Positions 1 to 64,000 of a DNA stretch of 64,000 nucleotides are shown here, piece by piece; positions within the stretch are counted from its first letter, which is position 1; each line of letters begins with the position of its first letter. Under the pieces are notes generated by a model. The model saw only the letters and a list, made by a program, of their open reading frames with translations, made no database searches and was not told the DNA's origin. Location of the stretch: positions 159,127 to 223,126 of the forward strand of contig CAWFIK010000003.1 in NCBI GenBank assembly GCA_963815865.1. The letters run 5' to 3'. Made by a program: the position numbers and the translations under genes. The stretch is from an uncultured Acidobacteriota bacterium (lineage in GTDB: Bacteria; Acidobacteriota; Thermoanaerobaculia; UBA5066; Gp7-AA6).

Positions 1-192
1 GGTGTCGCACCGGCATCCGCCGACGCGGGTCGTCCATCGGGGAGACAGTAACCAGTTCAATCCGCAGCCGGATTCGGGTTCTTCGGCGTCGGCCTCGGCT
101 CCTTCGGTGAGCATCGCGCCGCCTTCGATCGCGCGCGAGCCGGTGGTCATGGCCTCTCCCTCCGGCGACCGGTCCGCGCGGCCGCACTGACG

Positions 193-573
193 TTGGCCTC
201 CGACGTTCCCGCGCCGCGGAACCTCACCCCGGGACGGGTGTGGGTGGCGCGCTTCCTCGCGGTCGCCGCCGACGCGGTTCAGATCGTCGGGTTCCCTCTC
301 TTCGCGGCGGGCGCCGCGTCCCCGTGGAACGATCTTCTCGACTTCGTGGTCGCCGGCGCGATGACTCTCCTCGTCGGATGGCACTGGGCGTTCCTGCCGT
401 CGTTCTTCGCCGAGCTCGTGCCGGGGCTCGACCTCGTCCCGACGTGGACCCTGGCGGTCTTCTTCGCGACACGCTCGAAGACGCCGGCGCCCGCGCCGGG
501 CGCGAAACGCCACGACGCAATCGACACAGAGGTTCTGTCGTCGGAGTCCCTCGGTGCGAGGCCGTCCAAGTAA
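193..573 (+). CDS. small hydrophobic membrane protein (hypothetical)
   Basis: 126-codon ORF with strong third-position G/C bias. Hydrophobic helices include FLAVAADAVQIVGFPLFAAG and VVAGAMTLLVGWHWAFLPSFF. Start is uncertain (TTG 193 or GTG 238). Confidence 0.55.
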   Translation: MASDVPAPRNLTPGRVWVARFLAVAADAVQIVGFPLFAAGAASPWNDLLDFVVAGAMTLLVGWHWAFLPSFFAELVPGLDLVPTWTLAVFFATRSKTPAPAPGAKRHDAIDTEVLSSESLGARPSK

Positions 574-582
574 TCTGTCGCT

Positions 583-720
583 GTCATCCTGAGGAGCGAG
601 AGCGACGAAGGATCTGCCCTGAGGGATGAGCAGATCCTTCGCTTCGCTCAGAGCTTGCCCTGAGCAGGAGTCGACTGTCGAAGCGACGAGAGCAGATCCT
701 TCGCTTCGCTCAGGATGACA
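583..720. repeat. R1 palindromic intergenic repeat (gtcatYctgaggagcgaagcgacgaagRatctgc ... gcagatccttcgcttcgctcaggatgac), compound copy
   Basis: One left arm at 583-617 and two right-arm copies ending at about 653 and 720. The same element recurs at 8542, 16335, 27911, 43832, 55758 and 57884. Confidence 0.9.
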
Positions 721-750
721 GAGAGGGCGCGAAGGGATGACAGAGCCCGG

Positions 751-1455
751 CTACCGCGCCGGGAGCTTCTTCTCGATGTCCTTCAGGCGCTTCTCCATCT
801 GTTCGAGCTTCTCCTGCATCCGGTCGAGGCTCTCGGGGTGGCTCCGGAAGACCCAGGAGCGGCGTCCGAAGTCGCGGCCGATGTCCCTGCCGATGTCGCG
901 TCCTATCTCGCGTCCCATCCGGCCGAAGTCATGGCCGAGGTCTCCCAGATCCATCTCAACGCCGCGGCGCTCCTCGACCTTGACAGTCAGTTGCTTGACC
1001 GCGCGGTCGCGGGAGACCTCGAGCTTCAGCGTCTCGCCCGAGCCCATGCGCCGGACGGCGCGGGTCAGGTCGCGCGTGGACTCGATGCGGTCGCCGCCGG
1101 CGCGGGTGACGATGTCTCCGACCTGGATTCCGGCCTTCGACGCCGGGCTCTCGCTCTCGACTCCGGCGACGAGGACGCCGGCGTCCTTCGGCGCGCCGTA
1201 GTGCGTTCGCAACTCGGGAGTCATCTCGAGGAGGCGGACACCCAGGTATCCATGCCGCCCGTGCCCCGACATCTGCCACACGATCGGCTCGTCGCCGTCG
1301 CCGTCGGAGGAGAAGACGCCATCGTCGGTCACGACGATCGTTTTTTCCCTCGACTCGGACTTCTCCTTCGGCTCGTCGCCGGACGAAATCGCGGCGGCGC
1401 CGGACGCGAGCATGAAGAGGGCCAGCGGCAATGCCTTCAACGCTGTTGAGCTCAT
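751..1455 (-). CDS. periplasmic PDZ-domain protein
   Basis: ATG at 1455 preceded by aaggag. Signal peptide MSSTALKALPLALFMLASGAAA. PDZ-like core GYLGVRLLEM...GVLVAGVESESPASKAGIQVGDIVTRAGGDRI. C-terminus has a GRDIGRDIGRDFGR peptide repeat and a coiled-coil tail. Confidence 0.8.
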   Translation of the reverse strand: MSSTALKALPLALFMLASGAAAISSGDEPKEKSESREKTIVVTDDGVFSSDGDGDEPIVWQMSGHGRHGYLGVRLLEMTPELRTHYGAPKDAGVLVAGVESESPASKAGIQVGDIVTRAGGDRIESTRDLTRAVRRMGSGETLKLEVSRDRAVKQLTVKVEERRGVEMDLGDLGHDFGRMGREIGRDIGRDIGRDFGRRSWVFRSHPESLDRMQEKLEQMEKRLKDIEKKLPAR

Positions 1456-1547
1456 TTCCTGACACTCCTTTCGTGGAGGGAGACGCCGGTGGGGGGGGAA
1501 AGGTTTCACGGCAGGGGTCGGTTTTCAGGTTAGAAGGTTTCAGGTTC

Positions 1548-1640
1548 AAATGCGGGTGTCAGGTATCAGGTGTCCGGTATCAGGGAAGAAAGCTCCGGTC
1601 CCTGACCCCTGATACCTGGCACCTGACACCTGCATTTTCC
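1548..1640. repeat. R2 palindromic repeat (aaatgcRggtgYcaggt... / ...acctgRcacctgcattt)
   Basis: Inverted arms built from tgacacc/ggtgtca units in a divergent intergenic region. A second copy lies at 16174-16295. Confidence 0.85.
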
Positions 1641-1704
1641 CTGACACCTGTTCCCTGACACCGGCCCCTCACTCCACCGTAATACACTGGGCCGAGGTGA
1701 CTTC

Positions 1705-2436
1705 GTGAATGCGATTAATGCGGCGCTGGCCCTCCTTCTGGCCGCGCCACCCGCTTCGCCGCCGCCCGCCGCGTACCTCTACAAGGCGAGCCTCGTTCAA
1801 GCGGCGCCGGGAAGGCTCCTCGAGCTGATCGACCTCCACAAGTCGCTCCGCGCCGCGATCGCCGAAGGGGGCGACGAGACACCATTCTGGATGCGCCACA
1901 GCCAGGGGGACCGGTGGGACCTGATGCTGCTCTGGCCGATTGGAAACTACCCGGACTACTACGCCTCCGAGCGCGTCGCGCGCCGCGAGAAGGCGATGCG
2001 CTCGTCGCAGAGCATCGTCGAGAAGATCCGCGACGCGACCGCCCGTCAGGAGGACGTCTTCGTGACCGGCCCCGCGCTGGTGGAGGTCCGGAGCCGCTTC
2101 GCGGGAGCCGGCTTTTTTCACGTCGAGATGTTCCACGCGCTTTCCAGCAAGCGGGGCGACCTGTTGCGCGAGCGCGAAATGGAAAACGCGTACCTGAAGT
2201 CGCTCGGCCGCTCTCAGAACCTGATCTTCGTCCGCGACCAGGGGGCGGACTGGGACCTCTTCACCGTCGGCTTCTATCGCGACCTGAAGCACTACGCCGA
2301 GAGCGCCGACATCCCCGAGGCGAGGCAGGAGGCGGCGGCGAAGGCGGCCGGGTTCGAGAACGCGAAGCAGATCGGCCCGTACCTGCGCGCGCTCATCGCC
2401 AGCCACCACGACACGCTGGCCGTCGCGATCAAGTAG
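1705..2436 (+). CDS. hypothetical secreted protein
   Basis: 243-codon ORF with GTG start. N-terminal signal-like ALALLLAAPPASPP. Protein-like composition; no family recognised. Confidence 0.65.
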   Translation: MNAINAALALLLAAPPASPPPAAYLYKASLVQAAPGRLLELIDLHKSLRAAIAEGGDETPFWMRHSQGDRWDLMLLWPIGNYPDYYASERVARREKAMRSSQSIVEKIRDATARQEDVFVTGPALVEVRSRFAGAGFFHVEMFHALSSKRGDLLREREMENAYLKSLGRSQNLIFVRDQGADWDLFTVGFYRDLKHYAESADIPEARQEAAAKAAGFENAKQIGPYLRALIASHHDTLAVAIK

Positions 2437-2451
2437 AGAAGGGCTCCGCGC

Positions 2452-3528
2452 GTGGAAGTCGCCGCGGTCTACGCGGGCCTGCTCGCCGGCCTGGCCGGGA
2501 TCGTCTCCCTCGCAAAGCCTCTCCGGTTCCTCGGTATCCGGACGCGGCGCGCGGCCGCGGGCGTTCTCGCGCTCGGGCTCGCTCTGGCCGCGGCGGGGGA
2601 GCTGTGGCCGGCGTCACCCGTGAAACTGGGAGGGGATCGCTCCCGGCTGGACGACTTCGTGCCCGCCTGCCAGTTCCGCGAGTTCCACGAGACGCGCGTC
2701 CATGCCTCGCCGCGGGCTCTCTTCCGGGCGGTCAAGGCGGTCACCGCCGACGAGATCCGGTTCTTTCGCCTGCTGACCTGGATCCGATCGCCGCGGTTCT
2801 TCGAGACGAGGGGCCGGAACATCCTGTCCCCGCCGGCGGATCGGCCGCTGCTCGAGGTCGCGCTTCACACGGGATTCGTGTTGCTGGCGGAGGAGCCGGA
2901 CCGGGAAATCGTCTTCGGGACGGTCTTCGGCAACCGGTCGTCGCTCCTGGGCGAGGAGGCGCCGCGGGAATTCGCACGCCTCGACCGAGAGGGAACCTGC
3001 AAGGTCGCGATGAATTTCCGGCTGCGGGAGGAGCCGGGCGGCTGGATCCGCCTTTCGACGGAGACGCGCGTTTTCGCGAACGGAGCGTCCGCCCGGAGGG
3101 CGTTCGCCCGCTACTGGCGGTTAATCTACCCGGGGAGCGCCGTGATCCGCCGCATGTGGCTCGCGGCGATCCGCCGGCGGGCCGAGAACGCCCGCGGAGC
3201 CTGCGCCGCGGAGCTGGAAGCGCTGACCCATCCGGTGAACAAGGCTCTCGACCTCTTCGAATCGGGCGGCGGCTCGGCGGCGAAGGAACCTCTCGCGGCG
3301 CAGCAGGTCCTGTCGGAGGCGAAGCTCGCCCGCGAAAAACTGGAAGCGACCTCCGCCGAGCCTCCCTGTCTGCGAGCCAGGCAGGAGGAGCTGGTTTTCC
3401 TGAACCATCTCATCCTCGGGTTCCAGGCCTACGTCGGGAGCGGAAGGGATTCGAGCTCGCGCGGCGCGCTCGAATCCATCATCCGCCGCGCCCGGGTCCA
3501 CCAGGAGCGAGGCCGCACGGGAACCTAG
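2452..3528 (+). CDS. hypothetical membrane-anchored protein
   Basis: 358-codon ORF, GTG start 16 nt after the previous stop. Two N-terminal hydrophobic helices, then a soluble domain. No family recognised. Confidence 0.6.
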   Translation: MEVAAVYAGLLAGLAGIVSLAKPLRFLGIRTRRAAAGVLALGLALAAAGELWPASPVKLGGDRSRLDDFVPACQFREFHETRVHASPRALFRAVKAVTADEIRFFRLLTWIRSPRFFETRGRNILSPPADRPLLEVALHTGFVLLAEEPDREIVFGTVFGNRSSLLGEEAPREFARLDREGTCKVAMNFRLREEPGGWIRLSTETRVFANGASARRAFARYWRLIYPGSAVIRRMWLAAIRRRAENARGACAAELEALTHPVNKALDLFESGGGSAAKEPLAAQQVLSEAKLAREKLEATSAEPPCLRARQEELVFLNHLILGFQAYVGSGRDSSSRGALESIIRRARVHQERGRTGT

Positions 3529-3932
3529 CGCCCGGAACTGAGCGCTTGGATGCCCGACTGAGACCCTCTTCGCTCCTCGGCAATGACAGAAACCGTGGGA
3601 TGCGTCCCGACTCCCGGGAGCCGGGACGCGTCTCGCGAGGTTACGCCGGGATCGGGCCGATGACGTCGCGCAGAGGAAATTGCGACAGAGTCGTTCTCAT
3701 GTTGGCCTCCTTTGATCGCCCGCTGGGGCGTTTCGTCGGAGGCGGGTGTGAGCGCGCTCTGACCGCCTTCCCGTCTATGAAGTGCCCGGAAGGCGGAGTT
3801 TTTGGCGGCGGGAGAGAAAATTATTTCGCGGCGGCCCTGCCGCTATTCACGACATGACCCCGGCGAGGTACGGCCACGGTCGGGAGAAGGAAGTCGCCTC
3901 GGAAGAGTGTGACGGACTCGCCGATACGGCAT

Positions 3933-3970
3933 GTCCTGCAGGGCGGGAGGCGCAAGCGCCTCCCCTACAG
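3933..3970. repeat. R3 GC-rich hairpin repeat (gggaggcgcaagcgcctcccctacag type)
   Basis: Perfect 9-bp stem gggaggcgc/gcgcctccc just downstream of the anti-sigma gene. Related copies at 20036, 28838, 28893, 30642 and 30693. Confidence 0.85.
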
Positions 3971-3985
3971 GACGGGGCTCGTCTC

Positions 3986-5401
3986 TTAGGCGGAGGTTCC
4001 CTGGAAACGCTGGCGAAGGAGCTGGCCGGCGGATTCCCGAAGCTGGGCGACCTCTTCGAGGTCCGGCTGTTTGCCCGAGAGCGCCGTCGCGAGCTGCCGG
4101 AGAATCGCCGGATCGAGGGCGTCGTGCCGCGCGACCTCGGCCCGGAAGATCTCGAAGCGCTGGGCGGCGCGGTCGAGATTGCCGTCGAGCGCCCAGCTCT
4201 CGACCTCGTAGAGATCGGCCGTCAAGGCATTGCCGATGTTGCCCGTTTCGCGGAAGTGCTGCGCGGCCTGGAGGAACGCGAGCGCCGCGCCGCGATAGTT
4301 GTGCGCCCGCAACAGAACGAGCGCGAGACCGTTGCGGATGTAGCCGACCCAGGCCGCGTGTCGCTCGCGCGACACGGATTTCAAGGCGCGCGCGTACTCG
4401 CGGCGCGCCTCGTCGAGGCGCCCCATCGCCGACAGGGTGGCGGCGATGGAGCTCAAGGCACCCATGTAGTTGCTCCAGAGCTCGCGCTCGTGGAAGACAG
4501 GCAGCGCGCTCCGGTAGGCGTCGAGCGCCTCGTTCTCCCTCCCCAGCTTCAACAGGCAGGTGCCCTCGGCGACCCGCGCGCGGGCGACGTAGTCCTCGAG
4601 CTCCAGGTCCTCGAACGTCGTGCGGACCCGGCCGGCGAGCGCGAGGCCGGTGACGGGATCGCCGGCGAACGCGCGGCGTTGCGATTCGCCGAGCTCCACG
4701 ATCGCGAGACTCAGGTCGTCTCCCGTGGATAGTCCGAAGAGCCGGTAGGACTCCTCGAAGTGCCGCCGGGCGTCCTCGAGCTCGCCCGTCCAGTTGCGCG
4801 CCTGTCCCGCGAGCAGGTGGGCCTGCGCCGCGAGCGCCTTAAGAGGGAGGATCCGCTCGAGGGCCGGCGCGGAATTACTTTCCGTTTCGGCGGTGATGCG
4901 GTCGAGCGCGGCGAGCGCGAATCCGAGCGCTCGCACGGGGCTCTCCGCGATCACGAGACCGGTTTCCTGCATCGCATAGAGAAGCGCGAATCGGAACGTC
5001 AGGTTGGAGAGAGGGGAGGCGGAGAGGACCGCCGCCGCCAGCTCCCGAGGCGAGCTCCTGGCGGTCTGGAGGATGCGGCCGCTCTCTGTGCGGGCCCGCT
5101 CCGAGGCATCGAGCGCGACCATCGCGAGGCTCTCGCCGTCCCGGGCGAAGGCCTCGGCCCCCGGCCGCCGCGGCGCCTCCGGCCTTTGCGCGAAGGGATC
5201 GCCGGGAGGGAAGGCGTCGTCCACGCCGGCGTCCCAGGTCACCTCCCGGAGCTGCTCGTCGAGCTTTTTCATCGCGTCGAGCGCCGTGGCGCAGCGCCCG
5301 CAGGCGTGGAGGTGTTCCTCCGCGGCCTCGCGCTCCTGGTTGTCGAGGTCCTCCACTGCGTACCGCAGGAGGGTGAACTCGTCGAGATGAACGGAAATCA
5401 T
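3986..5401 (-). CDS. anti-sigma factor, zf-HC2 N-terminus with C-terminal TPR domain
   Basis: ATG 5401 overlaps the sigma-factor stop (ATGA). MISVHLDEFTLLRY...EEHLHACGRCATAL matches the H-x3-C-x2-C zinc-finger anti-sigma motif. The C-terminal two thirds are TPR-like helical repeats. Confidence 0.8.
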   Translation of the reverse strand: MISVHLDEFTLLRYAVEDLDNQEREAAEEHLHACGRCATALDAMKKLDEQLREVTWDAGVDDAFPPGDPFAQRPEAPRRPGAEAFARDGESLAMVALDASERARTESGRILQTARSSPRELAAAVLSASPLSNLTFRFALLYAMQETGLVIAESPVRALGFALAALDRITAETESNSAPALERILPLKALAAQAHLLAGQARNWTGELEDARRHFEESYRLFGLSTGDDLSLAIVELGESQRRAFAGDPVTGLALAGRVRTTFEDLELEDYVARARVAEGTCLLKLGRENEALDAYRSALPVFHERELWSNYMGALSSIAATLSAMGRLDEARREYARALKSVSRERHAAWVGYIRNGLALVLLRAHNYRGAALAFLQAAQHFRETGNIGNALTADLYEVESWALDGNLDRAAQRFEIFRAEVARHDALDPAILRQLATALSGKQPDLEEVAQLRESAGQLLRQRFQGTSA

Positions 5402-5910
5402 GAGTCCAGACACGCCCGAAGCCTCCTCAGGCAGCCGCTGATCGTGCTCCAGACGCCGGAATACGGAAGCGGAATCGCCTGCGCCGTCTCCTGGAGGCTG
5501 CGTCCCTCGACGTAGTACGTCAGGAGGATCTTGCGGCAGGAGGAAGAGATCGTTCGCAGCATCGACCGGAGCTCGACCCGCCGCCGCGTCGTCTCCACGC
5601 CCGTTGTGTCGCAGAGCGTTTCCGGCGTGACGGGCGCGCTGTCGAAGACCCGACGACGCGCCCGTCGCGTCTCGAGGAAGCGGCAACATTGCACATGGAA
5701 GATCCGGAAGGTGAATCCCTTCGGGCTCCGCACGACCGACCGGTGCCGCAGCAGTTCCAACGCCGTTTCCTGAAGCAGATCCTCCGCGTCCGCGGGCTCG
5801 ATTCCGAACCGGGAACGGGCGTACGCGAGGAGCCGCGCCCGCTGCTCGCCGTCGAGCAGTACGGCTTTGGCGATCTCGCGCGAATCCGGCGAGGAGATTT
5901 CCGATTCCAT
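5398..5910 (-). CDS. ECF-type RNA polymerase sigma-70 factor
   Basis: 170 aa. Region 2-like DAEDLLQETALELLR and region 4-like LLTYYVEGRSLQETAQAI. Translationally coupled to the downstream anti-sigma gene. Confidence 0.85.
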   Translation of the reverse strand: MESEISSPDSREIAKAVLLDGEQRARLLAYARSRFGIEPADAEDLLQETALELLRHRSVVRSPKGFTFRIFHVQCCRFLETRRARRRVFDSAPVTPETLCDTTGVETTRRRVELRSMLRTISSSCRKILLTYYVEGRSLQETAQAIPLPYSGVWSTISGCLRRLRACLDS

Positions 5911-5978
5911 GCGGTCCCTGATTCTCGGTCGCTATCCTAAACCGAAATCTCGGCGCGAGGGCGCATGTCATCCGCGGC

Positions 5979-7127
5979 TCAGCGCGCGATGAAGATATTT
6001 ACGGTGTGGTCCTCGGCGCTGGCTGTGACCGCGTCGGCCCGGCCGTTTCGATCGAAGTCGGCTAACAGGAAGCGCCAGCTCCTTCCTGCTCCCGAAACCG
6101 TCACGGTGCGAGAGGGGGAGAGGCCGCCGGGGCCGCCAAACGCGACAGTCAGGTCGCCGCTTCCTGCGTTGACGAGGACCGCGTCGGCGATCCCGTCGCC
6201 GTCCACGTCGGCCGCTTCCACGTTACCGGGTGCGTGCCCGGACACGATTCCCGGACCGAGGCGAAAGTTTCCGCGGCCGTCTCCGAGGAGAAAGGTCAGC
6301 GCGTCGCCACTCCGGTCCGAAATCTGACCGGAGTAGTTTCCGACAACGATGTCCGGTTTTCCGTCGCCGTTGATGTCGGCCACGGCCACGGTGAAAGGGG
6401 AGGGGCCGGCGGCGATCGGCGGGCGCTCCGAGCCGCGGAATCTTCCGCGGCCGTCGCCGAAGAGGACCGTGACTCCGCGCTCAACCATGTTGGGAACGAC
6501 GATGTCGGGCTTTTCGTCACCGTCGAGATCGGCCACGCGGAGATTCCGGTAGGGCTTTCGCCCCGCCTCGATCGGAACGCCGGGGAGCGCGAAGCCGCCC
6601 TTTCCGTCGCCGGCGAGGAGCGTCAGCCTGTTCTCCCCCCAGCTGTCGATGACGAGGTCGAGAAGGCCGTCGCCGTTGACATCGGCCGCGCCGATCGTGT
6701 GCGGATGGGGACGGCTCCTCACGGAGAACGGAGATCCGGGAGCCGGCCGGAACCCCCCGTTCCCGTCTCCGAGCAGGAGCGTCACGCTCGGAACTCCGTG
6801 GTTCGCGATCGCCAGGTCGAGACGTCCGTCCCGATTGAAGTCGGCGGCCGCGATCTCCGTCGGAGACGGTCCCGCCGGAAAAGACCCGCCCCGCCGGAAT
6901 CCGCCGCGCCCATCCCCGAGAAAGACGACCGCATCGTTGGCGCCATCGCTCGCCACGACCAGGTCGAGCTTCCCGTCGCGGTTGAAGTCGCCGGCCGCGA
7001 GCGCTTCCGGTTTGCGGCTCTCTCCCATGGGAATGACCCGCGGCTCCCGGAAGGGGCTCGACCGGTTGGGCCCCGAGGCGGCCGCGCCCAGGAGCAGCAG
7101 CCCGAGCCCTCGCGCGATTCTTCTCAT
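5979..7127 (-). CDS. FG-GAP/VCBS repeat protein (7-bladed propeller-like), secreted
   Basis: Signal peptide followed by seven repeats of the D-x-N/D-x-D-G-x-x-D-hhh type (DFNRDGKLDLVV, DFNRDGRLDLAI, DVNGDGLLDLVI, DLDGDEKPDIVV, DINGDGKPDIVV, DVDGDGIADAVL, DFDRNGRADAVT). Confidence 0.85.
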   Translation of the reverse strand: MRRIARGLGLLLLGAAASGPNRSSPFREPRVIPMGESRKPEALAAGDFNRDGKLDLVVASDGANDAVVFLGDGRGGFRRGGSFPAGPSPTEIAAADFNRDGRLDLAIANHGVPSVTLLLGDGNGGFRPAPGSPFSVRSRPHPHTIGAADVNGDGLLDLVIDSWGENRLTLLAGDGKGGFALPGVPIEAGRKPYRNLRVADLDGDEKPDIVVPNMVERGVTVLFGDGRGRFRGSERPPIAAGPSPFTVAVADINGDGKPDIVVGNYSGQISDRSGDALTFLLGDGRGNFRLGPGIVSGHAPGNVEAADVDGDGIADAVLVNAGSGDLTVAFGGPGGLSPSRTVTVSGAGRSWRFLLADFDRNGRADAVTASAEDHTVNIFIAR

Positions 7128-7189
7128 GTCTGCAAGGACGTCTGCGTTCGTCGAGTCTTATCCCGCCTGTGCCCTGTTACCATTAAGGA

Positions 7190-8521
7190 ATGACTATTTT
7201 CTCACTCAGACCCGCGGTGCTCGCGCTGGCCGCAGCCTCGGCGTTCCTGGGCGCGCGCTCAGCGGAGCCGCCTCCGGCCGTCCCGTTCATCGCGGACGAC
7301 TACCCGGGAGCGCTGGCGCAGGCCCGAGCGAAGAAGCTGCCGATCTTCGTCGAGGCCTGGGCGCCCTGGTGACACACGTGCCGATCGATGAGGGCCTATG
7401 TCTTCACGGACAAGGCGCTCGCGCGGCACGCCGGACAGTTCGTCTGGCTCTCGATTGACACGGAAAAGCGGGGCAACGCTTCGTTCCTGACGAAATTCCC
7501 CGTCGAGGCGTGGCCTTCCTTCTACATTCTCGACTCGAGCAGCGAGAAGGTCGCGCTGCGATGGGTCGGCGGCGCGTCGGTCGGACAGATCCTGAAGATC
7601 CTGGACGACGGCCGCCAGTCCGTACGGGGGCGCGAGAAGGGAGTCGAGGAGATCCTCGCCCGCGCCGACCGTTCCTACGGCGAGGGGAAGAACGCCGACG
7701 CGGTCCGGGATTATCGCGAGGCCCTGTCCAGGGCGCCAAAGGAGTGGCCGCGCTACGGCCGCGCGGTCGAGTCGCTCCTCTTCGCGCTCCAGCGGGTCAA
7801 GGACCAGAAAGGGTGCGCCGACACGGCCCGCGAAGCGTTCGCGAGACTGCGCAGCACCTCCTCGGCCGCCAACGTCGCGGCGACCGGGCTCGACTGCGCG
7901 CTCGCCCTGAAGCCCGACGACCCCTCGCGCGCGGAGCTCGTCAGGGCGTTCGTGGGCCATTGCCGGGAAGTCCTCGCGGAACGACGGCCGGACATCGCGG
8001 CGGACGACATCTCCTCCGTCTACGAAACTCTCGCGTCCGAGCGGGAGGAGGCGAAGGATGTGGAGGGGATGCGGAAGGTGCTTACGGAGCGCGCCGCCTT
8101 TCTCGAAGGGGAAGCGGCGCACGCGAAGACCCCCGAGGCGCGGGCGGTCTTCGACTCGCACCGGCTCGGGACGTACATCGCGCTCGGGGAGCCCGAGCGC
8201 GCCATCCCGATGCTCGAAGCCTCCGAGCGGGATCTTCCCGACGACTACAACCCGCCGGCGCGCCTGGCCGCCGCGTACAAGGCCATGAAGAAATACGACG
8301 ACGCCCTGGCCGCCTCCGACCGCGCGCTGTCGAAGGCGTACGGCCCCCGGAAGGTCGGCATCCTCCAGTCGCGCGCCGACATCTACGCCGCGAAGGGCGA
8401 CTCCGCCAACGCCCGCAAGACCATGGAGGAGACTCTCCGCTACGCCGAAGACCTCCCGCCGGGCCAGCGCTCGGATAAGACGATCGCGTCGCTCAAGAAA
8501 AAGCTCGAAGCAATGCCGTAG
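7190..8521 (+). CDS. periplasmic thioredoxin-fold protein with C-terminal TPR domain; in-frame TGA at 7370-7372 (candidate selenocysteine, U-x-x-C)
   Basis: ORFs 7190-7372 and 7388-8521 share one frame. Read-through gives PIFVEAWAPW-[TGA]-HTCRSM, the W-C-x-x-C redox motif with TGA at the first Cys. The upstream part has a signal peptide; the downstream part has no independent start context. Confidence 0.65.
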
Positions 8522-8541
8522 CGCGCGGTTCGCTCACCGTT

Positions 8542-8620
8542 GTCATTCTGAGGAGCGAAGCGACGAAGAATCTGCTCCACATCAGGAGCGAGCAGATCCT
8601 TCGCTGCGCTCAGGATGACA
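8542..8620. repeat. R1 palindromic repeat, complete copy
   Basis: gtcattctgaggagcgaagcgacgaagaatctgctcc ... gagcagatccttcgctgcgctcaggatgac. The arms are reverse complements of each other. Confidence 0.9.
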
Positions 8621-8642
8621 CGTGAGGAACATGCTTCACGAC

Positions 8643-9032
8643 TCAATTTCTCGGCTCGTCCTCACCGTGGTTGAGGGTCGCGAGCCAGCGCTCGAACGCT
8701 TCCTTGTCTTCCCCTTTCAGGCGGCGCAACACTCCCTCGGAGTGGGACGACGGCACCTTCGGATCGTCGAAGGGAAGCCGCCCGTACATCTTTCCGCCCG
8801 GCTCGTGGCAGGGAGCGCAGTGCGCCCTGAGCACCGGGCGGACGATGCTGACGAAGAGATCGGGGGCCTCGGTCGGAGCGGGCGGGGGCAACGGGGAGGG
8901 AACCGCCGTCGGCGCCGCGGGGACGGCAGTCGGCACGGGCGGAGTGGCCCTGGACCGCGACTCGGCGCAGTCCCGCGTCTGGAAGAGCGCCGCCAGCGGC
9001 AGGGCCAGGAGGGCGATCGGGAGCCGCGTCAT
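8643..9032 (-). CDS. small secreted c-type haem-binding protein (CxxCH)
   Basis: Signal peptide MTRLPIALLALPLAALF, a Pro/Thr/Ala-rich linker, then VLRAHCAPCHEPGGK carrying a CxxCH motif. Confidence 0.7.
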   Translation of the reverse strand: MTRLPIALLALPLAALFQTRDCAESRSRATPPVPTAVPAAPTAVPSPLPPPAPTEAPDLFVSIVRPVLRAHCAPCHEPGGKMYGRLPFDDPKVPSSHSEGVLRRLKGEDKEAFERWLATLNHGEDEPRN

Positions 9033-9118
9033 CTCTTAGTCATACGGATCGGCGGAGCCGAGTTTCACCTCCGTCCGAGAATGGAACGGCGGGGCGGCGA
9101 ACCGCCCCGCCCTCCCGT

Positions 9119-9293
9119 CTACTTGACTCCGAGCAGCTCGACTTCGAACAGGAGCGTCGCGTTTGGCGGAATGACCCCTCCGGCCCCGCGCGCGCCGTAG
9201 CCGAGCGACGGAGGAATGAGCAGGTTGCGCTTCCCGCCGACCTTCATCGTCGCGACCCCTTCGTCCCACCCCTTGATGACGATCTCCGATCCA
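9119..9293 (-). pseudogene. displaced 3' fragment of an FKBP-type peptidyl-prolyl isomerase gene
   Basis: Translates to [57 protein letters not shown], with no N-terminal half. Homologous to the 3' end of the full copy at 11708-12177, including the downstream ggggcggcgaaccgcccc hairpin. Confidence 0.8.
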
Positions 9294-9680
9294 TATGCTT
9301 GGTATCATTCAGGCTGCGTCTAGACACAACGGAGGATCTGCCGATGGCACCGTCGTCAGCCTGTCGTTCTGCTTCTCTCTCTGTCTTTCACGTCTTCGCC
9401 TTCGCGAAGGCAGCCGCTAGGCGGGCGCTGAGAAAGAGGCGGAAGCGGAACAGATTAACCGGATCAACGAAGGCATGAAAGGCACGCAAGCGCTAGACAG
9501 CACCTGTCATCGGAAAATTCACGGCTTGCTGGATCAACTGGAAGCGCGGCTCAACCGCGAAGTGCGTGACCTAGGTGCAACTTCTGTCGGAAAAGCAGGA
9601 TGAGCTCAGCGAGCTCATCCGTAGCGGGTCATGGTCCTCGAGACGAGCGTACATATCCTGGGCACGATCGAGCGTCCTTC

Positions 9681-10649
9681 ATGCTGAAGCTCGCGGGCGC
9701 GACGCCGGGCGAGTCTCGATGGACGAACATCCGACTTGCCATCCGCGAAGCTTCGAACGCGCTCAATGCGCACTGCGCACGCTTCAAGGGACCGGGGGAA
9801 GACTACTGCCAGGGAGACGGCGCCACGCGCCTTGCCGGTGAGCACGAGAATGCCTGGGCGGCGTGTTTCAACGGGAACAACTGGGTGGAGAACTCATCGA
9901 GGCGCCGCGCTTACGAGGCTTGCATGAGCGCCACCGACCCGTTTACGAAGTTGTGCGACCGGGACCGCAAGGCTTCGATGACCAGTTGTCCCTATTTCAC
10001 GGTGAGCTCCGGCGATGTCCACGAGCTCCAGTTCTACCACGATCGCTGGAGCACCGATCCGGACCACCTGCCGGCCACGGCCGTGGTTGTTTCCGGTCAG
10101 CCGGCTACGTCACCTGCTCGAGCCGGTGATCGTGCCGACGATGCCGAGGGCGGACTCCGGATTCACGCTCACCGTGCGCGGGCGCTTGGACAATGCGCTC
10201 GATGGCGAGTACAGCGCGGCCTCAACCCGTCGACAACGAGAATCTCCGCGATCGCCCCGGAAGTTACCGAAGGTTTGAAAGGGCGGGTTGAGCTGATCCC
10301 GGCTGGCACGGAAGTCTCCGTTTTCGTAAGGCTCGTCCCGCTTAACGGGTCAACGGCGAACGGTGGTCATCTCGATCTGCAGATCATCACCGAGAAGATC
10401 GGAAAAGCCAGGGATGGCCGGCTCGATTCGCAAAACGTTTACCGGCGCATCGCCTGGCCGGCCGCCGGTGCCGTGCTGCTGCCGGCCAATTCGACTCTGA
10501 GCTTCGCCACGCAGTGTGGCTGTCCCTACTCCATGTCAGTCGCGGAGTTCCGGAAACGCGCCGCTACCCGCGCGGCGTCCCGTCGGCGAGCGCCGCGACG
10601 AGCATCACGCGGGCGATCCTGGCGGGCAGCCGCATGCAGACCATTCTGA
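9681..10649 (+). pseudogene. degenerate ORF(s) in the lower-G+C insert (Cys-rich N-terminal part; later segments continue in other frames)
   Basis: Protein-like stretches occur in three + frames: CARFKGPGEDYC...SCPYFTVSSGDVHELQFY; ELIPAGTEVSVFVRLVPLNG; ILMEPINVTDIQSGKRFHARL; LKRGTDVYLKVTDTSSSQYGGHTARLEVDYAVVNGQQVPLKT. These suggest one frame-disrupted gene. Product unknown. Confidence 0.3.
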
Positions 10650-10888
10650 TGGAGCCGATCAACGTTACGGACATCCAGTCCGGAAAGCGATTTCACGCGC
10701 GATTGAATGTGATATGCAGCCACCAAGAGGCGCAAAGGACCGCGTTGACGCCTCGAGCTGAAGCGCGGCACGGATGTCTATCTGAAGGTCACGGATACGA
10801 GTAGCAGCCAATACGGCGGGCATACGGCCCGGCTCGAGGTTGACTATGCCGTCGTGAACGGCCAGCAGGTTCCCCTGAAAACGGCCGC

Positions 10889-11317
10889 GTGGCCGCTGCA
10901 GTTTGGCCCTCCAGTTGTCAATATCCAGCGTCGCGTGCCACGGTGGACGTCGTCCAGCCGGAAGGCCAGACCACTTGGTGGGACATCACCGAGCAAGTCG
11001 AGGTTTCAGCTGCCGGCATGAGTCCTGAGCAGCTGAAGCGGCTCGTGCCTCCCCCTGATCGAAACGAGCAGATGAGGTCTGGGGACAAGGCCTTGCACAG
11101 GGCCATCGCCGACTACAACCCCACCTGGATCAACTTCGGCATGATCGCGAACGGCACCGTCTCGCGCGTCGAGCAGAAGGGCGACTGGGAGATCCTCCAC
11201 TTTCAGGAGTCAGCCGACGACGGCTTTCTGGTCTGCTTTCCCGCGTCCGGCAGGCTCAGTTTCCGCGGTGATGGCAATGTGGTCGGCGGATTGGCGGTGA
11301 TGACTTTTCCGGACTGA
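10889..11317 (+). CDS. hypothetical protein (insert-borne)
   Basis: 142-codon ORF with non-repetitive composition (TWWDITEQVEVSAAGMSPEQLKRL...GDWEILHFQESADDGFLVCF). May be the continuation of the preceding disrupted gene. Confidence 0.3.
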   Translation: MAAAVWPSSCQYPASRATVDVVQPEGQTTWWDITEQVEVSAAGMSPEQLKRLVPPPDRNEQMRSGDKALHRAIADYNPTWINFGMIANGTVSRVEQKGDWEILHFQESADDGFLVCFPASGRLSFRGDGNVVGGLAVMTFPD

Positions 11318-11707
11318 TAGGAAAAACGGTCGAGATACGCGGAAAGGTCAGCCAGCTCAGGTGCTCCCCGAAAGCGGTCGGCATGGAGATCACCATACCG
11401 GCGCAGATCCAGATTCTTGAAGCGACTGGCCCTGCGCTCAAACCGCTCGACTCGGCTAAATAAGGAGCGCGCGAAAGGGTGTCAAGAGTCGGTAGTGTCC
11501 TAGTTTCAAACTCGGACACTGGCGCGGGAACCGCTCTCGGCTAAGTTCCGACGCAGTTCCGGGTCTGAGCAATCGCCGCGAGGGAAGCTGTCAGGGCAGC
11601 GGTCAGCAGTCGAGTCATGGATTCTCTAACGGCCTAGCACAGCCGGGCTTGCACGTTTCGGGTTTCAGGTGGAGGAGGGGCGGCGAACCGCCCCGGCCAC
11701 CGGACCT

Positions 11708-12177
11708 CTACTTGACTCCGAGCAGCTCGACCTCGAAGAAAAGCGTCGCGTTGGCTGGGATGGCGCCGGGATATCCCCGTGGCTCCGTAACCAAGCGACG
11801 GAGGAATCAGGAGGTTGCGCTTGCCGCCGACCTTCATCGTGGCGATCCCCTCGTCCCACCCCTTGATCACCATGCCCTGGCCGAGCGGGAACTCAAGGGC
11901 GTGCCCCGGTCCACGGAGCTGTCGAACTTCTTGCCCTTCGCGCCGTCCTGCCAGAGCCACCCCGTGTAGTGCATCACGCAGGTCTGGCCCTTTTGGGCTC
12001 GGCGCCCGTGCCGACCTTGACGTCCTCGTACTGGAGACCGCTCGGCGTCTTTTGCATCTTCGATTCGCCTTTCTTCTCCTTGTCGGCGTTCCCCTTCTTC
12101 TCATCGCCGGACGCGGGGAACGCCGCCAGGGTGATCGCCGCGAGGGCCGCCACGAGAATCGACGCTGTCCTCTTCAT
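11708..12177 (-). pseudogene. FKBP-type peptidyl-prolyl cis-trans isomerase, secreted; three frameshifts as sequenced
   Basis: [24 protein letters not shown]...[21 protein letters not shown] / [29 protein letters not shown] / [40 protein letters not shown] / [21 protein letters not shown] lie in different frames. Shifts are near 11985, 11893 and 11776. Confidence 0.75.
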
Positions 12178-12237
12178 TCGGTACCGTTTCCTTTCAAGCA
12201 AAATCGGGCCTTCCCATTAAGGCGCGCGCGACGCATT

Positions 12238-12834
12238 ATGACGGATGGAGATTCCCTCTCAACCCGGAAGAGAGCGGAGGATGCGAGGACGGAAGTGGAA
12301 GACGCAGGCTATCTCGGAGAGGCGATCCATCAATTCCGAGGCCTGAAGAAACTCTCGGACCGCGCGCTCGCCCAGACGGCGCCGGAGGACTTCTTCAAGA
12401 CGCTCGACGCGGAATCCAACAGCATCGCGCTCATCGTGAAGCACATCGCCGGCAACCTGCGCTCGCGCTGGACCGATTTTCTGACGAGCGACGGAGAGAA
12501 GGAGGACCGGCACCGGGACTCCGAGTTCCTCGTCGAGCCGGCCGACACGCGCGAGAGTCTCGAGGAGCGCTGGAACGAGGGGTGGAGCGTTCTCTTTGCG
12601 GCGCTCGAGCCCCTCAAGGCCGAGGATCTCCAGAGGATCGTGACGATCCGCGGCAAGCCGCACACGGTGCTCCGGGCGATCAACCGGCAGCTCGTCCATT
12701 ACGCCTACCACGTCGGGCAGCTCGTGTTCCTGGCGAAGCACTTCGCCGGGAGCCGCTGGGAATCGCTCTCCATTCCGCGCGGAAGGTCGGAAGAGGCCAA
12801 CGATCGGCGGCCGGATCGAGGGGTCACGCGTTGA
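12238..12834 (+). CDS. DinB/DUF1572-like four-helix-bundle protein
   Basis: 198 aa. NSIALIVKHIAGNLRSRW ... RAINRQLVHYAYHVGQLVFL matches the DinB-family histidine pattern. Confidence 0.75.
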   Translation: MTDGDSLSTRKRAEDARTEVEDAGYLGEAIHQFRGLKKLSDRALAQTAPEDFFKTLDAESNSIALIVKHIAGNLRSRWTDFLTSDGEKEDRHRDSEFLVEPADTRESLEERWNEGWSVLFAALEPLKAEDLQRIVTIRGKPHTVLRAINRQLVHYAYHVGQLVFLAKHFAGSRWESLSIPRGRSEEANDRRPDRGVTR

Positions 12835-12947
12835 TTCCGATCCGTCTGCATCAGGACCAATGTCCTAGAGACAAACGGGAGCGGTAGAGGCAGAATGAAT
12901 ATCAATTTGAGTTCGTGTGGGGGTGCGATTTTTCGGGGGCGGAGAGC

Positions 12948-13316
12948 ATGGGCACGCACGACAAGCGGAATCATCAGCCGAAACCGTGGATTCAGAACGG
13001 CCGCGACATCCTCGATGCCAGCGGCTGGACGCTGGCGAGCGCGCGATTCCCGGACGACGCGCGCCGCATCGTCGCGGCGATCAACGCCGTGCAGGGGATC
13101 CCGACGGAATCGCTGGAGTCGTGGTCCGTCAACGTGATCGGCGAGCCGGCGGAAGCGGTCGTCCCGTTGGAGGAGGAAGAACTCTCCTCTGGCTCGGATC
13201 TTCCCAACGACCGCCGCGCAAACGAGCGTCGCCACGGCGTTCGCCACCCGTCGCGTCCCCCGTTCGCGGCGGCGCGCCCGCAACCCGAAGGTGAACGGGG
13301 AAGCGACAGCCGTTGA
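12948..13316 (+). CDS. hypothetical small protein
   Basis: ATG 12948 within ORF 12915-13316. The N-terminal two thirds are protein-like (WIQNGRDILDASGWTLASARFPDDARRIVAAINAVQGIP); the tail is low-complexity. Confidence 0.35.
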   Translation: MGTHDKRNHQPKPWIQNGRDILDASGWTLASARFPDDARRIVAAINAVQGIPTESLESWSVNVIGEPAEAVVPLEEEELSSGSDLPNDRRANERRHGVRHPSRPPFAAARPQPEGERGSDSR

Positions 13317-13379
13317 GGTTGAATCCCCTGGCGTCACCTCGTTCTAGTCGGGTGGCTATACTCGTCCGGGCCCGAGATA

Positions 13380-14252
13380 ATGCTCTTGGTTAAGGCGTCG
13401 CTCGGCGGTGGACCGATCGTCCTTCGAGGCTCGACAGGTTGGCGAGTTCTCTGTCGCGGGGGCGCCTTTGCGGTGGGGTCTCTTCTCGTTCTTGGGATTC
13501 TGCCGGTTGGGTGCTCCCGGTTCGCGAGCGAGAAGCTCATCGTTCTTCGTTTCACACCAAAGGAGAACGTCAGCGCCAACATCCCGGCAACCGAGGGGAT
13601 CTCCGCGAATCGCACGATCGAGGTACTTCCCCTGACAGATGCCCGAGGCCTCTCCGATCGGAAGCTCGTCGGAGAAAATCGTGAGCACAGCACGGCGGTT
13701 CCGGTCCGAGCAACTTCCTCGATCGAAGAGTTTGCGACGACGGTCCTGAAGAGATGCCTCGTGGAGTGGGGCGTCCGGCTCGGAAATGAGGACCTCGTGC
13801 TTCACGGTGAGATCGCGAACTTGCTCGTGACGGAAGATCAAACCTACTCGACGGCTGTCTCCATGCGTTTCCGCCTGGAGGATCGAACCGGCAAAATGCT
13901 CTGGGAAGGCGTCGTGATGGGAGATGCCCACCAGTGGGGCAGTTCGTTCAAGGAAGAGAACTACAACGAGGAGATCAGCGACGCGCTCAAGAGAACGTAT
14001 GCAAACCTGATCGGGAACGCCGGATTCCAGAAGGCATGGATGGGTCAGCGGGCATCCGGTGAACAGCCGCTCTCACCAACCGATCTCAAAGGGAAAATCC
14101 TCGAGATGATGCGGGCCGGTGTCGGTACGGAGGTGATCGTCGGCTACGTGAAGAGCCTCAAGGGATCGGTGTCTCTTGGCGCGGACCAGATTGTTGACTG
14201 GAAGAGGGCCGGGATCCCGGACGCTGTGCTTGAGGCGGCGGTATCGCATTGA
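13380..14252 (+). CDS. putative lipoprotein
   Basis: 290 aa. Lipobox-like LGILPVGC near the N-terminus and balanced composition. No family recognised. Confidence 0.65.
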   Translation: MLLVKASLGGGPIVLRGSTGWRVLCRGGAFAVGSLLVLGILPVGCSRFASEKLIVLRFTPKENVSANIPATEGISANRTIEVLPLTDARGLSDRKLVGENREHSTAVPVRATSSIEEFATTVLKRCLVEWGVRLGNEDLVLHGEIANLLVTEDQTYSTAVSMRFRLEDRTGKMLWEGVVMGDAHQWGSSFKEENYNEEISDALKRTYANLIGNAGFQKAWMGQRASGEQPLSPTDLKGKILEMMRAGVGTEVIVGYVKSLKGSVSLGADQIVDWKRAGIPDAVLEAAVSH

Positions 14253-14297
14253 CTCGTCTCTTCTCCATCCTCTGACCTGGAGCCACGAGAAACAACG

Positions 14298-14969
14298 ATG
14301 GAAAACACGCGCCTTCTCTTCGATGGTCCGGAGGATTCTCCGATCACGCTCGTGCTCGCGCACGGCGCGGGCGCGCCGATGAACTCCGCGTTCATGAACG
14401 TCGTGGCGCTCGGCGTGTCCGAGGGCGGCGTGCGGGTGGCGCGCTTCGAGTTTCCCTATATGCGAGCGAGGCGGGAAGGGGGGAAGCGCGGGGCGCCCGA
14501 TCGCGGCCCTGTCCTCGAGCAGGCGTGGCGCGAGGTGATCGCGGAGTTGGGCGGCGGCAAGCGTCTCGTCATCGGCGGCAAGTCTCTCGGAGGGCGCATC
14601 GCGAGCATGGTCGCCGACGAGGCCGGCGTCCGCGGGCTCGTCTGCCTCGGATATCCGTTCCATCCGCCGGGCAAACCCGACCGTCTCCGCACGAAGCACC
14701 TCGAGACACTGCGCACGCCCGCGCTCCTCGTGCAAGGCACGCGCGACTCGTTGGGATCGCGCGAGGACGTCGCGGGCTATCGGCTCTCCGCCGCGATCCG
14801 GATCGTCTGGATCGAGGATGGAGACCACTCCTTCAAGCCGCGGGCAAGCTCCGGCCGTACCGAGCCGCAGAACCTTTCGGAGGCCATCGCCCGCGTCCGG
14901 GAGTTCGTTTCCTCGGTCGTGCCCCCTGCCCCTACGGCGCCGAGGGAGCGGTCTTTCCGAGCTGGGTAA
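14298..14969 (+). CDS. alpha/beta hydrolase (KANL3/Tex30-like, dienelactone-hydrolase fold)
   Basis: LVLAHGAGAPMNS..., nucleophile elbow GGKSLGGR, LVQGTRDSLG, EDGDHSF. Order is consistent with a Ser-Asp-His triad. Confidence 0.8.
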   Translation: MENTRLLFDGPEDSPITLVLAHGAGAPMNSAFMNVVALGVSEGGVRVARFEFPYMRARREGGKRGAPDRGPVLEQAWREVIAELGGGKRLVIGGKSLGGRIASMVADEAGVRGLVCLGYPFHPPGKPDRLRTKHLETLRTPALLVQGTRDSLGSREDVAGYRLSAAIRIVWIEDGDHSFKPRASSGRTEPQNLSEAIARVREFVSSVVPPAPTAPRERSFRAG

Positions 14970-15123
14970 TGAGGTCCTTCAGGAAGACTTCCTTCCTCTT
15001 CAGGTCGTCACGAAACTCCATGCTGTCGGTATTGGCCACCTCCATCCGGAGGTCCGAGACGTATTCCGCCAGCACTTGCGCCAGGGTTTCCGCCTGTTCG
15101 GGGTTCAGAGTCAGTGTCGGCAC
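14932..15123 (-). CDS. small hypothetical protein
   Basis: 63-codon ORF, helical and charged (EQAETLAQVLAEYVSDLRMEVANTDSMEFRDDLKRKEVFLKDL). Converges on the previous gene. Confidence 0.4.
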   Translation of the reverse strand: MPTLTLNPEQAETLAQVLAEYVSDLRMEVANTDSMEFRDDLKRKEVFLKDLITQLGKTAPSAP

Positions 15124-15182
15124 GATGGCACCTCCGGGGAGAAGTCTCGCATGAGCGAAGGCGCGGGCGATAAGCTCTCCTC

Positions 15183-15425
15183 ATGGCCAGGGGTTGGGGC
15201 CGCAGCGAGGAGGACCTGGGAGCCGAGAAAGAGCAGGCCGCGGATGAGAGGGGCGCCGGACCGAGCGTCCGTCGCCCCGACGCCGAGACGATCGCCGCCC
15301 GCCGGCGCATCCAGATGATGCTTGCGCGCATCGACGAGCAGCTCGCCAGGAACCCGAGCCCCGCTCGCCGCGCGGCCCTCGAAATCGCGCGATCGGAGAT
15401 CCTCGCTCGAGTCCCCTCCGAATGA
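15183..15425 (+). CDS. small hypothetical protein coupled to xth
   Basis: 80-codon ORF whose stop overlaps the xth ATG (ATGA at 15422-15425). Confidence 0.45.
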   Translation: MARGWGRSEEDLGAEKEQAADERGAGPSVRRPDAETIAARRRIQMMLARIDEQLARNPSPARRAALEIARSEILARVPSE

Positions 15426-16168
15426 AGATCGCGACCTGGAACGTCAACGGCATCCGCGCGCGCGAGGCGCAGCTGCGGGAATGGATCGAGCGCGACCGGC
15501 CGGACGTCGTCTGCCTCCAGGAGATCAAGGCGCACTCGAGCCAGGTGCCCGCGGCCCTCTGCGAGATGGAAGGGTACTGGTGCTACTGGCACGGAGAGAA
15601 GGCGTACTCCGGCGTCGGGCTGCACGTCCGCAAAGACGTCTTTCCCGAGAGGCCGGAATTCTCCCACCCCGCGTTCGACAACGAGAACCGGATCGTGGTG
15701 GCGAAGATGGCGGGACTCTCCGTCGCCTCCGTGTACGTTCCCAACGGCGGCAAAGACTTTCCCGCGAAGATGCGGTTCCTCGAGGCGATGTCCGGCTACG
15801 TCGCCGAGGCCCGGGCGTCGGGCTGCCAGCTCGTCCTCTGCGGCGACCTGAACGTCGCGCGCACCGACAAGGACGTCCACCCCAAGGAGTTGAAGCCCGG
15901 TGCGATCGGCCAGCGCCCCGACGAGCGCGAAGTCTTCGAGCGAATCCTCTCCGCCGGCGTCGTGGACGTCGCCCGAGCCCTCGACCCCGACAACGAGAAT
16001 CTCTTCACCTGGTGGGCTCCCTGGCGAAACCTCCGCCAGCGCAATATCGGCTGGCGAATTGATTACATCCTGGCGAGCGAGGGCCTGGCCGGGAAGGCGA
16101 CGAGTTGTGCCGTGCTGGCGGACGTCGGGACGAGTGACCACGCGCCGGTCGTTGCCGAATTCAGCTAA
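15422..16168 (+). CDS. xth: exodeoxyribonuclease III
   Basis: MKIATWNVNGIRAR...DVVCLQEIK...GDLNVA...WRIDYIL...SDHAPVV. Classic EEP-fold ExoIII/APE1 motifs. Confidence 0.95.
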   Translation: MKIATWNVNGIRAREAQLREWIERDRPDVVCLQEIKAHSSQVPAALCEMEGYWCYWHGEKAYSGVGLHVRKDVFPERPEFSHPAFDNENRIVVAKMAGLSVASVYVPNGGKDFPAKMRFLEAMSGYVAEARASGCQLVLCGDLNVARTDKDVHPKELKPGAIGQRPDEREVFERILSAGVVDVARALDPDNENLFTWWAPWRNLRQRNIGWRIDYILASEGLAGKATSCAVLADVGTSDHAPVVAEFS

Positions 16169-16173
16169 GAGAA

Positions 16174-16295
16174 GGTGTCAGGTTTGGGGTGTCAGGGGAA
16201 ATGCAGGTGCCAGGTGTCGGGTATCAGGTGTCAGGGAAGACGGGGCCCCGTTCCAGAACCTGACACCTGGCACCTGATACCTGATACCCGCATTT
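16174..16295. repeat. R2 palindromic repeat, second copy
   Basis: aaatgcaggtgccaggtgtcgggtatcaggtgtcaggg ... cctgacacctggcacctgatacctgatacccgcattt, immediately after the xth stop. Confidence 0.85.
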
Positions 16296-16334
16296 GCCCT
16301 GGCACCTTTCGTCTCGCGGCAGAATACCTTGCCT

Positions 16335-16470
16335 GTCATTCCGAGGAGCGAAGCGAAGAGGGATCTGCTCCGTAACTCTGGAAACACCGGAGCAGATCCT
16401 TCGCTTCGCTCAGGATGACAGGGGGAGGGACGCTCAGGATGACAGGGGGAGGGGACGCTCGGGATGAGAG
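16335..16470. repeat. R1 palindromic repeat plus a short tandem reiteration of its right end
   Basis: Complete hairpin at 16335-16420, followed by gggggagggacgctcaggatgaca / gggggaggggacgctcgggatgag, which are partial direct repeats. Confidence 0.85.
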
Positions 16471-16522
16471 GGGTAAGGGAAGGACGCAGAGCGGGATAGA
16501 ATTTTTTCGAGTAGCCAATCCA

Positions 16523-17689
16523 ATGAGCACCAGGGAGGAACGCGCGACAGGACTCGATCGGCGCCGGTTTCTCGCGCTGGCCGGGGCGGCGGCGCTGCTG
16601 CCTGCGGTGAAGGCTTCTCTTCCGCCGGGCGCGGTGCCGAATTCCAGGAGGCGGATGCTCCAGGTCAACGGCTACCCGACCGACGCGGAGACGCCGCTTG
16701 ATGCGCTGACAACGTACATCACGCCGAACGATCTCTTCTTCGTGCGCCACCACTGGAACCCCGCGTACCAGAACGCCCAGCGCTGGGCCTTGACGGTGGA
16801 CGGCGAGGTGGAGCGTCCGCTGCGTTTGACGATCGCGGATCTGAAGAGAATGCCGCGCGCGACCGCGACGTGCGTGCTCCAGTGCGCGGGCAATGGCCGC
16901 GGTCTCTACAAGCCGGTCCTGCCGGGCGTGCAATGGAAATACGGCGCCGTCGGGAACGCGCTCTGGACGGGGGTGCGCGTCCAGGAGCTGCTCGACCGCG
17001 CCGGTAGGAAGTCCTCCGCGCTGCATCTCCACACGTTCGGAGCCGACAAGCCGCCCGAGAAGGTCCCGCCGTTTCACCGGAGCGTCGAGATCGAGAAGGC
17101 GCTCGAAGACGCGCTCGTCGCCTACGAGATGAACGGCGAGCCGCTCGCTTCCCTGCACGGCGCGCCTGCGCGGCTCGTCGTTCCCGGCTGGGCGGGCGAC
17201 CACTGGATGAAATGGCTGACGCGCCTCTCGCCGCAGCCGGAGCCGCAGAAGGGCTTCTACATGGAGACGGCGTACAAGTATCCGAAGGAGCCGGGAGCGC
17301 CCGGGGTGACGTTCAAGCCGGAAGAGATGCGTCCGGTGACCGAGCTCTTCGTCAAGTCGAACATCACCGAAGCGCCCCCGCGCGCGCGGGTGGGCGAGGC
17401 GATCGCGGTCCGGGGTTTCGCGTTCTCCGGAGCGAAGGACATCGCGAAGGTGGAAGTCTCCGACGACGGCGGGACGTCCTGGCGCGCGGCCGCGCTCGAC
17501 CCGCAGCACGATCCTTATGCCTGGCGGCTCTGGTCCTTCCGCTACACGCCGGCGGCCGCCGGCCGGGTCACGCTCTTCGCTCGCGCGACGGATGTCCGGG
17601 GCGCCGAGCAGCCGCGGGAAGCGGTGTGGAACCAGAGCGGCTACCTTTACAACGGCTGGCACTCCGCCGAGATCGAGGTGACCGCGTGA
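16523..17689 (+). CDS. molybdopterin-dependent sulfite oxidase/dehydrogenase family protein (SorA-like), Tat-exported
   Basis: Tat motif LDRRRFLALAGAAAL. Mo-ligand Cys motif VLQCAGNGRG. FVRHHW and GWAGDHWMKWL present, plus a C-terminal dimerisation-domain-like region. Confidence 0.85.
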   Translation: MSTREERATGLDRRRFLALAGAAALLPAVKASLPPGAVPNSRRRMLQVNGYPTDAETPLDALTTYITPNDLFFVRHHWNPAYQNAQRWALTVDGEVERPLRLTIADLKRMPRATATCVLQCAGNGRGLYKPVLPGVQWKYGAVGNALWTGVRVQELLDRAGRKSSALHLHTFGADKPPEKVPPFHRSVEIEKALEDALVAYEMNGEPLASLHGAPARLVVPGWAGDHWMKWLTRLSPQPEPQKGFYMETAYKYPKEPGAPGVTFKPEEMRPVTELFVKSNITEAPPRARVGEAIAVRGFAFSGAKDIAKVEVSDDGGTSWRAAALDPQHDPYAWRLWSFRYTPAAAGRVTLFARATDVRGAEQPREAVWNQSGYLYNGWHSAEIEVTA

Positions 17690-18105
17690 GGCGACGGCTC
17701 GCCGTCCTGCCGCTCCTGCTCTTCGCGTTCCTCCTTTGGTGCCTGCCCGAAGGCACGGATGCCGCCGCGAAGAGAAAGAAGAAATCTCCGAAGTCGAAGG
17801 CGAAAGAGGTCCCCGTCAATTTCGACAAGAACCTGCCGGTCCTGGGGACGCGGCTGGCGACGCTGCCTCCGGGCGAAGGGAAGGCGCTGGTCGAGATCGC
17901 CTGCGTGCGCTGCCACTCCGGCGACATGCTCCGGCAGCAGCGCTTGAACGAGAAGCAGTGGAGCGCGAGCGTCGCGAAGATGGTCGGCTGGGGAGCGCCG
18001 GTGCCGGAATCTTCGAGGGATGCGCTCATCGCCTATCTCGTCGCGAATTTCGGTCCGGACAACGACCGCTTCGAGCCCGTCGTGACGCGGCCGGTCGGCC
18101 GCTGA
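17686..18105 (+). CDS. monohaem cytochrome c (SorB-like partner)
   Basis: GTG overlaps the SorA-like stop (GTGA). Signal/anchor LAVLPLLLFAFLLW and haem motif CVRCHSGDM. Confidence 0.75.
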   Translation: MRRRLAVLPLLLFAFLLWCLPEGTDAAAKRKKKSPKSKAKEVPVNFDKNLPVLGTRLATLPPGEGKALVEIACVRCHSGDMLRQQRLNEKQWSASVAKMVGWGAPVPESSRDALIAYLVANFGPDNDRFEPVVTRPVGR

Positions 18106-18166
18106 TCCGCCGCCAATCGCAACCCGCAAGCCCTTTGCGCGTATCCTCGACAGGGAGGTCATTTTC

Positions 18167-20002
18167 ATGCGTAAGCTCGCGCGAGCCGCCGCCGCGCTTC
18201 TGATCCTGGCCGGGAGCGCGGGCGCGAGTCCGGCTCCGGCGCCCGAGATCCAACTGGTCGAGCACGGCTTGAGGCCGGCGGTCCTCTTGAAGGGGGAGAA
18301 GACCTGGACGATCGAGGAACGGATGCGGTTCCACAAGGTGCCCGCCGTCTCGATCGCCGTCTTCGACTCCGGAGGGATCCTCTGGGCGAAGGCGTACGGA
18401 GTCGCCGACGCCGACGCGCTCTCCCCGGCCACCGACGCGACTCTCTTCCAGGCGGCTTCGATCAGCAAGTCCGTCTCGGCGATGGCGGCGCTCTCCGAGG
18501 TCGCGCGAGGGAAGCTCGCGCTCGATCGGAACATCAACGAGTTCCTGAAGTCGTGGAAGCTCCCGGAGAACGACTGGACGCGCAAGACTCCCGTGACGCT
18601 CGCGATGCTCCTCTCGCACACCGGCGGCCTCACGGTTCACGGCTTCCCCGGCTACGCCGCGGGGCGGCCGGTTCCCCTCCTGACGCAGGTGCTCGACGGC
18701 GCCTCGCCAGCGAACACGGCGCCGATCCGCGTGGACATCGCGCCGGGAACGGAGTACCGCTACTCCGGAGGCGGCTACACGATCGTGCAGCAGGCGCTGA
18801 TCGACGTTGAACTGAGGCCGTACCCGCAGATCCTCGCCGAGCGTGTGCTCGCGCCGCTCGGCATGAAGGAGAGCACGTACGAGCAGCCTCTCCCGCCCGA
18901 GCGGCTCAAGTCGGCCGCGGCGGGACACGACAATCAGGGACGGACGATCCCGGGCAAGCGGCACACATATCCGGAGATGGCGGCCGCGGGTCTGTGGACG
19001 ACGCCGTCGGATCTCGCGCGGTTCGCGCTCGGGCTCGAGCGCGCGCTCTCCGGAAAACCGGGGAGCGTGCTGCCGAAGGAGCTGGCAGAGAAGATGGTCA
19101 CGCCGGTCCTCGACGATTACGGCCTCGGCCTCGGCGTCCAGAAACGGGGCGCGGCGACCTACTTTTCTCATGACGGCGCGAACGAGGGCTTTCGCTGCGT
19201 GATGACCGCGAACCGGGACAAGGGGTACGGCGCGGTCGTCATGACCAACGGGGAGAAGGGGGGCGAAGTCATGGTGGAGGTCGTCCGCTCCATCGCCGCC
19301 GCCTACAAGTGGGAGGGATACAGAAACGAGCCGGTCGACGCGGCGAAGCTCGACGCGGCGGCGCTCTCCTCGCGCGCCGGGCGCTACCAGCTCTCCTCCG
19401 ACGAGGTCCTGACGTTGACACCCAACAAGGAGCGGATGGACGCGCACTTCTCACTTCAGAAGGGATTCGAGCTCATCCCGATCTCCGCCGATAAGTTCCT
19501 CCGCGCGGACGCGGAGGTCGAGTACCGGTTTGGCAAGGACGCTTCGGGCCGCGACGAAATCGTCATAGCGCCGCAGGAAGGGCCGACGCGGACCGGAAAG
19601 CGGATCGCCGAGAGCGTCCGGGTGCCGGCCGAGGACCTGGAGGCTGGCAAGTTCGACGCCGCGGCCGCGGGGTACCAGCGGCTCCGCGACGCGAATCCGT
19701 CGGACCCGTCCGTGGCCGAGGGGAGGCTGAACGCGCTCGGCTACGCGCTCCTCACCCGCGACGAGTACAAGGGCGCGATCGCGATCCTCCTCATGAACAC
19801 AAAGCTCTATCCCGATTCCGCCAACACCTACGACAGCCTCGCGGAGGCCCATATGAAGGCGGGAGACCGCAAGCAGGCAATCGCCCTCTACCGCAAGGCC
19901 CTCGAGACCCTTCCCCGCGACAAGTCCCCCGAAGACGTCAAGGAAGGAGTCCGCGCCAGCTCCACCGCGAAGCTGAAGGAGCTCGGCGCCGACAAGCCGT
20001 AG
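18167..20002 (+). CDS. serine hydrolase of the beta-lactamase/PBP family with C-terminal TPR domain
   Basis: Signal peptide. S-x-x-K motif in FQAASISKSV. YSGGGY present. The C-terminal ~130 aa are TPR-like (ALGYALLTRDEYKGAIAIL...AEAHMKAGDRKQAIALYRKALE). Confidence 0.85.
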   Translation: MRKLARAAAALLILAGSAGASPAPAPEIQLVEHGLRPAVLLKGEKTWTIEERMRFHKVPAVSIAVFDSGGILWAKAYGVADADALSPATDATLFQAASISKSVSAMAALSEVARGKLALDRNINEFLKSWKLPENDWTRKTPVTLAMLLSHTGGLTVHGFPGYAAGRPVPLLTQVLDGASPANTAPIRVDIAPGTEYRYSGGGYTIVQQALIDVELRPYPQILAERVLAPLGMKESTYEQPLPPERLKSAAAGHDNQGRTIPGKRHTYPEMAAAGLWTTPSDLARFALGLERALSGKPGSVLPKELAEKMVTPVLDDYGLGLGVQKRGAATYFSHDGANEGFRCVMTANRDKGYGAVVMTNGEKGGEVMVEVVRSIAAAYKWEGYRNEPVDAAKLDAAALSSRAGRYQLSSDEVLTLTPNKERMDAHFSLQKGFELIPISADKFLRADAEVEYRFGKDASGRDEIVIAPQEGPTRTGKRIAESVRVPAEDLEAGKFDAAAAGYQRLRDANPSDPSVAEGRLNALGYALLTRDEYKGAIAILLMNTKLYPDSANTYDSLAEAHMKAGDRKQAIALYRKALETLPRDKSPEDVKEGVRASSTAKLKELGADKP

Positions 20003-20035
20003 TGCCTCGAGCGCGTCGCACAACCTCCGGCGTGC

Positions 20036-20068
20036 CCGTAGGGGAGGGGCTTGCCCCTCCCGCCCTGC
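20036..20068. repeat. R3 hairpin repeat (gtaggggaggggcttgcccctccc variant)
   Basis: Stem gggaggggc/gcccctccc between convergent genes. Confidence 0.8.
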
Positions 20069-20258
20069 CGGACAAGCGGCGGCGTCGAGACCGGGGGGAC
20101 GCTGTTTAAGCACTGGCACCCCTCGATGGCACCCCCGCGGACACGGTCGTCGTCGAGCGGGCGTGACAGGGAAGTGAGCCCGTCTCGCACCCCGCGGCGC
20201 GTGACAGGCGTCCGTTCGCGGACGTCGCGAGGGGCGCGACCGCGGACGGTACGACGGG

Positions 20259-21929
20259 CTACGGCGTCGAGAGGTCCGCGGTGGGGAGGAAGCGGGGCGG
20301 GCGGCGGTGCTTGGTGCCCTGCTCGTAGGCGTAGGCGATCCGGATCAGCGTCGGCTCGCTCCAGGCGCGGCCGAAGAACGAGATGCCCACGGGCAGGCCG
20401 AAGTAGTAGCCGGCCGGAACGGTGATGTGCGGATACCCGGCGATCGCGGGCATGGTCGAAGAGCCGTTGACGCCGTAGTCGCCGTTGGCGAGATCGATCA
20501 GCGTCGCCGGGCCGCTCGTCGGCGCGACGAGCGCGTCGAGCTTGTGCTTGTCCATCGCCTTGTCGATCCCCTCCTTCCGCGAGAGCTTGAGGTCCTTCTC
20601 CAGCGCTTCCCGGTAGGCCTTCTCGGTCAGCGGCCCCTTCTTCTCGGCCATCTCGAAGATCTCCTGGCCGAAGTAGGGCATCTCCCGCTCCTTGTTCTTC
20701 TCGTTGAACGCGATCAGGTCCGCGAGCGAGCGCGCGCGCGCGCCGGGGAGAGCGGCGAGATAGACGTTCAGGTCCGCCTTGAACTCGTAGAGCAGGACCT
20801 CGAACTCGGTCTTCTCGAACGCGCTCGCGTTGTCAACGTCGGCGGGATCCACGATGACCGCCCCGAGCCGCTTCATGTCCTCGATCGCCTTCCCGACAAT
20901 GCGGTCCGCGGCCGGGTTCTGTCCGTAGAAGACCTTGCGGGGAACGCCGATGCGGGCTCCTTCGAGCCCCTTCGGGTCGAGGAGCTTGGCGAAGTCGCGG
21001 AAGGCCTTCGCGCCGCTCTCCTTCGTCGCCGGGTCCGCGGGGTCCGTCCCCGAGATCGCGCCGAGGAGAATCGCGGCGTCCGCGACGGTGCGGCACATCG
21101 GGCCCGGCGTGTCCTGGCTGTGCGCGATCGGGATGATGCCCGCGCGGCTGGCGAAGCCGAGCGTCGGCTTGATGCCGACGAGCGAGCAGTTGTTCGACGG
21201 CGACACGATCGAGCCGTCCGTCTCGGTGCCGATCGACGCCGCGCAAAGATTCGACGCCGTCGCGGCCCCGGAACCGGAGCTCGAGCCGGACGCGTTGCGG
21301 TCGAGCGCATACGGGTTGCGGCACTGCCCGCCGCGCCCGCTCCACCCGGAGGTGGAATGCGTCGAGCGGAAGTTCGCCCACTCCGAGAGGTTCGTCTTTC
21401 CCAGGAGCACGACGCCCGACTCGCGCAGCATCTTCGCGACGAAGGAATCGGCGGAGGGAATCGATCCCTCGAGCGCGAGCGACCCCGCCGTCGTCGTCAT
21501 GCGGTCCGCGGTTCCGATGTTGTCCTTGATCAGGACCGGAATGCCGTGAAGCGGCCCGCGGACCCGCCCGGACTTGCGCTCCGTGTCGAGCTTCTCGGCG
21601 ATTTCGACGGCGTCCGGGTTGATCTCTAGCACCGAACGCAGCTGCGGCCCGCGCCGGTCGAGCGCCTCGATGCGCGCGAGGTACTTCTCCGTGAGCGTGC
21701 GGGCCGAATCCTGGCCGGAGACCATCCGCTTCTGGAGGTCCATGATCGTGGCCTCCTCGAGATCGAACGGATCGGCCTTCGGCGCATCCGGCGCATCCGG
21801 CGCGGGAAGCGCGGCGGCCCGCCCGGCGCCGGCGGGGAGCATCGCGAGGACGCCGCCCGCTCCGGCGTAGCGAAAAAGGGTCCTCCGGTTCAGGGCTCCG
21901 TTCTTCGTGCTCGCAGCGCGTCTTCTCAT
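20259..21929 (-). CDS. amidase (amidase-signature family), Tat-type signal
   Basis: ATG 21929 preceded by ggaggg. RRTLFRYAGAGGVLAML. Signature region GTETDGSIVSPS and ASGSSSGSGAATA. Confidence 0.9.
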   Translation of the reverse strand: MRRRAASTKNGALNRRTLFRYAGAGGVLAMLPAGAGRAAALPAPDAPDAPKADPFDLEEATIMDLQKRMVSGQDSARTLTEKYLARIEALDRRGPQLRSVLEINPDAVEIAEKLDTERKSGRVRGPLHGIPVLIKDNIGTADRMTTTAGSLALEGSIPSADSFVAKMLRESGVVLLGKTNLSEWANFRSTHSTSGWSGRGGQCRNPYALDRNASGSSSGSGAATASNLCAASIGTETDGSIVSPSNNCSLVGIKPTLGFASRAGIIPIAHSQDTPGPMCRTVADAAILLGAISGTDPADPATKESGAKAFRDFAKLLDPKGLEGARIGVPRKVFYGQNPAADRIVGKAIEDMKRLGAVIVDPADVDNASAFEKTEFEVLLYEFKADLNVYLAALPGARARSLADLIAFNEKNKEREMPYFGQEIFEMAEKKGPLTEKAYREALEKDLKLSRKEGIDKAMDKHKLDALVAPTSGPATLIDLANGDYGVNGSSTMPAIAGYPHITVPAGYYFGLPVGISFFGRAWSEPTLIRIAYAYEQGTKHRRPPRFLPTADLSTP

Positions 21930-22152
21930 TCGTCCCTCCGTACCGCGGCTGAAGGTTGTGCTCGAAGAGATATCACGGACCGGAGCTTTAGCGGACATTA
22001 AGGACGATCAACTCCGACATCGGTAAGAAGTTGCGCCTTCTCTGAAATTCAGATGAGGAAGCGCGAGATCCGGTGGCAATCCGATTGCTCCTTCATCGGG
22101 TGTCGACAGATCACCGCCGCGCCGGAGCGCGACGTTCCAGAAAGGAGCTCGA

Positions 22153-22305
22153 ATGAAGAAACTCGTCATGCTCTTGATGTTCCTCTTGATTGCCGTCGGG
22201 TACGCCGCGTGCGGAGGGAGCTCGGCGCCGACGGCGCCCACGCAGCCGGTCGTCACGACGCCTTCGCCGGGCCCAGAGCCGATGCCGACGCCGACGCCCT
22301 ACTGA
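22153..22305 (+). CDS. 50-aa lipoprotein (below the ORF-track size cutoff)
   Basis: aaaggag SD followed by ATG. MKKLVMLLMFLLIAVGYAACGGSS has a clear lipobox, followed by a Pro/Thr-rich tail. Confidence 0.6.
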   Translation: MKKLVMLLMFLLIAVGYAACGGSSAPTAPTQPVVTTPSPGPEPMPTPTPY

Positions 22306-22892
22306 TCCTTGCGACTTACCATCCAAAGATAGAGCGCTCGCGGCGGACGTCGGCTCCGCCGCGGAGCGTGCCGGTCCGAGGGTCCACGCCGACCGCCACG
22401 ACTCCGGTCGGCATGCCGTACGGAGCGAGGACGCGAAACCTTTGGCCGCGTCTCGTCAATTCCTCGGTATGCCGACTTCATCTCCGCAAGCTGCCAGCGC
22501 CTGCACACCGTTGGAAATACCGCGTCGTTCCTTGCATTCGCGGAGACGTTGCAGCCGACGCCTTGTACTGAGGCTCCCAGTCTTGTAGGGGAAAGGGAGT
22601 CTCCTAAATAGAACCACCAATCTCCGTTGTCATCGAAATAGACGTGCCGACCATCCGGCAGAACGACTGCTCTCTCGGTAATGTCCTTCTTTCGCTTGAC
22701 AGTCAGCTCGTCGACCTGCTCGAGAATTAGAATTTCTAGCTCAACAAATACATGGATATTGGGCGATTTCCTGTATTCGGCCTCTATATCCTTCGCAAGG
22801 TTGTCAAAACCAGGTTGGTGGGGCGATTGGCTTGGAAATTGTGTATGAATTACCATGAGAATGTCTTGCTTCACATTCTCCCGAAAAAACAC
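22299..22892 (-). CDS. hypothetical protein in lower-G+C insert; 3' end reads into the ggt fragment out of frame
   Basis: The first ~100 codons are A/T-richer and protein-like (NIHVFVELEILILEQVDELTVKRKKDITERAVVLPDGRHVYFDDNGDWWFYLGD). The Arg-rich tail is the ggt fragment read in a wrong frame, so the true 3' end is unclear. Confidence 0.4.
   Translation of the reverse strand: MFFRENVKQDILMVIHTQFPSQSPHQPGFDNLAKDIEAEYRKSPNIHVFVELEILILEQVDELTVKRKKDITERAVVLPDGRHVYFDDNGDWWFYLGDSLSPTRLGASVQGVGCNVSANARNDAVFPTVCRRWQLAEMKSAYRGIDETRPKVSRPRSVRHADRSRGGRRGPSDRHAPRRSRRPPRALYLWMVSRKDQ
22316..22465 (-). pseudogene. displaced 3' fragment of gamma-glutamyltransferase gene
   Basis: Translates to TEELTRRGQRFRVLAPYGMPTGVVAVGVDPRTGTLRGGADVRRERSIFGW*. 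The full ggt ends LEELKKRGHKLKVLAPYGMPTGVVAVGVNPRTGTLRGGADVRRERFIFGW*. I counted 6 mismatches over the first ~117 nt. Confidence 0.85.
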
Positions 22893-22963
22893 GTCGTCCT
22901 TATGCGACTCCTTTTGAGACTTAACCGCCTCCCGGAATTCGTAGTCGGGCCAAGCAAACTTAA

Positions 22964-23473
22964 CTAAGCAGTGCGATCGAATCGTCGCTGCTCCGCAGGA
23001 GACCTCGCTTCGAATTCGGCATAAGTCTGCGCGTGGAACGTCGCCAGGGTCAGCAGTACGGTATCCATGGCGTGTTTGGACAAAACAATGCCATTCTTCT
23101 CCAAGGTCACAAACAGGGCATCTTCCACATCGAACCGCTCAGCTTTGGGGTCCTTTTCGACATCCTGCAAGTCGTAAACGCGTGACAGCGCCACGTTACG
23201 CTCCAATTCCACGAGGCCGAGTGGCGTTGCGTCACCCGGTAAGACCGTCGTAAAGAGATGCTCGATCTGCGCGGCAAAGTCCGCCCTGCCTTCGTCACGC
23301 AGCGCCTTTTGCGTCGCGTCTACCATAAGTGCGATGAACTCGGCCTGGTCGTGGATATCCATCTTGTCGAACTGCCTGAACTTGATGGCCGAAAGCGATG
23401 TTGATAGGCAAAGGGCGAGCAGAACAGTGACTGTGAACCGTGGTCCTAGACCGAAGCGGACCGTGTTGCTCAT
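22964..23473 (-). CDS. hypothetical exported protein in lower-G+C insert
   Basis: 169 aa. N-terminal hydrophobic segment FTVTVLLALCLSTSLSA, then a helical soluble domain. Codon usage differs visibly from the flanking genes. Confidence 0.55.
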   Translation of the reverse strand: MSNTVRFGLGPRFTVTVLLALCLSTSLSAIKFRQFDKMDIHDQAEFIALMVDATQKALRDEGRADFAAQIEHLFTTVLPGDATPLGLVELERNVALSRVYDLQDVEKDPKAERFDVEDALFVTLEKNGIVLSKHAMDTVLLTLATFHAQTYAEFEARSPAEQRRFDRTA

Positions 23474-23601
23474 GTGTGCTCCCGTCGGCTATTTCCTATT
23501 CTATTAGATTCCAGGTCATGACACGTTCGACAATTCGAGCCGGACCACTGAGATCGGGCATCGCCTCATCCGTTCCTCCGCTGAAGGCTGTGGAAGAGAC
23601 A

Positions 23602-25419
23602 TCACCATCCGAAGATAAAGCGCTCGCGGCGGACGTCGGCTCCGCCGCGGAGCGTGCCGGTCCGCGGGTTCACGCCGACCGCCACGACTCCGGTCGGCAT
23701 TCCGTACGGAGCGAGGACCTTCAGCTTGTGGCCGCGCTTCTTCAGCTCTTCGAGCGTGGCGGCGGGGACGCGGCTCTCGATCTCGAGCACGCCGGGCTCG
23801 CTCTTGTGGTCGTCGAAGGAGCTGAAGGGATGGAGCGAGTTGATCCGCGGCGCCTCGATCGCCTCCTGGAGCCCCATCCGGAAGACGATGAGGTTCAAGA
23901 GCACGTTGGCGATCTGCTGGTCCTGGCTGTCGCCGCCGGGGGTCGAGATCGCAAGGAAGGGCTTGCCGTCTTTCAGCAGGATCGTCGGCGTCAGCGTCGT
24001 GCGCGGGCGCTTGCCTCCGGCGAGGACGTTGGGGCTCGCGGGGTCGAGGTCGAAGATCTGCATGCGGTTGGAGAGCGGCACGCCCGTGTCCCCCGCGAGG
24101 AACGCGCCGCCCAGAAGCCAGCCGCTCGACGGCGTCGCGGAAAAGAGGTTCCCATCCGCGTCCGCCGCGTCCACGCACGTCGTGTCGCCCGGCTCCGCGC
24201 GCGGCGCCTCTCCCTGCGAGTGAGGCGTGTAGCGCAGCGTCGGCGCCTTGACATCCGGATCGAACGCGAACGGATCGCCGGGGCGGTGCTCGAGAAACGC
24301 CTGCTGCCCGATGAGCTTGCGGCGGAGGTCCGCGTAGCCGGCGGAGAGGAGGCCTTTCAAGGGCACCTTCACGAAGTCGGGATCGCCGTAGTACGCGTTG
24401 CGGTCGTCATAGGCGAGCTTGATCGCCTCGTGCACCGTGTGGATGTAGTCGGCGGAGTCGCGGCCCATCGCGGCCAGGTCGAGGCCGCCGAGGATGTTGA
24501 ACGTCTGGAGCAGGACGGGGCCCTGGTCCCACGGGCCCGCCTTGAAGACTTCGAAGCCGTGGAACGTGGTCTTGACCGGCTCCTCGATCCGGCCGCGGAA
24601 GCCGGCGAGGTCTTCGTAGGCGAGGACGCCCCCCTCCGCGCGGTCGGCGTCGGCAATGCGCCGCGCGATCGGTCCCTTGTAGAACGCGTCGCGCCCCGCT
24701 CGAATCGCCGTTTTTCTTTCGCGCGTCTTCTCAAACGCCGCGCGCTCGGCCGCGACGATCTCGCGAAGCGTCTTCGCCAGGTTCGGCTGGCGGAAAACCT
24801 CTCCGACCTCCGGGATCCGGCCGTCGGCGTAATACGTTTTCTTCGACCACTCCCATTTCTCCGTGGCCTTGCGTTCGCGGACGAGATAACCGCGCAGGAA
24901 CGCGTACATGGGAAACCCGTCCGCGCAGGCGATCGCCGGCGCCATGACGTCTTCGAGGCGCATCGTTCCGTACTCCGCCAGCGCGATCGAGAGCGAGTCC
25001 ATCACGGCGGGGACGGTCGCGGCGAGCGGGCCGTTGCCGTCCACCTTTCCCTTCGCCTTGAAGAGATCGGGCGTCGCGGCTTTCGGCGCCGGTCCTTGCC
25101 CGTTCACGACGACGACTCTCTTCGTCTTCGCGTCGTAGATCATGAGCGGACACTCGCCGCCGAATCCGAAGTGCGAGATCTCGACGACCGACGCCGCGAA
25201 GACCGCCGCGACTCCGGCGTCCACGGCGTTGCCGCCGCGCTCGAGCATCCGGAGCCCCGCCGCGACGGAGAAGTTGCGCCCGCCCGCGACGATGCCGCGC
25301 GCCGCGGTGATTTCCGGCCGCAGCGTCTCGGCCGGTTTAGCCGACGGCGGCTGCTGGGCAAGGCCCGCCGCCGCTGTGAGGAGGACCAGAAGCGCGAGAG
25401 AAGGGATCTGCGGCGTCAT
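23602..25419 (-). CDS. ggt: gamma-glutamyltransferase
   Basis: ATG 25419 preceded by ggagg. Signal peptide. GGNAVDAGVAA and the autoprocessing/nucleophile region EPGDTTCVDAAD are present. C-terminal GGADVRRE...GW. Confidence 0.9.
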   Translation of the reverse strand: MTPQIPSLALLVLLTAAAGLAQQPPSAKPAETLRPEITAARGIVAGGRNFSVAAGLRMLERGGNAVDAGVAAVFAASVVEISHFGFGGECPLMIYDAKTKRVVVVNGQGPAPKAATPDLFKAKGKVDGNGPLAATVPAVMDSLSIALAEYGTMRLEDVMAPAIACADGFPMYAFLRGYLVRERKATEKWEWSKKTYYADGRIPEVGEVFRQPNLAKTLREIVAAERAAFEKTRERKTAIRAGRDAFYKGPIARRIADADRAEGGVLAYEDLAGFRGRIEEPVKTTFHGFEVFKAGPWDQGPVLLQTFNILGGLDLAAMGRDSADYIHTVHEAIKLAYDDRNAYYGDPDFVKVPLKGLLSAGYADLRRKLIGQQAFLEHRPGDPFAFDPDVKAPTLRYTPHSQGEAPRAEPGDTTCVDAADADGNLFSATPSSGWLLGGAFLAGDTGVPLSNRMQIFDLDPASPNVLAGGKRPRTTLTPTILLKDGKPFLAISTPGGDSQDQQIANVLLNLIVFRMGLQEAIEAPRINSLHPFSSFDDHKSEPGVLEIESRVPAATLEELKKRGHKLKVLAPYGMPTGVVAVGVNPRTGTLRGGADVRRERFIFGW

Positions 25420-25502
25420 GACCGGTCCTCCTGTCTCGGAACGAGACGCCGATTCTACGCGGAGAGAGCGCGCGGGCCGGCCGTTATACTCCGCGGCGCA
25501 CG

Positions 25503-26179
25503 ATGCGCCTCGCTCTGACGGCCGCCCTCCTCGCGCTCGGCTGCGCATCCCAATCGGCGGCGCCGGCGCCTCCTGTCGCGCCCGCGACCTTGGCTCCCGC
25601 TCCCGCGCGGTCAGCCGGTCCCGCCGTGCCGGTCGAATCGGACGAGTACACGCGCTACGAGCTCCTCGCGCCCGAGACGGCGCAGTTCCACATCCTCTAC
25701 GAGGTGACGGCGATCGCGCCGGGCGCGACGGCTTCTTCTTCAACCCGATCCGGAAGGGGAGCGAGGCCACCGGCGAGCGCGTCACCGATCGGATGACGGG
25801 GGAGCCGCTGCGCTTCGAGGTCGTCTCGGGAGAGGAGGCGCGCAGCGGCGGCCTGCCGGACGCCGATCCTCGCACCGACTACATCCGCATCCATCTGGCG
25901 CGCGCCGTGCCTCCGGACGGCGGCCAGGTGCGGCTCCTGATCGAGAAGACCTACAAGGACGGCAAGAGCTACTTCTGCGAGGGGGACGCGATCGTCTTCT
26001 CGCGGTCGCTCGGCATCAAGCGCAACAGCGTCGTCCTGCCCGCGGGATACGAGCTGATCGGCTGCAACGTCCCTTCGCAAGTCCTGTCGGAGCCGGACGG
26101 ACGCATCAAGATGCGCTTCTGGAACGCGGGGCCGGACGCCGCGCCGCTGAAGGTCACGGCAAAGAAGCTCGTGCCATGA
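25503..26179 (+). CDS. lipoprotein of unknown function (paralog A); one frameshift near 25730
   Basis: MRLALTAALLALGCAS lipobox. Reading continues in another frame after ...YEVTAIAPGAT / FFFNPIRKGSEATGERV..., apparently one G missing from a G-run. Homologous to the next gene (…VLPAGYELI… vs …VLPAGWFLT…). Confidence 0.7.
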
Positions 26180-26861
26180 GTAGCCGCCTGCTGTTCGCGG
26201 CGCGTTTCTCGCGGCGGCTCTGGCGGTCGTCGAACGGCGCAGGAGGCGCGCGACAACCGCCTGACCGAGCGCGCGCACCAGGACCGCGACATCGTCTACT
26301 TTCTTCAGCAGCCGCAGACGCACTCCTTCGACCTGTACCACGACTACACGGAGTCGCGCCCCGGCGTGGACAAGTACGTCAACGTCGTGCGGAAGGGGAG
26401 CCGGGCCTCGAAGCCCTCGGCGCGGGTTCTCGACACGGGCGAGACGCTGAAAGCCGAGACCCTTCGCGGCGAGGAGATCACGCGGGCGAAGCTCGACATC
26501 GGGGAGGCGGTGCAGCCCGACTCGGAAGTCGTCGTCATCCGATTCCCCGCCGTGCAGAGCGGCCGTTCCGTCCGCCTGCGTATCTCCGAGACCTACACGG
26601 ACGAGAAGAGCTACCGCGTCGAAGGGGACGAGCTCGTCTTCGACCGTTCGTTCGGCCGGGCCCGCAACGCCGTCGTCCTCCCAGCGGGGTGGTTCCTGAC
26701 GGCCAGCGCCATCCCGGCGACCGTCTCGCAGATGCCGGACGGCCGGATCCGCCTCGATTTCGTGAATCGCTCGTCCCGACGAGATCGCCGTCCTCATAAA
26801 GGCGAAGAAACGGTCCAAGGTCCAGGGTCCAAGTTCCGAAGGCAGGGAACGCACAACATGA
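26176..26861 (+). pseudogene. paralog B of the preceding lipoprotein; at least 3 frameshifts as sequenced
   Basis: MSSRLLFAA / AFLAAALAVV / AQEARDNRLTE...DKYVNVVRKGS...RIRLDFVN / ARPDEIAVLIKAKKRSKV...* are spread over three frames. The stop overlaps the AKR ATG (ATGA, 26858-26861). Confidence 0.6.
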
Positions 26862-27837
26862 ACCACGTTCGTCTCGGCACGACCGGGCTGAAGGTCTCGC
26901 GGATTTGCCTCGGGATGATGACTTACGGCACGCCGAAGTGGCGGCCGTGGGTCCTCGACGAGGAAGCGAGCCGGCCGTTCGTCCGGCGCGCCCTCGAGCT
27001 CGGCATCAACTTCTTCGACACGGCCGACATGTACTCCGACGGCGCGAGCGAGGAGGTCCTCGGCCGCGCGATCCGGGACTTCGCCCGCCGGCAAGACGTC
27101 GTCATCGCCACGAAGGTCTTCAACCCGATGGGGCCGGGCGTGAACGACCGGGGCAACTTCGCGCAAGCACATCCTCGACTCGATCGACGCTTCCTTGAAG
27201 CGCCTCGGCATGGACTACGTCGACCTCTACCAGATCCATCGCTACGATCGCGAGACGCCGATCGAGGAGACGCTCGAGGCCCTGAACGACGTCGTCCGCT
27301 CCGGCAAGGCGCGCTACATCGGAGCGTCCAGCATGTTCGCCTGGCAGTTCGCGCAGGCGCTCGCGCTCTCCGACCGGCGCGGCTTCGCGCGCTTCGTCTC
27401 GATGCAGGACCACTACAACCTCGCCTACCGCGAGGAGGAGCGGGAAATGCTTCCGCTCTGCCGCGCGGAGGGGATCGGCGTCCTTCCGTGGAGCCCGCTC
27501 GCGCGCGGGCTGCTCGCCGGGACTCGCCGCGCCGGACTCGAAGGAGACACGGCCCGCTCGAAGAGCGACGAGTACGCGCACACGCTCTACGAGGACTCCG
27601 ACTTCGAGGTCGCCGACCGTGTCGTCGAGACGGCCCGCCGCCGCGGCGTCCCGCCGGCGCGCGTCGCGCTCGCCTGGCTCCTCTCCCGCCCCGGCGTCAC
27701 CGCGCCGATCGTCGGCGCGAGCCGCCTCGAGCACCTGGACGACGCCGTGGCCTCCCTGGACCTCTCCCTCTCCGCCGGAGGAGTGCCGCTTCCTCGAGGA
27801 GCCCTACCGTCCCCACACGATCCGCGGCCACTCCTAA
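26858..27837 (+). CDS. aldo/keto reductase; two frameshifts as sequenced (near 27155 and 27772)
   Basis: MNHVRLGTTGLKVSRICLGMMTYG...INFFDTADMYSDGASEEVLG...NDRG / SRKHILDSIDASLKRLGMDYVDLYQIHRYD...ASLDLSLSA / EECRFLEEPYRPHTIRGHS*. Canonical AKR motifs are present in order but spread across three frames. Confidence 0.85.
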
Positions 27838-27910
27838 GACGTCGCCGGCGGCATCCCGGCGGTCTATTGGATGCGTGCTGCGGAGGTGTCAAGGTATCCT
27901 CCGCCGCCCT

Positions 27911-27941
27911 GTCATCCTGAGCGAAGCGAAGGATCTGCTCC
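27911..27941. repeat. R1 repeat, single arm
   Basis: gtcatcctgagcgaagcgaaggatctgctcc, with no matching right arm nearby. Confidence 0.7.
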
Positions 27942-28007
27942 CGTCGCTCTGTTCGGGAACCTCTTCTTCGGCAATGCGTATCAGTTGACAGCAAAGGGGA
28001 GGTCTCC

Positions 28008-28808
28008 ATGAGTGCTCTCGCGAGAACCGCGTCTCTGTCCTTCGCCGCCCTTCTGGCGGCCGGGGCCGCTCTGCAAGCCGCTGACGTCAAAGAGGTTCAT
28101 CGCACGATCCCGCTCGACCGGGACGGGCGGGTCTCGGTCAATACCTACAAGGGGAGCGTGACGGTCACGACCTGGGACAAGCCGGAAGTGAGCGTGGACG
28201 CCCGCATCGAGCCGGACGGCTACGACCGCGAGGACCGCGAGAAGGTGCAGTGGACCGAGGTCCGCATTTCGGGCGGCGGCGGCTCCGTCGAGATCAAGTC
28301 CGACTACGATCGGGTCCGGCACCACGAGCGCGGCTTCCTCGGCCTCTTCGATTTCGAGAGCGGCTCGCTCCCGTTCGTGCGCTACACGATCCAGATGCCG
28401 GCCGGAGCGCGGCTCGAGATCGAGGACCACAAGTCGGAGATCCGGGTCTCCAATCTGAAGGCCGACCTGAAGCTCAATACCTACAAGGGGACCGTGAAGG
28501 TCGAGGGCCTGGACGGCGGCGCCCGCGTGGAGACCTACAAGGGGGACGTGCGCGTCGAGTTCGCGCGGTATTCGCGCGCCAGCCGGTTCGAAACGCACAA
28601 GGGGGAGATCGAAGTGAGACTCCCCAAGGACACCCGCTTCGATCTCGACGCCGACGCGGGGCGCCACGGCGACATCGAGTCGGATTTCGCGATGGCGACG
28701 CGCGCGAGCCGCTTTCGGGGCGCGCGGACCACGGGCGCGGTCAACGGCGGCGGCCCGGAACTGCGCATGACGACCTACAAGGGAACGCTGCGGGTCCGGG
28801 CGAGCTGA
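28008..28808 (+). CDS. DUF4097-like putative adhesin / beta-helical secreted protein
   Basis: Signal peptide. Reiterated TYKGxVxV strands (NTYKGSVTV, NTYKGTVKV, ETYKGDVRV, ETHKGEIEV, TTYKGTLRV). Confidence 0.75.
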   Translation: MSALARTASLSFAALLAAGAALQAADVKEVHRTIPLDRDGRVSVNTYKGSVTVTTWDKPEVSVDARIEPDGYDREDREKVQWTEVRISGGGGSVEIKSDYDRVRHHERGFLGLFDFESGSLPFVRYTIQMPAGARLEIEDHKSEIRVSNLKADLKLNTYKGTVKVEGLDGGARVETYKGDVRVEFARYSRASRFETHKGEIEVRLPKDTRFDLDADAGRHGDIESDFAMATRASRFRGARTTGAVNGGGPELRMTTYKGTLRVRAS

Positions 28809-28837
28809 TCCCTACAGGCCCGCGGTCGTCATCGGTG

Positions 28838-28922
28838 CCGTAGGGGCGGCGCTCGCGCCGCCCGCCTCCCGTCGTAGTCAGCCGTTCGTTGTCGCGGGCG
28901 GGCGCAAGGCCCGCCCCTACGG
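28838..28922. repeat. two R3-variant hairpins
   Basis: ccgtaggggcggcgctcgcgccgcccgcc and gcgggcgggcgcaaggcccgcccctacgg lie between convergent genes. Confidence 0.75.
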
Positions 28923-28942
28923 CGCGAGGGCACGACCGTGGG

Positions 28943-29350
28943 CTACTTTCCTCGCTCGTCCCTCAGCGTCTCGTAGTGGAGGACGTTCGGATCCACGTCG
29001 AGGAGGTACTCGCGGTCGCGCGGCAGGAGGACCGCCTTCTGGTAGTCGTCGCCGGCGAACTTCTTGACGGCGTCCAGCGACTCCCACAGGGAGAGCACGA
29101 GGAACTCCATCTTGTCGCCGTCGGCACGGCGCAGCACCGTGACGCCGAGGTTCCCCGGGGTCGCGCGCACCCGGGTGATGCCGGTGGACTCCAGATACTT
29201 CTGATATTCGTCCGCTTTGGAAGCGAGCGTGCGTCCGCGCCAGATGCGCGCGATCGTCCGCCCCTTCGGCGTTTCCGAGCGGGCCGTTCCGGAGAAACCG
29301 GCGGCCATCAGGAGAACGAGCGAAAGGAGAAACCATAAAGAACGCTTCAT
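28943..29350 (-). CDS. small secreted alpha+beta protein (ABM/Dabb-like fold suspected)
   Basis: MKRSLWFLLSLVLLMAAGFSG signal. ~110-aa mature domain (IARIWRGRT...EYQKYLESTGI...FLVLSLWESLDAVKKFAG). The fold assignment is tentative. Confidence 0.6.
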   Translation of the reverse strand: MKRSLWFLLSLVLLMAAGFSGTARSETPKGRTIARIWRGRTLASKADEYQKYLESTGITRVRATPGNLGVTVLRRADGDKMEFLVLSLWESLDAVKKFAGDDYQKAVLLPRDREYLLDVDPNVLHYETLRDERGK

Positions 29351-29382
29351 CGCCACCTCCAATGGGCTAGCCTACCTTCGCC

Positions 29383-30618
29383 GTGGCGTTGTCGAATCCG
29401 AGTGTGTTCCCCTTCGTGGCGCCCGGCCGGTGGCGGGCGCTCGCGCTGCTCGCCCTGGCCGAGCTGCTCGGGATGTCGCTCTGGTTCTCGGCGTCGGCGT
29501 CGGTCCCGGCGATCAAGGCCGAGTGGGGACTGACCGATTCGACGGCGGCCTGGCTGACACTCGCGGTGCAGCTCGGCTTCGTGGCGGGGACGCTCGTCTC
29601 CGCGGTGGCGAACCTGCCGGACGTGATGAACACGCGCCGCCTCTTCGCGGCCTCGGCGGCGCTCGGCGCGGTCGCGAATGCCGCGTTCGGCCTCTTCGCG
29701 CGCGGCACGGCCCTGGGGATTCCCCTGCGCTTCGCGACGGGTTTCTTTCTGGCGGGGGTCTATCCGCCCGGCATGAAGATCATGGCGACCTGGTTCCGGC
29801 GCGGACGCGGCATGGCGCTCGGCGTGCTCGTCGGGGCCCTGACGCTCGGGAAGGCTTCGCCCTATCTCGTCAACGCGATCGGGGGCTCCGCGTGGAGGGG
29901 CCATGTCCTCTTTGTATCCCTCCTCGCGGTCGCCGGCGGCCTCGTCGTCCTCTTCTTCGTGGGGGACGGCCCCTACTCGACCGGCACGGCGCCGTTTGAC
30001 ATCCACCAGGTGGGTCAGGTCTTTCGCAACCGCGGCGTGCGCCTGGCCAACTTCGGCTACCTCGGGCACATGTGGGAGCTCTACGCGATGTGGACCTGGG
30101 CGCCGGTGATGATCCGCGCGAGCCTGGCCGCCCACGGATCGCCCCCCTCGCTGGCGGAAGCGGGCTCGTTTCTCGTGCTCGGGGCCGGGGCCGCCGGCTG
30201 CGTCGCGGCGGGGCTCGCGGCGGACCGGATCGGGCGGACGGCGGTCGCGTCCGCGGCGCTCGCCGTGAGCGGCGCCTGCTGCGTGGCCGTGGGGTTCCTC
30301 TTCGACTCGAGCCCGAACCTCCTCCTCGCCGTCGCGACCATCTGGGGAGCGGCGGTCGTCGCCGACTCGGCGCAGTTCTCCGCCTGCGTGACGGAGCTGG
30401 GCGATCCGCGATACCTCGGGACCGCCCTGACCGTGCAGACCTGCCTCGGGTTTCTCCTGACCACGCTGTCCATCCGCCTCATGCCGGTCCTGGTCGACCG
30501 GGTCGGATGGCGCTACGCCTTCGCCTTCCTCGCCCCCGGCCCCGTCTTCGGCGTCGTCTCGATGCTCCGGCTGCGCGGGTTGCCCGAAGCCGCAAAGATC
30601 GCCCAGGGCCGCCGGTAA
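29383..30618 (+). CDS. MFS transporter
   Basis: 411 aa with about 12 hydrophobic segments. Loop 2-3-like motif and a central cytoplasmic loop (RRGRGMALG). Confidence 0.8.
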   Translation: MALSNPSVFPFVAPGRWRALALLALAELLGMSLWFSASASVPAIKAEWGLTDSTAAWLTLAVQLGFVAGTLVSAVANLPDVMNTRRLFAASAALGAVANAAFGLFARGTALGIPLRFATGFFLAGVYPPGMKIMATWFRRGRGMALGVLVGALTLGKASPYLVNAIGGSAWRGHVLFVSLLAVAGGLVVLFFVGDGPYSTGTAPFDIHQVGQVFRNRGVRLANFGYLGHMWELYAMWTWAPVMIRASLAAHGSPPSLAEAGSFLVLGAGAAGCVAAGLAADRIGRTAVASAALAVSGACCVAVGFLFDSSPNLLLAVATIWGAAVVADSAQFSACVTELGDPRYLGTALTVQTCLGFLLTTLSIRLMPVLVDRVGWRYAFAFLAPGPVFGVVSMLRLRGLPEAAKIAQGRR

Positions 30619-30641
30619 GCCGCGAGGTGTCCCTTTGTTCT

Positions 30642-30721
30642 TGTAGGGGAGGGGCTTGCCCCTCCCGCCCCTCGAGACATGCGGCGTCCAGAGGCGGGAG
30701 GCGCAAGCGCCTCCCCTACAG
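30642..30721. repeat. two R3 hairpins in opposite orientation
   Basis: tgtaggggaggggcttgcccctcccgcccc ... ggcgggaggcgcaagcgcctcccctacag. Confidence 0.85.
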
Positions 30722-30803
30722 CACGGGGGCCGCGGCCAGTGGCAGGTGAGACGGTAGCGAGGAGGCCGCGGGAAGCGTGGGCGCGGATAGACTTCGCGGT
30801 TCG

Positions 30804-31769
30804 ATGATTCGGATCGAGGACATTCGGGCGGCGGCGGTGCGGATCGCGGGGAAGGTGCATCGCACGCCGCTCGTCTCGGCAGAACAGCTCGGGGAGCGCG
30901 TCGGCGTGCGTCTGTACTTGAAATGCGAGAGCTTCCAGAAGACCGGCTCGTTCAAGCCGCGGGGAGCGTTGAACAAGGTGCTCTCGCTCTCGGACGCGGA
31001 AAAGGCGCGCGGCCTCGTCACCGTTTCCGCGGGCAACCACGCGCAGGCCGTGGCGTGGGCGGCGCGGATCGCGGGAGCTTCCTGCGCGGTCGTCATGCCT
31101 TCCAGTGCTCCGCGCTCGAAGATGGACGCGGTTCGCGGCTACGGCGCCGAGGTCATCGAGCACGGCGACCGCGCCACGCTCTTCGACAAGTTGAACGAGG
31201 TCCGCGAGGCCCGCGGGCTGACGTTCGTCCATCCCTTCGACGATCCGGTCGTCCTCGCGGGCGCGGGCACGGCGGGGCTGGAGATCCTGGAGGACCTGCC
31301 GGAGGCGGACGTCGTCGTTGTCCCGGTCGGCGGCGGCGGGCTTCTGGGCGGCGTCGCCTCCGCCGTCAAGCAGCTCCGGCGCAAGACGCGCGTCGTGGCG
31401 GTCGAGCTGGCGGAGGGTCCGGGGCTCGCCCCGGCGCTCGCCGCCGGAAAACCCGTTCCCGCGCCGCGCCCCTCCGATACGCTCGCCGACGGAATGACGC
31501 CGCCGTTCGTGGGAGCGCTGCCGCTCGAGATCGCGCGCGAGGCCGTGGACGAGATCGTGTCCGTCACGGAACGCGAGATCATCGAGGCGATGAAGCTGCT
31601 GATGACGCGCGCGAAGCTCTATGTCGAAGGCTCGGGCGCCGCGGCGACGGCGGCCCTTCTCTCCGCCAGGACGAAGCCTCCGGCCGGCGCCCGCATCGTC
31701 GCGATCGTCTCGGGGGGCAACGTGGATCTCGAGCGCGTCGCTCGGGTCTGCGATCCGCGCGCGTCATGA
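30804..31769 (+). CDS. PLP-dependent threonine/serine dehydratase family protein
   Basis: LKCESFQKTGSFKPRGALNKV (PLP-lysine motif), SAGNHAQA, and glycine loop VPVGGGGLLGG. Start could also be GTG 30777. Confidence 0.85.
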   Translation: MIRIEDIRAAAVRIAGKVHRTPLVSAEQLGERVGVRLYLKCESFQKTGSFKPRGALNKVLSLSDAEKARGLVTVSAGNHAQAVAWAARIAGASCAVVMPSSAPRSKMDAVRGYGAEVIEHGDRATLFDKLNEVREARGLTFVHPFDDPVVLAGAGTAGLEILEDLPEADVVVVPVGGGGLLGGVASAVKQLRRKTRVVAVELAEGPGLAPALAAGKPVPAPRPSDTLADGMTPPFVGALPLEIAREAVDEIVSVTEREIIEAMKLLMTRAKLYVEGSGAAATAALLSARTKPPAGARIVAIVSGGNVDLERVARVCDPRAS

Positions 31770-32191
31770 GGAATCCGGACGAGACGGCCGTCGAGGCCGC
31801 GAACCTCGCGTTCTACCGCGCGCTGGAGGCCCGCGACCTCTCCGCGATGGAGCAGGTGTGGCTCCACGAGGAGTCGGCGAGCTGCGTGCACCCGGGATGG
31901 CACCGGCTGGACGGCTGGTCCGAGGTCCGCCGCTCCTGGGAGAACATCTTCGCCAACGCCCGCCCGTGGTCCGTGGCGTGCGAGGAGGTGCGGATCCAGA
32001 TCCGAGGCGACGTCGCCTGGGTCACGTGCGTCGAGCTCTTGACGGCGTTCGGATCGGATCCGGAGGAGGGCGCGGCGCGGATGCAGGCGACCAACGTCTT
32101 CGCGCGCGCCGACGGGCGGTGGGGCCTGCTGCACCATCACTCCTCTCCGTTCTCCAGCGACTCGGGGGAAGAAGAGGAGACGGTGAACTAG
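31766..32191 (+). CDS. SnoaL/DUF4440-like (NTF2-fold) protein
   Basis: ATG overlaps the upstream stop (ATGA). ANLAFYRALEARDLSAMEQVWLHEESASCVHPGW...RADGRWGLLHHHSS. Confidence 0.7.
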   Translation: MRNPDETAVEAANLAFYRALEARDLSAMEQVWLHEESASCVHPGWHRLDGWSEVRRSWENIFANARPWSVACEEVRIQIRGDVAWVTCVELLTAFGSDPEEGAARMQATNVFARADGRWGLLHHHSSPFSSDSGEEEETVN

Positions 32192-32471
32192 ACGAGAGAT
32201 TTGTGATTTGTGATTGGCGATTTGTGATTCTCTGTAAGGACCGCCGGGACGGTTGCGCCGCGGGCCTCCGACAAATAGCGCGCCATCGGGTGAGATGACC
32301 GTTCTCTGACGGAGAGTCGGGCGAGAGCCGCACCCTCGCATCCGCGAGGAGTACGACTAAAGTCGGGGATGCCTCGAGACGCTCATCTCCGCTCTTCTCG
32401 TGGCTGCGAGTTTTCTTGACAACCGTGAGCCATGCATATACCGTGCGCCCCAAACTTTTGGGAGGCTCCAA

Positions 32472-35400
32472 ATGAACAGGCGAATCACCTGGACTCTCTC
32501 CGCATTTGCCGTCTCGCTTCTGATCGCGGTCGTCGTGCCTTCGAGCCGTGCCCAGGTGGTTCGAATCTCGAAAGGCGCGCTCCTCCTTCCAAGGACGCTC
32601 TTGTCTTTGCCTCCGAGAGTTCTTGGCAGCGCTCTGCTCCGCTCGTCCGCGAAGGCTGCCGCGACAGAACAGGCAGGCAACGGCGTCATCACGGGCGCCT
32701 CGTACCACAACGACACCTCTCCGGCGCTGCGCGACATGGTGGCAGTTCCCATCGCGTCCCCGAAAGGAAAGAGTGAGCGCGAGGCGAACGAGAATCCGAA
32801 GATACCGATCGTCCACAAGAACAGCCCGGACGGATCGGTCGTCCAGAACCAGCACGTCTCCACGCCGAACATGCCCACCCCGATCCTGAATTTCGACGGC
32901 ATCCCGTTCCCCGGCGTGGTTTGCAATTGCGCGCCTCCCGACACCGACGGCGAGGTCGGCGCTGACGCAATACGTCCAGATCGTCAACGAGGGGTACCAG
33001 GTCTTCGACAAGACCACGCGGCGCGTCGGTCTTCGGGCCCGTGGCCATCTCGACGATCTGGACCGGATTCGGCGGCGTCTGCGAGACCAGCGGCTCGGGC
33101 GACCCGATCGTGCTCTACGACCAGATCGCCAATCGCTGGCTCGTCAGCCAGTTCGCCGGCACCTCGTTCATTACGGACGAGTGCATCGCCGTCTCCACAA
33201 CGGCCGACGCCACCGGCAGCTATAACCGCTACGGCTTTCATCTGGGCTCGACCACTTTCTTCGACTATCCCAAGATCTCCGTGTGGCCCGACGCCTACTA
33301 CATGAGCATGAACGTGTTCAACTCGCAGGGCACCGCGTTCCTGGGCCCGCAGCCGTTCGCATTCGACCGCGCGGCGATGCTGGCCGGGAGCGCGGCCACT
33401 TTCGTCAGCACCGGCATCACCGGCGGACCGGCGGAGGATGCGTATCTTCCCGCGGACCTGGACGGCTCGACTCTGCCGCCCGCGGGCGACCCCGGCGACG
33501 TTCGTGGAATTCCCGTCAACCAATACCTACAGGGTCTTCCACTTCCACGCCGACTTCGCCGTGCCTGCCAACTCGACGTTCACTCTCTTTGCCAGCCCGG
33601 CCGCCGCGCCCTTTACGCTGCTTTGTGAAACAACGCGGGCCTGCGTGCCCCAGTTGGGCTCAGCCGACGGCCTGGATGCCATCGCCGACCGGCTGATGTA
33701 CCGGCTCGCCTACCGCATCATCGGCGGGACGGAATCCGTCGTCGGCAACTTCACCGTCAGCTCCGGCGGCGTGGCCGGCATCCGCTGGTTCGAGCTGCGC
33801 AACGTGAGCGCCGGCCCGGTGACGGTCTTCCAGGAAAGCACCTATCAGCCGGATACCACCTGGCGCTGGATGGGCAGCGCGGCCATGGACAGGGACGGCG
33901 ACATGGCGCTCGGCTTCAGCGCCTCGAGCCCGACCATCTTTCCGCAGATCCGCTACGCGGGGCGCCTGGCGGGCGATCCATTCAACACGCTGGCGCAGGG
34001 GGAGGCCCACCTCTTCGACGGCACGGGAAGCCAGACCGACACCGTCAACCGCTGGGGCGACTACAGCGCCCTGACCATTGATCCGGTGGACGACTGCACG
34101 TTCTGGTACACGCAGGAGTACTACGCGACGACGGGCAGCTTCAACTGGCGCACGCGCATCGGCAACTTCAAGTTCCCATCGTGCAACAACCCGAATCCGT
34201 TCGTCACGATCGGCAAGACCGCCGACGCCGCGAGCGTTGTCGAAGGCTCCCAGGTCGGGTTCACGGTGACCCTGAACAACCTGGGCGGCAGCATGGCGAC
34301 CGGGCTGACATTCACCGACAATCTGCCGTCGGGCTCCGGGATCGACTGGGCAATCGACGCCGCCGGAACCGATTCCGGCTGGGCGGTGAGCGGCTCACCG
34401 CCTAGTCAGAGCCTCACCTACAGCCCCACGACCCTGGCGGCGACGACGAGCACGCACGCCCATGTCGTCAGCAGCACGACCACCGCCACGTGCGGCTCGA
34501 CTCTCAGCAACACGGCCTCATTCACGTCAGACAACGGCGGCTCCGGGAGCGCGTCGGCCTCGGTGGCTGTCGTGGGGCCGACCGTCACCCAGTTCAGCGA
34601 GAACTTCGACGGCGTGACGCCGCCCGCGCTGCCCGCGGATTGGACGGCGACGAATGCCGCCGGCCCGGCGCCGCTGTGGGTCACGTCCTCGACGAGCCCC
34701 GATACCGCGCCCAACGACGCCTTCGTGGATGATCCCGCCGTCGTCAGCGACAAGCGGCTGGATTCGCCAAGCATCGCCATTCCAACGGCGACTGCCAGGC
34801 TCACCTTCCGCAACAACTACAACCTGGAGAGCACGTTCGACGGCGGCGTGCTGGAGATCTCGATCGCGGGCGGAGCCTTTACGGACATCGTCACCGCGGG
34901 CGGCAGCTTCGTTACGGGCGGTTATAACGCGACGATTTCCACCTCCTTCGGCAGCCCCATCGCCGGTCGCCGGGCATGGAGCGGCAACTCTGGCGGTTAC
35001 GTCACGACGACTGTGAGCCTGCCCGCGGCCGCGGCCGGACAGAACATCCAACTGCGCTGGCGCATGGGCAGCGACAGCAGCGTGTCGGTCACCGGCTGGC
35101 GCATCGACACCATCTCGATCCAGGACAGTATTTGCGGCGGCAACACGCCGACACCGACGAACACGCCGACGGTGACCAATACGCCGACGAATACACCGAC
35201 GAACACGCCGACGGTCACCGGCACCCCGCCGACGGCAACCCCCACGCCCTGCCCGTTGACGTGGCAGATCGTTGCGCCGATGCCGGTGGATCTGTATGGC
35301 GCCGCTGGCGCTTCCGACGGCACCTTCTCCTACCACGCCGGCGGCTACTCCTTCAGCGCGGCCACCACTTTGAACGTTTTCAACCGTTACGATCCGGTGG

Positions 35401-37448
35401 CGAACTCCTGGACCGCGCGGGCGTCTCTGCCGGACGCGCTCAGCCTGGAGGCTTCCGCGGTTTACTACCCGACGACGAACAAGATTTACGTGTTCGGCGG
35501 TGAAGACGGCGACACAGGAGTCAATACCAACGCCACGAGGATCTTTGACATCGCTTCCAACACGTGGAGCGCGGGAGCGAACATGCCGGACGTGCGCAGC
35601 TTCATGGCCTCCGGCTATAACAGCGCCAACGGCAAGATCTATCTCGTCAGCGGCTACAACAATGGCCAGGTCGACAGCGCCCAGCCCGACACGTGGGAAT
35701 ACGACCCGGTGGCGAACACTTTCACGTCTCGCGCGGCGTTTCCGCATCCCGTAGGCGGCGCCGCGTACGGCATCATCAACGGCCATCTGTACGTGGCCGG
35801 CGGGCGCGATGCCGCCAATACGGTTGTTCAACTCGTCTGGGACTACAACATCGCGGCCAACACGTGGACGGCGAGGACCAGCATGCCGGGCACGGAAACC
35901 AACGTTCCCGGCAGCGCCGTGGCAAGCGGCAAACTGTTTGTTTTCGGGGGCGGGAATCCGTTTGGCCCCACGCAGGGTGCTTCGACCACGGCCGCGTTTG
36001 CGAGGATCAAGGTCAAGACTCCGGTTCCGGACACCACCAGCGCCGGGCTCGTCTACGACCCAGTCGCGGATAGCTGGTCAAGCGTTCCCAGCATGAACGT
36101 GAATCGGGCATTCACATCCGGCGCGACGATCGGCAGCAAGGTGGTTGCCGCCGGCGGCTACAACGGCGTGACCACCGTTGCGAGCGCGGAGGTGCTGAGC
36201 AGTCAGTGTCCTCCAACGCCGACGCCCACGCCGACGGCATGCCCGGGGCTCACCACGATCTTCAGCGAGAACTTCGACGGTGTGACGCCGCCGGCGCTGC
36301 CCGCGGGCTGGGTTGCCACCGTTCCGACCTGTGTCCCGGGAGGATGCGGCTGGGTGACCTCCAACTCGGGAACACCCACGCCGGTGGCCGACACGCTACC
36401 CAACGCCGCGTTTGCGCCCGACCTCAGCAATATCTCCGACCAGCGTCTCGATTCGCCGAGCATCGCGATCCAAACGGCCAGCGCGCAGTTGACCTTCCGC
36501 CAGAACCGCAACGTGGAGAGCACGTTCGACGGCGGCGTGCTGGAGATTTCAATCGGCGGCGGAGCGTTCACGGACATCCTCGCCGCGGGCGGCAGCTTCG
36601 TCACGGGCGGGTACAACGCGACGATCAGCAGCAGCTTCGGCAGCCCCATCGCCGGCCGTCAGGCGTGGAGCGGCACGACGTCGGGTGCCTTTGTCACGAC
36701 GACGGTGAACTTGCCCGCGTCCGCGGCCGGACAGAACATCGTTCTGCGCTGGCGCATGGCCAGCGACAACAGCGTCGGAGTTCAGGGCTGGCGCGTCGAT
36801 ACCATCGGCATCACCGATTGTGTCCCGCCGACGCCCACGCCGACGAACACGCCGACGCCGACGCCAACGAACACGCCAACGCCGACGCCGACCAACACGC
36901 CGACGAACACGCCAACCAATACTCCTGTTCCGCCGACCAACACGCCGACCAACACGCCGACGCCGATCCTGTCAACGTGCAAGCAGGAAGGTACCTGCCT
37001 CGTCTTTGAGTACCTGGGCTATGCGACGGACATCAGCGGACGGACGACCATCACCTTCCGCATTACCAATAAGTGCCAGAACAACACCGGCTACGTTGCG
37101 ATCGGCAGCAATGGCTTCACGCGCATCGCGCCCGCGAACGGCAGCGTCTATACCGGCAGCCTGGGCACCTACAATGTGACCTGGACCAATGCGAACGGGA
37201 ACCCGGGCTTCCCGGGCATCAAGTTCGACCGGGCCACAGGGAGCTACAACAGTTTCGCGTCGGACGTGTTCAGCATCGTGGTGACGAACTTCAATGCGAA
37301 CACCACGATCCCGGTGGCGGGGAAGTCCGGCAGCCACTCTCAGGAGACGTTCAACTTCCTGTTGAGTCAGACGACCTGCGTGGCGACGCCGACCAACACC
37401 CCGACGAGAACGCCGACGCCGACGCCGACCAGGACTCCCAGGAGGTAG
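32472..37448 (+). CDS. very large secreted multidomain protein (N-terminal catalytic-like domain, 2x ~180-aa jelly-roll-like modules, Kelch-repeat propeller, Pro/Thr linkers); three +1 frameshifts in the first 1.1 kb
   Basis: ggagg SD followed by ATG 32472 and a signal peptide. Pieces 32472-~32957, ~32958-33016, ~33018-33490 and 33490-37448 join seamlessly (…GEVGA|TQYVQIVNEGYQVFDKTT|GASVFGPVAISTIW…LPPAGD|PATFVEFPSTNTY…). Kelch-like IYVFGG, KIYLVSGY, HLYVAGG, KLFVFGG, KVVAAGG. Confidence 0.8.
34595..35126 (+). repeat. internal duplicated module 1 (SENFDGVTPPALPADW ... GWRIDTISIQD)
   Basis: Near-identical domain order and many identical peptides compared with 36264-36819 (DSPSIAI, ESTFDGGVLEISI.GGAFTDI..AGGSFVTGGYNATIS.SFGSPIAGR.AWSG, AAGQNI.LRWRM.SD). 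Confidence 0.9.
35144..35251 (+). repeat. coding tandem repeat, (ACN CCN)n Pro/Thr linker
   Basis: Encodes TPTPTNTPTVTNTPTNTPTNTPTVTGTPPTATPTP. Confidence 0.9.
36264..36819 (+). repeat. internal duplicated module 2 (SENFDGVTPPALPAGW ... GWRVDTIGITD)
   Basis: See module 1. Confidence 0.9.
36825..36967 (+). repeat. coding tandem repeat, Pro/Thr linker
   Basis: Encodes PPTPTPTNTPTPTPTNTPTPTPTNTPTNTPTNTPVPPTNTPTNTPTP. A third short copy lies at 37384-37440. Confidence 0.9.
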
Positions 37449-37520
37449 ATTGCGGTAAGGGGTCAGAGGAAAACGCGGGCGAGTCATCCACGGGATGGCT
37501 CGCCCGCTGAGAGAGGTTCA

Positions 37521-37553
37521 AGCAGGGCGGGATCTTCCGCCCTGCTTTTTTTT
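37521..37553 (+). terminator. rho-independent terminator
   Basis: agcagggcgg-gatctt-ccgccctgct followed by a T8 run, about 70 nt after the stop of the large gene. Confidence 0.85.
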
Positions 37554-37674
37554 AGAGTGCTCGTGTTCGACTGTTCCGGGAGGCCGGGCAGCCTGAAACA
37601 AGGCTGCGGATCGAAGGATCCCTCAGCCCGACCCTCTCCCGCGGAGACAGGAGCTTCGAGGGGAAGGAGCCTCG

Positions 37675-38439
37675 CTACCTGCCGGGGGATCCGGGGAGGG
37701 CCTCGAGGAAGTTCCTCCAGACTTCCAGGTAGTCTCGCCCTCCCGCCACGTACGTATCGTTGTGCGTGGCGCCGGGGATCACGTAGAAGTCTCTGGGTGG
37801 CGCCGCGAGCTCGAAGAGGCGGCGGGCATGGCCGGGCGGGACAACGTCGTCTCTCTCGGCGGCCACGATCAGTTTCGGGACGGTGACCCGGGCGATCTTC
37901 CCCTCGTTGTCGAAGCGCGTGCGGATCAGAAACGCCGGCAGGAACGGATAGATCGCCCTGGCCATGGCCGCGATCGAGCGAAAAGGGGTCTCCAGGATCA
38001 GCGCGCGGCAGGGATGCCGCAGCGCCGTCTCGATCGCGACCGCGCCGCCGAGGGACTCTCCGAAGAGCACGATCCGGTCGGGCGGGAATCCTCGCTCGGC
38101 CGCGGCCCGGAGGATCGCCTCGCCGTCCGCGTAGAGGCCCTCTTCATCGGGCTCTCCGCTGCTCGCTCCGTAGCCGCGGTAGTCCACGAGAAAGACGTCG
38201 AGGCCGAGCGACTCGACGAAGAGCCTCGCGCGGTCCAGGCGGTGGCTGATGTTGCCGGCGTTGCCGTGGAAGAAGAGGACAGCCATCCTTCCACCGCCGT
38301 GGATCCACCACCCTTCCAGCCTCACGCCTCCGGCCGGCTCGAGCGAGAGCGCCTCCGCCGTGAGGCCGAAGTCCTCGGGTCTCGCGTCATACGTCCTCTG
38401 CGGGAAGTAGATGAGAGCCGCCTCGATCCTCCGGAACAT
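37675..38439 (-). CDS. alpha/beta hydrolase (BEM46-like serine hydrolase)
   Basis: LIYFPQR..., HGNAGN, GYGASSG, nucleophile elbow FGESLGG, ERDDVV, GATHND. The start may lie further upstream (the ORF extends to 38610). Confidence 0.8.
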   Translation of the reverse strand: MFRRIEAALIYFPQRTYDARPEDFGLTAEALSLEPAGGVRLEGWWIHGGGRMAVLFFHGNAGNISHRLDRARLFVESLGLDVFLVDYRGYGASSGEPDEEGLYADGEAILRAAAERGFPPDRIVLFGESLGGAVAIETALRHPCRALILETPFRSIAAMARAIYPFLPAFLIRTRFDNEGKIARVTVPKLIVAAERDDVVPPGHARRLFELAAPPRDFYVIPGATHNDTYVAGGRDYLEVWRNFLEALPGSPGR

Positions 38440-38571
38440 CAGGAGGATCTCTTTCCCCCTGTCAGGAGAGCGGAGCGGCTCCTCAGGATGAAAGTGCGGA
38501 GGATGACTCGCCGACTTCCGGGCAACGGTGTTCGATGATAGAAAAGCAATTCCGAATCCGAGGAGGAGAAT

Positions 38572-39036
38572 ATGACGGCTCACGACATCCCGACCTATGA
38601 AGATGCGCATCTCGTGCTGAAGCTGTACGAGCTGCGCCGCGAGGAGAAGCTGCGCGCGGCGCGCGAGTGGTTCGTCGGCAAGTTCTTTCCGCGCTCGGCC
38701 GCGGAGCTGGAGACGCTGTACTCCCTCCCCGGCATCGAGAACACGTATTTCCGGATGGTCACGTCGTACTGGGACATGGTGGCGTCCTTCGTCGCGCGCG
38801 GAGTCCTGAACGCGGACCTCCTGATCGATTCGGCCGGCGAGATGCTCCTCGTCTGGGCGAAGCTCGAGACATACCTGCCGGAGATCCGGGGAAAGGTCGT
38901 CTCGCCGATGTTCCTGTCGAACTTAGAAAAGCTCGTCGAGTCCTCCGCCTACGCCCGGGAGCGCCTCGGGGCGGCGCGCCAGACGGTCGCCCGGCTCTCG
39001 CAGCGGGCGCAAGCACAGGCCGCGGCGAAGCCGTGA
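38572..39036 (+). CDS. hypothetical helical protein, translationally coupled to the ATP-grasp gene
   Basis: gaggagga SD followed by ATG. 154 aa, all-helical composition. The stop overlaps the downstream GTG (GTGA). Confidence 0.7.
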   Translation: MTAHDIPTYEDAHLVLKLYELRREEKLRAAREWFVGKFFPRSAAELETLYSLPGIENTYFRMVTSYWDMVASFVARGVLNADLLIDSAGEMLLVWAKLETYLPEIRGKVVSPMFLSNLEKLVESSAYARERLGAARQTVARLSQRAQAQAAAKP

Positions 39037-40613
39037 GCGCGACCGGCATCTACCACCTCGGCGCCGCCGACCTCGGGATCTCCGACGCGGAGCTGCAGGC
39101 CCGTTTCGACCGGCTCCAGCGCAAGCTCGTCCCTCTCTGGAAGTCCATCAAGGCGATGAGCCAGGACCCGCAGACGATCGTCGTCGTTCCCTCCATGTCC
39201 CTCGAAGCGGAGGCGATCTCGGGGGCGGAGATGCTGGCCTACGAGGAGCGTTTCCTCTTCCTGCTGCTCCTGCTGCGGCAGCCGCGCGCGGAGCTCGTCT
39301 ACGTGACGTCGCAGCCGATCCACCCGAGCGTCGTGGACTATTACCTCGACCTGCTGCCGGGAGTGATCTCCTCTCACGCGAGGCGGCGGCTCTTCCTCGT
39401 GTCCCCGGAGGACTCCTCGCCGCGCCCGCTCTCGGTCAAGCTCCTCGAGCGGCCGCGCCTGCTGGAGCAGATCGGCTCGCTCATCCGGGATCGGGGCCGC
39501 GCTCATCTCGTGCCGTACAACACGACCTCGCTCGAGCTGCATCTCGCGCTGCGCCTCGGCATCCCGATGTACGGCGCCGATCCGAAGTTCTTCCCGCTCG
39601 GAAGCAAGAGCGGCTGCCGCCGGCTCTTCGCGGAGGAGGGCGTGCCCCATCCGGTCGGCATCGAGGGCCTCACCGGCTTCGAGGAGGTCGCCGGGGCGAT
39701 CGCGACGCTGCGCGCGCGCAAGCCTTCGATGAGGGCGGTCATCGTCAAGCAGAACGAAGGGGTCTCCGGCGAGGGGAATGCCCAGGTGGACCTGCGCGGG
39801 CTCCCGGCGCCCGGCCATGCTGGGGAGCGGGAGGGGATCCGCGAGCGGCTGCGCGGCATGCGGTTCGAGCTGGCGAGCCTGAGCTACGAGAAGTACGTCG
39901 CCAGGTTCCGGGAGCGGGGCGGCATCGTCGAGGAGCTGATCGCGGGGGAGGACCTGCGCAGCCCGAGCGTCCAGCTCCGCGTCACGCCGTTGGGAGACGT
40001 CGAGCTCCTGTCGACGCACGACCAGGTCCTGGGAGGGCCCTCCGGGCAGAGCTTCCTCGGCTGCCGGTTCCCCGCCGACACGGAGTACGCGCCCGCGATC
40101 ACGCGCGAGGCCGCGAAGGTCGGCCGCCGCCTCGCGAAGGAAGGCGTCCTCGGCCGCTTCGCGCTCGATTTCGTCGTTGCTCGGAGGGAGGACGGCCCCG
40201 GATGGGACATCAACGCGATCGAGCTGAACCTGCGCAAGGGAGGGACGACGCACCCGTTCCTGACGCTCCAGTTCCTCACTGACGGACGCTACGACCCCGA
40301 GACGGCGACGTTTACGGCCCCGTCCGGCCGGCGGAAGTTCTTCGTCGCGAGCGACCACGTCTCCTCGCCGCTCTACCGAGCGTTTGCGACCGACGACCTC
40401 TTCGACCTGGTCGTGCGCCGCGGCCTCCACTTCGACCAGACCCGCCAGACCGGCATCGTGTTCCACATGATGAGCGCGCTCGCCGAGTGCGGCAGCGTCG
40501 GCATGACCGCCGTCGGCGATTCCCACGCCGAAGCGGACGCCTTCTACCGGAAAGCCGTCGCGGCGCTCGACGAGGAGTCCGCGGCCGCGCTGGCGCCGCG
40601 CCCGCTGCCTTAG
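39033..40613 (+). CDS. ATP-grasp family ligase (PGM1-like peptide/carboxylate-amine ligase with pre-ATP-grasp domain)
   Basis: 526 aa. IVVVPSMSLE...YEERFLFLLLLLR...LVYVTSQPI N-domain. VIVKQNEGVSGEGN, VEELI, and AIELNLRKGGTTHP are typical ATP-grasp strands. The family name is from memory, not from a search. Confidence 0.7.
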   Translation: MSATGIYHLGAADLGISDAELQARFDRLQRKLVPLWKSIKAMSQDPQTIVVVPSMSLEAEAISGAEMLAYEERFLFLLLLLRQPRAELVYVTSQPIHPSVVDYYLDLLPGVISSHARRRLFLVSPEDSSPRPLSVKLLERPRLLEQIGSLIRDRGRAHLVPYNTTSLELHLALRLGIPMYGADPKFFPLGSKSGCRRLFAEEGVPHPVGIEGLTGFEEVAGAIATLRARKPSMRAVIVKQNEGVSGEGNAQVDLRGLPAPGHAGEREGIRERLRGMRFELASLSYEKYVARFRERGGIVEELIAGEDLRSPSVQLRVTPLGDVELLSTHDQVLGGPSGQSFLGCRFPADTEYAPAITREAAKVGRRLAKEGVLGRFALDFVVARREDGPGWDINAIELNLRKGGTTHPFLTLQFLTDGRYDPETATFTAPSGRRKFFVASDHVSSPLYRAFATDDLFDLVVRRGLHFDQTRQTGIVFHMMSALAECGSVGMTAVGDSHAEADAFYRKAVAALDEESAAALAPRPLP

Positions 40614-40692
40614 CTTCCGGTAGCCATGGTCGTGAGGCGCACGTTCGGGTCCGCCTGGCTCTGGTAGTCTGGCTTCAAAGGAGGACCGCTCG

Positions 40693-41073
40693 ATGACAAG
40701 GCGAACCGCTCTCCTCGCCGCGACTCTCGCCGCGCTCACTCTGTCCGCGTCGTTTCCGCCGTCTGCCGCTGCGTCGCCGGACAAGTCCGCTCCCCAGCTC
40801 GAGGTGACTTACTACTACCTCCCCACCTGACCCATCTGCGCGAGCGTCAAGCCCGCCGTGAGCGGGTTGGAACAGGATTTCCCCGGCAAGGTCAAAGCGC
40901 AGAATCTCGACGCGACGACTCCCGAGAACAAGAAGATCGTCAAGGAGCTCGGCTTCGGCTCCCACGGCCTCGTCATCCGCTCCTCCGATGGCAAGACCCT
41001 CTGGAAGCAGCCCGATCACGACGTGAACATGAAGGACGTCCGCAGCGCGATCAAAGACCTCCTGAAGAAGTGA
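40693..41073 (+). CDS. small periplasmic thioredoxin/glutaredoxin-fold protein; in-frame TGA at 40828-40830 (candidate selenocysteine, U-P-I-C)
   Basis: aaggagga SD followed by ATG and a signal peptide. LEVTYYYLPT-[TGA]-PICASVKPAV is in frame with ORF 40858-41073 (...HGLVIRSSDGKTLWKQPDHD...). A hairpin at 40850-40868 lies about 20 nt downstream. Confidence 0.6.
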
Positions 41074-41581
41074 GGGGTGTGAGCTCTCAAACGCTGTTCC
41101 CACTCGAGGTTCTCGTCGTAGAGAATCCGCCCGGAGTCGCCGGCGTTGCCCTCTGCGGCACGCGGCGGCCGGGCCGCACGGAGAACCTCCTGGCCGCCGC
41201 TCCGGTCCGAGGGCACAGAGGCAGCTTCGCTAGGCCAGGTTCCCGGTGTGTGCCCTCGGACAGGGCCGCTGCCGGGCAACGTCGTCGCCTCCGGGCTGCA
41301 TAGTGTCTGTTCGAGCCGAGCTTTAGCCCCGGCGGCGGGACGCCTCCCGGAGGCGGCCGTAAGTGAAGGCGCGCCAGCCGGGATCCTCTGTTGCCTCGCT
41401 GCGACTGCGCCTTCGCGCTAGAGCGACGGCCGGTTCTCCAGAAACGGCCTGCCGGAGCGTGCCGCCGTAGGGAGGCAGCCCGACGCCGGGGCGGGTTGTC
41501 AGCGGAGGTCCCGGATACGCTGAGAGCCGCATTGGCGAGCAGCCCAAGGGTCGCCCCGACAGTACGGGGGAACGACGGGAC

Positions 41582-42583
<1,002 letters not shown>

Positions 42584-42587
<4 letters not shown>

Positions 42588-43612
42588 GCGACCTCCCGCG
42601 CTGTCTGATCCAGTTGCGCGAACCGCGTGATCAGCTCCACCGCGCGGTGCGCGTATCCGTAACCGGCGTCGTACCAGCAGAGAGTCTTGGAGACCCGCTC
42701 GCCCTGGACCATCGTCGCGAGCGAGTCGAACGTGCTCGAGTACGTGCTGTAGCTGACGTCGCTCGAGACGATCGGCTCGACCTCGTACTTCACGACGTTG
42801 CGCCAGCGATCCGTCGCGGCGGCCGTGCGGATGACCTCGTTGATCGCCGTCTGCGAGACCTTCTTCTCGTACCAGCAGACGAGGTCCACGACTGACCCGT
42901 TGCGCACCGGCACATTCATGGCGTAGCCGCTGACCCGCCCGGCGAGCTCCGGCAGCAGCTCCGCCACCATTTTCGGCGAACGGGACTCCTGCGGGATGAT
43001 GTTCTCGGCCGCCGCCCGGCCCCGGCGCATGTCTTCGGCCGGCACGTCCGCCAGCCGGTGCTGGCTCGTGTAGGAGTGGATCGTCGTGAAGATCGCGCGG
43101 CGGATGCCGAACGCCTCGTTCAGGATCTTCAGGATCGGCGTCACCGCGTGGACCGTCGAGGAAGCGTTCGACACGATCCGGTGGCGGCTCTCGAGCTTCT
43201 CGTCGTTGACGCCCATGACGGCCATGAAGTCGAACGCGTCGAGCGGGGGAGCGAGCGAGATCACGCGTTTCGCACCCGCCGCGAGGTGCTTCTCCAGGTC
43301 CGCGCGCGTGCGGCTCTTCGACGTCGCCTCGATGACCGTTTCCACGCCGAGGTCCCCCCAGGGCGGCTGCTGCACGTCCTTCTCCGAGATCATCGGGACC
43401 TGTCTTCCGACGACGTAGAGGTTGCCTTCCTTGATCGACACCTCGTCGGGGAACCTCCCGAGCACCGTGTCGAACTTCAGCAGGTACTCGAGCCCCTTGT
43501 GATCGGCGATCTCCGAGATCGCCGCGATCCGAATGTCCTCGCGCTTGTAGAGGATCCGGAAGATGTTCCTCCCGATCCTTCCCAGACCGACCAGCCCGAC
43601 TCGTGTGACCAC
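42584..43612 (-). CDS. GAPDH-like paralog lacking both active-site cysteines
   Basis: GTG start after aaggagg. GLVGLGRIGR Rossmann motif retained. The catalytic stretch reads SNASSTVHAVTP where gap has SNASCTTNCLAP. The stop overlaps the gap ATG (ATGA). Confidence 0.85.
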
Positions 43613-43831
43613 CGGACCTCCTTGTCCCGACTCTCTTCTACACCCAACGGATCAAATCGACCAAGTCTGCCGGCGCGTCTTCAACCATACGCCCGCGTCT
43701 CCGATATCCCCTGAAGCGGATGTAGGATTTCCGCTCTCTTTTCACTTCTTTCGAAGAACGGAGTCAGGGGCGGAGTCCAGCCAAAAGGGGTGACGAAATG
43801 AACGAGCTGAGTGCCAGGAAGTCGTTGCATG

Positions 43832-43915
43832 CATTCTGAGGAGCGAAGCGACGAAGAATCTGCTCCGGCCGGACGAGGGAAACGGGGCAGGTCCTTCGCT
43901 TCGCTCAGGATGACA
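43832..43915. repeat. R1 palindromic repeat
   Basis: cattctgaggagcgaagcgacgaagaatctgctcc ... gtccttcgcttcgctcaggatgaca. Confidence 0.9.
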
Positions 43916-43987
43916 GAAGGAAAGCGCGACTTTCGACGAGGGGCGGACGAGAGATAGAGTTGCGCCCTGCGCAAGAGGAGGTCAGAA

Positions 43988-44749
43988 ATGAAAAAAAGAG
44001 GGATGGTCCGTGCGGCGTTCGATAAGGGGCAGATTCCGACGATCGCGTGTTTCAACAAGGCGAAGACCCCACTCGGGCTCGACCTGGACAAGCTCCTGGC
44101 GGCGCTCCAGAAGTTCGTCAACAACTGCGTCGTGCCGGTCTGGGGCACGCCGGCGAACCTCGTCCGCTCGACCGGGTTCGTCAAGGGCAACTGGGCGCTC
44201 GTCTTCCTCGACAACGCCGACCAGGCCGACGCCCTCGCCTATCATGACCTGACCCCGGACGGCTTTCCCGTGTCGAGCGTCTTCGTCAAGACGATCGCCG
44301 ACGACAAGTCCTCGCTGACCTCCGCGACCTCGCACGAGCTCGTCGAGATGCTCGTGGATCCCGCGATCAACCTCTACACGACGGGCCCCGATTCGAAGCT
44401 CGTCTACGCGTACGAGTCGGCGGACCCCGTAGAAGACCTCTCGTTCAAGATCGACGGGTTCGACATGACGGACTTCGTCTATCCCAGCTACTTCGAGGTT
44501 TTCCACAAGCCCAAGTCCACGCAGTTCGACTACATGAAGAAGGTCACGCGCCCGTTCCAGATTCTCTCCGGCGGCTACCAGATCGTCTTCAAGAACGGCA
44601 AGGAGAGCCAGATCACTGCCTCGAAGGCGAAGGGAAAACGCCTGAAGCTCGAGGACAAGCGCCACCACCGCAGCGAGTTCCACGTGATGCGCCAGCGCGC
44701 GAGCAAACCCTCGAAGCCGGAGTGGGGGAAGGTGGTCAGGAAGTTCTGA
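43988..44749 (+). CDS. hypothetical cytosolic protein (possible metal-binding HExxE site)
   Basis: gaggagg SD followed by ATG. 253 aa, no signal peptide. ATSHELVEMLVDP, with a basic C-terminal tail. Confidence 0.7.
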   Translation: MKKRGMVRAAFDKGQIPTIACFNKAKTPLGLDLDKLLAALQKFVNNCVVPVWGTPANLVRSTGFVKGNWALVFLDNADQADALAYHDLTPDGFPVSSVFVKTIADDKSSLTSATSHELVEMLVDPAINLYTTGPDSKLVYAYESADPVEDLSFKIDGFDMTDFVYPSYFEVFHKPKSTQFDYMKKVTRPFQILSGGYQIVFKNGKESQITASKAKGKRLKLEDKRHHRSEFHVMRQRASKPSKPEWGKVVRKF

Positions 44750-44773
44750 GCGGGAGGCGGCCCCGCGCCCCGC

Positions 44774-45124
44774 TCAAGGCACGCGGATGGGATCGATGTT
44801 CGTCCAGGGGTCGTTCGAGACCTGGATGTTAAACATGAGCGGCTGCGCGTTCGCGCGGGGATAGACGTAGAGCGTGAACTTGCCGGCCGGGATCTTGTAC
44901 AGGTAGTACATCCCATCCTGGCCCGAGTAAACCGTTCCCGACCAGCTGCCGGCCGTGCCCTGTCGGACGCGGACCGCGATGCCGCCGACGGAGTAGTCGC
45001 CCGATGGCCCCCGGCGCACGATCCGTCCGCGAACGTTGCCGGCATAGAGCGGCGCCGCGCCGGTGAGCCAGGACGCCGCCGCGACGGCGAGCACGAGAAA
45101 GAGCGCGTTCTTCCTGCGCGGCAT
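44774..45124 (-). CDS. small secreted carboxypeptidase-regulatory-like (Ig/transthyretin-fold) protein
   Basis: aggaggg SD followed by ATG 45124 and a signal peptide. GNVRGRIV...GIAVRV...SGQDGMYYLYKIPAGKFTLYV matches the CarboxypepD_reg pattern. Confidence 0.7.
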   Translation of the reverse strand: MPRRKNALFLVLAVAAASWLTGAAPLYAGNVRGRIVRRGPSGDYSVGGIAVRVRQGTAGSWSGTVYSGQDGMYYLYKIPAGKFTLYVYPRANAQPLMFNIQVSNDPWTNIDPIRVP

Positions 45125-45137
45125 CGTCAATCCCTCC

Positions 45138-45800
45138 TCATTTCACTTCGATCGTGCCGCCGGTCGCCGCGACCGGCACCGGCTGCTGGCCGCCCGTGTA
45201 CGGCGCGATCGGTTCGAGCAGAATCGGCGCCCTCAGCTTGATGATGTGCTTGGAGAGGTCGGCCTCCTGGTCCACCCACGAATTGCCGAAGTCGCACTGG
45301 CTCTTTCCGGTCAGGCAGAGTGTGAAGCCGGCGTATCCCTCGTGGTCGAAGACGACGTTGGGGAAGGTGCGCTCGTTCCCTCGCGCGAGGACCGGCACCT
45401 CGTAGTCGAACCCGCCGCCCGGCATCGATTGAAAGGCCGGCGGCACGAGCCGGACGCGCATGTCCGCCGGCGGCTGGTTGGGATCCGTCTTCGCAAGATT
45501 GACCGCGCCCTTGACGTGCCAGGTTTCGTACCGGTCGACCTGGAGGGCGTCCTGCTGCGCCTTCGCGATCTGCGCCAGTTGGGCCGTCTGGTCCTTGAGC
45601 TCCGGAAAAACGCGGAGCGCCAGAACGGCCATGACCGCGAAGTACCCGGCCGCCGCGCCGCCGAACTTGTAGCGCATCCCCTGGAACGTGCCGTCCACCT
45701 CGCCGGTGGAAGGGAGAACCTTGAAGAGGAGCACGGCCGGAATGAGAGGGAGCAGGATCAGAACCACCGTGATTCCCAGAGACAGAATTGTCTGGTTCAT
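45138..45800 (-). CDS. membrane-anchored hypothetical protein
   Basis: Two N-terminal TM helices (ILSLGITVVLILLPLIPAVLLF, AAAGYFAVMAVLALRVF) and a C-terminal beta-rich domain. 8 nt upstream of the next gene. Confidence 0.6.
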   Translation of the reverse strand: MNQTILSLGITVVLILLPLIPAVLLFKVLPSTGEVDGTFQGMRYKFGGAAAGYFAVMAVLALRVFPELKDQTAQLAQIAKAQQDALQVDRYETWHVKGAVNLAKTDPNQPPADMRVRLVPPAFQSMPGGGFDYEVPVLARGNERTFPNVVFDHEGYAGFTLCLTGKSQCDFGNSWVDQEADLSKHIIKLRAPILLEPIAPYTGGQQPVPVAATGGTIEVK

Positions 45801-46284
45801 GGAAAAACGCCCGTAAATCCGACGGGTTTTGTCATTTGATTTTGCGGCCCGGTGATTCTCCAACCCTTCCCGGCGCTTGTCAAATCCCGTCCTCGCTCGG
45901 TCGTTGTACCTCGCGAGTTATCCGCCCCGGCGTCGGGCCCGCCTCCCTTCGTCGGCACGCGACGGCCCTGCGGCGATTAGAGCACCGGGCCGTCGCTTGT
46001 CGTTCGGTCGCATTCGCAGCGAGGCGATTCTTGATCTGTGGTGTGCTCCCTCTCTCACGCCTCCTCCGGGAGGCGTCCCGCCGCCGGGGCTTCATCGTGG
46101 TTAAGGCGAGCTCTGAGTCCCGGAGGCGGCGGCGTTTCCCGTAGTCGGTGATGGGTGACGAGCACGGAAGAGCGCGACCGGCACCGCGGTGCGACTGCGA
46201 GGAACCCTCAGCGCCGGCCGGTTCTCTCCATCACGGCAGGCCGGCGCGTGCCGACGGAGGGGAACGACGCCGGCTTCGGGGCGG

Positions 46285-48660
46285 CTATTTGAGGAAATCG
46301 CCGATCTGGTCGATGGTTTTCGACGGGACGAAGTCGGGCTTGAGGTAGAGGTTCGAGAGTTTGCCCGGATCCACGGGGGCGAGGTCCGCGGCCGGGATCT
46401 TCGTGTTGCCGTGCCCCTGCTTCCAGGCGCTCTCCCAGATCATCGCGAGGGTCTGGGCGCCGCGCGCCATCACGTCCACCGTCTTGTCGGCGAAGCTCGT
46501 CCAGAGGTCGGTCTTGTCGTTGAACGCTTTGATGATCGCCGCGGGCTTCAGGTCCCGGAAGGTCTGGTCCATGAGATTCACGATGGCCACGGCCGCGCCG
46601 TGGCCGCTCGCGACTGTCTTCGGCTTGCCGGGCGCGCCGGGCGGGAGCCTTGCGTTGAGCTTGTCGATCAGCTCGACAACGTGGGTGTTGAGCATCTTCG
46701 TCTCGTAGGCGCTGTGGACTCCGGCGGCGCGGGGGACCTGACGCGGCTGGCCGGCTTTGTCCGTGACGGTGACAGTGTCGGCCGGATCCCCGTCGAACAT
46801 GTAAGAGATGTGGAGCGGCTGGCAGGCGTCGCCGACGTAGTGCGAGAGGAGGCCGGCCGCGCAGAGGAAGGGGACGACGTCGCCGGCATCGAGCGCGGCG
46901 ACCATCGCGAGATAGATCTGCCAGACACGGAAGGGGAGGCACCCGCGGCTGCCGTCCTTGACGTCGTCGTAGTACGCGCGCCAGACGTCCACGTTGACCT
47001 TCGCGGAGTTGATCTTCCCGCCCGCGGCGCCGCCGCCTCCGCAGATCTGCAGCAGCGTCTTCCCCTTCGAGTCTTTCTTGTCCATGTCGGCGAAGTGGTT
47101 GGGGTGCTCGGGAGCGCCGCGCCTCCCGGCGCCGAACATCTTCCAGATCTTGTCGGGAACGTCGGCGAGCGGAACGAAGGCCGCCTTGCTCAACCCCTTG
47201 AAGGTCGAGGGGCGGAGGAGCGCCTCCTCGTAGGAGATCCGGTCGAGGTTCTTCGTCATGAGGGTTTTCAGGCCCGGCGCAGACACCTGGAGGCACGCGA
47301 GCGCGGCGATCGTATAGTGCCCGATGTCTCCCCAGTACTCCGGAAGCCCGGAATTCCAGTCGCGGACGAGGTCCACGTCGAGCTCCCGGCAGACGGTCGA
47401 GAGGCACGTCGCGAGCGCGTAGCTGTGTGCCGTCGTCTTCGTCATGCCCTCTTCGACGGCGACGTGCCCGCCCCACTGCAGCGCGAGCGGCCGCAGCGCC
47501 GGTTTTCGGGGCTTCGGCCTCTGTTTCGCGCCCGCCGGGTCGTCGGCCGGAGGCTGCTCGAGGCACCAGATCGTTCCCGAATCGCCCGGGAGCGTGCCGG
47601 GGCTTCCGCCGCCCGGGAAGACCGGGGCGCACTTCTCGACGTCCGGCCCGGCGTTCCTCATGTGGCGGCATTGGACCCTCGGCCCGATCAGGAGATCGGC
47701 CACATAGTCGATGCCGCCGACCGATTTGTATCGATAGAAGAGGGCGTCGATCTGTCCCAGGAGCGGTCCGGACGCTCCGCCGAACGCGCACACGGGACAT
47801 CCGATCAAGTCGAGCGTGATCGTGTCGGTCGTCAGGTCCGCGGGGCGGTCGAGACTCCCGAGGCCCACGACCTGCGTCGTCCATTGTGAGACGTCGTCCA
47901 CGCGGACGAGCCCGGCGTCGAGGTTGGAGAGGACGTGCGTGCCGGGCCACCCATCGTAGGCATCGGCAAAGGGCTTCTTGGCGATCTGCTTCCGGTCGCT
48001 GACGCCGATGCGGACCTTCGTCTCGCCGAACACGGAGTAGATCTCGCGCCCTTCTTCTCCCGTGACGTGGCGATTGGTCAGCGCGTAGATCTGGTTTCCG
48101 TCGGTGACGAGAGAGCCGACGGAGCCCAAGTGCTCGCGCCCCTGGACGTCGCTCGCGAGGAGATAGCCCCCTCCGATGAGGCTCTTCGGGAACGACAGCT
48201 TCCGCGCGCTGTCGAGAGGCGCGTCCTCTTCCGTCACCTGAATCACGCAGGTCGGAATGACACGGCCGTCGGAAAGGTAGAGCGCGCGCGGGACCATCTG
48301 ATCGGGCTCGAAGAGGCCCGAATGCCGCCCCTTCTTTTGTCCCTTCTTCGACCCGAACTGCTCACGATGGATCCAGTCGTTGACGAAGACGAGCACGGAC
48401 GGCCACGACCAGGGGAGGACCCGCGAGTTCTCGAGCGTCCGCGGAAACGCCGGCGGCCTGAAGTCGTCGGGCTGCTTGACGTTGGGAGGATGCGTCTCGA
48501 ACCAGTCCCCGCACCGGATCCGGTACCGCCCGATCGCCGTCGCGATCACGTTGGCCAGGTGAGCCAGGTGGACGTGGTAAGCGTCTCGAGCCTCGAGCAG
48601 GTCCTTCACGGAGAGCGAGCTGTAATCCCGCTTCGGCGGAAACTGAGTCAGAGCGTCCAC
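46285..48660 (-). CDS. fusion protein: chymotrypsin-fold serine protease domain + zinc-dependent phospholipase C / S1-P1 nuclease superfamily domain
   Basis: No signal peptide. Protease triad contexts are ALTNRHV (His198), LDAGLVRV (Asp), and TLPGDSGTIW (Ser361). The C-terminal half has WGDIGHYTIAALA (Trp443; compare P1 WGALGH), HPNHFADMD, HYVGDACQPLH, and GVHSAYE (compare PLC HSKYE). Confidence 0.8.
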   Translation of the reverse strand: MDALTQFPPKRDYSSLSVKDLLEARDAYHVHLAHLANVIATAIGRYRIRCGDWFETHPPNVKQPDDFRPPAFPRTLENSRVLPWSWPSVLVFVNDWIHREQFGSKKGQKKGRHSGLFEPDQMVPRALYLSDGRVIPTCVIQVTEEDAPLDSARKLSFPKSLIGGGYLLASDVQGREHLGSVGSLVTDGNQIYALTNRHVTGEEGREIYSVFGETKVRIGVSDRKQIAKKPFADAYDGWPGTHVLSNLDAGLVRVDDVSQWTTQVVGLGSLDRPADLTTDTITLDLIGCPVCAFGGASGPLLGQIDALFYRYKSVGGIDYVADLLIGPRVQCRHMRNAGPDVEKCAPVFPGGGSPGTLPGDSGTIWCLEQPPADDPAGAKQRPKPRKPALRPLALQWGGHVAVEEGMTKTTAHSYALATCLSTVCRELDVDLVRDWNSGLPEYWGDIGHYTIAALACLQVSAPGLKTLMTKNLDRISYEEALLRPSTFKGLSKAAFVPLADVPDKIWKMFGAGRRGAPEHPNHFADMDKKDSKGKTLLQICGGGGAAGGKINSAKVNVDVWRAYYDDVKDGSRGCLPFRVWQIYLAMVAALDAGDVVPFLCAAGLLSHYVGDACQPLHISYMFDGDPADTVTVTDKAGQPRQVPRAAGVHSAYETKMLNTHVVELIDKLNARLPPGAPGKPKTVASGHGAAVAIVNLMDQTFRDLKPAAIIKAFNDKTDLWTSFADKTVDVMARGAQTLAMIWESAWKQGHGNTKIPAADLAPVDPGKLSNLYLKPDFVPSKTIDQIGDFLK

Positions 48661-48784
48661 GCGCCCTCCCGGTAAGAGAAAGAGACTACAGGAATCCCGC
48701 GTGCAGGTGGCGCGGAGTCCTTACCCCCGGAACAAATCTCCCTCTCCTCAGGTAGGATCGTCCACACCTCACGAGGAGGCAAAG

Positions 48785-49666
48785 ATGTTCGGCTCCAGCA
48801 TTCTCGATACCGCCATCGGCCTGGTCTTCGTCTACCTGGTCCTCTCCCTGACCTGCACAGCGCTCAACGAATGGATCGCGGGAATGCTCAGCCGCCGCTC
48901 GAAGACGCTCTACGAAGGCCTCCAGACGCTCCTGTGGGATCCGAAATTGCCGAACCTTCTGGCCAGCTTCTACGCGCACCCCCTCGTTCAGGACCTGCAC
49001 GTCGCCGACAAGAAGCCCGCCTACATCGAGCCGCGCACGTTCAGCCTCGTCGTTCTCGATCTGCTGGTTCCTTCCGAACCCGGCGCCTCGAGGACGATGG
49101 CCTCCGTCCGCGAGGCCGTCGCCAAGCTCCCCGCGGATTCCTCGAGCCGAAAGACCCTGTCGATCCTTCTCGACGATGCCGGCGAGAGCCTGACCACGCT
49201 CGAGCAGAGCATCGATGCGTGGTTCAACGGCGCGATGGACCGGGTCGGCGGCTGGTACAAAAAGCGGACGCAGTCGATCGTTCTGATCCTCGCGGCTCTC
49301 ATCTGTATCGTCGCCAACGCCGACACGATCACAATCGCCACTGCTCTCGCCAACAACACCGCCGTGCGCGAATCCATCGTTGCGCAGGCCAAGGTCTTCG
49401 CCGAGAACAACAAGGCGCAAACCGCTATGAAGCCGGAAGACATCGAAGCCCAGGTGAAGAACCTTCAGAGAGTCGGAGTCCCCCTGGGCTGGACATCAGC
49501 CCCCTGGGAATCGCTCGCCTTTCCCCTGGGCTGGCTGAACAAGATCGCCGGCCTGGCGCTCACAATCTTCGCCGTCTCTCTCGGCGCCCCGTTCTGGTTC
49601 GACCTCCTGAACAAGATCATGAACATCCGATCCGCCGGCAAGTCCCCCGACGAAAAGAACAAGTAA
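48785..49666 (+). CDS. integral membrane protein of unknown function
   Basis: gaggagg SD followed by ATG. MFGSSILDTAIGLVFVYLVLSLTCTALNEWIAG N-terminus, two further TM helices near the C-terminus, and a conserved-looking FWFDLLNK. Confidence 0.7.
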   Translation: MFGSSILDTAIGLVFVYLVLSLTCTALNEWIAGMLSRRSKTLYEGLQTLLWDPKLPNLLASFYAHPLVQDLHVADKKPAYIEPRTFSLVVLDLLVPSEPGASRTMASVREAVAKLPADSSSRKTLSILLDDAGESLTTLEQSIDAWFNGAMDRVGGWYKKRTQSIVLILAALICIVANADTITIATALANNTAVRESIVAQAKVFAENNKAQTAMKPEDIEAQVKNLQRVGVPLGWTSAPWESLAFPLGWLNKIAGLALTIFAVSLGAPFWFDLLNKIMNIRSAGKSPDEKNK

Positions 49667-49708
49667 CCCGCTTCCGCTGAGTTCCGACTACAGCGCAAAG
49701 GACTCACT

Positions 49709-51442
49709 ATGGCGAAGTCAAAGAGCCGCAAGATCGTCCCCGGGTCCGACAAGAAGGCCCTGCCGAAGGCGAAGGTGATCGGCAAGCCCGATCCGGAAGA
49801 GCGGATCGAGGTCACAGTCCTGTTACGGCGCCGCGCCGCGGGCGCGAGTCCGCGCGCACGCAAGGCCGCGGCCGCGAAGGCCATGACCGCAGCCGCCAAA
49901 TTGCCGGAGCAGCGTGTCTACCTGAGCCGAGAGGCCTTCGCCGAGCAAGCCGGCGCCAACCCCGCGGACGTGGCGAAGGTCGAAGCGTTCGCTCAAGAGC
50001 ACAACCTCACAGTCGTCGAGGCGAGCCTCTCGAAGCGCAGCGTCCGGCTGGCCGGCACGATCGCCGATCTCGGGAAGGCGTTCGGAGTCAGCCTGAGGAA
50101 CTCCAGGCTCGGCAGCCGCGTCTTCCGGTCGCGGACCGGCGCCATCTCCGTGCCCGCGCAATTGCACGGCATCGTCGTCGGCGTCTTCGGCCTCGACGAC
50201 CGTCCCGCGGCCAGGCCGCACTACCGGCTGAGAGAAGAGAAGACGGGTAATCCGCGCCGCAAGGCGTCACTGCGGGCGGCCCGGGGCGCACAGTCGCCGG
50301 GCGGCATCAAAGCCACGAGCCACAACGCCGCCGACGGCAGCTTCACGCCTCCTCAGGTGGCCAAGCTCTACAACTTTCCCGCCGGCCTCGACGGAACGGG
50401 GCAGTGCATCGCCATCGTCGAGCTGAACGATTTCAACAGGCAGGGCAAGATCACCGGGACGGGCTTCAGCCTGACCGACCTCAAGGCCTATTTCACGTCG
50501 CTCGGCATAACTCCGCCTTCTGTCACAGCGGTGAGCGTCGATGGCGGCGCCAACATGCCCGGCCCCGACGCCAACGCGGACGGCGAGGTCATGCTGGACA
50601 TCGAGGTCGCCGGCGCCGTGGCCCCAAAGGCGAGCATCGCGGTGTATTTCGCTCCGAACACCGACCGCGGCTTCCTCGACGCCGTCAACGCCGCCCTGCA
50701 CGATACGGTGCGCAAACCGTCGGTCGTCTCAATTAGCTGGGGCTCGGCCGAGGAAGCAAACACTCAACAGGCTTTGACCGCCTTCGATCAAATCCTGCAG
50801 GACGCCTCAACTCTGGGAGTGACTGTGTGCGCCTCGGCCGGTGATGACGGTTCCTCGGACATGCCGCAAGGAAACGGAGACGGCCGGCCGCATGTGGATT
50901 TCCCGGCGTCGAGTTCCTTCGCGCTGGGCTGCGGCGGCACAAGGTTGCTCGGCTCCGGAACGACCGTCTCGAGCGAGGTCGTCTGGAACCAGGGAAACGG
51001 CGCGACCGGCGGCGGAGTAAGCAATTCCTTCGCCCGCCCCGCCTACCAGTCCAAGTCCAAGGTCCCCAAGTCCCCCACCGGCAAAGTCGGCCGCGGCGTC
51101 CCAGACATCGCCGGCGACGCCGACCCCGGCACCGGCTACCAGGTCCGGCTCGTCGGCGGCAAGAAGGCCGTCATCGGCGGCACGAGCGCCGTTTCCCCTC
51201 TCTGGGCCGGCCTCGTCGCCCGGATCAACCAGCGCCTCACGAAGCTGAAGAAACCTCCGGCCGGTTTTCTGAACGCCTTGCTCTACAACTTTCCGAAGAT
51301 CGCCGCGGCCTTCCGCGACATAACGAAGGGAACCAACGACATAGACAACCTCGGCAAATACAAAGCCGCCGCCGGCTGGGACCCCTGCACCGGCCTCGGC
51401 ACCCCCAACGGAGCGAATCTCCTGAAAGCCCTCGGCGGCTAA
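49709..51442 (+). CDS. S53 family peptidase (sedolisin/kumamolisin-like) with pro-domain
   Basis: N-terminal activation-domain-like region (RIEVTVLLRRR). Catalytic-domain motifs EVMLDIEVAGAVAP, SWG, ASAGDDGS, and nucleophile GGTSAVSPLWAGL. Confidence 0.85.
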   Translation: MAKSKSRKIVPGSDKKALPKAKVIGKPDPEERIEVTVLLRRRAAGASPRARKAAAAKAMTAAAKLPEQRVYLSREAFAEQAGANPADVAKVEAFAQEHNLTVVEASLSKRSVRLAGTIADLGKAFGVSLRNSRLGSRVFRSRTGAISVPAQLHGIVVGVFGLDDRPAARPHYRLREEKTGNPRRKASLRAARGAQSPGGIKATSHNAADGSFTPPQVAKLYNFPAGLDGTGQCIAIVELNDFNRQGKITGTGFSLTDLKAYFTSLGITPPSVTAVSVDGGANMPGPDANADGEVMLDIEVAGAVAPKASIAVYFAPNTDRGFLDAVNAALHDTVRKPSVVSISWGSAEEANTQQALTAFDQILQDASTLGVTVCASAGDDGSSDMPQGNGDGRPHVDFPASSSFALGCGGTRLLGSGTTVSSEVVWNQGNGATGGGVSNSFARPAYQSKSKVPKSPTGKVGRGVPDIAGDADPGTGYQVRLVGGKKAVIGGTSAVSPLWAGLVARINQRLTKLKKPPAGFLNALLYNFPKIAAAFRDITKGTNDIDNLGKYKAAAGWDPCTGLGTPNGANLLKALGG

Positions 51443-51513
51443 CCCCCTCTCCGCCGGCACCACCAATCTCTGAACTGGTTCTGTTAATGTCCCGCGCAGG
51501 GCGGGAGGGTTCC

Positions 51514-54417
51514 ATGCTGATTCGCCGGGCCGGACTATTGGCTGGATTGGCCGCGCTCGCGACAATCCTCGACGGATGCGCCACGATGGTCGAGATCTCT
51601 CCGCCGAGGGTCCCGCAGGGCGGCCGCGCCCTGTCCATTTCGGTCGCCTCGACGGACGCGCGGAGGATGGCCGTCGCGACCGAGACGGGCGGGCTCTTTC
51701 GGACCTTCGACGGCGGCCAGAGCTGGCAGCACCTCGACGGGCTCCCCAACTACATGACGAGGGACGTCGCGATTGCGTCGCTCGATCCGAACACGATCAT
51801 CGCGACGGCGCTGCCGCAGTTCCGGACGGTCAACGACGGCGGAATCTGGCGGAGCACCGACGGCGGCGGCTCGTGGAGCCAGCCTCCCGGCTGGACGCCG
51901 CCGCCCGGCCCGGCCTGTACGGCGCGCCCCGGCGCGTGGGGAATCTCCCACATGCCGCTCTCCCGCACGTTCTATGTCGGGACGGACTGCGGTGTGGCGA
52001 TCAGCAACGACAACGGCGCGTCGTGGACCCACATCTTCCTCGATCCCAACGCGGCGGGCGATGAGTTCCGGCACCGCGTCCGCGGCATCCTGGTGATCAA
52101 CCGCACCTCCGGCGTCGCCGCCGCGGACTCGGGCCTCTTCCATATCGGTCCCGACGGGGCGTGGGTACAGGGACCGAGCGTCGATACATCGGGCCAGGTG
52201 CCGGTGACCCACGCCTTCGCGGCGCCGTGGTGGCTCGGCGTCTCGTCGGTCTTCTTTCACGCGAGCGGCGGGCAGAAGCTCTGGCTCTCCACCGACAGTG
52301 GAGCGACCTGGACCCAGGTCCCGGCGCCGAGCATCAACAACCGGGAAGGGTTCGTCCGCGCCTCGCGCTCGCTCTCGGGCGACGACCGGGAGTTCGAGGT
52401 CTATTACGGCGACGGCGCGCACTTCAATCGCCAGACGTTTTCCATGCCGGGACCGGCCGGCTCCGGCAACTGGACCAAGCTCCAGTCCGATCACGACGAT
52501 CCTTCCGACGTCGCCTTCGACCTCGACATCCGCGTCCCGACGCTGCTCGCTTCCGACGGCGGCGTCCACCGGACGACCGACCAGGGAGCGAGCTGGAAGC
52601 TGACCGGCGGCGGCTTCGGAGGGTTCGACGCCCTGCAGATTGCCGAGATCACAGGCGCGGTCTTCTCCGGACCTCCGGAGCACCAGGACCTCTACTACGC
52701 AACGCAGGACAACGACCTGAAGGCGTCGGGCGACGGCGGCGCGACCTGGACCGGATCGCTCTGCTGCGAGGGGCGGTTCCTGCGGATCTCCTCCGGGAGC
52801 ATCGACTTCAAGCCCAAGGTCACCGGCTCCGACTGCGGCCCGTGCTCGAGTTTCATCTCGGACCGCCTCTACGCAAACTCGAGGCCGTGGCCCAGCGCGC
52901 CGGACGGAAACCCGGCGAACGTCGCCGATACGCCGTTCCTGGTCGCCGGTGACACGTACCTCCAGGACGCCCGCAACAACGGCACTTCGCCGCCGACCTT
53001 CGATTTCTTCTTTACCTCAACCGCCGGCATTTCGTGGTCGAAGTCCTTCTCGCTGCAGTTGACGCCGATCGGCGCGTCTGTGTTCGCCGGCCCGCCGGAC
53101 AACCCGACGCTCTACCAGGGAGTCCAGCTGCCTGGCTCGCTTCCCGGCGGTGCCCCGATGTTCGGAGTGTTCAAGGCCACCGGCCTCTCCTCCTCGGGCC
53201 CTGCCACGGTGACCCGGCTCGATCCGGCGGTGACCCTGGCCTTCGGCCTGCACCACACGCCGATCGCGCGCTACCTGGTCTTCGGCGCGGACCCGGGCAA
53301 CCCCGCCCACCTGATCCTTGCCGATGTCTTAAACGGCGAGATGAAGTTCTCCGCCGACGGCGGAGCGACGTTCCACTCCTACTCGCAGCTCACGCAGGCC
53401 GTGACCTCGGGCGGGCAGTACCTCTTCCATGTCGGCGAGCTCTCGGTAGCGACCGTGGTCAACTGGGATCCCAACGACTCCTGCCACATCCTCGTCGGCA
53501 CGACCCAGAACGGCGTGCTTCGCTCGACCGACGGCGGCAACACGTGGACGCAGATCCAGGGCTCGAAGGCGATCACGTACGTCAGCTCCTTTTATTTCCC
53601 TCCCTCCGGCTATGTCTGGGTCTCGACCAACGGCCGGGGCCTCTGGCGGCTGAAGTTGAACCGCCCGGCGGGAGGCAGCGGGGCGCGCTGCCGCTTCCCC
53701 GGCGGGACTCCCGGCGGAGCCGCCGGCGGCGTGATCGTCGCCATCGATCCCTCGACCGGCTCGAGCAGCTCCTTCAAGGGCCTGGACGATCCCGCCGTCT
53801 GCGCGGACTGTTCGGTCGTGGTCGTCCGCAACGGCTGGATCACGGGATTGGAGCTGTCCGGAGGCAGCGTCCGTGAGCTCGCGATCTCCGGCGGAACGGT
53901 CTCTCAGCTCGACCGCAACGGCCGCGAGATCCCGCTCGCCGTCCCGAACGTCTACCGCCCGGGCGACGGCAAGCTCGAGGGCCGCATTCCCGCCCGCGCC
54001 CTCGCCGGTCCGCAGCGGATCCGCGCCCTCGTGCTCGCGGGAACGAGCGTCAAGCTCGCGATCGCCTCCGACGGAAACCTCCCCTTCGCCCCCGCCCGAA
54101 CGCCAATAGTCTTCGCGACCTCCGCGATCCGCCCCGGCGCCTCCTCCATCAGCCCCAACGAGCCGGTCCGGGTCGAAGGAGCCTACTTCGTCCCGCCGTC
54201 CGCCGGCGGAGAGCCCGTCCGCATCCTCCTCGACGGCAAGCCCGCCGCCAAGACAGCCCCGGTCGAGGAAGACGGCTCCTTCACGATCGACCTCCCCGTC
54301 ACCCAGCTCCCCGGCACTCTCCAGATCACCGCCGAGCAGAACGACGGCCGCCGCCTGACCCGCGAAATAACCACCATCGACATCACTCACTCCGAACCTC
54401 CCGCCAACCCCCGCTGA
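51514..54417 (+). CDS. BNR/Asp-box repeat lipoprotein (sialidase-/Ycf48-like beta-propellers)
   Basis: gggaggg SD followed by ATG 51514 and lipobox ATILDGC. Asp-boxes: RTFDGGQSW, RSTDGGGSW, SNDNGASW, STDSGATW, RTTDQGASW, SGDGGATW, SADGGATF, RSTDGGNTW. Confidence 0.8.
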   Translation: MLIRRAGLLAGLAALATILDGCATMVEISPPRVPQGGRALSISVASTDARRMAVATETGGLFRTFDGGQSWQHLDGLPNYMTRDVAIASLDPNTIIATALPQFRTVNDGGIWRSTDGGGSWSQPPGWTPPPGPACTARPGAWGISHMPLSRTFYVGTDCGVAISNDNGASWTHIFLDPNAAGDEFRHRVRGILVINRTSGVAAADSGLFHIGPDGAWVQGPSVDTSGQVPVTHAFAAPWWLGVSSVFFHASGGQKLWLSTDSGATWTQVPAPSINNREGFVRASRSLSGDDREFEVYYGDGAHFNRQTFSMPGPAGSGNWTKLQSDHDDPSDVAFDLDIRVPTLLASDGGVHRTTDQGASWKLTGGGFGGFDALQIAEITGAVFSGPPEHQDLYYATQDNDLKASGDGGATWTGSLCCEGRFLRISSGSIDFKPKVTGSDCGPCSSFISDRLYANSRPWPSAPDGNPANVADTPFLVAGDTYLQDARNNGTSPPTFDFFFTSTAGISWSKSFSLQLTPIGASVFAGPPDNPTLYQGVQLPGSLPGGAPMFGVFKATGLSSSGPATVTRLDPAVTLAFGLHHTPIARYLVFGADPGNPAHLILADVLNGEMKFSADGGATFHSYSQLTQAVTSGGQYLFHVGELSVATVVNWDPNDSCHILVGTTQNGVLRSTDGGNTWTQIQGSKAITYVSSFYFPPSGYVWVSTNGRGLWRLKLNRPAGGSGARCRFPGGTPGGAAGGVIVAIDPSTGSSSSFKGLDDPAVCADCSVVVVRNGWITGLELSGGSVRELAISGGTVSQLDRNGREIPLAVPNVYRPGDGKLEGRIPARALAGPQRIRALVLAGTSVKLAIASDGNLPFAPARTPIVFATSAIRPGASSISPNEPVRVEGAYFVPPSAGGEPVRILLDGKPAAKTAPVEEDGSFTIDLPVTQLPGTLQITAEQNDGRRLTREITTIDITHSEPPANPR

Positions 54418-54731
54418 GATCGCTTCCTCAACGCCCCCTCTTACCAACGCCCCACTTGTCTGACGCCAGGTGCATTGGCGCAAATGTGCCGTTGAAGAGG
54501 CCATTATGCGCAGGCTGTTGGAATCCCAACTGCGGCTGATAAATACTGCGCTGTTCTGGAATGAACTCGGCTCGGGCGACGCGCCTCGTGGAACCTCCGC
54601 ACTGATCCGGGGAGCTGGCTCGGAAGCGCTGCTTGCAGAGGCAACGCGGGTATACCAAGGGGACTGACCTGCTGCCGGGCTTCATAATCGGCGCTTCAGT
54701 GAATGCAGCCACATCACTGATAATCGCCGGC

Positions 54732-55751
54732 ATGCTCGGCAGTTCCCGCGCCTGGTTTGTGGATCGATACGGCGGGCCCGAACGCTTTGTTTTGCGGGAG
54801 AGGTCCGATCACGTTCCCGGACCCGGCCAGGTTCTCGTCAGGACTTCGGCGATCGGGCTGAACTTCGCCGATCTCTTCGTCCGGGCGGGCGTGTATCCGC
54901 GGACGCCGAAGCCGCCGTTTGTTCCGGGCATGGAGATTTCGGGGACGATCGAGAGCGTTGGGGAGGGGATCTCGGATCTCCGCCCCGGCCAGCGAGTCGT
55001 CGCAGTGCCGCTCTTTGGCGGTCATGCCGAGGAGGTCGTGGTGCCGGCGGCCTGGGTCTTTCCGCTTCCCGACGGAGTGGATCTCGTCGAGGCGGCGGCG
55101 ATTCCTGTTGTCTTTCTGACGGCGTGGTATGCGCTGGCTCGCGCGGAGGTTGGTTCGGGGGATCGCGTCGTTGTCACGGCGGCGGCCGGTGGCGTCGGGA
55201 CCGCGCTTCTGCAGATGATTTCACTGCGCGGGGCGAAGGCGATCGGTCTCGTCGGCTCGGAATCGAAGATCGACGTCTGCCGAAAGCTTGACGCGCAGGA
55301 TGCCGGGCTCTACGAATCCGCGGGAGAACTCATTGACCGCCACTTCCACGGCCGCGCCGACGTCGTCGTGGACGCGATCGGCGGAAGAGTCTTCCGGGCT
55401 CTCTGGCGCCGCCTGGATCGCGGCGGGCGCTATGTTCTGTATGGCTTCGCGGCTGCCGCCGGGCCCGGCGGCGTCGCGCGCGTGAAGGCTGCCCGCGAGC
55501 TTATCGCCATGGGGCTCCTTGCCCCTTACCGATTCGTCCAGAGCTGCCGCACTCTCATCGGATTCAACCTGTCATTGCTTCCGGCGAAGACCGGCGAGCT
55601 GCGCCGCGCCGCCGAAGGGATCTTCGACCTCTGGAAGTCCGGGCGGATCCGCCCGATCCTCGGTCCGCGCTTCGACTTCGCCGACCTCCCGCGAGCCCAC
55701 GAGGCACTCGCCAGTCGCTCGACCATCGGGAAGGTGCTCATCAGCGTCTGA
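54732..55751 (+). CDS. NADPH:quinone oxidoreductase / zinc-type alcohol dehydrogenase-like (MDR family)
   Basis: VLVRTSAIGLNFADLFVRAGVYP, PGMEISG, Rossmann AAAGGVGTALLQM, and C-terminal GKVLI. Confidence 0.85.
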   Translation: MLGSSRAWFVDRYGGPERFVLRERSDHVPGPGQVLVRTSAIGLNFADLFVRAGVYPRTPKPPFVPGMEISGTIESVGEGISDLRPGQRVVAVPLFGGHAEEVVVPAAWVFPLPDGVDLVEAAAIPVVFLTAWYALARAEVGSGDRVVVTAAAGGVGTALLQMISLRGAKAIGLVGSESKIDVCRKLDAQDAGLYESAGELIDRHFHGRADVVVDAIGGRVFRALWRRLDRGGRYVLYGFAAAAGPGGVARVKAARELIAMGLLAPYRFVQSCRTLIGFNLSLLPAKTGELRRAAEGIFDLWKSGRIRPILGPRFDFADLPRAHEALASRSTIGKVLISV

Positions 55752-55757
55752 GGAGGG

Positions 55758-55790
55758 CAGATTCTTCGTCGCTGCGCTCCTCAGAATGAC
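55758..55790. repeat. R1 repeat, single arm (reverse orientation)
   Basis: gcagattcttcgtcgctgcgctcctcagaatgac. A short gtcattctg remnant follows at 55807. Confidence 0.75.
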
Positions 55791-55851
55791 ATTGGGAAGG
55801 AATTGCGTCATTCTGGTGCGGAAAATGACTGAAGCGGTGAAGGGGTTGGCC

Positions 55852-57861
55852 ATGCGGAGACGGGTCCTCGTCATCTGGGTCCTGGTGGCTTGTTGTGCGG
55901 GCGCGGTCCGCGCGCAATTCGACGAGGAGAAGCATGTTCGGGAGTTCGCGAAGAGGCTCGCGAAGGATCGGGACGCGCAGGAGAGGGCTTCGGCAGCGCG
56001 GTGGTTGGGGGGGAGGAAGAATCCGGAGGCGGTGGCGGCTCTGGCGAAGGCGTTGTCGGATCCGGACGCGTCGGTGAGGGAGGCGGCGGCTTCAGCGCTC
56101 TGGAGCACCGGGAAGGACGCGGTCGCGGCGAAGCCGGAGCTGACGAAGGCGCTCGCCGATCCGGATGCGGCGGTCATCGCGCGGGCGGCGGGGGCGCTGG
56201 CCGTGATGGACGTGCCGGACTCGGAGCTGGCGGAGGCGTGGCGGCAGGCGCTCGAGGGAGCGCGCGATGACGCGACGGCGTTTCTCGCGGCGCGCGGGTT
56301 GATCGGGATGGAGCGGGCGGAGAAGCTCGCGCCGCCGATCCTGACCTACCTGGCGAAGAGAGCGGAGGCGGCCGCGCGGCCGGCGCCGGGGCGGTCCATC
56401 TGGAACGACCGGGACAGCGCGGAGAACGCGGAGAAGGCGCTCAGCCATCTCCTCGCGAAGGACGCGGCGCCGGTCCTGCCGCTGCTCGACCGCACGGTGG
56501 CGCAGTCGCCGAACTCCGGGCGGTATGTCCTCGGCGCGCTCGCCTCGGTCAAGACTCTTCCGAAGGGAACGGTGGACCTCGCGCTCGCGCACACGCGCTC
56601 TTCTGTGGCGGAGACTCGGAACGCGGCGATCACGCTGGCGGGAAAGGTGACGAGCGAGCGCGAAGCGGCGCGTTGGATCCCGGAGGCGATCCGCCTGCTG
56701 GGCGATCCGGACGAGGGCGTTCGCATCGAGGCGTGCTGGGCGCTGAAGGGGGTCAAGGGACTGGCGCACGAGGCCGCGCCGGAGCTGGCACGGCTCCTTT
56801 CGAGCGACTCTCCTTCGAGGGTGCGGCACAGCGCCGCGGGCGCGCTCGAGGAGATCGGGAACGTCTCGAATCCAGTCCCGAAGTCGGCGAAGGCCGCCGT
56901 CGCCACCGCCGCGAAGGACGCGCTCGCGCGCGCGATGAAGGACAAGGACCACGACGTCGCGGAAGACGCGGTCGCCGCATACAACGTGCTCTACATCGAC
57001 AACGCTGAGATCGTGGCGGCACTGGCCGACGTCGCCGTCAACGGGGCCGACACGGGCGCGCGGCAGCGGGCGCTCCAGTGCCTGCGGAACCGCCAGGGAC
57101 AGGCGAAGGGCGTCGTCGAGACGATCCGTCCCCTGACGCGAGCCTCCGACAAGTACGTTGCGGACGGCGCGAAGACCGCGATCGAGTGGATCGGGCGCGG
57201 CGGCTCGGGTAGTCCCGGCGCGATCAGGACTGGCGGCGCCGCCTCTTCCGTCGCGCCCCCGGCAGCCGCGGCGGCGGCGCGCTCCGACTCGGCGCCGCGT
57301 GCCGGCTCCGCGCCTCCCGCCGGCGAGCAGCGCGGCCTCGCCGTCCTGCGCGAGCGCAACCTCGAGTTCAACGAGCCGAGCTTCTACCGCGCGTTGTCGG
57401 AAGCCGACACCGAGGCCGTACGCGCCTATCTCGACGGCGGAATGTCCGCCAAACACGTCTTCGTGGACTCGAACCGCCGCTCGCCGCTGATGGTCCTGTT
57501 CTTCGGCAGACAGGCCTGCGCGAATCCGGAGACGGGCCGCGTGCTCGTCAAGCTCCTCCTCGATCGCGGCGCCGACGTGAACCAGCAGGACGAGAAGAAG
57601 AACACCGCGCTGATGTTCGCCGCGGATACCTGCGACCGTCAGACGCTGCGCCTGCTGCTCAAGGCGGGCGCGAAGGTCAATGCGCGCAACTGGGCGAACC
57701 TGACGGCGCTCGAGATGGGAATCGTCTCCGGCAATCCCGGCCTCGAGGAGCTGATCGAAGCCGGCGCCCGCCTCGACGCCGCGAAGGCGAAGGCCTACGC
57801 CGAGGCCTACAAGAAGAACCCCAAAGCGCTCGCCCTCATCAAGAAGGCCTCGGCGACCTAA
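55852..57861 (+). CDS. secreted HEAT-repeat protein with C-terminal ankyrin repeats
   Basis: Signal peptide VLVIWVLVACCAGAVRA. Multiple HEAT/PBS-lyase-like units (ALAKALSDPDASVREAAASAL, LTKALADPDAAVIARAAGAL, ...). C-terminal ANK units (LLLDRGADVNQQDEKKNTALMFAA, LLLKAGAKVNARNWANLTALEM). Confidence 0.8.
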   Translation: MRRRVLVIWVLVACCAGAVRAQFDEEKHVREFAKRLAKDRDAQERASAARWLGGRKNPEAVAALAKALSDPDASVREAAASALWSTGKDAVAAKPELTKALADPDAAVIARAAGALAVMDVPDSELAEAWRQALEGARDDATAFLAARGLIGMERAEKLAPPILTYLAKRAEAAARPAPGRSIWNDRDSAENAEKALSHLLAKDAAPVLPLLDRTVAQSPNSGRYVLGALASVKTLPKGTVDLALAHTRSSVAETRNAAITLAGKVTSEREAARWIPEAIRLLGDPDEGVRIEACWALKGVKGLAHEAAPELARLLSSDSPSRVRHSAAGALEEIGNVSNPVPKSAKAAVATAAKDALARAMKDKDHDVAEDAVAAYNVLYIDNAEIVAALADVAVNGADTGARQRALQCLRNRQGQAKGVVETIRPLTRASDKYVADGAKTAIEWIGRGGSGSPGAIRTGGAASSVAPPAAAAAARSDSAPRAGSAPPAGEQRGLAVLRERNLEFNEPSFYRALSEADTEAVRAYLDGGMSAKHVFVDSNRRSPLMVLFFGRQACANPETGRVLVKLLLDRGADVNQQDEKKNTALMFAADTCDRQTLRLLLKAGAKVNARNWANLTALEMGIVSGNPGLEELIEAGARLDAAKAKAYAEAYKKNPKALALIKKASAT

Positions 57862-57883
57862 TGGACCGGGACCCGAGATTCCC

Positions 57884-57949
57884 CTGAGCGAAGAGAAGAA
57901 TCTGCTCCCGGCGCAGATCCGTCGTCGCTTCGCTCCTCGGGGGATGACA
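57884..57949. repeat. R1 palindromic repeat (degenerate)
   Basis: ctgagcgaagagaagaatctgctcc ... gcagatccgtcgtcgcttcgctcctcgggggatgaca. Confidence 0.8.
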
Positions 57950-58181
57950 GGCCAGGGATTTGAACGGCGAGTGTCGGGATCCTGCCACTCATGGTATTAA
58001 CGCTCCACAATGTTCCGGTTGCCGGCGGAATCTCCGGTCGTCGGTTCGTCCCGCGGCCTTCTGACGCGGATCGTGTGCCCGGGCAGTGCCGCGGTCTGAT
58101 CCCCCTGTGAGAGCGACGAGGTGAAAGCATCGAGGTGAATTTCACAATGCGCCACCTGGTCGGCCGGAAGGGAGGATTGCC

Positions 58182-58505
58182 GTGACGCCCAAGGTAAAAC
58201 CCGGCGACAAGATCACGACGACCGTCAAGCTGTCGAAAGACTCGGACGTCAATTTCGCCGTCTTCCACGAATTCGAAAAGATCCTGAGCCCGAGTCCCGG
58301 CGTCTTCGAGTACACGGACGAATACGAGGTCCAGGCGACGGACAACCTCATCCTCTACACGTGGACGTTCCTGTTCGGGACCGATGACGGCGAGTACACG
58401 ATCGAGCTCGCCGTCAACGGCGATGACAAGTGCGGCGGCGCGGCGAAGGCCGCCGATGGCCGCGGGCCGTATCAGGGAAAGTGCTTCTTCGAGAAGAAGT
58501 CATGA
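58182..58505 (+). CDS. small beta-rich hypothetical protein, first gene of a three-gene operon
   Basis: ggagga SD followed by GTG. 107 aa, no signal peptide. The stop overlaps the next ATG (ATGA at 58502-58505). Confidence 0.6.
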   Translation: MTPKVKPGDKITTTVKLSKDSDVNFAVFHEFEKILSPSPGVFEYTDEYEVQATDNLILYTWTFLFGTDDGEYTIELAVNGDDKCGGAAKAADGRGPYQGKCFFEKKS

Positions 58506-59809
58506 CCGGGCGGCCGCGGGGCACGCCGCCCTGGTGGATTGTCCTTTCCCTGCTGCTCCTGCTGCCCGCCGGGGCATCGTCGCAGCCGGCTCCGAAGGAT
58601 TTCAGCGCTCGCCTCGATGAGGCGATCCAGGGCGTCGCGAAACGCTATTCGATTCCGCTCCCGCTTCAGGACAACGTCACTCTCGAGACGCTCCGGGCCC
58701 GCGCCGCCGCGATCGACACGGGGCGCGACGGCCGCCAGTTCACGGCGTCCTCGCTCGCGACGCCGCTTGCCACCGTCATCGATCAGCCCACGACGACCAA
58801 CTTCCTCTCGCTCGCGCTCGAGACGGGGGCCTTCTCGAAGACCGAGGACAACAACGCGTTGACCGTGACGACGACGTTATACGCGGTCAAACGCCTCTTC
58901 AACCCGACGCCGTGGCGCTCCCTGGAGGAGTACGGCGCCGACCGCAACCTGCGTTACTTCACCGGCTCGATGACGTTCGCCAAGGCGACGACGAACACGG
59001 CGAGCTCCTCCAGCCGCGTCCAGGCGTGGACGGTGCGATACCAGATCGGGAGCCGGGACCTACGCGACTTCTACACCGATCCGTCGGTCGAAACGCTCGG
59101 GTTCGCCTACGCGTTCATCCTGAAGGAGATCACGACTCTTCTGGCCCAGAAATTCCCCGGTAAGTCGGTGGACGACTATACGGTCGCGCAGATCGAGGAT
59201 GTCATCCTGAACTCCACCTTCATTCCCGACGGCGACGCGGCGAAGCGCCTTTCCCTGGTCTCCGGATCGTCCGTCACGGTCAAGGACCTGCTCGTCGTCC
59301 GCGGCGGGCTCGTGCAGCAGCTCATCGCGAAGAACGCACCGAAGGGCGTCGGCTCCGTCAGCTTCGGCGAGTCGCGGGACGACACCACGAACACGGACAT
59401 CTACCGATTCGCCGGAAGCTACCAGCGCAAGTTGAACGACGCGTTGCTGCTGACCGGGAATCTGTCGGGCGAATACCGCCAGCCCCGGGTGTCCTCGGCG
59501 AAGACGGCCTACGGCGGCACGGCCGCGGTGGAGCTCGCCGACTCGCTCAAGAACTTCAAGCTCGTGGACAGCGGCGACCCGTCGCGCCTCTCGATCGCGG
59601 TGAGCGCGCGCGCCGCCCAGCGGGCCAGGCCGGAGTTCATGGCCCAGGCGAAGCTGGAGTTCCTCCTTCCCAGGGGGGTCTCGATCCCGGTCTCCGTCAC
59701 CTGGGCGAATCGGACAGATCTGGTCTCCGAGAGGATCATCCGCGGCCACGTCGGGCTCTCCTTCGACGCGGCAAGTCTGCTGACGATCGGTGGAGTCGCG
59801 GCCCGGTGA
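58502..59809 (+). CDS. secreted hypothetical protein (possibly beta-barrel / outer-membrane associated)
   Basis: Signal peptide PPWWIVLSLLLLLPAGASS. 435 aa, rich in alternating beta-type segments. No family recognised. Confidence 0.65.
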   Translation: MTGRPRGTPPWWIVLSLLLLLPAGASSQPAPKDFSARLDEAIQGVAKRYSIPLPLQDNVTLETLRARAAAIDTGRDGRQFTASSLATPLATVIDQPTTTNFLSLALETGAFSKTEDNNALTVTTTLYAVKRLFNPTPWRSLEEYGADRNLRYFTGSMTFAKATTNTASSSSRVQAWTVRYQIGSRDLRDFYTDPSVETLGFAYAFILKEITTLLAQKFPGKSVDDYTVAQIEDVILNSTFIPDGDAAKRLSLVSGSSVTVKDLLVVRGGLVQQLIAKNAPKGVGSVSFGESRDDTTNTDIYRFAGSYQRKLNDALLLTGNLSGEYRQPRVSSAKTAYGGTAAVELADSLKNFKLVDSGDPSRLSIAVSARAAQRARPEFMAQAKLEFLLPRGVSIPVSVTWANRTDLVSERIIRGHVGLSFDAASLLTIGGVAAR

Positions 59810-59830
59810 GAGGAACTGGGGAGGACGCCG

Positions 59831-62800
59831 ATGTTTGACTCGGGCTCGCTCCGCAAGCTCAAGATGCCGGCGCTCGTCGCGCTGGCGCTTCTCATCGCGG
59901 TCTCGGGTTACTACCTCCTCCTCGCGGTCCGGCGAAGCACTTACCTGACCGCCAGCAATATCCGGCTCCTGACGACGATCGGCCACCAGTTCGACGACTG
60001 GGTGCGGCGCCAGGAGCAGATCTTCCGGCTCGTGATCGACTCCAAAGACCCCACCGCGATGACGAAGGAGTGGAAGTCGTCCGCGACGTGGAAGTTCGGG
60101 AAACGTCCGCTGCCGGAGGACTCGCCGCTGGAGGTCGAGCCGCCCACGCTCCTCATGGACGCGAGCGGCCGGCTGTCGCTGGAGCTCGATTCCCGGCAGG
60201 GCGACCAGCGAATCGATCAGCGGATCGTCCCGTTCGACGCGCCGATCTTCGAATCGCTGCAGAGGGACATTTTCGACATCGTCCTTCTGGCGGCGCCCGA
60301 CGGGCGGATCCTGAAGCAATCCGGCCAGGCGGATCTGTACCTGTCGGACCTCGGCTCGCTCGTCGCGCCGGGCGATTCGGCCCTCAAGGCGGGCCAGACC
60401 GCGGACGTCAAGGACCTCGCCGGGAGAGATTACAGGCTGTTTCTGCAGCCGTGTTGCGGGCGGCTCCGCGTCCGCACGAGCGACGCGAGCCAGCCGGCCG
60501 GTGGGAAGACGGACGCGATTTCGGCGGCCGAGAACAAGCCGCCCGCGGCGCTGGAGAAGGGCAAGGCCGCGAAGGCCGGTTCGAAAGAGAGCGGGGGAGC
60601 CGCCGGCTCGGCATCGTCCATCGCGGGCGCGGTTCGCTCGGGACTCGTCGTGTGCGGCCTCGTTCAGACCGGGACACTCACCGGGCGGCGCTTCGCCGTC
60701 TCCTTCACCACGATGCTGATCCTCGCCGGCATCCTGCTCATCATCGTCGTGAGCTGGCCGTTCATGAAGGTCGCCCTGATCGGCAACCGCCAGCGAGTCC
60801 GCCTGCTCGACGTCCTGCTCCTGGGGATCTCGAGTCTGCTCGTCCTCTCGATCGGCACGCTTTACCTGCTCGACTTCTACGCCTACCAGAGGCTCAAGAC
60901 TCACATCGACCTGGGGCTTCAGAGTTTTTCCGGAGCGATCCAGTCCAACATGAGAAAGGAGGTCGCGGCCGCGTACAGCCAGGCTCGGACGCTGCAATCG
61001 GCGGCCCTCTCGCGGCTCTTCCCGCAGGGCCGGCCGGGCGGGTCCGAGGGCCGGTTCCTTTCCGATCTCCTCCAGAGCCATCCCGACCCCGACCTCTCCT
61101 ACTACCCGTTCTTCGAGGCGTTCTCGCTGATCGATTCCAACGGGGCGCAGGTCGCCAAGTGGAGCGTGCGCGAGCGCTCGCAGTCCGCCCCGCTGATCTC
61201 GGTGAAGGACCGCGACTACTTTCTCCGCGTCAAAGAGAAACGCACCTGGTCGCTGGCGCCGGCGTGCGGCCGGCGTCTCGCCGACGGACGCTGCGGCCTG
61301 TGGCTCCCCGGGATCGATCGATTCGCGCTGGAGTCGATCCGTTCCATCACGAGAATGAACACGCAGGCGGTCCTGGCGATCCCGACCGATCGGGAGGACG
61401 TTCCGGTCGCCGCGCTCTCCTTTCCGATGATTTCCGTCATCAAGCCGGTCGTCGCTCCCGGCTTCGGATTCGCGGTGATCGAGGACGGAGAGAACGGGCG
61501 GGTCGTGTTTCACGACGACGACCGCCGGAATTTGATCGAGCAGTTCTTCCTCGAGACGGACATGGACAAGCGCCTGCGCTCCGTCGTGGCCGCCCGGCGC
61601 GCGGAGCTCATGAATCTCCGTTACTGGGGGGAGGACTATCGCGCGTACGTGGCGCCTCTCAAAGGTCTCCCATGGTCGCTCGTGACCTACTACCAGAAGG
61701 ACGTCGTTCGGAGCGTGAACGTCGATTCGATCGTGACGACTCTCCTCTTCCTGATTCCCTATATGACGGCGTGCATGGGCATCTGCTTCTTCATCCTCAT
61801 CTGGCCCCAGAGGCGCGCGACCTGGCTCTGGCCACATCCGCGCGGACTGAACGCCTATCTCGAGCTCGCGGTGTTCTACATAGTCGTCATTGGAGTGTTC
61901 GGCGCGGCGATCTATGTCTCCGGGCGGGAATTCGGCGGCCACGTCGTGCCCGACGGGCTCCTGATCCTGATCGCGTTCGCGATTCCGGCGCTGGCGTGGG
62001 TGGCGACGTACCTGCGGCTCCGAGCGGTGCGGCGGGCCTCCCCGATCCCCGGCGACGAGATCACCAATCCCAACCCGGAAGCCGAGGAGAAGGCGTGGCC
62101 GGAGCCGAACCAGCTCCTGTCGCTGTCGTACATGGGCGCGGCGGCGCTCCTGCTCGTCATCTCGGGCGCCATGCCGACCGCGGCGCTGTTCAAGCTCGCC
62201 CACTCCATCCAGATCGTGCCGTTCATCAAGTACAACCAGGTGAGGCTCGTGGCGGCGCTCGGGGAGCGCCAGCAGCGCGCGGAGAAGGAGCTCGATTCCT
62301 TCTCGTCCCGGAGTAAGTCGGTCGATCTGTCGTCGCCGGGAGAACCGCCGTCCACGCTCTCCTCGCGGCGGACCGGGATCGGCGGCGTGCAGCTCGCCTT
62401 CGACGACGGAAAGGGGAACAAGCGCCCGGTCGCGCCGGTGGACATCTACAACCAGCCGTTCGGCACGACCATCGCCAGGGTACCGGACGCTTCCGCGGGC
62501 GGACCTGGTCCCGCGCCGGGGGGACGCCGCCGGATGTCCCCACCGACCGAGTCGCTGCCGGGATTCCTGGAGCCGTATCTTCCTTATTACTCGGACTTCT
62601 CGGTCGAACGGCGAGAGCTGCTGCACGACGAATCGGCCGACGGGAGCCGCACCTGGAAGCGCGCTCCGGGCAACCGCGTCGTCCTGACGAGCGAGGGCTC
62701 CGGCAACGGCGCGCTCGAGGTCAGCTCCATCGTGCCGACGTTCGGCGGGCTGCCGGCCTTCCTCAAGGAGAGGAGCCTGGGATTGATCCTCATCTCCGGC

Positions 62801-64000
62801 GTCGTCCTCTTGCTTGCCCTCGTGATCGCGCGATTCGTCGTCCGGCGCGTCTTTCTCCTGGACGTTCCGTTCTGGTCCTCGGGCTCGGGGGGATTCGCCG
62901 CGCCCGGGCAGAGCGTGTTCGTCGTCTGCCGGAGAGACAACCTGAGGAACGCGTTCCTCGACGGCCGCCGGTTCGAGAAGCTGGACCTTGCGGCGCTCCT
63001 GTCACCCGAAGCGAAGCCGGGAGATTGGGACTCGGCCTTGTCCGGCGTCGAGAGGACGCTCTCGGGCGAGCCCGTGCTCCTCGATCGGTTCGAGAAAGGC
63101 TCGGGGGATGTTCAGATGAGCGCGAGGAAGCTCTGGCTCGTCGAGCAACTCGTCGCGCAGCACCGCCGGGTGGTCATTCTCTCCACGTTCAGTCCCGTGC
63201 CACTGCAGCATGGAAGCCCTCTCGCCGGGCCGGGCTCGAAAGCCGACGACGGGCCCAGCGCCGAGCAGAGATGGGCGTCCCTCCTGACCTCGTCCTTCAT
63301 GGTCATGGATCTCGATCCGCGGTTCGAGACGGACGCGGACGATTCCTCACGGCCGCCGGGGCGCATGACCATCCTGGAACAGAGCCTCGGGAAGGGGTGG
63401 CGGGCCTGGCTGCGAGATTTCTCCGCGCGGTTCCGGGTCGGCCAGTATCGGAAGGTCCGGCTCGTCCTCGAGCGGGAGTGCGCCGGCAATCCGTATCTCG
63501 CTTCGATCCACGACGACCTGGATCGGATGATCCGGCGCCGCGGCGAGGAGGGGCTCGACCGCGAGGAGGTCCTGGCGGAGATCGAGGAGCGCGCGTCCAA
63601 TTACTACGAAGCCCTATGGGCCTGCTGCTCACAGGTCGAGAAGCTCGCGCTCGAGCACCTCGCCGAGGACGGTTTCGCCAACTACCGCGACAGCAAGATC
63701 GTCCGGCGATTGATCGCCCGCGGCCTCGTGCGGAGAGACCCCCACCTGCGGCTCATGAACGAGACGTTCCGGCGCTTCGTCGTCTCGACCGTCCGGCGCA
63801 ATGAAATCGCGGCGCTGGAGCAGGACACCCAGGCAAGCGCCTGGGACCACTTCAAGCGCCCGTTCGCGACGATCCTCGCGCTCGTCCTCGTGCTCTTCGC
63901 CGTCACCCAGAAGGAGCGTTTCGACGCCACGATGGCGATCATCCTCGGCGCGACCGGCGTCCTTCCATCGCTCCTGAAGCTCGCGGGTCTCCTGATCGGC
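59831..64000 (+). CDS. giant polytopic membrane protein (more than 1390 aa, 3' end outside the window): two extracytoplasmic regions (one Cache-like), about 9 or more TM helices, cytoplasmic P-loop-less STAND-like module + winged helix
   Basis: ggggagga SD followed by ATG 59831. I translated this frame by hand to position 64000 and found no stop; it is absent from the supplied ORF track. The long ORFs 60070-62316(+) and 59060-62626(-) are its Arg-rich shadow frames. Confidence 0.8.
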   Translation, partial: MFDSGSLRKLKMPALVALALLIAVSGYYLLLAVRRSTYLTASNIRLLTTIGHQFDDWVRRQEQIFRLVIDSKDPTAMTKEWKSSATWKFGKRPLPEDSPLEVEPPTLLMDASGRLSLELDSRQGDQRIDQRIVPFDAPIFESLQRDIFDIVLLAAPDGRILKQSGQADLYLSDLGSLVAPGDSALKAGQTADVKDLAGRDYRLFLQPCCGRLRVRTSDASQPAGGKTDAISAAENKPPAALEKGKAAKAGSKESGGAAGSASSIAGAVRSGLVVCGLVQTGTLTGRRFAVSFTTMLILAGILLIIVVSWPFMKVALIGNRQRVRLLDVLLLGISSLLVLSIGTLYLLDFYAYQRLKTHIDLGLQSFSGAIQSNMRKEVAAAYSQARTLQSAALSRLFPQGRPGGSEGRFLSDLLQSHPDPDLSYYPFFEAFSLIDSNGAQVAKWSVRERSQSAPLISVKDRDYFLRVKEKRTWSLAPACGRRLADGRCGLWLPGIDRFALESIRSITRMNTQAVLAIPTDREDVPVAALSFPMISVIKPVVAPGFGFAVIEDGENGRVVFHDDDRRNLIEQFFLETDMDKRLRSVVAARRAELMNLRYWGEDYRAYVAPLKGLPWSLVTYYQKDVVRSVNVDSIVTTLLFLIPYMTACMGICFFILIWPQRRATWLWPHPRGLNAYLELAVFYIVVIGVFGAAIYVSGREFGGHVVPDGLLILIAFAIPALAWVATYLRLRAVRRASPIPGDEITNPNPEAEEKAWPEPNQLLSLSYMGAAALLLVISGAMPTAALFKLAHSIQIVPFIKYNQVRLVAALGERQQRAEKELDSFSSRSKSVDLSSPGEPPSTLSSRRTGIGGVQLAFDDGKGNKRPVAPVDIYNQPFGTTIARVPDASAGGPGPAPGGRRRMSPPTESLPGFLEPYLPYYSDFSVERRELLHDESADGSRTWKRAPGNRVVLTSEGSGNGALEVSSIVPTFGGLPAFLKERSLGLILISGVVLLLALVIARFVVRRVFLLDVPFWSSGSGGFAAPGQSVFVVCRRDNLRNAFLDGRRFEKLDLAALLSPEAKPGDWDSALSGVERTLSGEPVLLDRFEKGSGDVQMSARKLWLVEQLVAQHRRVVILSTFSPVPLQHGSPLAGPGSKADDGPSAEQRWASLLTSSFMVMDLDPRFETDADDSSRPPGRMTILEQSLGKGWRAWLRDFSARFRVGQYRKVRLVLERECAGNPYLASIHDDLDRMIRRRGEEGLDREEVLAEIEERASNYYEALWACCSQVEKLALEHLAEDGFANYRDSKIVRRLIARGLVRRDPHLRLMNETFRRFVVSTVRRNEIAALEQDTQASAWDHFKRPFATILALVLVLFAVTQKERFDATMAIILGATGVLPSLLKLAGLLIG

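What the first reader, a model, noticed from the sequence alone, without database searches (positions are those of the whole stretch)
7190..8521. Candidate selenoprotein 1: TGA sits exactly at the first Cys of a W-C-x-x-C thioredoxin motif
ORFs 7190-7372 and 7388-8521 are in the same frame, separated only by TGA 7370-7372 and five sense codons. Read-through yields signal peptide ...KLPIFVEAWAPW-[UGA]-HTCRSMRAYVFTDKALARHAGQFVWLSIDTEK...WPSFYIL. This is the beta1-CxxC-alpha1 core of Thioredoxin_7/DUF255-like proteins (WCHWC), followed by a TPR domain. Neither half is a plausible protein alone. Possible stem-loops follow the TGA (7377-7383 pairs with 7424-7430; inner hairpin 7389-7406). A second independent U-x-x-C case occurs at 40828.
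Basis: partly seen in the sequence, partly recalled or inferred. Interest (0 to 1): 0.7.

Follow-up and report, generated by a model that had tools for sequence, protein, structure and literature searches.

The report
Uncatalogued secreted thioredoxin–TPR selenoprotein gene
The apparent stop codon at 7370 almost certainly encodes selenocysteine at the active site of an exported thioredoxin-plus-TPR redox protein, a family that is common in soil Acidobacteriota and is routinely cut in half by automatic gene annotation.

Summary
ORFs 7190-7372 and 7388-8521 form one reading frame, interrupted only by TGA 7370-7372. This TGA sits at the first Cys position of a W-C-H-T-C thioredoxin motif.

- **Site conservation.** In 86 loci, mostly one per species (Thermoanaerobaculia and other Acidobacteriota, plus Eisenbacteria and Krumholzibacteriia MAGs), the codon is TGA 74 times and TGC/TGT 12 times. 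It is never anything else. The flanks EAWAPW-[U/C]-HTCRSM are nearly invariant.
- **RNA signal.** Synonymous variation is halved in the 22 codons after the TGA. Unusual codons (AGG, CGG, GCC, GGA) are fixed only in TGA forms. These forms fold into a 69-nt hairpin (7366-7434) that decays in Cys forms.
- **Second case.** TGA 40828 is conserved in 21 of 21 relatives and has a textbook bacterial SECIS.
- **Not shown.** selA, selB, selC and selD are not in the window, and the rest of the genome could not be reached. The apical loop of the site-1 hairpin lacks the consensus G. RNAalifold prefers a weaker inner hairpin.
- **Novelty.** No curated selenoprotein model fits, and the two review tables I read do not list this architecture.

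Verdict: a genuine selenoprotein gene, and a new member of the well-known class of Trx-fold UxxC selenoproteins. Confidence is about 0.9 and interest is moderate.

The parts
7190..8521 (+). Complete coding sequence of the Trx-TPR selenoprotein: 443 codons including UGA-Sec at codon 61, with TAG stop at 8519-8521.
   Evidence: Single frame. tblastn matches span query residues about 1-443 across the TGA in 80 genomes. Full-length Cys homologues of 437-471 aa align end to end.
7190..7264 (+). Predicted N-terminal signal peptide (about residues 1-25, MTIFSLRPAVLALAAASAFLGARSA).
   Evidence: Inferred from the sequence: a basic residue, then a hydrophobic Ala/Leu stretch, then small residues. The matching residues 1-25 of the modelled Cys homologue have pLDDT below 50. 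No signal-peptide predictor was available.
7280..7624 (+). Thioredoxin-fold domain (about residues 31-145). The Pfam Thioredoxin_7 match covers residues 36-98.
   Evidence: Pfam Thioredoxin_7 1.5e-9 and Thioredoxin 1.9e-6. PDB 2KUC 'putative disulphide-isomerase' at 8.7e-11, with WCGPC aligned to W[U]HTC. The AF2 model of the Cys homologue shows a beta-alpha-beta thioredoxin fold at residues 32-145.
7370..7372 (+). UGA read as selenocysteine (residue 61).
   Evidence: TGA in 74 loci, TGC/TGT in 12, nothing else. It aligns with the nearly invariant Cys of AWAPW-C-HTC.
7370..7381 (+). Redox motif U-H-T-C.
   Evidence: H, T and C are invariant in alignment A1 and in all 86 loci.
7366..7434 (+). 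Long SECIS-like hairpin that encloses the UGA in a 7-nt internal loop (UGACACA). This is the best candidate for the bSECIS.
   Evidence: MFE -35.3 kcal/mol in the window. All TGA forms inspected adopt the same architecture. Mean MFE is -34.2 for TGA forms against -25.6 for Cys forms, p=3e-7. Pairs are kept in 86.5% of cells, against 34-51% for slid controls and 60.6% in Cys forms.
7377..7384 (+). 5' arm of the middle helix (CGUGCCGA; CGUGCCGC in most orthologues).
Evidence: Pairs with 7423-7430. About 90% of cells are paired, with G-C to C-G and U-A to U-G exchanges.
7423..7430 (+). 3' arm of the middle helix (GCGGCACG).
   Evidence: Arg codon CGG in 51 of 55 Arg at +18. The next codons are GCC (60/61 Ala codons; 60/62 sequences) and GGA/GGG (62/62, never GGC). 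These choices occur only in TGA forms.
7389..7421 (+). Upper part of the long hairpin, ending in GUCU-UCAC-GGAC.
   Evidence: Energy of this sub-structure averages -14.9 kcal/mol in TGA forms and -2.2 in Cys forms. Pair probabilities in the window are 0.83-1.0, except one pair (33-57) at 0.0.
7385..7410 (+). Alternative small hairpin, the RNAalifold consensus.
   Evidence: RNAalifold consensus at -5.09 kcal/mol with almost no covariation. Its 5-bp core alone (pairs 29-33/42-46, 8-nt loop GCC...) puts a G at the first loop position and lies 21 nt from the UGA, so in that 5-bp form it would fit the published bSECIS rules better. It has zero ensemble probability in single sequences.
7637..8509 (+). 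TPR-like all-alpha superhelix (about residues 150-440).
   Evidence: Pfam TPR_19, TPR_12, TPR_8 and others. The AF2 model shows helices from 150 to 439 at pLDDT around 90. Foldseek hits are to TPR superhelices such as consensus-TPR proteins (8chy), LGN and OGT.
40693..41073 (+). Second candidate selenoprotein gene: 126 aa, signal peptide, small thioredoxin-like protein with U-P-I-C.
   Evidence: Single frame. Weak Thioredoxin hit at 17.7 bits. Nearly all database relatives are truncated to 71 aa after the TGA.
40828..40830 (+). UGA of the second candidate (codon 46).
   Evidence: TGA in 21 of 21 metagenomic relatives at 52-86% identity. The only full-length database protein has Ser there.
40850..40868 (+). 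Canonical bSECIS hairpin of the second gene: AGCCCGC-CGUGA-GCGGGUU.
   Evidence: Stem and loop are essentially invariant in 21 relatives. The 5-nt loop has G-U at positions 2-3, and 26 nt separate the UGA from the loop. The rules come from PMC13188914, Fig. 2 legend.

Best explanation
Window 7190-8521 is one gene for an exported thiol-disulfide oxidoreductase of about 443 aa. Its layout is a signal peptide, a Thioredoxin_7-type domain with active site U61-H-T-C64, and a TPR superhelix of about 290 aa. Codon 61 is UGA and is decoded as selenocysteine.

Mechanism (inferred from the established bacterial Sec pathway): an RNA hairpin formed by the 60-odd nucleotides after the UGA recruits SelB-GTP-Sec-tRNASec, so the ribosome inserts Sec instead of terminating. 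After export, Sec61 is the attacking nucleophile of a selenenylsulfide/selenol-thiol redox couple with Cys64. The TPR domain probably holds the client protein or peptide.

- **Shown here:** frame continuity, the Sec/Cys pairing, conservation of the TGA, RNA-level constraint specific to TGA forms, and the domain architecture.
- **Inferred:** SelB dependence, export, direction of the redox reaction, and the client.
For: 1. The frame is continuous, and the Thioredoxin_7 domain spans the TGA.
2. Twelve full-length homologues (58-64% identity) all have Cys at the aligned position.
3. In 86 loci, mostly one per species, the codon is TGA 74 times and TGC/TGT 12 times, and never TAA, TAG or another sense codon. 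The flanks are nearly invariant.
4. An NJ tree with parsimony needs at least 5 Sec/Cys switches, so the TGA is not one inherited lesion.
5. The 30 codons upstream of the TGA show normal synonymous variation (0.51), so they are translated. Codons +1 to +22 show 0.295, against 0.50-0.61 elsewhere. None of 177 same-size windows is as low.
6. Codon choices are specific to TGA forms: AGG at +7 (42 of 51 Arg codons; AGG is 9% of Arg codons in window genes), CGG at +18, GCC at +20 (60/61 Ala codons; 60/62 sequences), and GGA/GGG at +21, never GGC (GGC is 58% of Gly codons).
7. TGA forms fold into one long hairpin. Mean MFE is -34.2 against -25.6 kcal/mol in Cys forms, p=3e-7. Pairs are kept in 86.5% against 60.6% of cells, and slid controls give 34-51%.
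8. TGA ends roughly half of the other genes in the window at their natural C-termini, so UGA is not reassigned genome-wide.
9. A second UxxC gene in the window has a canonical bSECIS and a conserved TGA. Its relatives lie on contigs of the same lengths as those carrying the site-1 orthologues.
10. A related MAG has a PrdB/GrdB-family gene with TGA at its UxxC motif, next to the orthologue.
Against: - No selA, selB, selD or tRNA-Sec lies in the 64-kb window. The rest of the genome could not be read.
- The stability of the site-1 hairpin is not exceptional against null models for this GC-rich sequence. The z-score is -1.78 against dinucleotide shuffles (11 of 200 as good) and -0.88 against synonymous recoding (93 of 500).
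- RNAalifold does not recover the long hairpin. It gives a weak (-5.1 kcal/mol), nearly invariant inner hairpin instead.
- Covariation is modest: 20 doubly changed cells in 5 pairs.
- There is no protein-level or selenium-labelling evidence.
Confidence: 0.9

Rival explanations
1. The UGA is read through or recoded without selenocysteine. Possible routes are near-cognate insertion of Trp or Cys, or a lineage-specific suppressor tRNA. In that case the downstream RNA structure stimulates read-through rather than recruiting SelB.
For: The Sec machinery was not observed. The site-1 hairpin does not meet the loop rule of the bSECIS consensus.
Against: The codon alternates only with Cys codons at the catalytic position of a CxxC motif, which is the classic Sec/Cys signature. 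The second gene in the same window has a textbook SelB-type hairpin. A related MAG has a TGA in a PrdB/GrdB-family gene at the known Sec position. UGA is a normal stop elsewhere in the window.
Confidence: 0.05
2. The TGA is a true stop. In this reading there are two products, a 60-aa secreted peptide and a 377-aa cytoplasmic TPR protein starting at ATG 7388, as the databases annotate.
For: Gene callers output the 377-aa ORF in hundreds of assemblies, and a 60-aa ORF in some.
Against: The stop would cut a thioredoxin fold between beta1 and its catalytic helix. ATG 7388 is the conserved Met of the CRSM motif, and the 15 nt before it show no Shine-Dalgarno sequence. A true stop would drift among TAA, TAG and TGA, but only TGA and Cys codons occur. 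Cys forms are single 437-471-aa proteins.
Confidence: 0.03
3. Sequencing or assembly error (TGC or TGT misread as TGA), or a recent pseudogene.
For: The window shows other signs of possible assembly or gene damage: a GAPDH gene with an out-of-frame tail, and a truncated FKBP copy.
Against: The same TGA is present in 74 independently assembled genomes and metagenome contigs from several projects. Both halves are under purifying selection.
Confidence: 0.01

Closest known systems
Thioredoxin-fold UxxC bacterial selenoproteins: Sec-thioredoxin PF00085, thiol:disulfide interchange protein PF13098, and thiol-disulfide isomerase-like cd02966 (as tabulated in PMC13188914 and PMC9312934)
   Same: Sec replaces the N-terminal, attacking Cys of the CxxC motif at the start of helix alpha1 of a thioredoxin fold. 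Cys-containing homologues exist. The bSECIS lies in the coding sequence just after the UGA.
   Different: This protein has a signal peptide and an added TPR superhelix of about 290 aa. Its best Pfam match is Thioredoxin_7, and PF13098 is below cutoff (24.1 against 27). No curated NCBIfam selenoprotein model reaches its cutoff. TGA forms outnumber Cys forms among the closest relatives.
Trx7/PDZ domain-containing (seleno)protein, NCBIfam NF041199
   Same: It is the only listed selenoprotein family built on a Thioredoxin_7 domain fused to a protein-binding module.
   Different: The score is 17.2 bits against a cutoff of 300. The motif is CxxU there and UxxC here. The partner domain is PDZ there and TPR here.
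CnoX/YbbN-type thioredoxin-TPR 'chaperedoxins' (COG3118, 'thioredoxin-like negative regulator of GroEL')
   Same: Both have an N-terminal thioredoxin domain followed by TPR repeats. JGI gives this name to a few family members. This supports the idea of a redox domain joined to a client-binding TPR domain.
   Different: From my own knowledge, CnoX is cytoplasmic and has no Sec. No CnoX/YbbN chain appeared among the PDB sequence hits at E<=0.01 or in the top 50 fold hits. The protein here has a signal peptide.
PDB 2KUC, 'putative disulphide-isomerase' (Thioredoxin_7-type single domain)
   Same: It is the closest solved structure by sequence: 8.7e-11 over residues 31-143, with WCGPC aligned to W[U]HTC.
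   Different: It is a single domain, has Cys rather than Sec, and has no TPR.
E. coli fdhF-type bacterial SECIS, and the bSECISearch consensus
   Same: Both are hairpins that begin at or next to the UGA inside the coding region. The 31-nt distance from UGA to apical loop lies within the 16-37 nt range, and the MFE is far below -7.5 kcal/mol.
   Different: [quoted passage not shown] A weak alternative hairpin, taken as its 5-bp core with an 8-nt loop, would satisfy the loop rule.

Membership tests
Bacterial selenoprotein gene (UGA-Sec recoding) | In-frame UGA inside a continuous, conserved coding frame | tested here: met
   Relatives match on both sides of the TGA in the same frame. The upstream codons show a coding-type substitution pattern.
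Bacterial selenoprotein gene (UGA-Sec recoding) | UGA aligns with a conserved, redox-active Cys in homologues (Sec/Cys pair) | tested here: met
   Twelve of 12 full-length homologues have Cys. At the DNA level there are 11 TGC and 1 TGT.
Bacterial selenoprotein gene (UGA-Sec recoding) | UGA, and no other stop codon, conserved among orthologues | tested here: met
   TGA in 74 of 86 loci, with no TAA or TAG. At least 5 Sec/Cys switches on the tree.
Bacterial selenoprotein gene (UGA-Sec recoding) | bSECIS hairpin just downstream of the UGA. [quoted passage not shown] | tested here: inconclusive
   The long hairpin meets the spacing rule (31 nt), the stem rule and the energy rule. It also shows constraint specific to TGA forms. 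Its loop lacks the G. The alternative hairpin 7389-7406 meets the loop rule but is only -2.7 kcal/mol. bSECISearch itself was not available.
Bacterial selenoprotein gene (UGA-Sec recoding) | selA, selB, selD and tRNA-Sec present in the same genome | not testable with these tools
   None is in the window. The source contig of 687,547 bp is not retrievable. Indirect support comes from a second SECIS-bearing gene in the window and a PrdB/GrdB-type TGA gene in a related MAG.
Bacterial selenoprotein gene (UGA-Sec recoding) | Selenium incorporated into the protein | not testable with these tools
   This needs 75Se labelling or mass spectrometry.
Thioredoxin_7 (PF13899) / thioredoxin-fold thiol-disulfide oxidoreductase | Profile match above the curated cutoff | tested here: met
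   38.3 bits against a cutoff of 27, on residues 36-98. PF00085 also passes, at 28.3 against 23.5.
Thioredoxin_7 (PF13899) / thioredoxin-fold thiol-disulfide oxidoreductase | CxxC-type motif at the N-terminus of helix alpha1 after strand beta1, plus a conserved Pro before beta3 | tested here: met
   In the AF2 model of the Cys homologue the strand is 51-56, the CHTC motif is 60-63 and the helix is 61-70. W108-P109 (EAWPSF) is invariant in alignment A1.
Trx7/PDZ (seleno)protein NF041199 | Equivalog score >= 300 bits, CxxU motif, PDZ domain | tested here: not met
   17.2 bits. The motif is UxxC, and there is no PDZ hit.
CnoX/YbbN chaperedoxin | Significant sequence or fold match to YbbN-type Trx-TPR proteins, and cytoplasmic location | tested here: not met
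   No such chain appears in the PDB sequence search at E<=0.01 or in the top 50 fold hits. The N-terminus looks like a signal peptide (inference from sequence).
[quoted passage not shown] | Score above the curated cutoff | tested here: not met
   30.9 bits against 805, and 30.0 against 330. Only the C-terminal thioredoxin-like domain of those models is matched.

The most novel reading that the evidence does not exclude
This is the type example of an uncatalogued, exported Thioredoxin_7-TPR selenoprotein family in which Sec forms predominate. Its SECIS would be atypical: a 69-nt hairpin that holds the UGA in an internal loop and has no consensus G in its apical loop, even though the same genome also uses a textbook SECIS at 40850-40868. 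That would mean SelB in Thermoanaerobaculia accepts two quite different RNA signals. It would also mean that current SECIS-based and model-based pipelines systematically miss an abundant soil selenoprotein.
Probability: 0.3. Interest if true: 0.6.

Novelty: new member of a known kind. Interest (0 to 1): 0.5.

Why it matters
- **Annotation.** Hundreds of database entries for this family are truncated 377-aa 'TPR repeat proteins' (3182 hits, and most of the top 120 are truncated). They have lost both the signal peptide and the catalytic domain. NCBI names on three truncated members read 'tetratricopeptide repeat protein' or 'thiol reductase thioredoxin', so the Sec codon is not recognised there.
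- **Selenium use in soil.** Recognising the gene adds a selenoprotein family to Thermoanaerobaculia and other soil Acidobacteriota, which none of the four selenoproteome papers I searched for the term mentions; one tool paper lists a single Acidobacteriota test genome. No paper in the library mentions Thermoanaerobaculia together with selenocysteine.
- **SECIS models.** The pair of genes in one window, one with a canonical SECIS and one with a non-canonical candidate, is a convenient test case for bacterial SECIS models.
- **Biochemistry.** It is a natural Sec/Cys series of at least 5 independent switches in an extracytoplasmic oxidoreductase. That makes it useful for asking what Sec contributes in an exported thioredoxin.

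Tried and rejected
- **Rfam.** At gathering thresholds the whole window gives nothing. At E<=1 around both genes there are only chance-level hits. In this copy no Rfam family matched either candidate bacterial SECIS.
- **tRNAs.** ARAGORN finds none in the window. In 107 related loci it finds only one dubious 92-nt 'tRNA-Glu' inside a coding region.
- **Sec machinery.** Pfam on about 40 window ORFs shows no SelA, SelB or SelD. The source contig is not on record.
- **Energy tests.** MFE z-scores are only weakly significant, so I did not rely on energy alone.
- **RNAalifold.** It does not return the long hairpin. I kept both models.
- **Alternative hairpin B.** The small hairpin 7387-7391/7398-7402 with loop GGGCCU averages -1.5 kcal/mol (+2.9 in the window). 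It is equally conserved in Cys forms, so I rejected it as the main element.
- **Fold search.** The AF2 model returns only generic TPR superhelices and no Trx-TPR precedent.
- **Literature.** No paper mentions selenoprotein together with tetratricopeptide, or Thermoanaerobaculia together with selenocysteine. The BSepDB supplements are not held.
- **Other candidates in the window.** A scan for further in-frame TGA sites with coding signal on both sides and a nearby Cys found only 7370 and 40828. The hit at 41018 is the antisense strand of the second gene. TGA 59807 and TGA 26177 are ordinary stops between same-frame neighbours.
Full report
**1. The observation**

- ATG 7190 opens a 60-codon ORF that ends in TGA 7370-7372.
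- The same frame continues through H-T-C-R-S to ATG 7388, and then for 377 more codons to TAG 8519-8521.
- Read-through gives a 443-aa protein: MTIFSLRPAVLALAAASAFLGARSAEPPP...LPIFVEAWAPW-[UGA]-HTCRSMRAYVFTDK...

With Cys substituted for the stop, Pfam gives these results:
- Thioredoxin_7 covers residues 36-98 at 38.3 bits (cutoff 27), so the domain spans the TGA.
- Thioredoxin (PF00085) also passes its cutoff.
- Thioredox_DsbH/DUF255 falls just below its cutoff.
- Several TPR families cover residues about 157-420.

The window is about 67% G+C and shows strong GC3 coding signal on both sides of the TGA.

**2. Comparative evidence at the codon**

*Protein search.* A search of the 5.8-billion-protein collection shows a clear pattern.
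- The closest relatives (67-86% identity) are almost all 376-385 aa. They were called from the Met after the stop.
- Relatives at 58-66% identity are full-length, at 437-471 aa, and carry thioredoxin Pfam domains.
- Aligning 12 of the full-length proteins puts an invariant Cys (AWAPW-C-HTCRSM) exactly on the TGA.

*DNA check.* I read the DNA of orthologues on large MAG contigs, and of 80 loci from a one-genome-per-species collection. Across 86 loci the codon is TGA 74 times, TGC 11 times and TGT once. It is never TAA, TAG or any other sense codon. The flanking peptide is nearly invariant even at 52% overall identity.

*Host range.* The hosts are Thermoanaerobaculia and other Acidobacteriota MAGs, one Holophagales MAG, and several Candidatus Eisenbacteria and Krumholzibacteriia MAGs.

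*Tree.* On a neighbour-joining tree of the proteins, parsimony needs at least five Sec/Cys switches, with the TGA state at the root.

*What this excludes.* These results rule out a base-calling error, a recent pseudogene and an ordinary stop. UGA is not reassigned genome-wide either: roughly half of the confidently coding ORFs in the window end in TGA, and at least one ends at a complete Pfam domain boundary.

**3. RNA-level evidence**

*The long hairpin.* Folding 7360-7440 gives a 69-nt hairpin (7366-7434, -35.3 kcal/mol) built as follows.
- A short lower stem, CUGG/CCGG, brackets the UGA.
- A 7-nt internal loop (UGACACA) holds the UGA.
- The middle helix is CGUGCCG/CGGCACG.
- Upper stems end in GUCU-UCAC-GGAC.

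*TGA forms compared with Cys forms.*

| Measure | TGA forms | Cys forms |
|---|---|---|
| Mean MFE (kcal/mol) | -34.2 | -25.6 (Mann-Whitney p=3e-7) |
| Cells forming a standard pair on the named structure | 86.5% (62 distinct sequences) | 60.6% |
| Energy of the apex (kcal/mol) | -14.9 | -2.2 |
| Energy of the outer helices (kcal/mol) | -10.5 | +2.5 |

All TGA-form orthologues inspected fold into the same architecture. When the 3' partners are slid by 1-3 columns, only 34-51% of cells pair. Twenty cells carry changes on both sides, a count that no shuffle out of 500 reached.

*Synonymous variation.* This is the strongest test, and it does not depend on any folding model. I measured normalised codon entropy at amino-acid-conserved positions.
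- It is 0.295 in codons +1 to +22.
- It is 0.50-0.61 everywhere else in the gene, including the 30 codons upstream of the TGA.
- None of 177 contiguous windows of the same size is as low.

*Codon choices.* The constraint reaches the 3' arm of the long hairpin.
- Arg +18 is CGG in 51 of 55 TGA forms that have Arg there. That Arg is absent from all 12 Cys forms.
- Ala +20 is GCC in 60/61 Ala codons (60/62 sequences), against GCG in 8 of 12 Cys forms.
- Gly +21 is GGA or GGG in 62 of 62, never GGC. GGC is 58% of Gly codons in window genes and the commonest choice in Cys forms.
- Arg +7 is the rare codon AGG in 42 of 51.

*Caveats.*
- Stability alone is not remarkable for such GC-rich RNA. The z-score is -1.78 against dinucleotide shuffles and -0.88 against synonymous recoding.
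- RNAalifold does not return the long hairpin.
- The apical loop of the long hairpin has no G in its first two positions, which the published bSECIS model requires (PMC13188914, Fig. 2 legend).
- The alternative hairpin, in its 5-bp form with an 8-nt loop, would satisfy that loop rule, but it is only -2.7 kcal/mol and has zero ensemble probability.

I conclude that an RNA element specific to the TGA forms occupies 7366-7434. Its exact SelB-binding fold is not settled.

**4. Does the organism decode Sec?**

The window has no tRNA gene, no Rfam hit and no SelA, SelB or SelD. The 687,547-bp source contig could not be retrieved. The machinery is therefore untested. Three indirect observations support it.

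- *A second gene in the window.* The gene at 40693-41073 encodes a signal peptide and a small thioredoxin-like protein, with ...YYYLPT-[UGA]-PICASVKPAVSG.
  - All 21 metagenomic relatives (52-86% identity) have TGA.
  - The hairpin AGCCCGC-CGUGA-GCGGGUU (40850-40868) is essentially invariant. It has a 7-bp stem, a 5-nt loop with G-U at positions 2-3, and 26 nt between the UGA and the loop, which makes it a textbook bSECIS.
  - Its database relatives are likewise truncated to 71 aa.
  - They lie on contigs of the same lengths as those carrying the site-1 orthologues (4,462,701; 2,270,150; 226,358; 137,712; 484,952 bp).
- *A known selenoprotein family in a related MAG.* Next to the orthologue, a PrdB/GrdB-family gene (TIGR04483, 7.5e-40) is split by a TGA at LLVPV-[UGA]-PMCHQ. 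This is the UxxC Sec site of that known family.
- *Sec use elsewhere in the phylum.* An Acidobacteriota genome is among the Sec-utilising test genomes of the deep-Sep paper (PMC12013277).

**5. What the protein is**

- *Fold.* An AlphaFold2 model of the 62%-identical Cys homologue P0082 is confident (pLDDT 90.3, pTM 0.85). Residues 1-25 are disordered. A thioredoxin fold covers 32-145, with the CHTC motif between strand 51-56 and helix 61-70. An all-alpha superhelix runs from 150 to 439.
- *Structural relatives.* Foldseek against the PDB returns only generic TPR superhelices. The closest solved thioredoxin domain by sequence is 2KUC, a 'putative disulphide-isomerase', at 8.7e-11 with WCGPC aligned to W[U]HTC.
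- *Localisation.* The N-terminus looks like a Sec-type signal peptide. This is inferred from the sequence, because no predictor was available.
- *Gene context.* The gene is divergent from an FG-GAP repeat gene (5979-7127, minus strand) and convergent with a small ORF (8643-9032, minus strand), so it is probably monocistronic. Consensus scans found no convincing promoter or terminator.

**6. Mechanism proposed**

- *Shown:* one frame, the Sec/Cys pairing at the attacking position of a CxxC motif, RNA constraint immediately 3' of the UGA, and the Trx-plus-TPR architecture.
- *Inferred:* SelB-GTP-Sec-tRNASec binds the hairpin and delivers Sec at codon 61. The pre-protein is exported. Sec61 and Cys64 cycle between selenol/thiol and selenenylsulfide states, oxidising, reducing or isomerising disulfides in clients held by the TPR domain. 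The direction of the reaction and the clients are unknown.

**7. Comparison with what is known**

Thioredoxin-fold UxxC selenoproteins are the commonest kind of prokaryotic selenoprotein (PMC13188914). I did not find this family in the tables of two reviews.
- The only listed Thioredoxin_7-based family is Trx7/PDZ (NF041199), which has a CxxU motif. The protein here scores 17 bits against its cutoff of 300.
- No other curated NCBIfam selenoprotein model comes near its cutoff.
- NCBI names on three truncated members (377, 377 and 376 aa) are 'tetratricopeptide repeat protein' or 'thiol reductase thioredoxin', so current pipelines do not recognise the Sec codon.
- The Trx-plus-TPR layout resembles the CnoX/YbbN chaperedoxins, and JGI gives that name to a few members. 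There is no significant sequence or fold match to them, and the predicted location differs.

**8. Verdict**

This is a real selenoprotein gene with probability about 0.9. It is a new member of a well-known kind and is widespread in soil Acidobacteriota. Among its closest relatives, Sec forms outnumber Cys forms by about 6 to 1. Its SECIS candidate departs from the consensus model. Interest is moderate at 0.5: the finding is solid and useful for annotation and for SECIS modelling, but it is not conceptually surprising.

Noticed in passing
window 40693-41073 (TGA 40828-40830; hairpin 40850-40868): Second selenoprotein candidate: a 126-aa exported thioredoxin-like protein with U-P-I-C. TGA is present in 21 of 21 relatives, and the canonical bSECIS AGCCCGC-CGUGA-GCGGGUU is invariant. 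The only full-length database protein (P0121, on a 792-bp contig) has Ser (LPPSPIC) at the site, not Cys. No Cys homologue was seen among the 120 hits listed.
   Followed up: partly
window 9290-11670: This is an insertion of about 2.4 kb at lower GC (about 63%), relative to the syntenic locus L001. About 200 bp, including the 3' end of the FKBP gene, is present on both sides. The copy at 9119-9298 (minus strand) is only the C-terminal ~58 residues of an FKBP. ORF 9600-10649 inside the insertion has no Pfam hit. It may be a mobile element or a rearrangement.
   Followed up: partly
window 8541-8620; also 675-730, 16332-16421, 27909-27948, 43832-43917, 57908-57951; L001 2661-2759: A repeated intergenic element of about 80-90 bp that contains inverted repeats (14-nt arms at 8564-8577 and 8590-8603). 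It resembles REP or MITE elements. One copy lies directly 3' of the Trx-TPR gene. Rfam gives no hit.
   Followed up: partly
window 41076-41514 (partial reverse copy 45922-46141); L001 4216-4654: A non-coding stretch of about 440 bp, 3' of the second selenoprotein gene, is 85% identical to the stretch 3' of the Trx-TPR gene in the related MAG locus L001. It therefore follows a different selenoprotein gene in each genome. There is no significant Rfam hit and no convincing ORF. Its function is unknown.
   Followed up: partly
window 41499-42587 (-): The first of two tandem GAPDH-like genes matches Gp_dh_C only up to position 143 of 158. It then runs into an Arg/Pro-rich tail of about 70 aa that looks out of frame. 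This could be a frameshift or an assembly indel.
   Followed up: no
window 27195-27920 (+): The aldo/keto reductase ORF matches only profile positions 96-280 of 291, so the N-terminal third is missing from this frame. This could be a frameshift, a wrong start or a truncated gene.
   Followed up: no
L002 4907-5656 (-): In a related MAG, a PrdB/GrdB-family gene (TIGR04483, 7.5e-40) next to the Trx-TPR orthologue is split into 160-aa and 87-aa calls by an in-frame TGA at LLVPV-U-PMCHQ. This is the known UxxC Sec site of that family. It is below the equivalog cutoffs, so it may be a distinct subfamily.
   Followed up: partly
window 58430-59809 and 59831-64000 (+): Two large ORFs (459 aa and more than 1389 aa, the second with a weak dCache hit) lie in the same frame. 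They are separated by TGA 59807-59809 and 7 codons. There is no Cys near the TGA and no homology argument for read-through, so I treated them as adjacent genes.
   Followed up: no

What the first reader, a model, noticed from the sequence alone, without database searches (positions are those of the whole stretch)
46285..48660. Cytosolic fusion of a chymotrypsin-fold protease with a zinc PLC / P1-nuclease domain whose zinc-ligand Trp is internal
Residues ~160-370 carry a His/Asp/Ser triad in trypsin-like contexts (TNRHV, LDAGLVRV, GDSGT). Residues 443-745 carry the PLC/P1 zinc signature in order: WGDIGH (P1 nuclease starts WGALGH), HPNHFADMD, HYVGDACQPLH, and HSAYE (PLC/alpha-toxin HSKYE). In known family members the Trp is residue 1 of the mature protein, and its free amino group ligates zinc. 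Here it is residue 443, preceded by ...GLPEY. The effector domain may therefore be latent until cleaved, possibly by its own protease domain after Tyr442. A ~160-aa N-terminal domain of unknown function could be the sensor. This has the logic of a protease-gated lipase/nuclease effector, as in defence or abortive-infection systems.
Basis: partly seen in the sequence, partly recalled or inferred. Interest (0 to 1): 0.7.

Follow-up and report, generated by a model that had tools for sequence, protein, structure and literature searches.

The report
Self-cleaving protease–nuclease-like zymogen fusion
This cytosolic bacterial protein joins a protease related to the rice yield protein NAL1 to a zinc nuclease/phospholipase-C-type enzyme whose essential tryptophan is buried mid-chain, and comparative evidence indicates the protease cuts its own chain just before that tryptophan to switch the enzyme on.

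Summary
ORF 46285-48660 (-) encodes a 791-aa protein with no signal peptide.

- **Residues 1-~440** are homologous in sequence and fold to rice NAL1, including its N-terminal region and chymotrypsin-fold protease. The triad is H198/D248/S361.
- **Residues 443-791** adopt the S1/P1-nuclease / zinc-PLC fold. All nine metal ligands are present (W443, H448, D503, H522, H607, D611, H617, H649, E653).
- The triad and ligands are essentially invariant in 357 homologs.

The architecture is uniform across more than 1,200 protein clusters from many phyla. Public annotation calls these proteins only "hypothetical", "S1/P1 nuclease" or "Nal1-like".

New evidence for self-cleavage at Y442|W443:
- The residue before the Trp co-evolves with G398, next to the invariant W-G of the S1-pocket strand. 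Y/F pairs only with G/A; S/T pairs mostly with Q/K/R; R pairs with S.
- Position 398 changes in 5 of 6 independent lineages that lost the aromatic residue. T356, the residue-190 equivalent, ranks next.
- The 15-residue tether is length-invariant in 351 of 357 sequences.

The "unknown N-terminal sensor" is really part of the NAL1 module. The defence-island idea is not supported: neighbours are variable and mostly ordinary, and the window is plain Acidobacteriota chromosome. One PADLOC model ("trypsin-like") does match. The substrate, the trigger and the biological role remain unknown.

The parts
46285..48660 (-). Complete gene: 791-aa NAL1-like protease fused to a PLC/P1-superfamily zinc phosphodiesterase (stop codon 46285-46287)
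   Evidence: ORF; GC3 0.88; more than 1,700 full-length homologs; codon map
48664..48670 (-). Shine-Dalgarno-like GGGAGGG, 3-4 nt upstream of the GTG start
   Evidence: Sequence read
48181..48660 (-). Residues 1-160: N-terminal region homologous to the NAL1 N-terminal / ATP-binding-domain part. It is not an independent unknown domain.
   Evidence: Foldseek aligns about 440 columns to NAL1 constructs 36-458. The profile alignment starts at W86 = NAL1 I129. NAL1 domain map from PMC12012508.
47380..48180 (-). Residues 161-427: chymotrypsin-fold serine protease domain (NAL1_C type). Triad H198 (48067-48069), D248 (47917-47919), S361 (47578-47580).
   Evidence: triad invariant in 357 homologs
47467..47475 (-). 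W396-G397-G398: the strand that forms the S1-pocket wall (chymotrypsin 214-217 equivalents). G398 co-evolves with residue 442.
   Evidence: NAL1 'IIWGG' aligns here
47335..47379 (-). Residues 428-442: conserved tether (DVDLVRDWNSGLPEY) that ends in the predicted P1 residue Y442
   Evidence: Length is 15 residues in 351 of 357 homologs, and conservation equals that of the folded domains. AF2 pLDDT is below 50 at 439-443.
47332..47337 (-). Predicted scissile bond Y442|W443. Cleavage would expose the alpha-amino group of W443 as a zinc ligand.
   Evidence: W443 is invariant (357/357). It aligns to residue 1 of mature S1/P1 nucleases. P1/S1 covariation.
46288..47334 (-). Residues 443-791: PLC/P1-nuclease-fold trinuclear-zinc phosphodiesterase domain with an extra C-terminal helical extension (~690-791). 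Ligand codons: W443 47332-47334, H448 47317-47319, D503 47152-47154, H522 47095-47097, H607 46840-46842, D611 46828-46830, H617 46810-46812, H649 46714-46716, E653 46702-46704.

Best explanation
The gene encodes a cytosolic, single-chain zymogen.

- **N-terminal 442 residues.** These form a NAL1-type chymotrypsin-fold serine protease together with its NAL1-like N-terminal region.
- **C-terminal 349 residues.** These form a three-zinc phosphodiesterase of the S1/P1-nuclease / phospholipase-C superfamily.

In every characterised member of that superfamily, the free alpha-amino group and the carbonyl of an N-terminal Trp bind one zinc. A cytosolic protein cannot obtain an N-terminal Trp from translation, because Met-aminopeptidase does not remove Met before Trp.

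Proposed mechanism (inferred):
1. A 15-residue, length-invariant tether delivers residue 442 into the S1 pocket of the protein's own protease. This could be the same chain or a neighbouring chain in a NAL1-like oligomer.
2. The Y442|W443 bond is cut.
3. The new N-terminal Trp completes the metal site, and the phosphodiesterase becomes active.

**Shown here:** the two folds, the intact catalytic residues, the internal Trp, the S1/P1 co-evolution and the fixed tether.

**Inferred:** the cleavage itself, activation by cleavage, and the substrate. By sequence the domain is slightly more nuclease-like than PLC-like. Whether processing is triggered (a switch) or constitutive (a maturation step) is open, and so is the biological role. 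A conflict or defence effector role is possible, at roughly 0.25-0.3, but context does not support it.
For: **Folds and catalytic residues**
- NAL1 match for 1-~440.
- S1/P1 and PLC match for 443-791. All 19 C-terminal domains tested hit S1-P1_nuclease (best E 1.9e-9), and 18 hit Zn_dep_PLPC.
- The triad and nine ligands are invariant in 357 homologs.

**Latency**
- WGxxGH aligns to residue 1 of the mature chains.
- LmPC-PLC is an inactive proenzyme, and one added residue before W1 kills its activity (PMC10576769).

**Self-cleavage**
- P1 442 against position 398: Y/F (240 sequences) pairs with G 229 / A 11. S/T/V/I/R (117 sequences) pairs with Q 87, K 6, R 6, M 4, E 3, S 4, A 3, G 4.
- Both independent Arg-P1 lineages carry S398 and E400.
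- Of 124 columns at least 93% conserved among aromatic-P1 sequences, only 398 changes in 5 of the 6 independent non-aromatic lineages. Next is T356, the residue-190 equivalent, in 3 lineages. 98 columns never change (tree).
- The tether is 15 residues in 351 of 357 sequences, whereas the loop after S361 varies from 16 to 61 residues.

**Cytosolic, stand-alone gene**
- No signal-peptide-like hydrophobic segment at the N-terminus.
- The gene has its own SD sequence, and the downstream gene has its own promoter-like site.
- No conserved neighbour.
Against: - There is no experimental evidence of cleavage or activity.
- AF2 does not place 439-443 confidently (pLDDT below 50), and pTM of the full-length model is only 0.58.
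- One T-P1 lineage keeps G398, so the covariation is not perfect. It rests on about six independent events.
- In a small sample, Y442 also covaried with Y449 in the first helix of the C-terminal domain. This could reflect static packing rather than pocket docking.
- The equivalence of 398 and 356 to chymotrypsin 216/217 and 190 is inferred from motif offsets, not from a superposition.
- NAL1 itself cleaves other proteins (FZP), so the protease may have external substrates.
Confidence: 0.62

Rival explanations
1. The chemistry is the same, but the protease is only a built-in maturation device. It cuts once, constitutively, during or just after folding, as alphavirus capsid protease does at its own C-terminus. 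The product is a cytosolic nuclease or phosphodiesterase with an ordinary physiological role, such as nucleic-acid, nucleotide or lipid turnover, or a starvation or developmental response. Any regulation happens elsewhere.
For: - Neighbours are mostly metabolic or housekeeping and differ from locus to locus.
- The gene is syntenic with GAPDH genes across 78-86% identical Acidobacteriota genomes, which suggests stable vertical inheritance.
- The window has no mobile or defence genes and no compositional anomaly.
- No sensor domain beyond the NAL1 module was found.
- The fixed tether suits cis single-turnover cutting.
Against: - An unregulated S1/P1- or PLC-type enzyme in the cytosol should be harmful.
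- The distribution is patchy: 375 relatives found in a scan of 185,579 species-representative genomes, spread across many phyla. That points to an accessory, horizontally moving gene.
- Some copies lie beside TIR, CARF, PDC-S51, dGTPase, toxin-antitoxin and transposon genes.
- PADLOC carries a matching model.
Confidence: 0.33
2. It is a single-gene anti-phage or abortive-infection (or other conflict) effector. A trigger promotes oligomerisation or a conformational change of the NAL1-like module. Self-cleavage then releases an indiscriminate nuclease or lipase that kills or arrests the cell.
For: - The PADLOC-DB model PDLC03017 'trypsin-like' matches both halves collinearly, at E 3e-32 for the whole protein and 2.4e-13 and 1.3e-17 for the two halves.
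- Protease-unlocked effectors are an established defence logic: trypsin-MBL, Pepco and EACC1 (PMC12799240, PMC12642450).
- Some homologs sit in defence or mobile regions.
- The phyletic distribution is patchy, and two copies occur in one genome.
- The related Het-C domain is a known toxin domain (PMC3482391).
Against: - There is no enrichment of defence or mobile genes among 103 immediate neighbours from 40 diverse loci. Only about 2-3 are specific defence hits.
- Bacteroidota and Acidobacteriota loci are ordinary.
- There is no match in 50,697 phage records, and only 5 plasmid records match.
- No recognisable sensor domain is present.
- The system to which the PADLOC model belongs could not be identified.
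Confidence: 0.27
3. No cleavage occurs. The internal Trp is tolerated, or the zinc site is remodelled. The protein is then a two-enzyme fusion, or a NAL1-like caged protease whose C-terminal domain serves as a substrate-binding or regulatory module, and the protease acts on other proteins.
For: - NAL1 degrades other proteins inside a hexameric cage (PMC12012508).
- AF2 gives no confident docking of the junction.
- Covariation between Y442 and Y449 hints that residue 442 can pack on the C-terminal domain.
Against: - Residue 442 co-evolves specifically with S1-pocket positions.
- The Trp and all ligands are strictly conserved.
- Experimental precedent shows that any N-terminal extension of W1 inactivates a family member.
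- The tether length is invariant.
Confidence: 0.15

Closest known systems
S1/P1 nucleases (P1 nuclease 1AK0, S1 nuclease 5FB9, AtENDO2 3W52, SmNuc1 8QJL; Pfam PF02265)
   Same: - Same all-alpha fold.
- Same WGxxGH start with His five residues after the Trp.
- Same HxxGDxxQPLH and H-x3-acid motifs.
- Eight of nine ligands are identical.
   Different: - The Trp is internal (residue 443), not residue 1 of a secreted mature chain.
- There is no signal peptide.
- The last ligand is Glu, not Asp.
- There is an extra ~100-aa helical C-terminal extension.
- The window protein scores below the Pfam gathering cut-off (18.9 against 29.5 bits).
- The substrate is untested.
Zinc-dependent phospholipases C (B. 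cereus PC-PLC 1AH7, C. perfringens alpha-toxin 1CA1, Listeria PC-PLC 8CQM), including the Listeria proenzyme activated by the Mpl protease
   Same: - Same fold.
- Glu as the last ligand (HSAYE).
- An HFxDxD motif.
- A proenzyme principle: residues in front of W1 keep the enzyme off until a protease removes them (PMC10576769).
   Different: - In the PLCs the His ligand is 10-13 residues after W1; here it is 5.
- The PLCs are secreted and have a short propeptide cut by a separate protease. Here the 'propeptide' is a 442-aa protease fused in the same cytosolic chain.
Rice NARROW LEAF 1 (NAL1) serine protease (8PMG, 8HAU, 7Y77; Pfam Nal1_C PF25819)
   Same: - Homologous over about 440 residues, including the region N-terminal to the protease.
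- Same triad order.
- Same W-G-G strand.
   Different: - NAL1 has no PLC/P1 domain after the protease.
- It cleaves other proteins (FZP, at H117 and H195) inside a hexameric cage.
- NAL1 ATP-contact residues K139 and Q149 align to W96 and Met here, so ATP binding is not evidently kept.
- The oligomeric state of the bacterial protein is unknown.
Protease-activated defence effectors (trypsin-like protease plus MBL pro-nuclease in Hachiman/AVAST/Lamassu; Pepco; EACC1; gasdermins)
   Same: The logic is the same: a latent death effector is unlocked by site-specific cleavage by a dedicated protease (PMC12799240, PMC12642450).
   Different: - Those systems are multi-gene. The protease is fused to a sensor (STAND, HamA, LmuA) and the effector is a separate protein of another fold.
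- Here protease and effector are one chain.
- No sensor is recognisable, and there is no consistent defence context.
Cis-autoproteolytic chymotrypsin-fold proteases such as alphavirus capsid protease (from general knowledge, not tested here)
   Same: The scissile bond lies a short, fixed distance after the C-terminal end of the protease fold, and the P1 residue is aromatic. This topology allows single-turnover cutting in cis.
   Different: - No sequence relationship was shown.
- There the released partner is a polyprotein, not an enzyme that needs its new N-terminus as a metal ligand.
PADLOC-DB v2 model PDLC03017 'trypsin-like'
   Same: It matches the whole architecture collinearly: residues 36-438 to model positions 23-305, and 572-788 to 435-609 of 611. 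The homolog in L003 also matches.
   Different: - The model is shorter (611 positions).
- The defence system it belongs to could not be identified.
- Its accession lies about 80 after the retron accessory models PRTase_III-A (02931-02935). This only suggests a retron-set origin.

Membership tests
S1/P1 nuclease family (PF02265) | All-alpha fold shared with P1 and S1 nuclease | tested here: met
   AF2 model with pLDDT 90.8. The top Foldseek PDB hits are SmNuc1, S1 and AtBFN2, with probability 1.0 and TM(target) 0.54-0.62.
S1/P1 nuclease family (PF02265) | Nine zinc ligands: W1, H6, D45, H60, H116, D120, H126, H149, D153 | tested here: inconclusive
   W443, H448, D503, H522, H607, D611, H617 and H649 are present and invariant. 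The ninth ligand is E653, not Asp (Asp in only 6 of 357).
S1/P1 nuclease family (PF02265) | The Trp ligand is the N-terminal residue of the mature protein, produced by signal-peptide removal | tested here: not met
   In the gene product the Trp is residue 443, and no signal peptide is present. It could become N-terminal only after the predicted self-cleavage.
S1/P1 nuclease family (PF02265) | Score above the Pfam gathering threshold | tested here: not met
   18.9 bits against a cut-off of 29.5 for the window protein. All 19 family C-terminal domains hit the model at E up to 0.1, with the best at 1.9e-9.
S1/P1 nuclease family (PF02265) | Zinc-dependent cleavage of single-stranded nucleic acids or 3'-nucleotides | not testable with these tools
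   Needs an enzyme assay.
Zinc-dependent phospholipase C (PF00882) | Ligand set with Glu as the last ligand (H142/E146 in B. cereus PLC) and an HFxDxD motif | tested here: met
   H649-S-A-Y-E653 and H522-F-A-D-M-D.
Zinc-dependent phospholipase C (PF00882) | Second ligand His lies 10-13 residues after W1; score above the Pfam threshold | tested here: not met
   The His is 5 residues after the Trp, as in the nucleases. The score is 16.2 bits against a cut-off of 26.8.
NAL1-type serine protease (PF25819 Nal1_C) | Chymotrypsin-fold protease with a His/Asp/Ser triad plus the NAL1-specific N-terminal region | tested here: met
   Foldseek E 4e-20 with TM(target) 0.7-0.8 over about 440 columns. Profile E 4.7e-16. 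Triad invariant. Most homologs carry a precomputed PF25819 hit. The window protein itself scores 17.4 bits against a cut-off of 26.1.
NAL1-type serine protease (PF25819 Nal1_C) | Hexameric cage and ATP bound in the N-terminal domain | tested here: inconclusive
   The oligomer could not be modelled. NAL1 ATP contacts K139 and Q149 align to W96 and Met here.
Protease-gated anti-phage effector systems | Association with a sensor (STAND, Hachiman, Lamassu and similar) and location in defence islands | tested here: not met
   No conserved partner gene. Neighbours are mostly housekeeping. A few loci are exceptions.
Protease-gated anti-phage effector systems | Protection against phage that depends on the protease and the effector | not testable with these tools
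   Needs phage challenge of an expressing strain.
Het-C / Tox-HET-C branch of the PLC/P1 superfamily | Match to the Het-C profile | tested here: not met
   A Pfam scan of 19 C-terminal domains at E up to 0.1 returned only S1-P1_nuclease, Zn_dep_PLPC and one chance hit.

The most novel reading that the evidence does not exclude
This family may be a self-contained cytosolic 'N-terminal-tryptophan generator'. A NAL1-type protease would have co-evolved its S1 pocket with its own tether to make one precise cut. That cut creates the metal-binding N-terminus of a fused nuclease- or PLC-like enzyme, and in cells the step would be gated so that the protein acts as a one-gene suicide or defence switch. 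On this reading, the protease module that plants later recruited as the yield gene NAL1 began as the activating half of such a bacterial zymogen.
Probability: 0.25. Interest if true: 0.8.

Novelty: new variant of a known kind. Interest (0 to 1): 0.62.

Why it matters
**An unexplained enzyme location.** The PLC/P1 zinc enzymes characterised so far (the solved structures matched here) are secreted or extracellular. Secretion is what gives them their N-terminal Trp ligand. This family shows how the same chemistry could be brought into the cytosol: the enzyme is fused to a protease that creates the N-terminus.

**A directly testable prediction.** The P1/S1 co-evolution reported here predicts the cleavage site. 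It also offers natural specificity-swap mutants to test: Y442/G398, S/T442/Q398 and R442/S398.

**A large uncharacterised family.** There are more than 1,200 clusters at 50% identity, spread across soil Acidobacteriota, Bacteroidota, Proteobacteria, Myxococcota, Chloroflexota and others. If cleavage is triggered, the protein would be the most compact protease-gated effector known, with protease and effector in one chain.

**A link to a crop gene.** The family supplies bacterial relatives, and a possible ancestral function, for plant NAL1, an agronomically important protease.

Tried and rejected
1. **Which defence system PDLC03017 belongs to.** I read the UG/Abi, retron classification, PADLOC-embedded-systems, nuclease-protease and type XI retron papers. 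No answer emerged. The only hint is accession-number proximity to retron accessory models.
2. **RT fusions or other architectures.** A profile search with the most divergent clade again returned only 718-825-aa proteins of the same architecture. Shorter hits in the representative search start in mid-domain and are contig-end fragments.
3. **A conserved operon partner.** All-against-all clustering of neighbours in 82 loci found only lineage-local synteny. The downstream 241-aa and 118-aa genes in the window are shared only with the 80% ortholog locus, and the 241-aa gene has its own promoter-like site.
4. **Defence-island context.** Pfam and PADLOC scans of 103 neighbours showed no enrichment. 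The second half of the neighbour set was not scanned.
5. **ATP sensing by the N-terminal region.** NAL1's ATP contacts are not conserved in the alignment.
6. **Closest-pair contrast test of covariation.** The pairs were too divergent to be informative. It was replaced by the conserved-column lineage test.
7. **Phage and plasmid carriage.** There were no matches in phage records and 5 matches in plasmids or chromids. There was no match in E. coli genomes for the multi-contig homolog P0042.
8. **Literature.** Searches for 'Nal1-like' and for self-processing P1-type enzymes found nothing describing this fusion.
9. **Thr/Phe covariation.** The Y442/Y449 to T/F covariation seen in 80 sequences was not the leading signal in the larger sets. 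It is kept only as a caveat.


Full report

Yes. The minus-strand ORF 46285..48660 encodes 791 aa. Its third-position GC is 0.88, like the other real genes of this 66% GC window. A GGGAGGG Shine-Dalgarno sequence lies 3-4 nt before the GTG start, and homologs start at the same point.

Codon mapping was checked:
- H198 in TNRHV, D248 in LDAGL and S361 in GDSGT.
- W443GDIGH448, H522FADMD, H607YVGD611ACQPLH617 and H649SAYE653.
- W443 is preceded by GLPEY442.
- One more ligand, D503 (ADVPD), completes the set of nine.

The N-terminus is a conserved polar helix with no hydrophobic signal-peptide core. The maximum Kyte-Doolittle(19) value is 0.81 in the first 60 residues.

**2. What the two halves are**

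*The N-terminal 440 residues.* On its own the protein scores only weakly against Pfam: S1-P1_nuclease E 1.5e-3, Nal1_C E 2.6e-3, Zn_dep_PLPC E 0.011. Profiles and structure settle the question.
- An AF2 model of the full protein has mean pLDDT 86.9. It matches rice NARROW LEAF 1 (NAL1) over about 440 aligned columns, with Foldseek E 4e-20 and TM normalised to target of 0.7-0.8. Alpha-lytic protease and streptogrisin-type proteases follow in the ranking.
- A family profile hits NAL1 chains at E 4.7e-16. The alignment runs from W86 to the C-terminal helix of the protease and includes NAL1's 'IIWGG' opposite this protein's 'LQWGG'.
- NAL1 consists of an N-terminal domain, an ATP-binding domain and the protease domain, and it forms a hexameric cage (PMC12012508).

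NAL1's ATP contacts K139 and Q149 align to W96 and Met here, so ATP binding is not evidently kept.

*The C-terminal 349 residues.*
- Modelled alone, they give pLDDT 90.8 and pTM 0.92.
- The top 30 PDB matches are exclusively S1/P1 nucleases (SmNuc1, S1, AtBFN2, TBN1) and zinc phospholipases C (B. cereus, Listeria, clostridial alpha-toxins).
- A profile of the domain finds AtENDO2 at E 1.3e-4. It aligns WGxxGH to residue 1 of the mature nuclease chains, and HYVGDACQPLH...H..YE to HFMGDIHQPLH...H..WD.
- All 19 C-terminal domains scanned hit S1-P1_nuclease (best E 1.9e-9), and 18 hit Zn_dep_PLPC (best E 1.2e-5). Nothing else matched.

The domain mixes family features. The Trp-to-His spacing is that of the nucleases, while the final Glu ligand and the HFxDxD motif are those of the PLCs. 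It is best treated as a separate branch of the superfamily with unknown substrate.

**3. The family**

- The word-indexed search found more than 1,700 relatives. The top 120 are all full length at 45-86% identity.
- The exhaustive search of 50%-identity representatives found 1,272 clusters at E<=1e-3 and 300 at E<=1e-30.
- A scan of one genome per species found 375 carriers. They span Acidobacteriota, Rokubacteria, Alpha-, Beta- and Gammaproteobacteria, Myxococcota, Chloroflexota (Ktedonobacter), Planctomycetota, Bacteroidota, Verrucomicrobiota, Gemmatimonadota and others.
- The window is closest to Acidobacteriota MAGs, at 78-86% identity.
- A second search seeded with the most divergent clade returned only the same 718-825-aa architecture, mainly from Bacteroidota.
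- Shorter database entries begin in mid-domain and are fragments.
- Public names are 'hypothetical protein', 'S1/P1 Nuclease' or 'Nal1-like putative serine protease'.
- I found no paper describing the fusion.
- In 357 non-identical full-length sequences the catalytic triad and the nine ligands are invariant or nearly so. The exceptions are one each at D248 and D611, and E653 is Asp in 6 sequences. Both enzymes are therefore under selection to stay active.

**4. Is the Trp really a problem, and is it solved by self-cleavage?**

In all solved relatives the Trp is residue 1 of the mature chain. For Listeria PC-PLC the point has been tested. The enzyme is made as an inactive proenzyme with a 26-residue propeptide, and even a single extra residue before W1 abolishes activity (PMC10576769, citing Slepkov et al. 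2010).

From general knowledge, a cytosolic protein cannot acquire an N-terminal Trp from translation, because Met-aminopeptidase does not act before bulky residues. Endoproteolysis is the only route.

Three comparative results point to the fused protease as the agent.

(a) *Covariation with the S1 pocket.* The residue before the Trp is not universally Tyr. It is Y/F in 240 and S/T/V/I/R in 117 of 357 sequences. Its class is matched almost perfectly by residue 398, which sits directly after the invariant W396-G397. In chymotrypsin-fold proteases this strand (residues 214-217) forms a wall of the S1 pocket.

| Residue 442 (P1) | Residue 398 |
|---|---|
| Y/F (240 sequences) | G 229, A 11; never anything larger |
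| S/T/V/I/R (117 sequences) | Q 87, K 6, R 6, M 4, E 3, S 4, A 3, G 4 |
| R (two separate lineages) | S in both, together with E400 |

- Position 398 is the highest mutual-information column in both data sets.
- On neighbour-joining trees the aromatic residue was lost six times.
- Among the 124 columns that are at least 93% conserved in aromatic-P1 sequences, only 398 changes in five of those six lineages.
- The next column is T356, five residues before S361 and therefore the residue-190 equivalent, another classical S1 position. It changes in three lineages. 98 columns never change.
- This is the pattern expected if residue 442 sits in the protease's S1 pocket. A Gly wall accommodates an aromatic P1, and a filled pocket accommodates a small P1.

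(b) *A fixed tether.* The segment between the protease's C-terminal helix (L427) and W443 is exactly 15 residues in 351 of 357 sequences, and it is as conserved as the folded domains. By contrast, the loop after S361 ranges from 16 to 61 residues.

(c) *An unsettled junction in the model.* AF2 is confident on both sides of the junction but not at 439-443, where pLDDT is below 50. This is compatible with a segment that changes state.

Caveats:
- The number of independent events is small.
- One Thr lineage keeps G398.
- The chymotrypsin numbering is inferred from motif offsets.
- I had no model coordinates with which to measure distances.
- A smaller sample showed Y442 covarying with Y449 of the C-terminal domain.

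**5. Context and biological role**

*The window.*
- The gene appears monocistronic. It has its own SD sequence, a divergent upstream gene, a 421-nt downstream gap, and a promoter-like site in front of the next gene.
- The window is ordinary chromosome. It carries two GAPDH paralogs, a PGM1-like ATP-grasp, an S53 peptidase, a BNR/sortilin protein, gamma-glutamyltranspeptidase, an amidase, a beta-lactamase-fold protein, an MFS transporter, and Kelch and HEAT/ankyrin proteins.
- None of the neighbours tested gave a PADLOC hit, and there is no compositional anomaly.
- Close Acidobacteriota relatives keep the gene next to the same GAPDH genes.

*Other loci.*
- Across 82 loci no neighbour family is conserved beyond local synteny.
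- Among 103 genes at positions +-1 and +-2 in 40 diverse loci, Pfam shows mainly metabolic and housekeeping families.
- PADLOC shows only a few specific hits, PDC-S51 and a DRT reverse transcriptase. The remaining hits are to generic helicase, AAA and phospholipase models.
- Three Bacteroidota loci are likewise ordinary.

*Exceptions.*
- A Mesorhizobium copy lies beside a serine recombinase and a TIR / LmuA-like protein.
- A copy seen on 55 contigs lies between an IS91 transposase and PDC-S51, PRTase and CARF genes.
- A copy on a conjugative Sphingobium plasmid lies between ParDE, an anti-phage dGTPase and a Tn7-like element.

*Other points.*
- No phage record carries the gene, and only five plasmids or chromids do.
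- PADLOC-DB holds a model named 'trypsin-like' (PDLC03017). It matches both halves collinearly, at E 3e-32 overall.
- I could not establish which system that model belongs to. Its accession lies about 80 after the retron accessory models PRTase_III-A, which is only a hint.

Overall, the guilt-by-association argument for defence is not met. The patchy, multi-phylum distribution, the occasional mobile context and the hazard of an unregulated cytosolic nuclease or lipase keep a conflict role possible. I put it at about 0.25-0.3.

**6. Mechanism proposed**

- **Shown:** two intact catalytic machineries in one cytosolic chain, the zinc-ligand Trp locked in a peptide bond, the residue before it co-evolving with the protease's S1 pocket, and a fixed-length tether.
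- **Inferred:** the tether presents Y442 to the active site, either in cis (as at the C-terminus of alphavirus capsid protease, from general knowledge) or in trans within a NAL1-like oligomer. S361 then cuts Y442|W443. The freed alpha-amine of W443 completes the third zinc site, and the phosphodiesterase becomes active.
- **Unknown:** whether cutting is triggered or constitutive, whether the fragments stay together, and whether the substrate is nucleic acid, a nucleotide or phospholipid.

I give the self-processing zymogen model 0.62.

**7. Comparison with what is known, and novelty**

- The logic, an effector held latent until a dedicated protease cuts it, is established. Examples are the Listeria PC-PLC/Mpl pair and the trypsin-MBL, Pepco, EACC1 and gasdermin defence modules (PMC10576769, PMC12799240, PMC12642450).
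- Each fold is known.
- Four things are new. The first is the combination of a NAL1-type protease and a PLC/P1-type enzyme in one cytosolic polypeptide. The second is the predicted use of proteolysis to create a metal-ligand N-terminus. The third is the internal S1/P1 co-evolution that marks the site. The fourth is the link to plant NAL1.
- The protein fails defining tests for straightforward membership of the secreted S1/P1 or PLC families: the Trp is not N-terminal, there is no signal peptide, and the scores are below threshold. It also fails those for known protease-gated defence systems: no sensor, no partner and no island.

I class it as a new variant of a known kind, with interest 0.62.

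Noticed in passing
window 41499-42587 (-) and 42584-43612 (-): Two tandem, overlapping GAPDH paralogs (Gp_dh_N and Gp_dh_C). The pair is syntenic with the target gene in related Acidobacteriota MAGs (L001, L005-L007).
   Followed up: partly
window 49709-51442 (+) and 51487-54417 (+): A sedolisin/kumamolisin-type S53 peptidase with a pro-kumamolisin activation domain, followed by a 976-aa Sortilin/BNR-repeat protein.
   Followed up: no
window 33438-37448 (+): A 1336-aa protein that combines DUF11, an InhA-like MAM domain and a Kelch beta-propeller.
   Followed up: no
window 55519-57861 (+): A HEAT plus ankyrin repeat protein. A similar gene lies near the 80% ortholog in L001, so it is part of the conserved neighbourhood.
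   Followed up: no
window 45138-45863 (-) and 44774-45130 (-): Two small genes downstream of the target: 241 aa with a membrane-like segment, and 118 aa with a signal-peptide-like start. Neither has a Pfam or PADLOC hit. They are shared only with the 80% ortholog locus. A promoter-like site at 45883-45855 suggests the real start of the first gene is an internal ATG.
   Followed up: partly
L007 and L030 (same MAG, MFD02199.bin.2.50); L004 upstream of the main copy; L061 10001-13380: One Acidobacteriota MAG carries two copies of the family, at 86% and 85% identity to the window protein. L004 has an extra 414-aa family fragment three genes upstream of the main copy. The Ktedonobacter racemifer copy spans 3.4 kb and looks interrupted.
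   Followed up: no
window 47380-48660 (-) compared with rice NAL1 (8PMG, 8HAU): The bacterial family is homologous to plant NAL1 over the protease and the region N-terminal to it. This raises the possibility that the plant yield gene descends from the activating half of a bacterial zymogen. NAL1's own C-terminal tail (459-582) was not compared with the PLC/P1 domain.
   Followed up: partly
L002 13025-15169 (-): Next to the Mesorhizobium homolog lies a 714-aa protein. It has an N-terminal TIR domain and a C-terminal region that matches the PADLOC LmuA, RTasMBL and Avs1a models, so it is likely a defence protein in its own right.
   Followed up: no

Follow-up and report, generated by a model that had tools for sequence, protein, structure and literature searches.

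The 3' end of the window, i.e., the 64,000-nucleotide stretch of Acidobacteriota DNA analyzed here, carries three closely spaced genes. The first two encode proteins of 107 and 435 aa (here p107 and p435), and the third encodes a giant membrane protein. The question raised by this locus is what kind of protein the giant is, and whether the three genes form one system.

Gene Organization and Coding Signal

The ORFs of p107 and p435 are joined by an ATGA overlap. The stop codon TGA of p435 (59807-59809) is followed by 21 nt containing GGAGG, and the giant gene starts with ATG at 59831. Thus, the overlap, the gap and the good Shine-Dalgarno sequence before the third ORF, which had been described in an earlier sequence-only reading, were all confirmed. 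The frame opened at 59831 was free of stop codons up to base 64000, as had also been stated. The length had been given as open-ended and above 1390 aa. Examination of the downstream sequence, as proposed there, showed that the long frame is real and that it ends at 1400 aa, with the genome contig completing the gene 33 nt beyond the window. All three ORFs showed the coding signature of a high-GC genome (GC3 of 0.86-0.90, with 0.86 for p107; GC2 of 0.38-0.50), whereas the 320-nt spacer upstream was flat in the GC-position analysis. Both upstream genes, of which that for p435 encodes an exported protein, are real; judging from their arrangement, transcription as one unit and translational coupling are probable here. 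The features are listed in Table 1.

Table 1. Features of the three-gene locus; positions refer to the window and residues to the giant protein.
Feature	Position	Strand	Residues	Basis or remark
p107 gene	58182..58505	+		ORF of 107 aa, GTG start, GGAGG 7-8 nt upstream
p435 gene	58502..59809	+		ORF of 435 aa
Giant receptor gene	59831..64000 (to window end)	+		1400 aa in total; last 10 codons and stop beyond the window
TM1, N-in anchor	59873..59929	+	15-33	Hydropathy 2.48; R/K residues N-terminal to TM1
D1, periplasmic, likely Cache/PAS-like core and low-complexity Ala/Gly/Lys linker	59930..60694	+	34-288	Profile comparison
TM2-TM3 hairpin	60695..60868	+	289-346	Hydropathy, homolog conservation, AF2
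dCache_1 domain, periplasmic	60869..61744	+	347-638	Pfam, Foldseek
TM4-TM7 bundle	61745..62191	+	639-787	Hydropathy, homolog conservation, AF2
D3, long stalk helix continuing TM7 and six-stranded beta-rich domain	62192..62785	+	788-985	AF2
TM8	62786..62842	+	986-1004	Hydropathy 2.85, predicted helix
Putative AAA+/STAND-like module	62843..63850	+	1005-1340	AF2, Foldseek
Degenerate Walker A position, CRRDNLRN	62927..62950	+	1033-1040	Directly after beta1 (SVFVV)
Walker-B-like DRFE	63083..63094	+	1085-1088	End of predicted beta3
Winged-helix region	63560..63790	+	About 1244-1320	Homolog conservation, AF2
TM9-TM10 hairpin	63851..63994	+	1341-1388	Hydropathy, AF2; re-anchors the module to the membrane

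Topology and Periplasmic Domains of the Giant Protein

Hydropathy analysis and an AlphaFold model gave 10 TM helices, three periplasmic domains and a cytoplasmic module between TM8 and the TM9-TM10 hairpin, which essentially reproduced the helix layout and domain order of the sequence-only reading. Conserved cytoplasmic loops were found in the TM2-TM3 hairpin (the basic WPFxKxALIGxRQRVRLxD) and in the TM4-TM7 bundle (RATWLWP).

The second periplasmic domain, in which a Cache-like signature had been noticed, matched Pfam dCache_1 (PF02743) at residues 399-619 with 36.1 bits (E 6.5e-9), i.e., under the 45-bit gathering cut-off. The same Pfam model was matched by 26 of the 28 homologs at E <= 0.1, and one relative scored 46.7 bits. 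The AF2 model showed a double PAS-like fold with a long N-terminal stalk helix, and the order of its secondary structure elements agreed with this fold. In Foldseek, every one of the best 50 PDB matches was a dCache ligand-binding domain (PctA, Mlp24, DctB and TlpC among others); their target TM-scores were 0.5-0.70 (0.69-0.70 for PctA, 5ltx/5t7m). Thus, the Cache signature is backed by the sub-threshold Pfam match as well as by fold matches. TM3 (residues 328-346) precedes the domain and TM4 (residues 639-657) follows it, and the positive-inside loops fit the predicted extracytoplasmic position of the domain.

For D1, nothing significant was found in Pfam. Its profile aligned to the dCache profile of the family with an hhalign probability of 88.5% and E 2.7e-6, as compared with E > 0.4 for the controls and E 0.6-0.7 against the cytoplasmic module. 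This similarity suggests that D1 is likely Cache-like. D3 is separated by four TM helices from the dCache domain and by one from the cytoplasmic module; the pLDDT of its predicted secondary structure was mostly 66-89, and no similarity to the dCache profile was found. By TM counting, D3 is predicted to be periplasmic, so that the segment between TM7 and TM8 that had been taken for a cytoplasmic linker would lie on the opposite side of the membrane. The stalk helix following TM7 contains many basic residues, normally a hint of cytoplasmic location, and this runs contrary to the periplasmic placement.

The Cytoplasmic Module

The module was modeled as a five-strand alpha/beta domain followed by a helical lid and a winged helix (AF2, pLDDT 69.6, pTM 0.43). 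Its Foldseek matches were weak (E 5e-4 to 5e-2, TM-scores 0.22-0.45). Orc1/Cdc6 (2qby_A) was the best of them (E 5e-4), and Hda, DnaA, RFC, Avs4 and IstB were also found. The matches to Orc1/Cdc6 and Avs4 cover about 345-375 alignment columns, the query module having 341 residues. With moderate confidence, the module is predicted to fold like an AAA+/STAND unit with a winged helix. No model for it was found in Pfam, NCBIfam or PADLOC, and the curated AAA+/STAND models (NACHT, NB-ARC, nSTAND, AAA_16 and others) gave no match for the giant protein. The best Pfam matches of the relatives that bear a P-loop were nSTAND3 (E 0.0026) and AAA_16 (E 0.23), in one sequence each.

The motif GPPxSGK[ST] was present in 10 of the 180 top family members, where it aligns gap-free to CRRDNLRN of the giant protein, and these relatives share the dCache-plus-TM architecture. 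Since the homologous position holds a canonical Walker A in a minority of relatives, the module appears to descend from a P-loop NTPase, and the clade of the giant protein would be a derivative of it. Judging from this alignment, the giant protein has lost the P-loop, as have most of the proteins closely related to it. The "NTPase-like" module described earlier thus has no Walker A. Other elements have been kept. In VLLDRFE, F1087 and E1088 are near-invariant in the family, while the D moves one position between clades, and the P-loop-less relatives strongly conserve the FE of DxFE, a sensor-1-like Ser and the winged helix. Conservation along the protein peaks in the latter (YYxxLWAxCSxxEKLxLxHLAxxGxxNxxxxxxxRRLxxRGLVRRDPxLRLMNETFRRFV).

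Family Size, Distribution and Annotation

The module family comprised 3179 cluster representatives at E <= 1e-3, of which 842 remained at E <= 1e-30; its members are mostly 1250-1650 aa long, with the module near the C-terminus. About 30 full-length homologs of the giant protein were found, with identities of 19-89%. This architecture is shared by proteins of Thermoanaerobaculia, Vicinamibacterales, Acidobacteriaceae, Ca. Brocadia, KSB1 and Gemmatimonadota. Within the class Thermoanaerobaculia, the family is patchy (19 of 301 genomes), and in a second family of this class that carries the giant gene several genomes keep two copies. By sequence comparison, the giant protein is a member of a large, unstudied and unnamed bacterial receptor family and not an orphan. 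It had been called unannotated, but NCBI already names homologs "cache domain-containing protein". Since the current labels are just this name or "hypothetical", a separate family model for the module is warranted. Literature searches found no published description of the giant protein or its partners. This agrees, as does the lack of Pfam, NCBIfam and PADLOC models for the module and both partners, with the earlier statement that no described system could be recognized.

Linkage of p107 and p435 to the Giant Gene

The small protein p107 is beta-rich and has no signal peptide. For p435, a Sec-type signal peptide was predicted (...LLLLLPAGA/SSQ), in line with the earlier assignment as secreted, and its C-terminus bears the conserved motif GVSIPxSxTxxNRTxLxxERxxRGxxGxxFD. 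Neither p107 nor p435 had a match in Pfam, NCBIfam, PADLOC or the PDB. The sole homolog of p107 was found in a sister genome of the same genus, G036 (68% identity, ATGA overlap kept), which also encodes a p435 homolog (75% identity). Among 5.8 billion proteins, p435 was represented by just 3 clusters.

The p107-p435 pair was found in this genome and in G036 only, and both proteins were absent from all 21 other genomes tested. The gene order differs between the two: the pair lies upstream of the giant gene here and downstream in G036, where it is co-oriented with the giant gene at a distance of about 95 nt. At the loci with the giants of 89% (L056) and 77% (L004) identity, the giant gene lies directly 3' of a HEAT/ankyrin gene and the pair is missing, as it is at five further close loci. 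The trio was missing at L004, at L056 and at some 40 further loci. Across 42 family loci, no conserved neighbor of the giant gene was found; the most-shared one reached at most 5 of the 42, and shared neighbors reflect local synteny. The three-gene system proposed in the sequence-only reading is thus not supported, the trio being confined to two genomes with different gene orders and missing at the other homologous loci. From this comparison, p107 and p435 are best described as a genus-restricted accessory cassette and not a conserved part of the receptor.

In this genus, the three genes might still form a true three-component system expressed as one operon, with the exported p435 as co-receptor, ligand-presenting protein or substrate for the periplasmic domains of the giant protein and p107 as cytosolic chaperone or partner. 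The ATGA coupling, the 21-nt gap and the Shine-Dalgarno sequences tie the genes together here, and the adjacency survived a rearrangement, since the pair in G036 still adjoins the giant gene on its other side. The very rare p435-like family is encoded at four places (this genome, G036, L038 and L095), three of which adjoin a giant homolog. The L038 locus carries a paralogous 508-aa protein, whose significant similarity to p435 is limited to the C-terminal 56 aa. Since the pair is adjacent, co-oriented and tightly spaced in two gene orders, and a paralogous cassette adjoins a giant homolog at L038, a local functional link may exist. However, the pair is missing beside the closest giants and from the other genomes, and a paralogous cassette at L095 (Metallophos-like / 123 aa / 518 aa) lies beside an unrelated 909-aa protein without a giant gene nearby. 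In addition, no homology could be detected between p107 and the small protein of the paralogous cassette, and elsewhere members of the receptor family clearly function in the absence of p107 and p435. A three-component system is therefore regarded as rather unlikely.

Proposed Function and Alternatives

The giant protein is, somewhat more probably than not in our judgment, a 1400-aa inner-membrane protein that acts alone as a ligand-sensing transmembrane switch of a "Cache / 10-TM / STAND-like" receptor family. A ligand would bind to the periplasmic Cache domains, and the signal would pass via the TM bundle to the module, which is held at the membrane by TM8 and the TM9-TM10 hairpin. The module would then shift its conformation or oligomeric state, in a nucleotide-dependent manner in the P-loop-bearing relatives and independently of nucleotide in this protein. 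The output would be exerted through gating or assembly of the protein's TM bundle or by the winged-helix face, which could recruit an unlinked partner. These outputs are most likely because neither a recognizable enzymatic or DNA-binding output domain nor a conserved partner gene is present. Specifically, no Pfam or NCBIfam match to MCPsignal, HisKA/HATPase_c, GGDEF, EAL, cyclase, PP2C or STYK was found in the giant protein and 28 homologs. A more far-reaching version, which we consider speculative and rather doubtful, sees an unrecognized class of transmembrane "NLR-like" receptors. Extracellular ligand bound by the Cache domains would make the membrane-clamped NOD/winged-helix module assemble, with the 10-TM bundle of the same protein serving as effector in the form of a gated pore or channel. 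The P-loop-less clade would be nucleotide-independent, and p435 may be recruited as co-receptor in this genus.

Two other roles were weighed, both of which appear very improbable. The STAND-like order of nucleotide-binding, helical and winged-helix domains, Avs4 among the fold matches, the faint nSTAND3 match of one P-loop-bearing relative, the lack of any other output domain and the patchy occurrence within the class are compatible with a STAND-type (Avs/NLR-like) sensor in antiphage defence or conflict. Oligomerization of such a sensor would trigger its polytopic membrane part, a pore-forming effector, and lead to abortive infection. However, none of the three proteins had a match in PADLOC-DB at E <= 1, and the neighbors of the giant genes are housekeeping genes (e.g., for RNase E/G, dehydrogenases and peptidases) and not defence genes. 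The link to defence islands that the sequence-only reading had suggested checking was not seen at the loci inspected. Moreover, the sensor part consists of extracytoplasmic Cache domains, in which many residues are invariant, and not of diversifying cytoplasmic repeats; most members lack a P-loop, and two copies are kept in several genomes. The strong conservation of the Arg-rich winged helix and the fact that Orc1/Cdc6, the best fold match, binds DNA through its winged helix could point to a membrane-tethered transcription regulator, in which the basic winged helix would bind DNA in a ToxR/CadC-like manner upon Cache occupancy. Access to DNA would be restricted, since the winged helix is clamped between the alpha/beta domain and the TM hairpin. 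In NB-ARC and NACHT structures, the winged helix is usually packed against the nucleotide-binding domain rather than DNA, as is normal for STAND proteins, and no Pfam HTH match was found apart from a lone MarR_2 match at E 0.27 in 1 of 22 members.

Among the extracellular sensors of prokaryotes, Cache domains are the most common. To our knowledge, their outputs have so far formed a short list (chemoreceptor signaling, kinases, cyclases and phosphatases). The family described here comprises thousands of clusters from several phyla, in which Cache sensors appear to be wired via a ten-helix membrane domain to an Orc/STAND-like switch with no known output. If the ligand-sensing switch operates as proposed, it would represent a new mode of transmembrane signaling, and the series from ATP-dependent to P-loop-less members would be a natural one for studying how switches lose nucleotide control.

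Comparison with Known Systems

KAP P-loop NTPases likewise combine a P-loop NTPase-derived domain and TM helices in one polypeptide. In this membrane-associated family, reportedly described by Aravind et al. in 2004, the TM helices are said to be inserted inside the NTPase domain, whereas those of the giant protein flank the module. No match to KAP_NTPase (PF07693) was found in the giant protein or the P-loop-bearing relatives.

In STAND NTPases (NB-ARC/NACHT/Avs/MalT) and AAA+ proteins of the initiator clade (Orc1/Cdc6, DnaA, Hda), alpha/beta domain, helical lid and winged helix stand in the order predicted for the module; the structures matched by the module were 2qby_A, 3sc3, 2hcb and 8dgf. 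The D-x-F-E at the end of beta3 resembles the "DGxDE" extension of Walker B in NACHT proteins, which Koonin and Aravind are said to have described in 2000. A polar residue at the sensor-1 position and the canonical Walker A of the relatives add to this likeness. Unlike STAND and AAA+ proteins, the module has no Walker A and no significant Pfam STAND/AAA match and is set between TM helices. The sensors of the giant protein are extracytoplasmic and N-terminal, whereas those of STAND proteins are C-terminal repeats, and it has no effector domain.

The dCache_1 receptors, i.e., the chemoreceptors PctA/PctB, Mlp24, TlpC and McpH and the kinases DctB and KinD, likewise carry a periplasmic double-Cache domain between two TM helices. 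Cache domains have been reported just alongside known output domains (Upadhyay et al. 2016; PMC4822843), whereas no output of the MCP, HisKA/HATPase, GGDEF/EAL, cyclase or phosphatase kind is present in the giant protein. Beyond the architecture of these receptors, it has two extra predicted periplasmic domains, ten TM helices and the putative AAA+/STAND-like cytoplasmic module.

Gene structure and membrane topology of the giant receptor

The window (C3:159127-223126) belongs to an assembly of 4.3 Mb in 11 contigs with 66% GC. In the ORF listing, the frames of p107 (107 aa) and p435 (435 aa from the ATG at 58502) are followed by a third frame that is open through base 64000. p107 starts with GTG, with GGAGG 7-8 nt 5' of it, and overlaps p435 by ATGA (58502-58505). 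The TGA of p435 (59809) is followed by 21 nt containing GGAGG and then by the ATG of the giant gene. The sequence-only reading had described this last frame as uninterrupted to the window end, which was confirmed, and the downstream contig sequence completed the gene with a stop 33 nt beyond the window, yielding a protein of 1400 aa. Shadow ORFs are common in this genome of 66% GC. Since GC3 was 0.86-0.90 versus a GC2 of 0.38-0.50 in p107, p435 and the giant gene, and the upstream spacer was flat, all three were considered genuine genes. Searches for a riboswitch in the 320-nt leader, and for promoters and terminators, revealed nothing above chance.

Table. Coordinates of genes, protein segments and motifs.
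Feature	Position	Remark
HEAT/ankyrin gene	window 55852-57861	secreted
p107	window 58182-58505
p435	window 58502-59809
Giant gene	from window 59831
TM1-TM5	residues 15-33, 289-307, 328-346, 639-657, 679-697	hydropathy
TM6-TM10	residues 710-728, 762-787, 986-1004, 1341-1359, 1370-1388	hydropathy
D1	residues 34-288	periplasmic
FxQPCC motif	residues 204-210; window about 60440-60460	in D1
Cache region	residues 347-638	periplasmic
D3	residues 788-985	periplasmic (predicted)
AAA+/STAND-like module	residues 1005-1340	cytoplasmic
253-279-aa gene, this genome	L003 7820-8581
253-279-aa gene, sister genome G036	L039 14575-15414
M13 peptidase gene, this genome	L003 9474-11326	minus strand
909-aa protein	L095 7642-10371

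Hydropathy revealed ten TM helices in the giant receptor. The sidedness of its domains (Table) was assigned because the Arg/Lys-rich short loops are those after TM2, TM4, TM6 and TM8. D3, previously taken for a cytoplasmic linker, is predicted by helix parity to lie on the periplasmic side, since it lies four helices away from the Cache domain and a single helix away from the cytoplasmic module. The AlphaFold model of residues 270-1389, based on an alignment with 28 homologs, had a mean pLDDT of 75.8 and a pTM of 0.68.

The sensor part belongs to the dCache_1 fold class

When the giant receptor was compared with the PDB by Foldseek, the top 50 matches were exclusively double-Cache ligand-binding domains, including those of PctA, Mlp24, DctB, TlpC and McpH, with target TM-scores of up to 0.70. 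The Pfam model dCache_1 scored 36 bits, which is under its 45-bit cut-off, and matched 26 of the 28 homologs. The sensor part is an ordinary representative of this fold class. Beyond this sub-threshold match, Pfam, NCBIfam and PADLOC gave no match for the giant receptor, p107 or p435.

D1 aligned with part of the family dCache profile (hhalign; probability 88.5%, E 2.7e-6; controls E > 0.4) and gave no match when scanned alone. The hhalign comparison of D3 with dCache was negative; in its model, a 60-residue helix running on from TM7 leads into a six-stranded domain. The conserved FxQPCC motif of D1, the first periplasmic domain, has two adjacent cysteines and a P207 that is near-invariant across the family; it might serve as a redox or metal site.

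The cytoplasmic module resembles AAA+ proteins and has lost its P-loop

Residues 1005-1345 were aligned with 21 homologous segments and modelled on their own (pLDDT 69.6, pTM 0.43). The model showed a five-strand beta-alpha-beta pattern and a helical region, and its end resembled a winged helix. Its best PDB matches were Orc1/Cdc6 (2qby_A, E 5e-4), Hda, DnaA, RFC subunits, the STAND protein Avs4 and IstB; these matches were weak (TM-scores 0.22-0.45), yet all belong to one structural class.

In ten of the family's top matches, GPPxSGK[ST] stands straight after beta1 and aligns without gaps to CRRDNLRN of the giant receptor. These Walker A-bearing relatives share the dCache and TM layout of the giant receptor. 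Judged from this alignment, the module derives from a P-loop NTPase, with the loop lost in the clade of the giant receptor. Where beta3 ends, this clade has kept the FE of the DxFE motif; it has also kept a Ser in the sensor-1 position, the RW pair that precedes beta5 and a winged helix of very high conservation. For the alpha/beta domain, a CheY-like pseudo-receiver was considered and rejected in view of the P-loop-bearing homologs and the AAA+ fold matches.

No curated model in the Pfam, NCBIfam and PADLOC scans covered the module, that of the P-loop-bearing relatives included, and the module scanned on its own (22 sequences) likewise gave no match to curated models. PDB sequence-profile searches with the full-length family, the P-loop-bearing modules, p435 and p107 returned only spurious GPCR, ENY2 or generic P-loop matches. 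The output part is similar to STAND/Orc-type modules but does not pass the sequence tests that define them.

Size and distribution of the family

A profile search with the module among 1.84 billion cluster representatives yielded 3179 proteins at E <= 1e-3 and 842 at E <= 1e-30, mostly 1250-1650 aa long and with the module close to the C-terminus. The giant gene was present in 19 of 301 genomes of the same class. It was carried by two of the four sampled genomes of its own genus, was not found in the other listed genera of its family, and occurred in many genera of another family of the class, several of them with two copies. In a scan of species-representative genomes, the same architecture of 1300-1450 aa was found in other Acidobacteriota, Ca. 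Brocadia and Gemmatimonadota and, with Walker A, in a KSB1 bacterium.

Some family members with a Met start (P0114, P0117, P0123, P0144, P0170 and P0173; about 400-470 aa) consist only of one TM helix, the module and a C-terminal TM hairpin, and Walker A is intact in three of them. They may be stand-alone minimal versions or split-gene fragments. The giant homologs at the loci L044 (G115:C79), L059 and L062 (MAG CAWALG) are split over two to five frames and may represent assembly indels or decaying copies. One MAG apparently harbors three paralogous giant-gene loci.

p107 and p435 form an accessory cassette

p435 carries a Sec-type signal peptide, and its family comprises three clusters among 5.8 billion proteins. 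Together with p107, it is confined to this genome and the sister genome G036, both of which retain the ATGA overlap and the SD. In this genome, the HEAT/ankyrin gene is followed by p107, p435 and then the giant gene; in G036, the giant gene comes directly after the HEAT/ankyrin gene, with p107 and p435 behind it. At the loci L004 and L056, where the giant proteins are 77% and 89% identical, the giant gene directly follows the ankyrin gene without the pair, which is likewise missing at five further close loci. From its restriction to two genomes and its absence beside close giant genes, it follows that the pair is an accessory cassette. The three-gene system proposed in the sequence-only reading is therefore unsupported, and the interest of the giant receptor lies in the family. 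Mobile-element signatures around the cassette were not found above chance.

At L038, a giant gene of 72% identity stands behind a paralogous cassette composed of a Metallophos-like gene, a 125-aa gene and a 508-aa gene whose product shares the C-terminal motif of p435. The same cassette occurs at L095 ahead of an unrelated 909-aa protein. Its small protein showed no significant similarity to p107 by BLASTP or hhalign. The repeated adjacency of cassette and receptor is notable and concerns very few cases; a genuine local functional link between p107-p435 and the receptor is unlikely. The 909-aa protein has TM segments and a GGGIRS stretch resembling the patatin oxyanion-hole motif, and gave no Pfam match.

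Gene context and proposed mode of action

Neighbors were searched at 42 loci, first with crude gene calls and subsequently with every ORF within 6 kb. None was common to more than five loci. The shared neighbors reflect synteny among close relatives, namely SDR/ADH and HEAT/ankyrin genes in the receptor's own clade and RNase E/G in family f5. Downstream of the giant gene, the genes are heterogeneous (GGDEF-EAL, CARDB/BNR, ADH, lipase-like).

The analysis shows the domain composition, the P-loop NTPase descent and that no partner is conserved, and it supports the fold class of the two key domains. In the working model considered most likely, periplasmic ligand binding would be signaled through the TM bundle to the module, both ends of which are clamped to the membrane. 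The module would then change its conformation or oligomeric state, like STAND and initiator AAA+ proteins; in the clade of the giant receptor, this switch would run without nucleotide. The output may come from the TM bundle itself, or from a partner that the conserved, basic winged helix recruits.

The fold resemblance lends some support to the receptor being a defence sensor, and equally to its being a membrane-tethered transcription factor. Gene context and topology weaken both. PADLOC gave no match, and the surroundings of the giant gene are not defence islands. Cache domains are reported to have been found with known output domains only (Upadhyay et al. 2016, PMC4822843). No description of a Cache-plus-STAND or membrane-STAND architecture was found in the literature searched, and the combination of this sensor with a STAND-like output is absent from the curated libraries searched.

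Remodelling of the locus

The HEAT/ankyrin gene is the sole neighbor kept directly 5' of the giant gene in L004, G036 and L056, the match in L056 being limited to a C-terminal remnant; in this genome, the two are separated by the p107-p435 cassette. Behind the cluster, this genome and G036 both have a 253-279-aa gene. It is absent from L004, where the giant gene runs straight to the SDR gene. The local region of the giant gene has been remodelled more than once. About 2.4-4.2 kb past the window end, the coding sequence for the M13 peptidase is distributed over three or more frames, and its L004 counterpart is a single 685-aa gene. The split gene in this assembly may be a pseudogene or the result of MAG indel errors.
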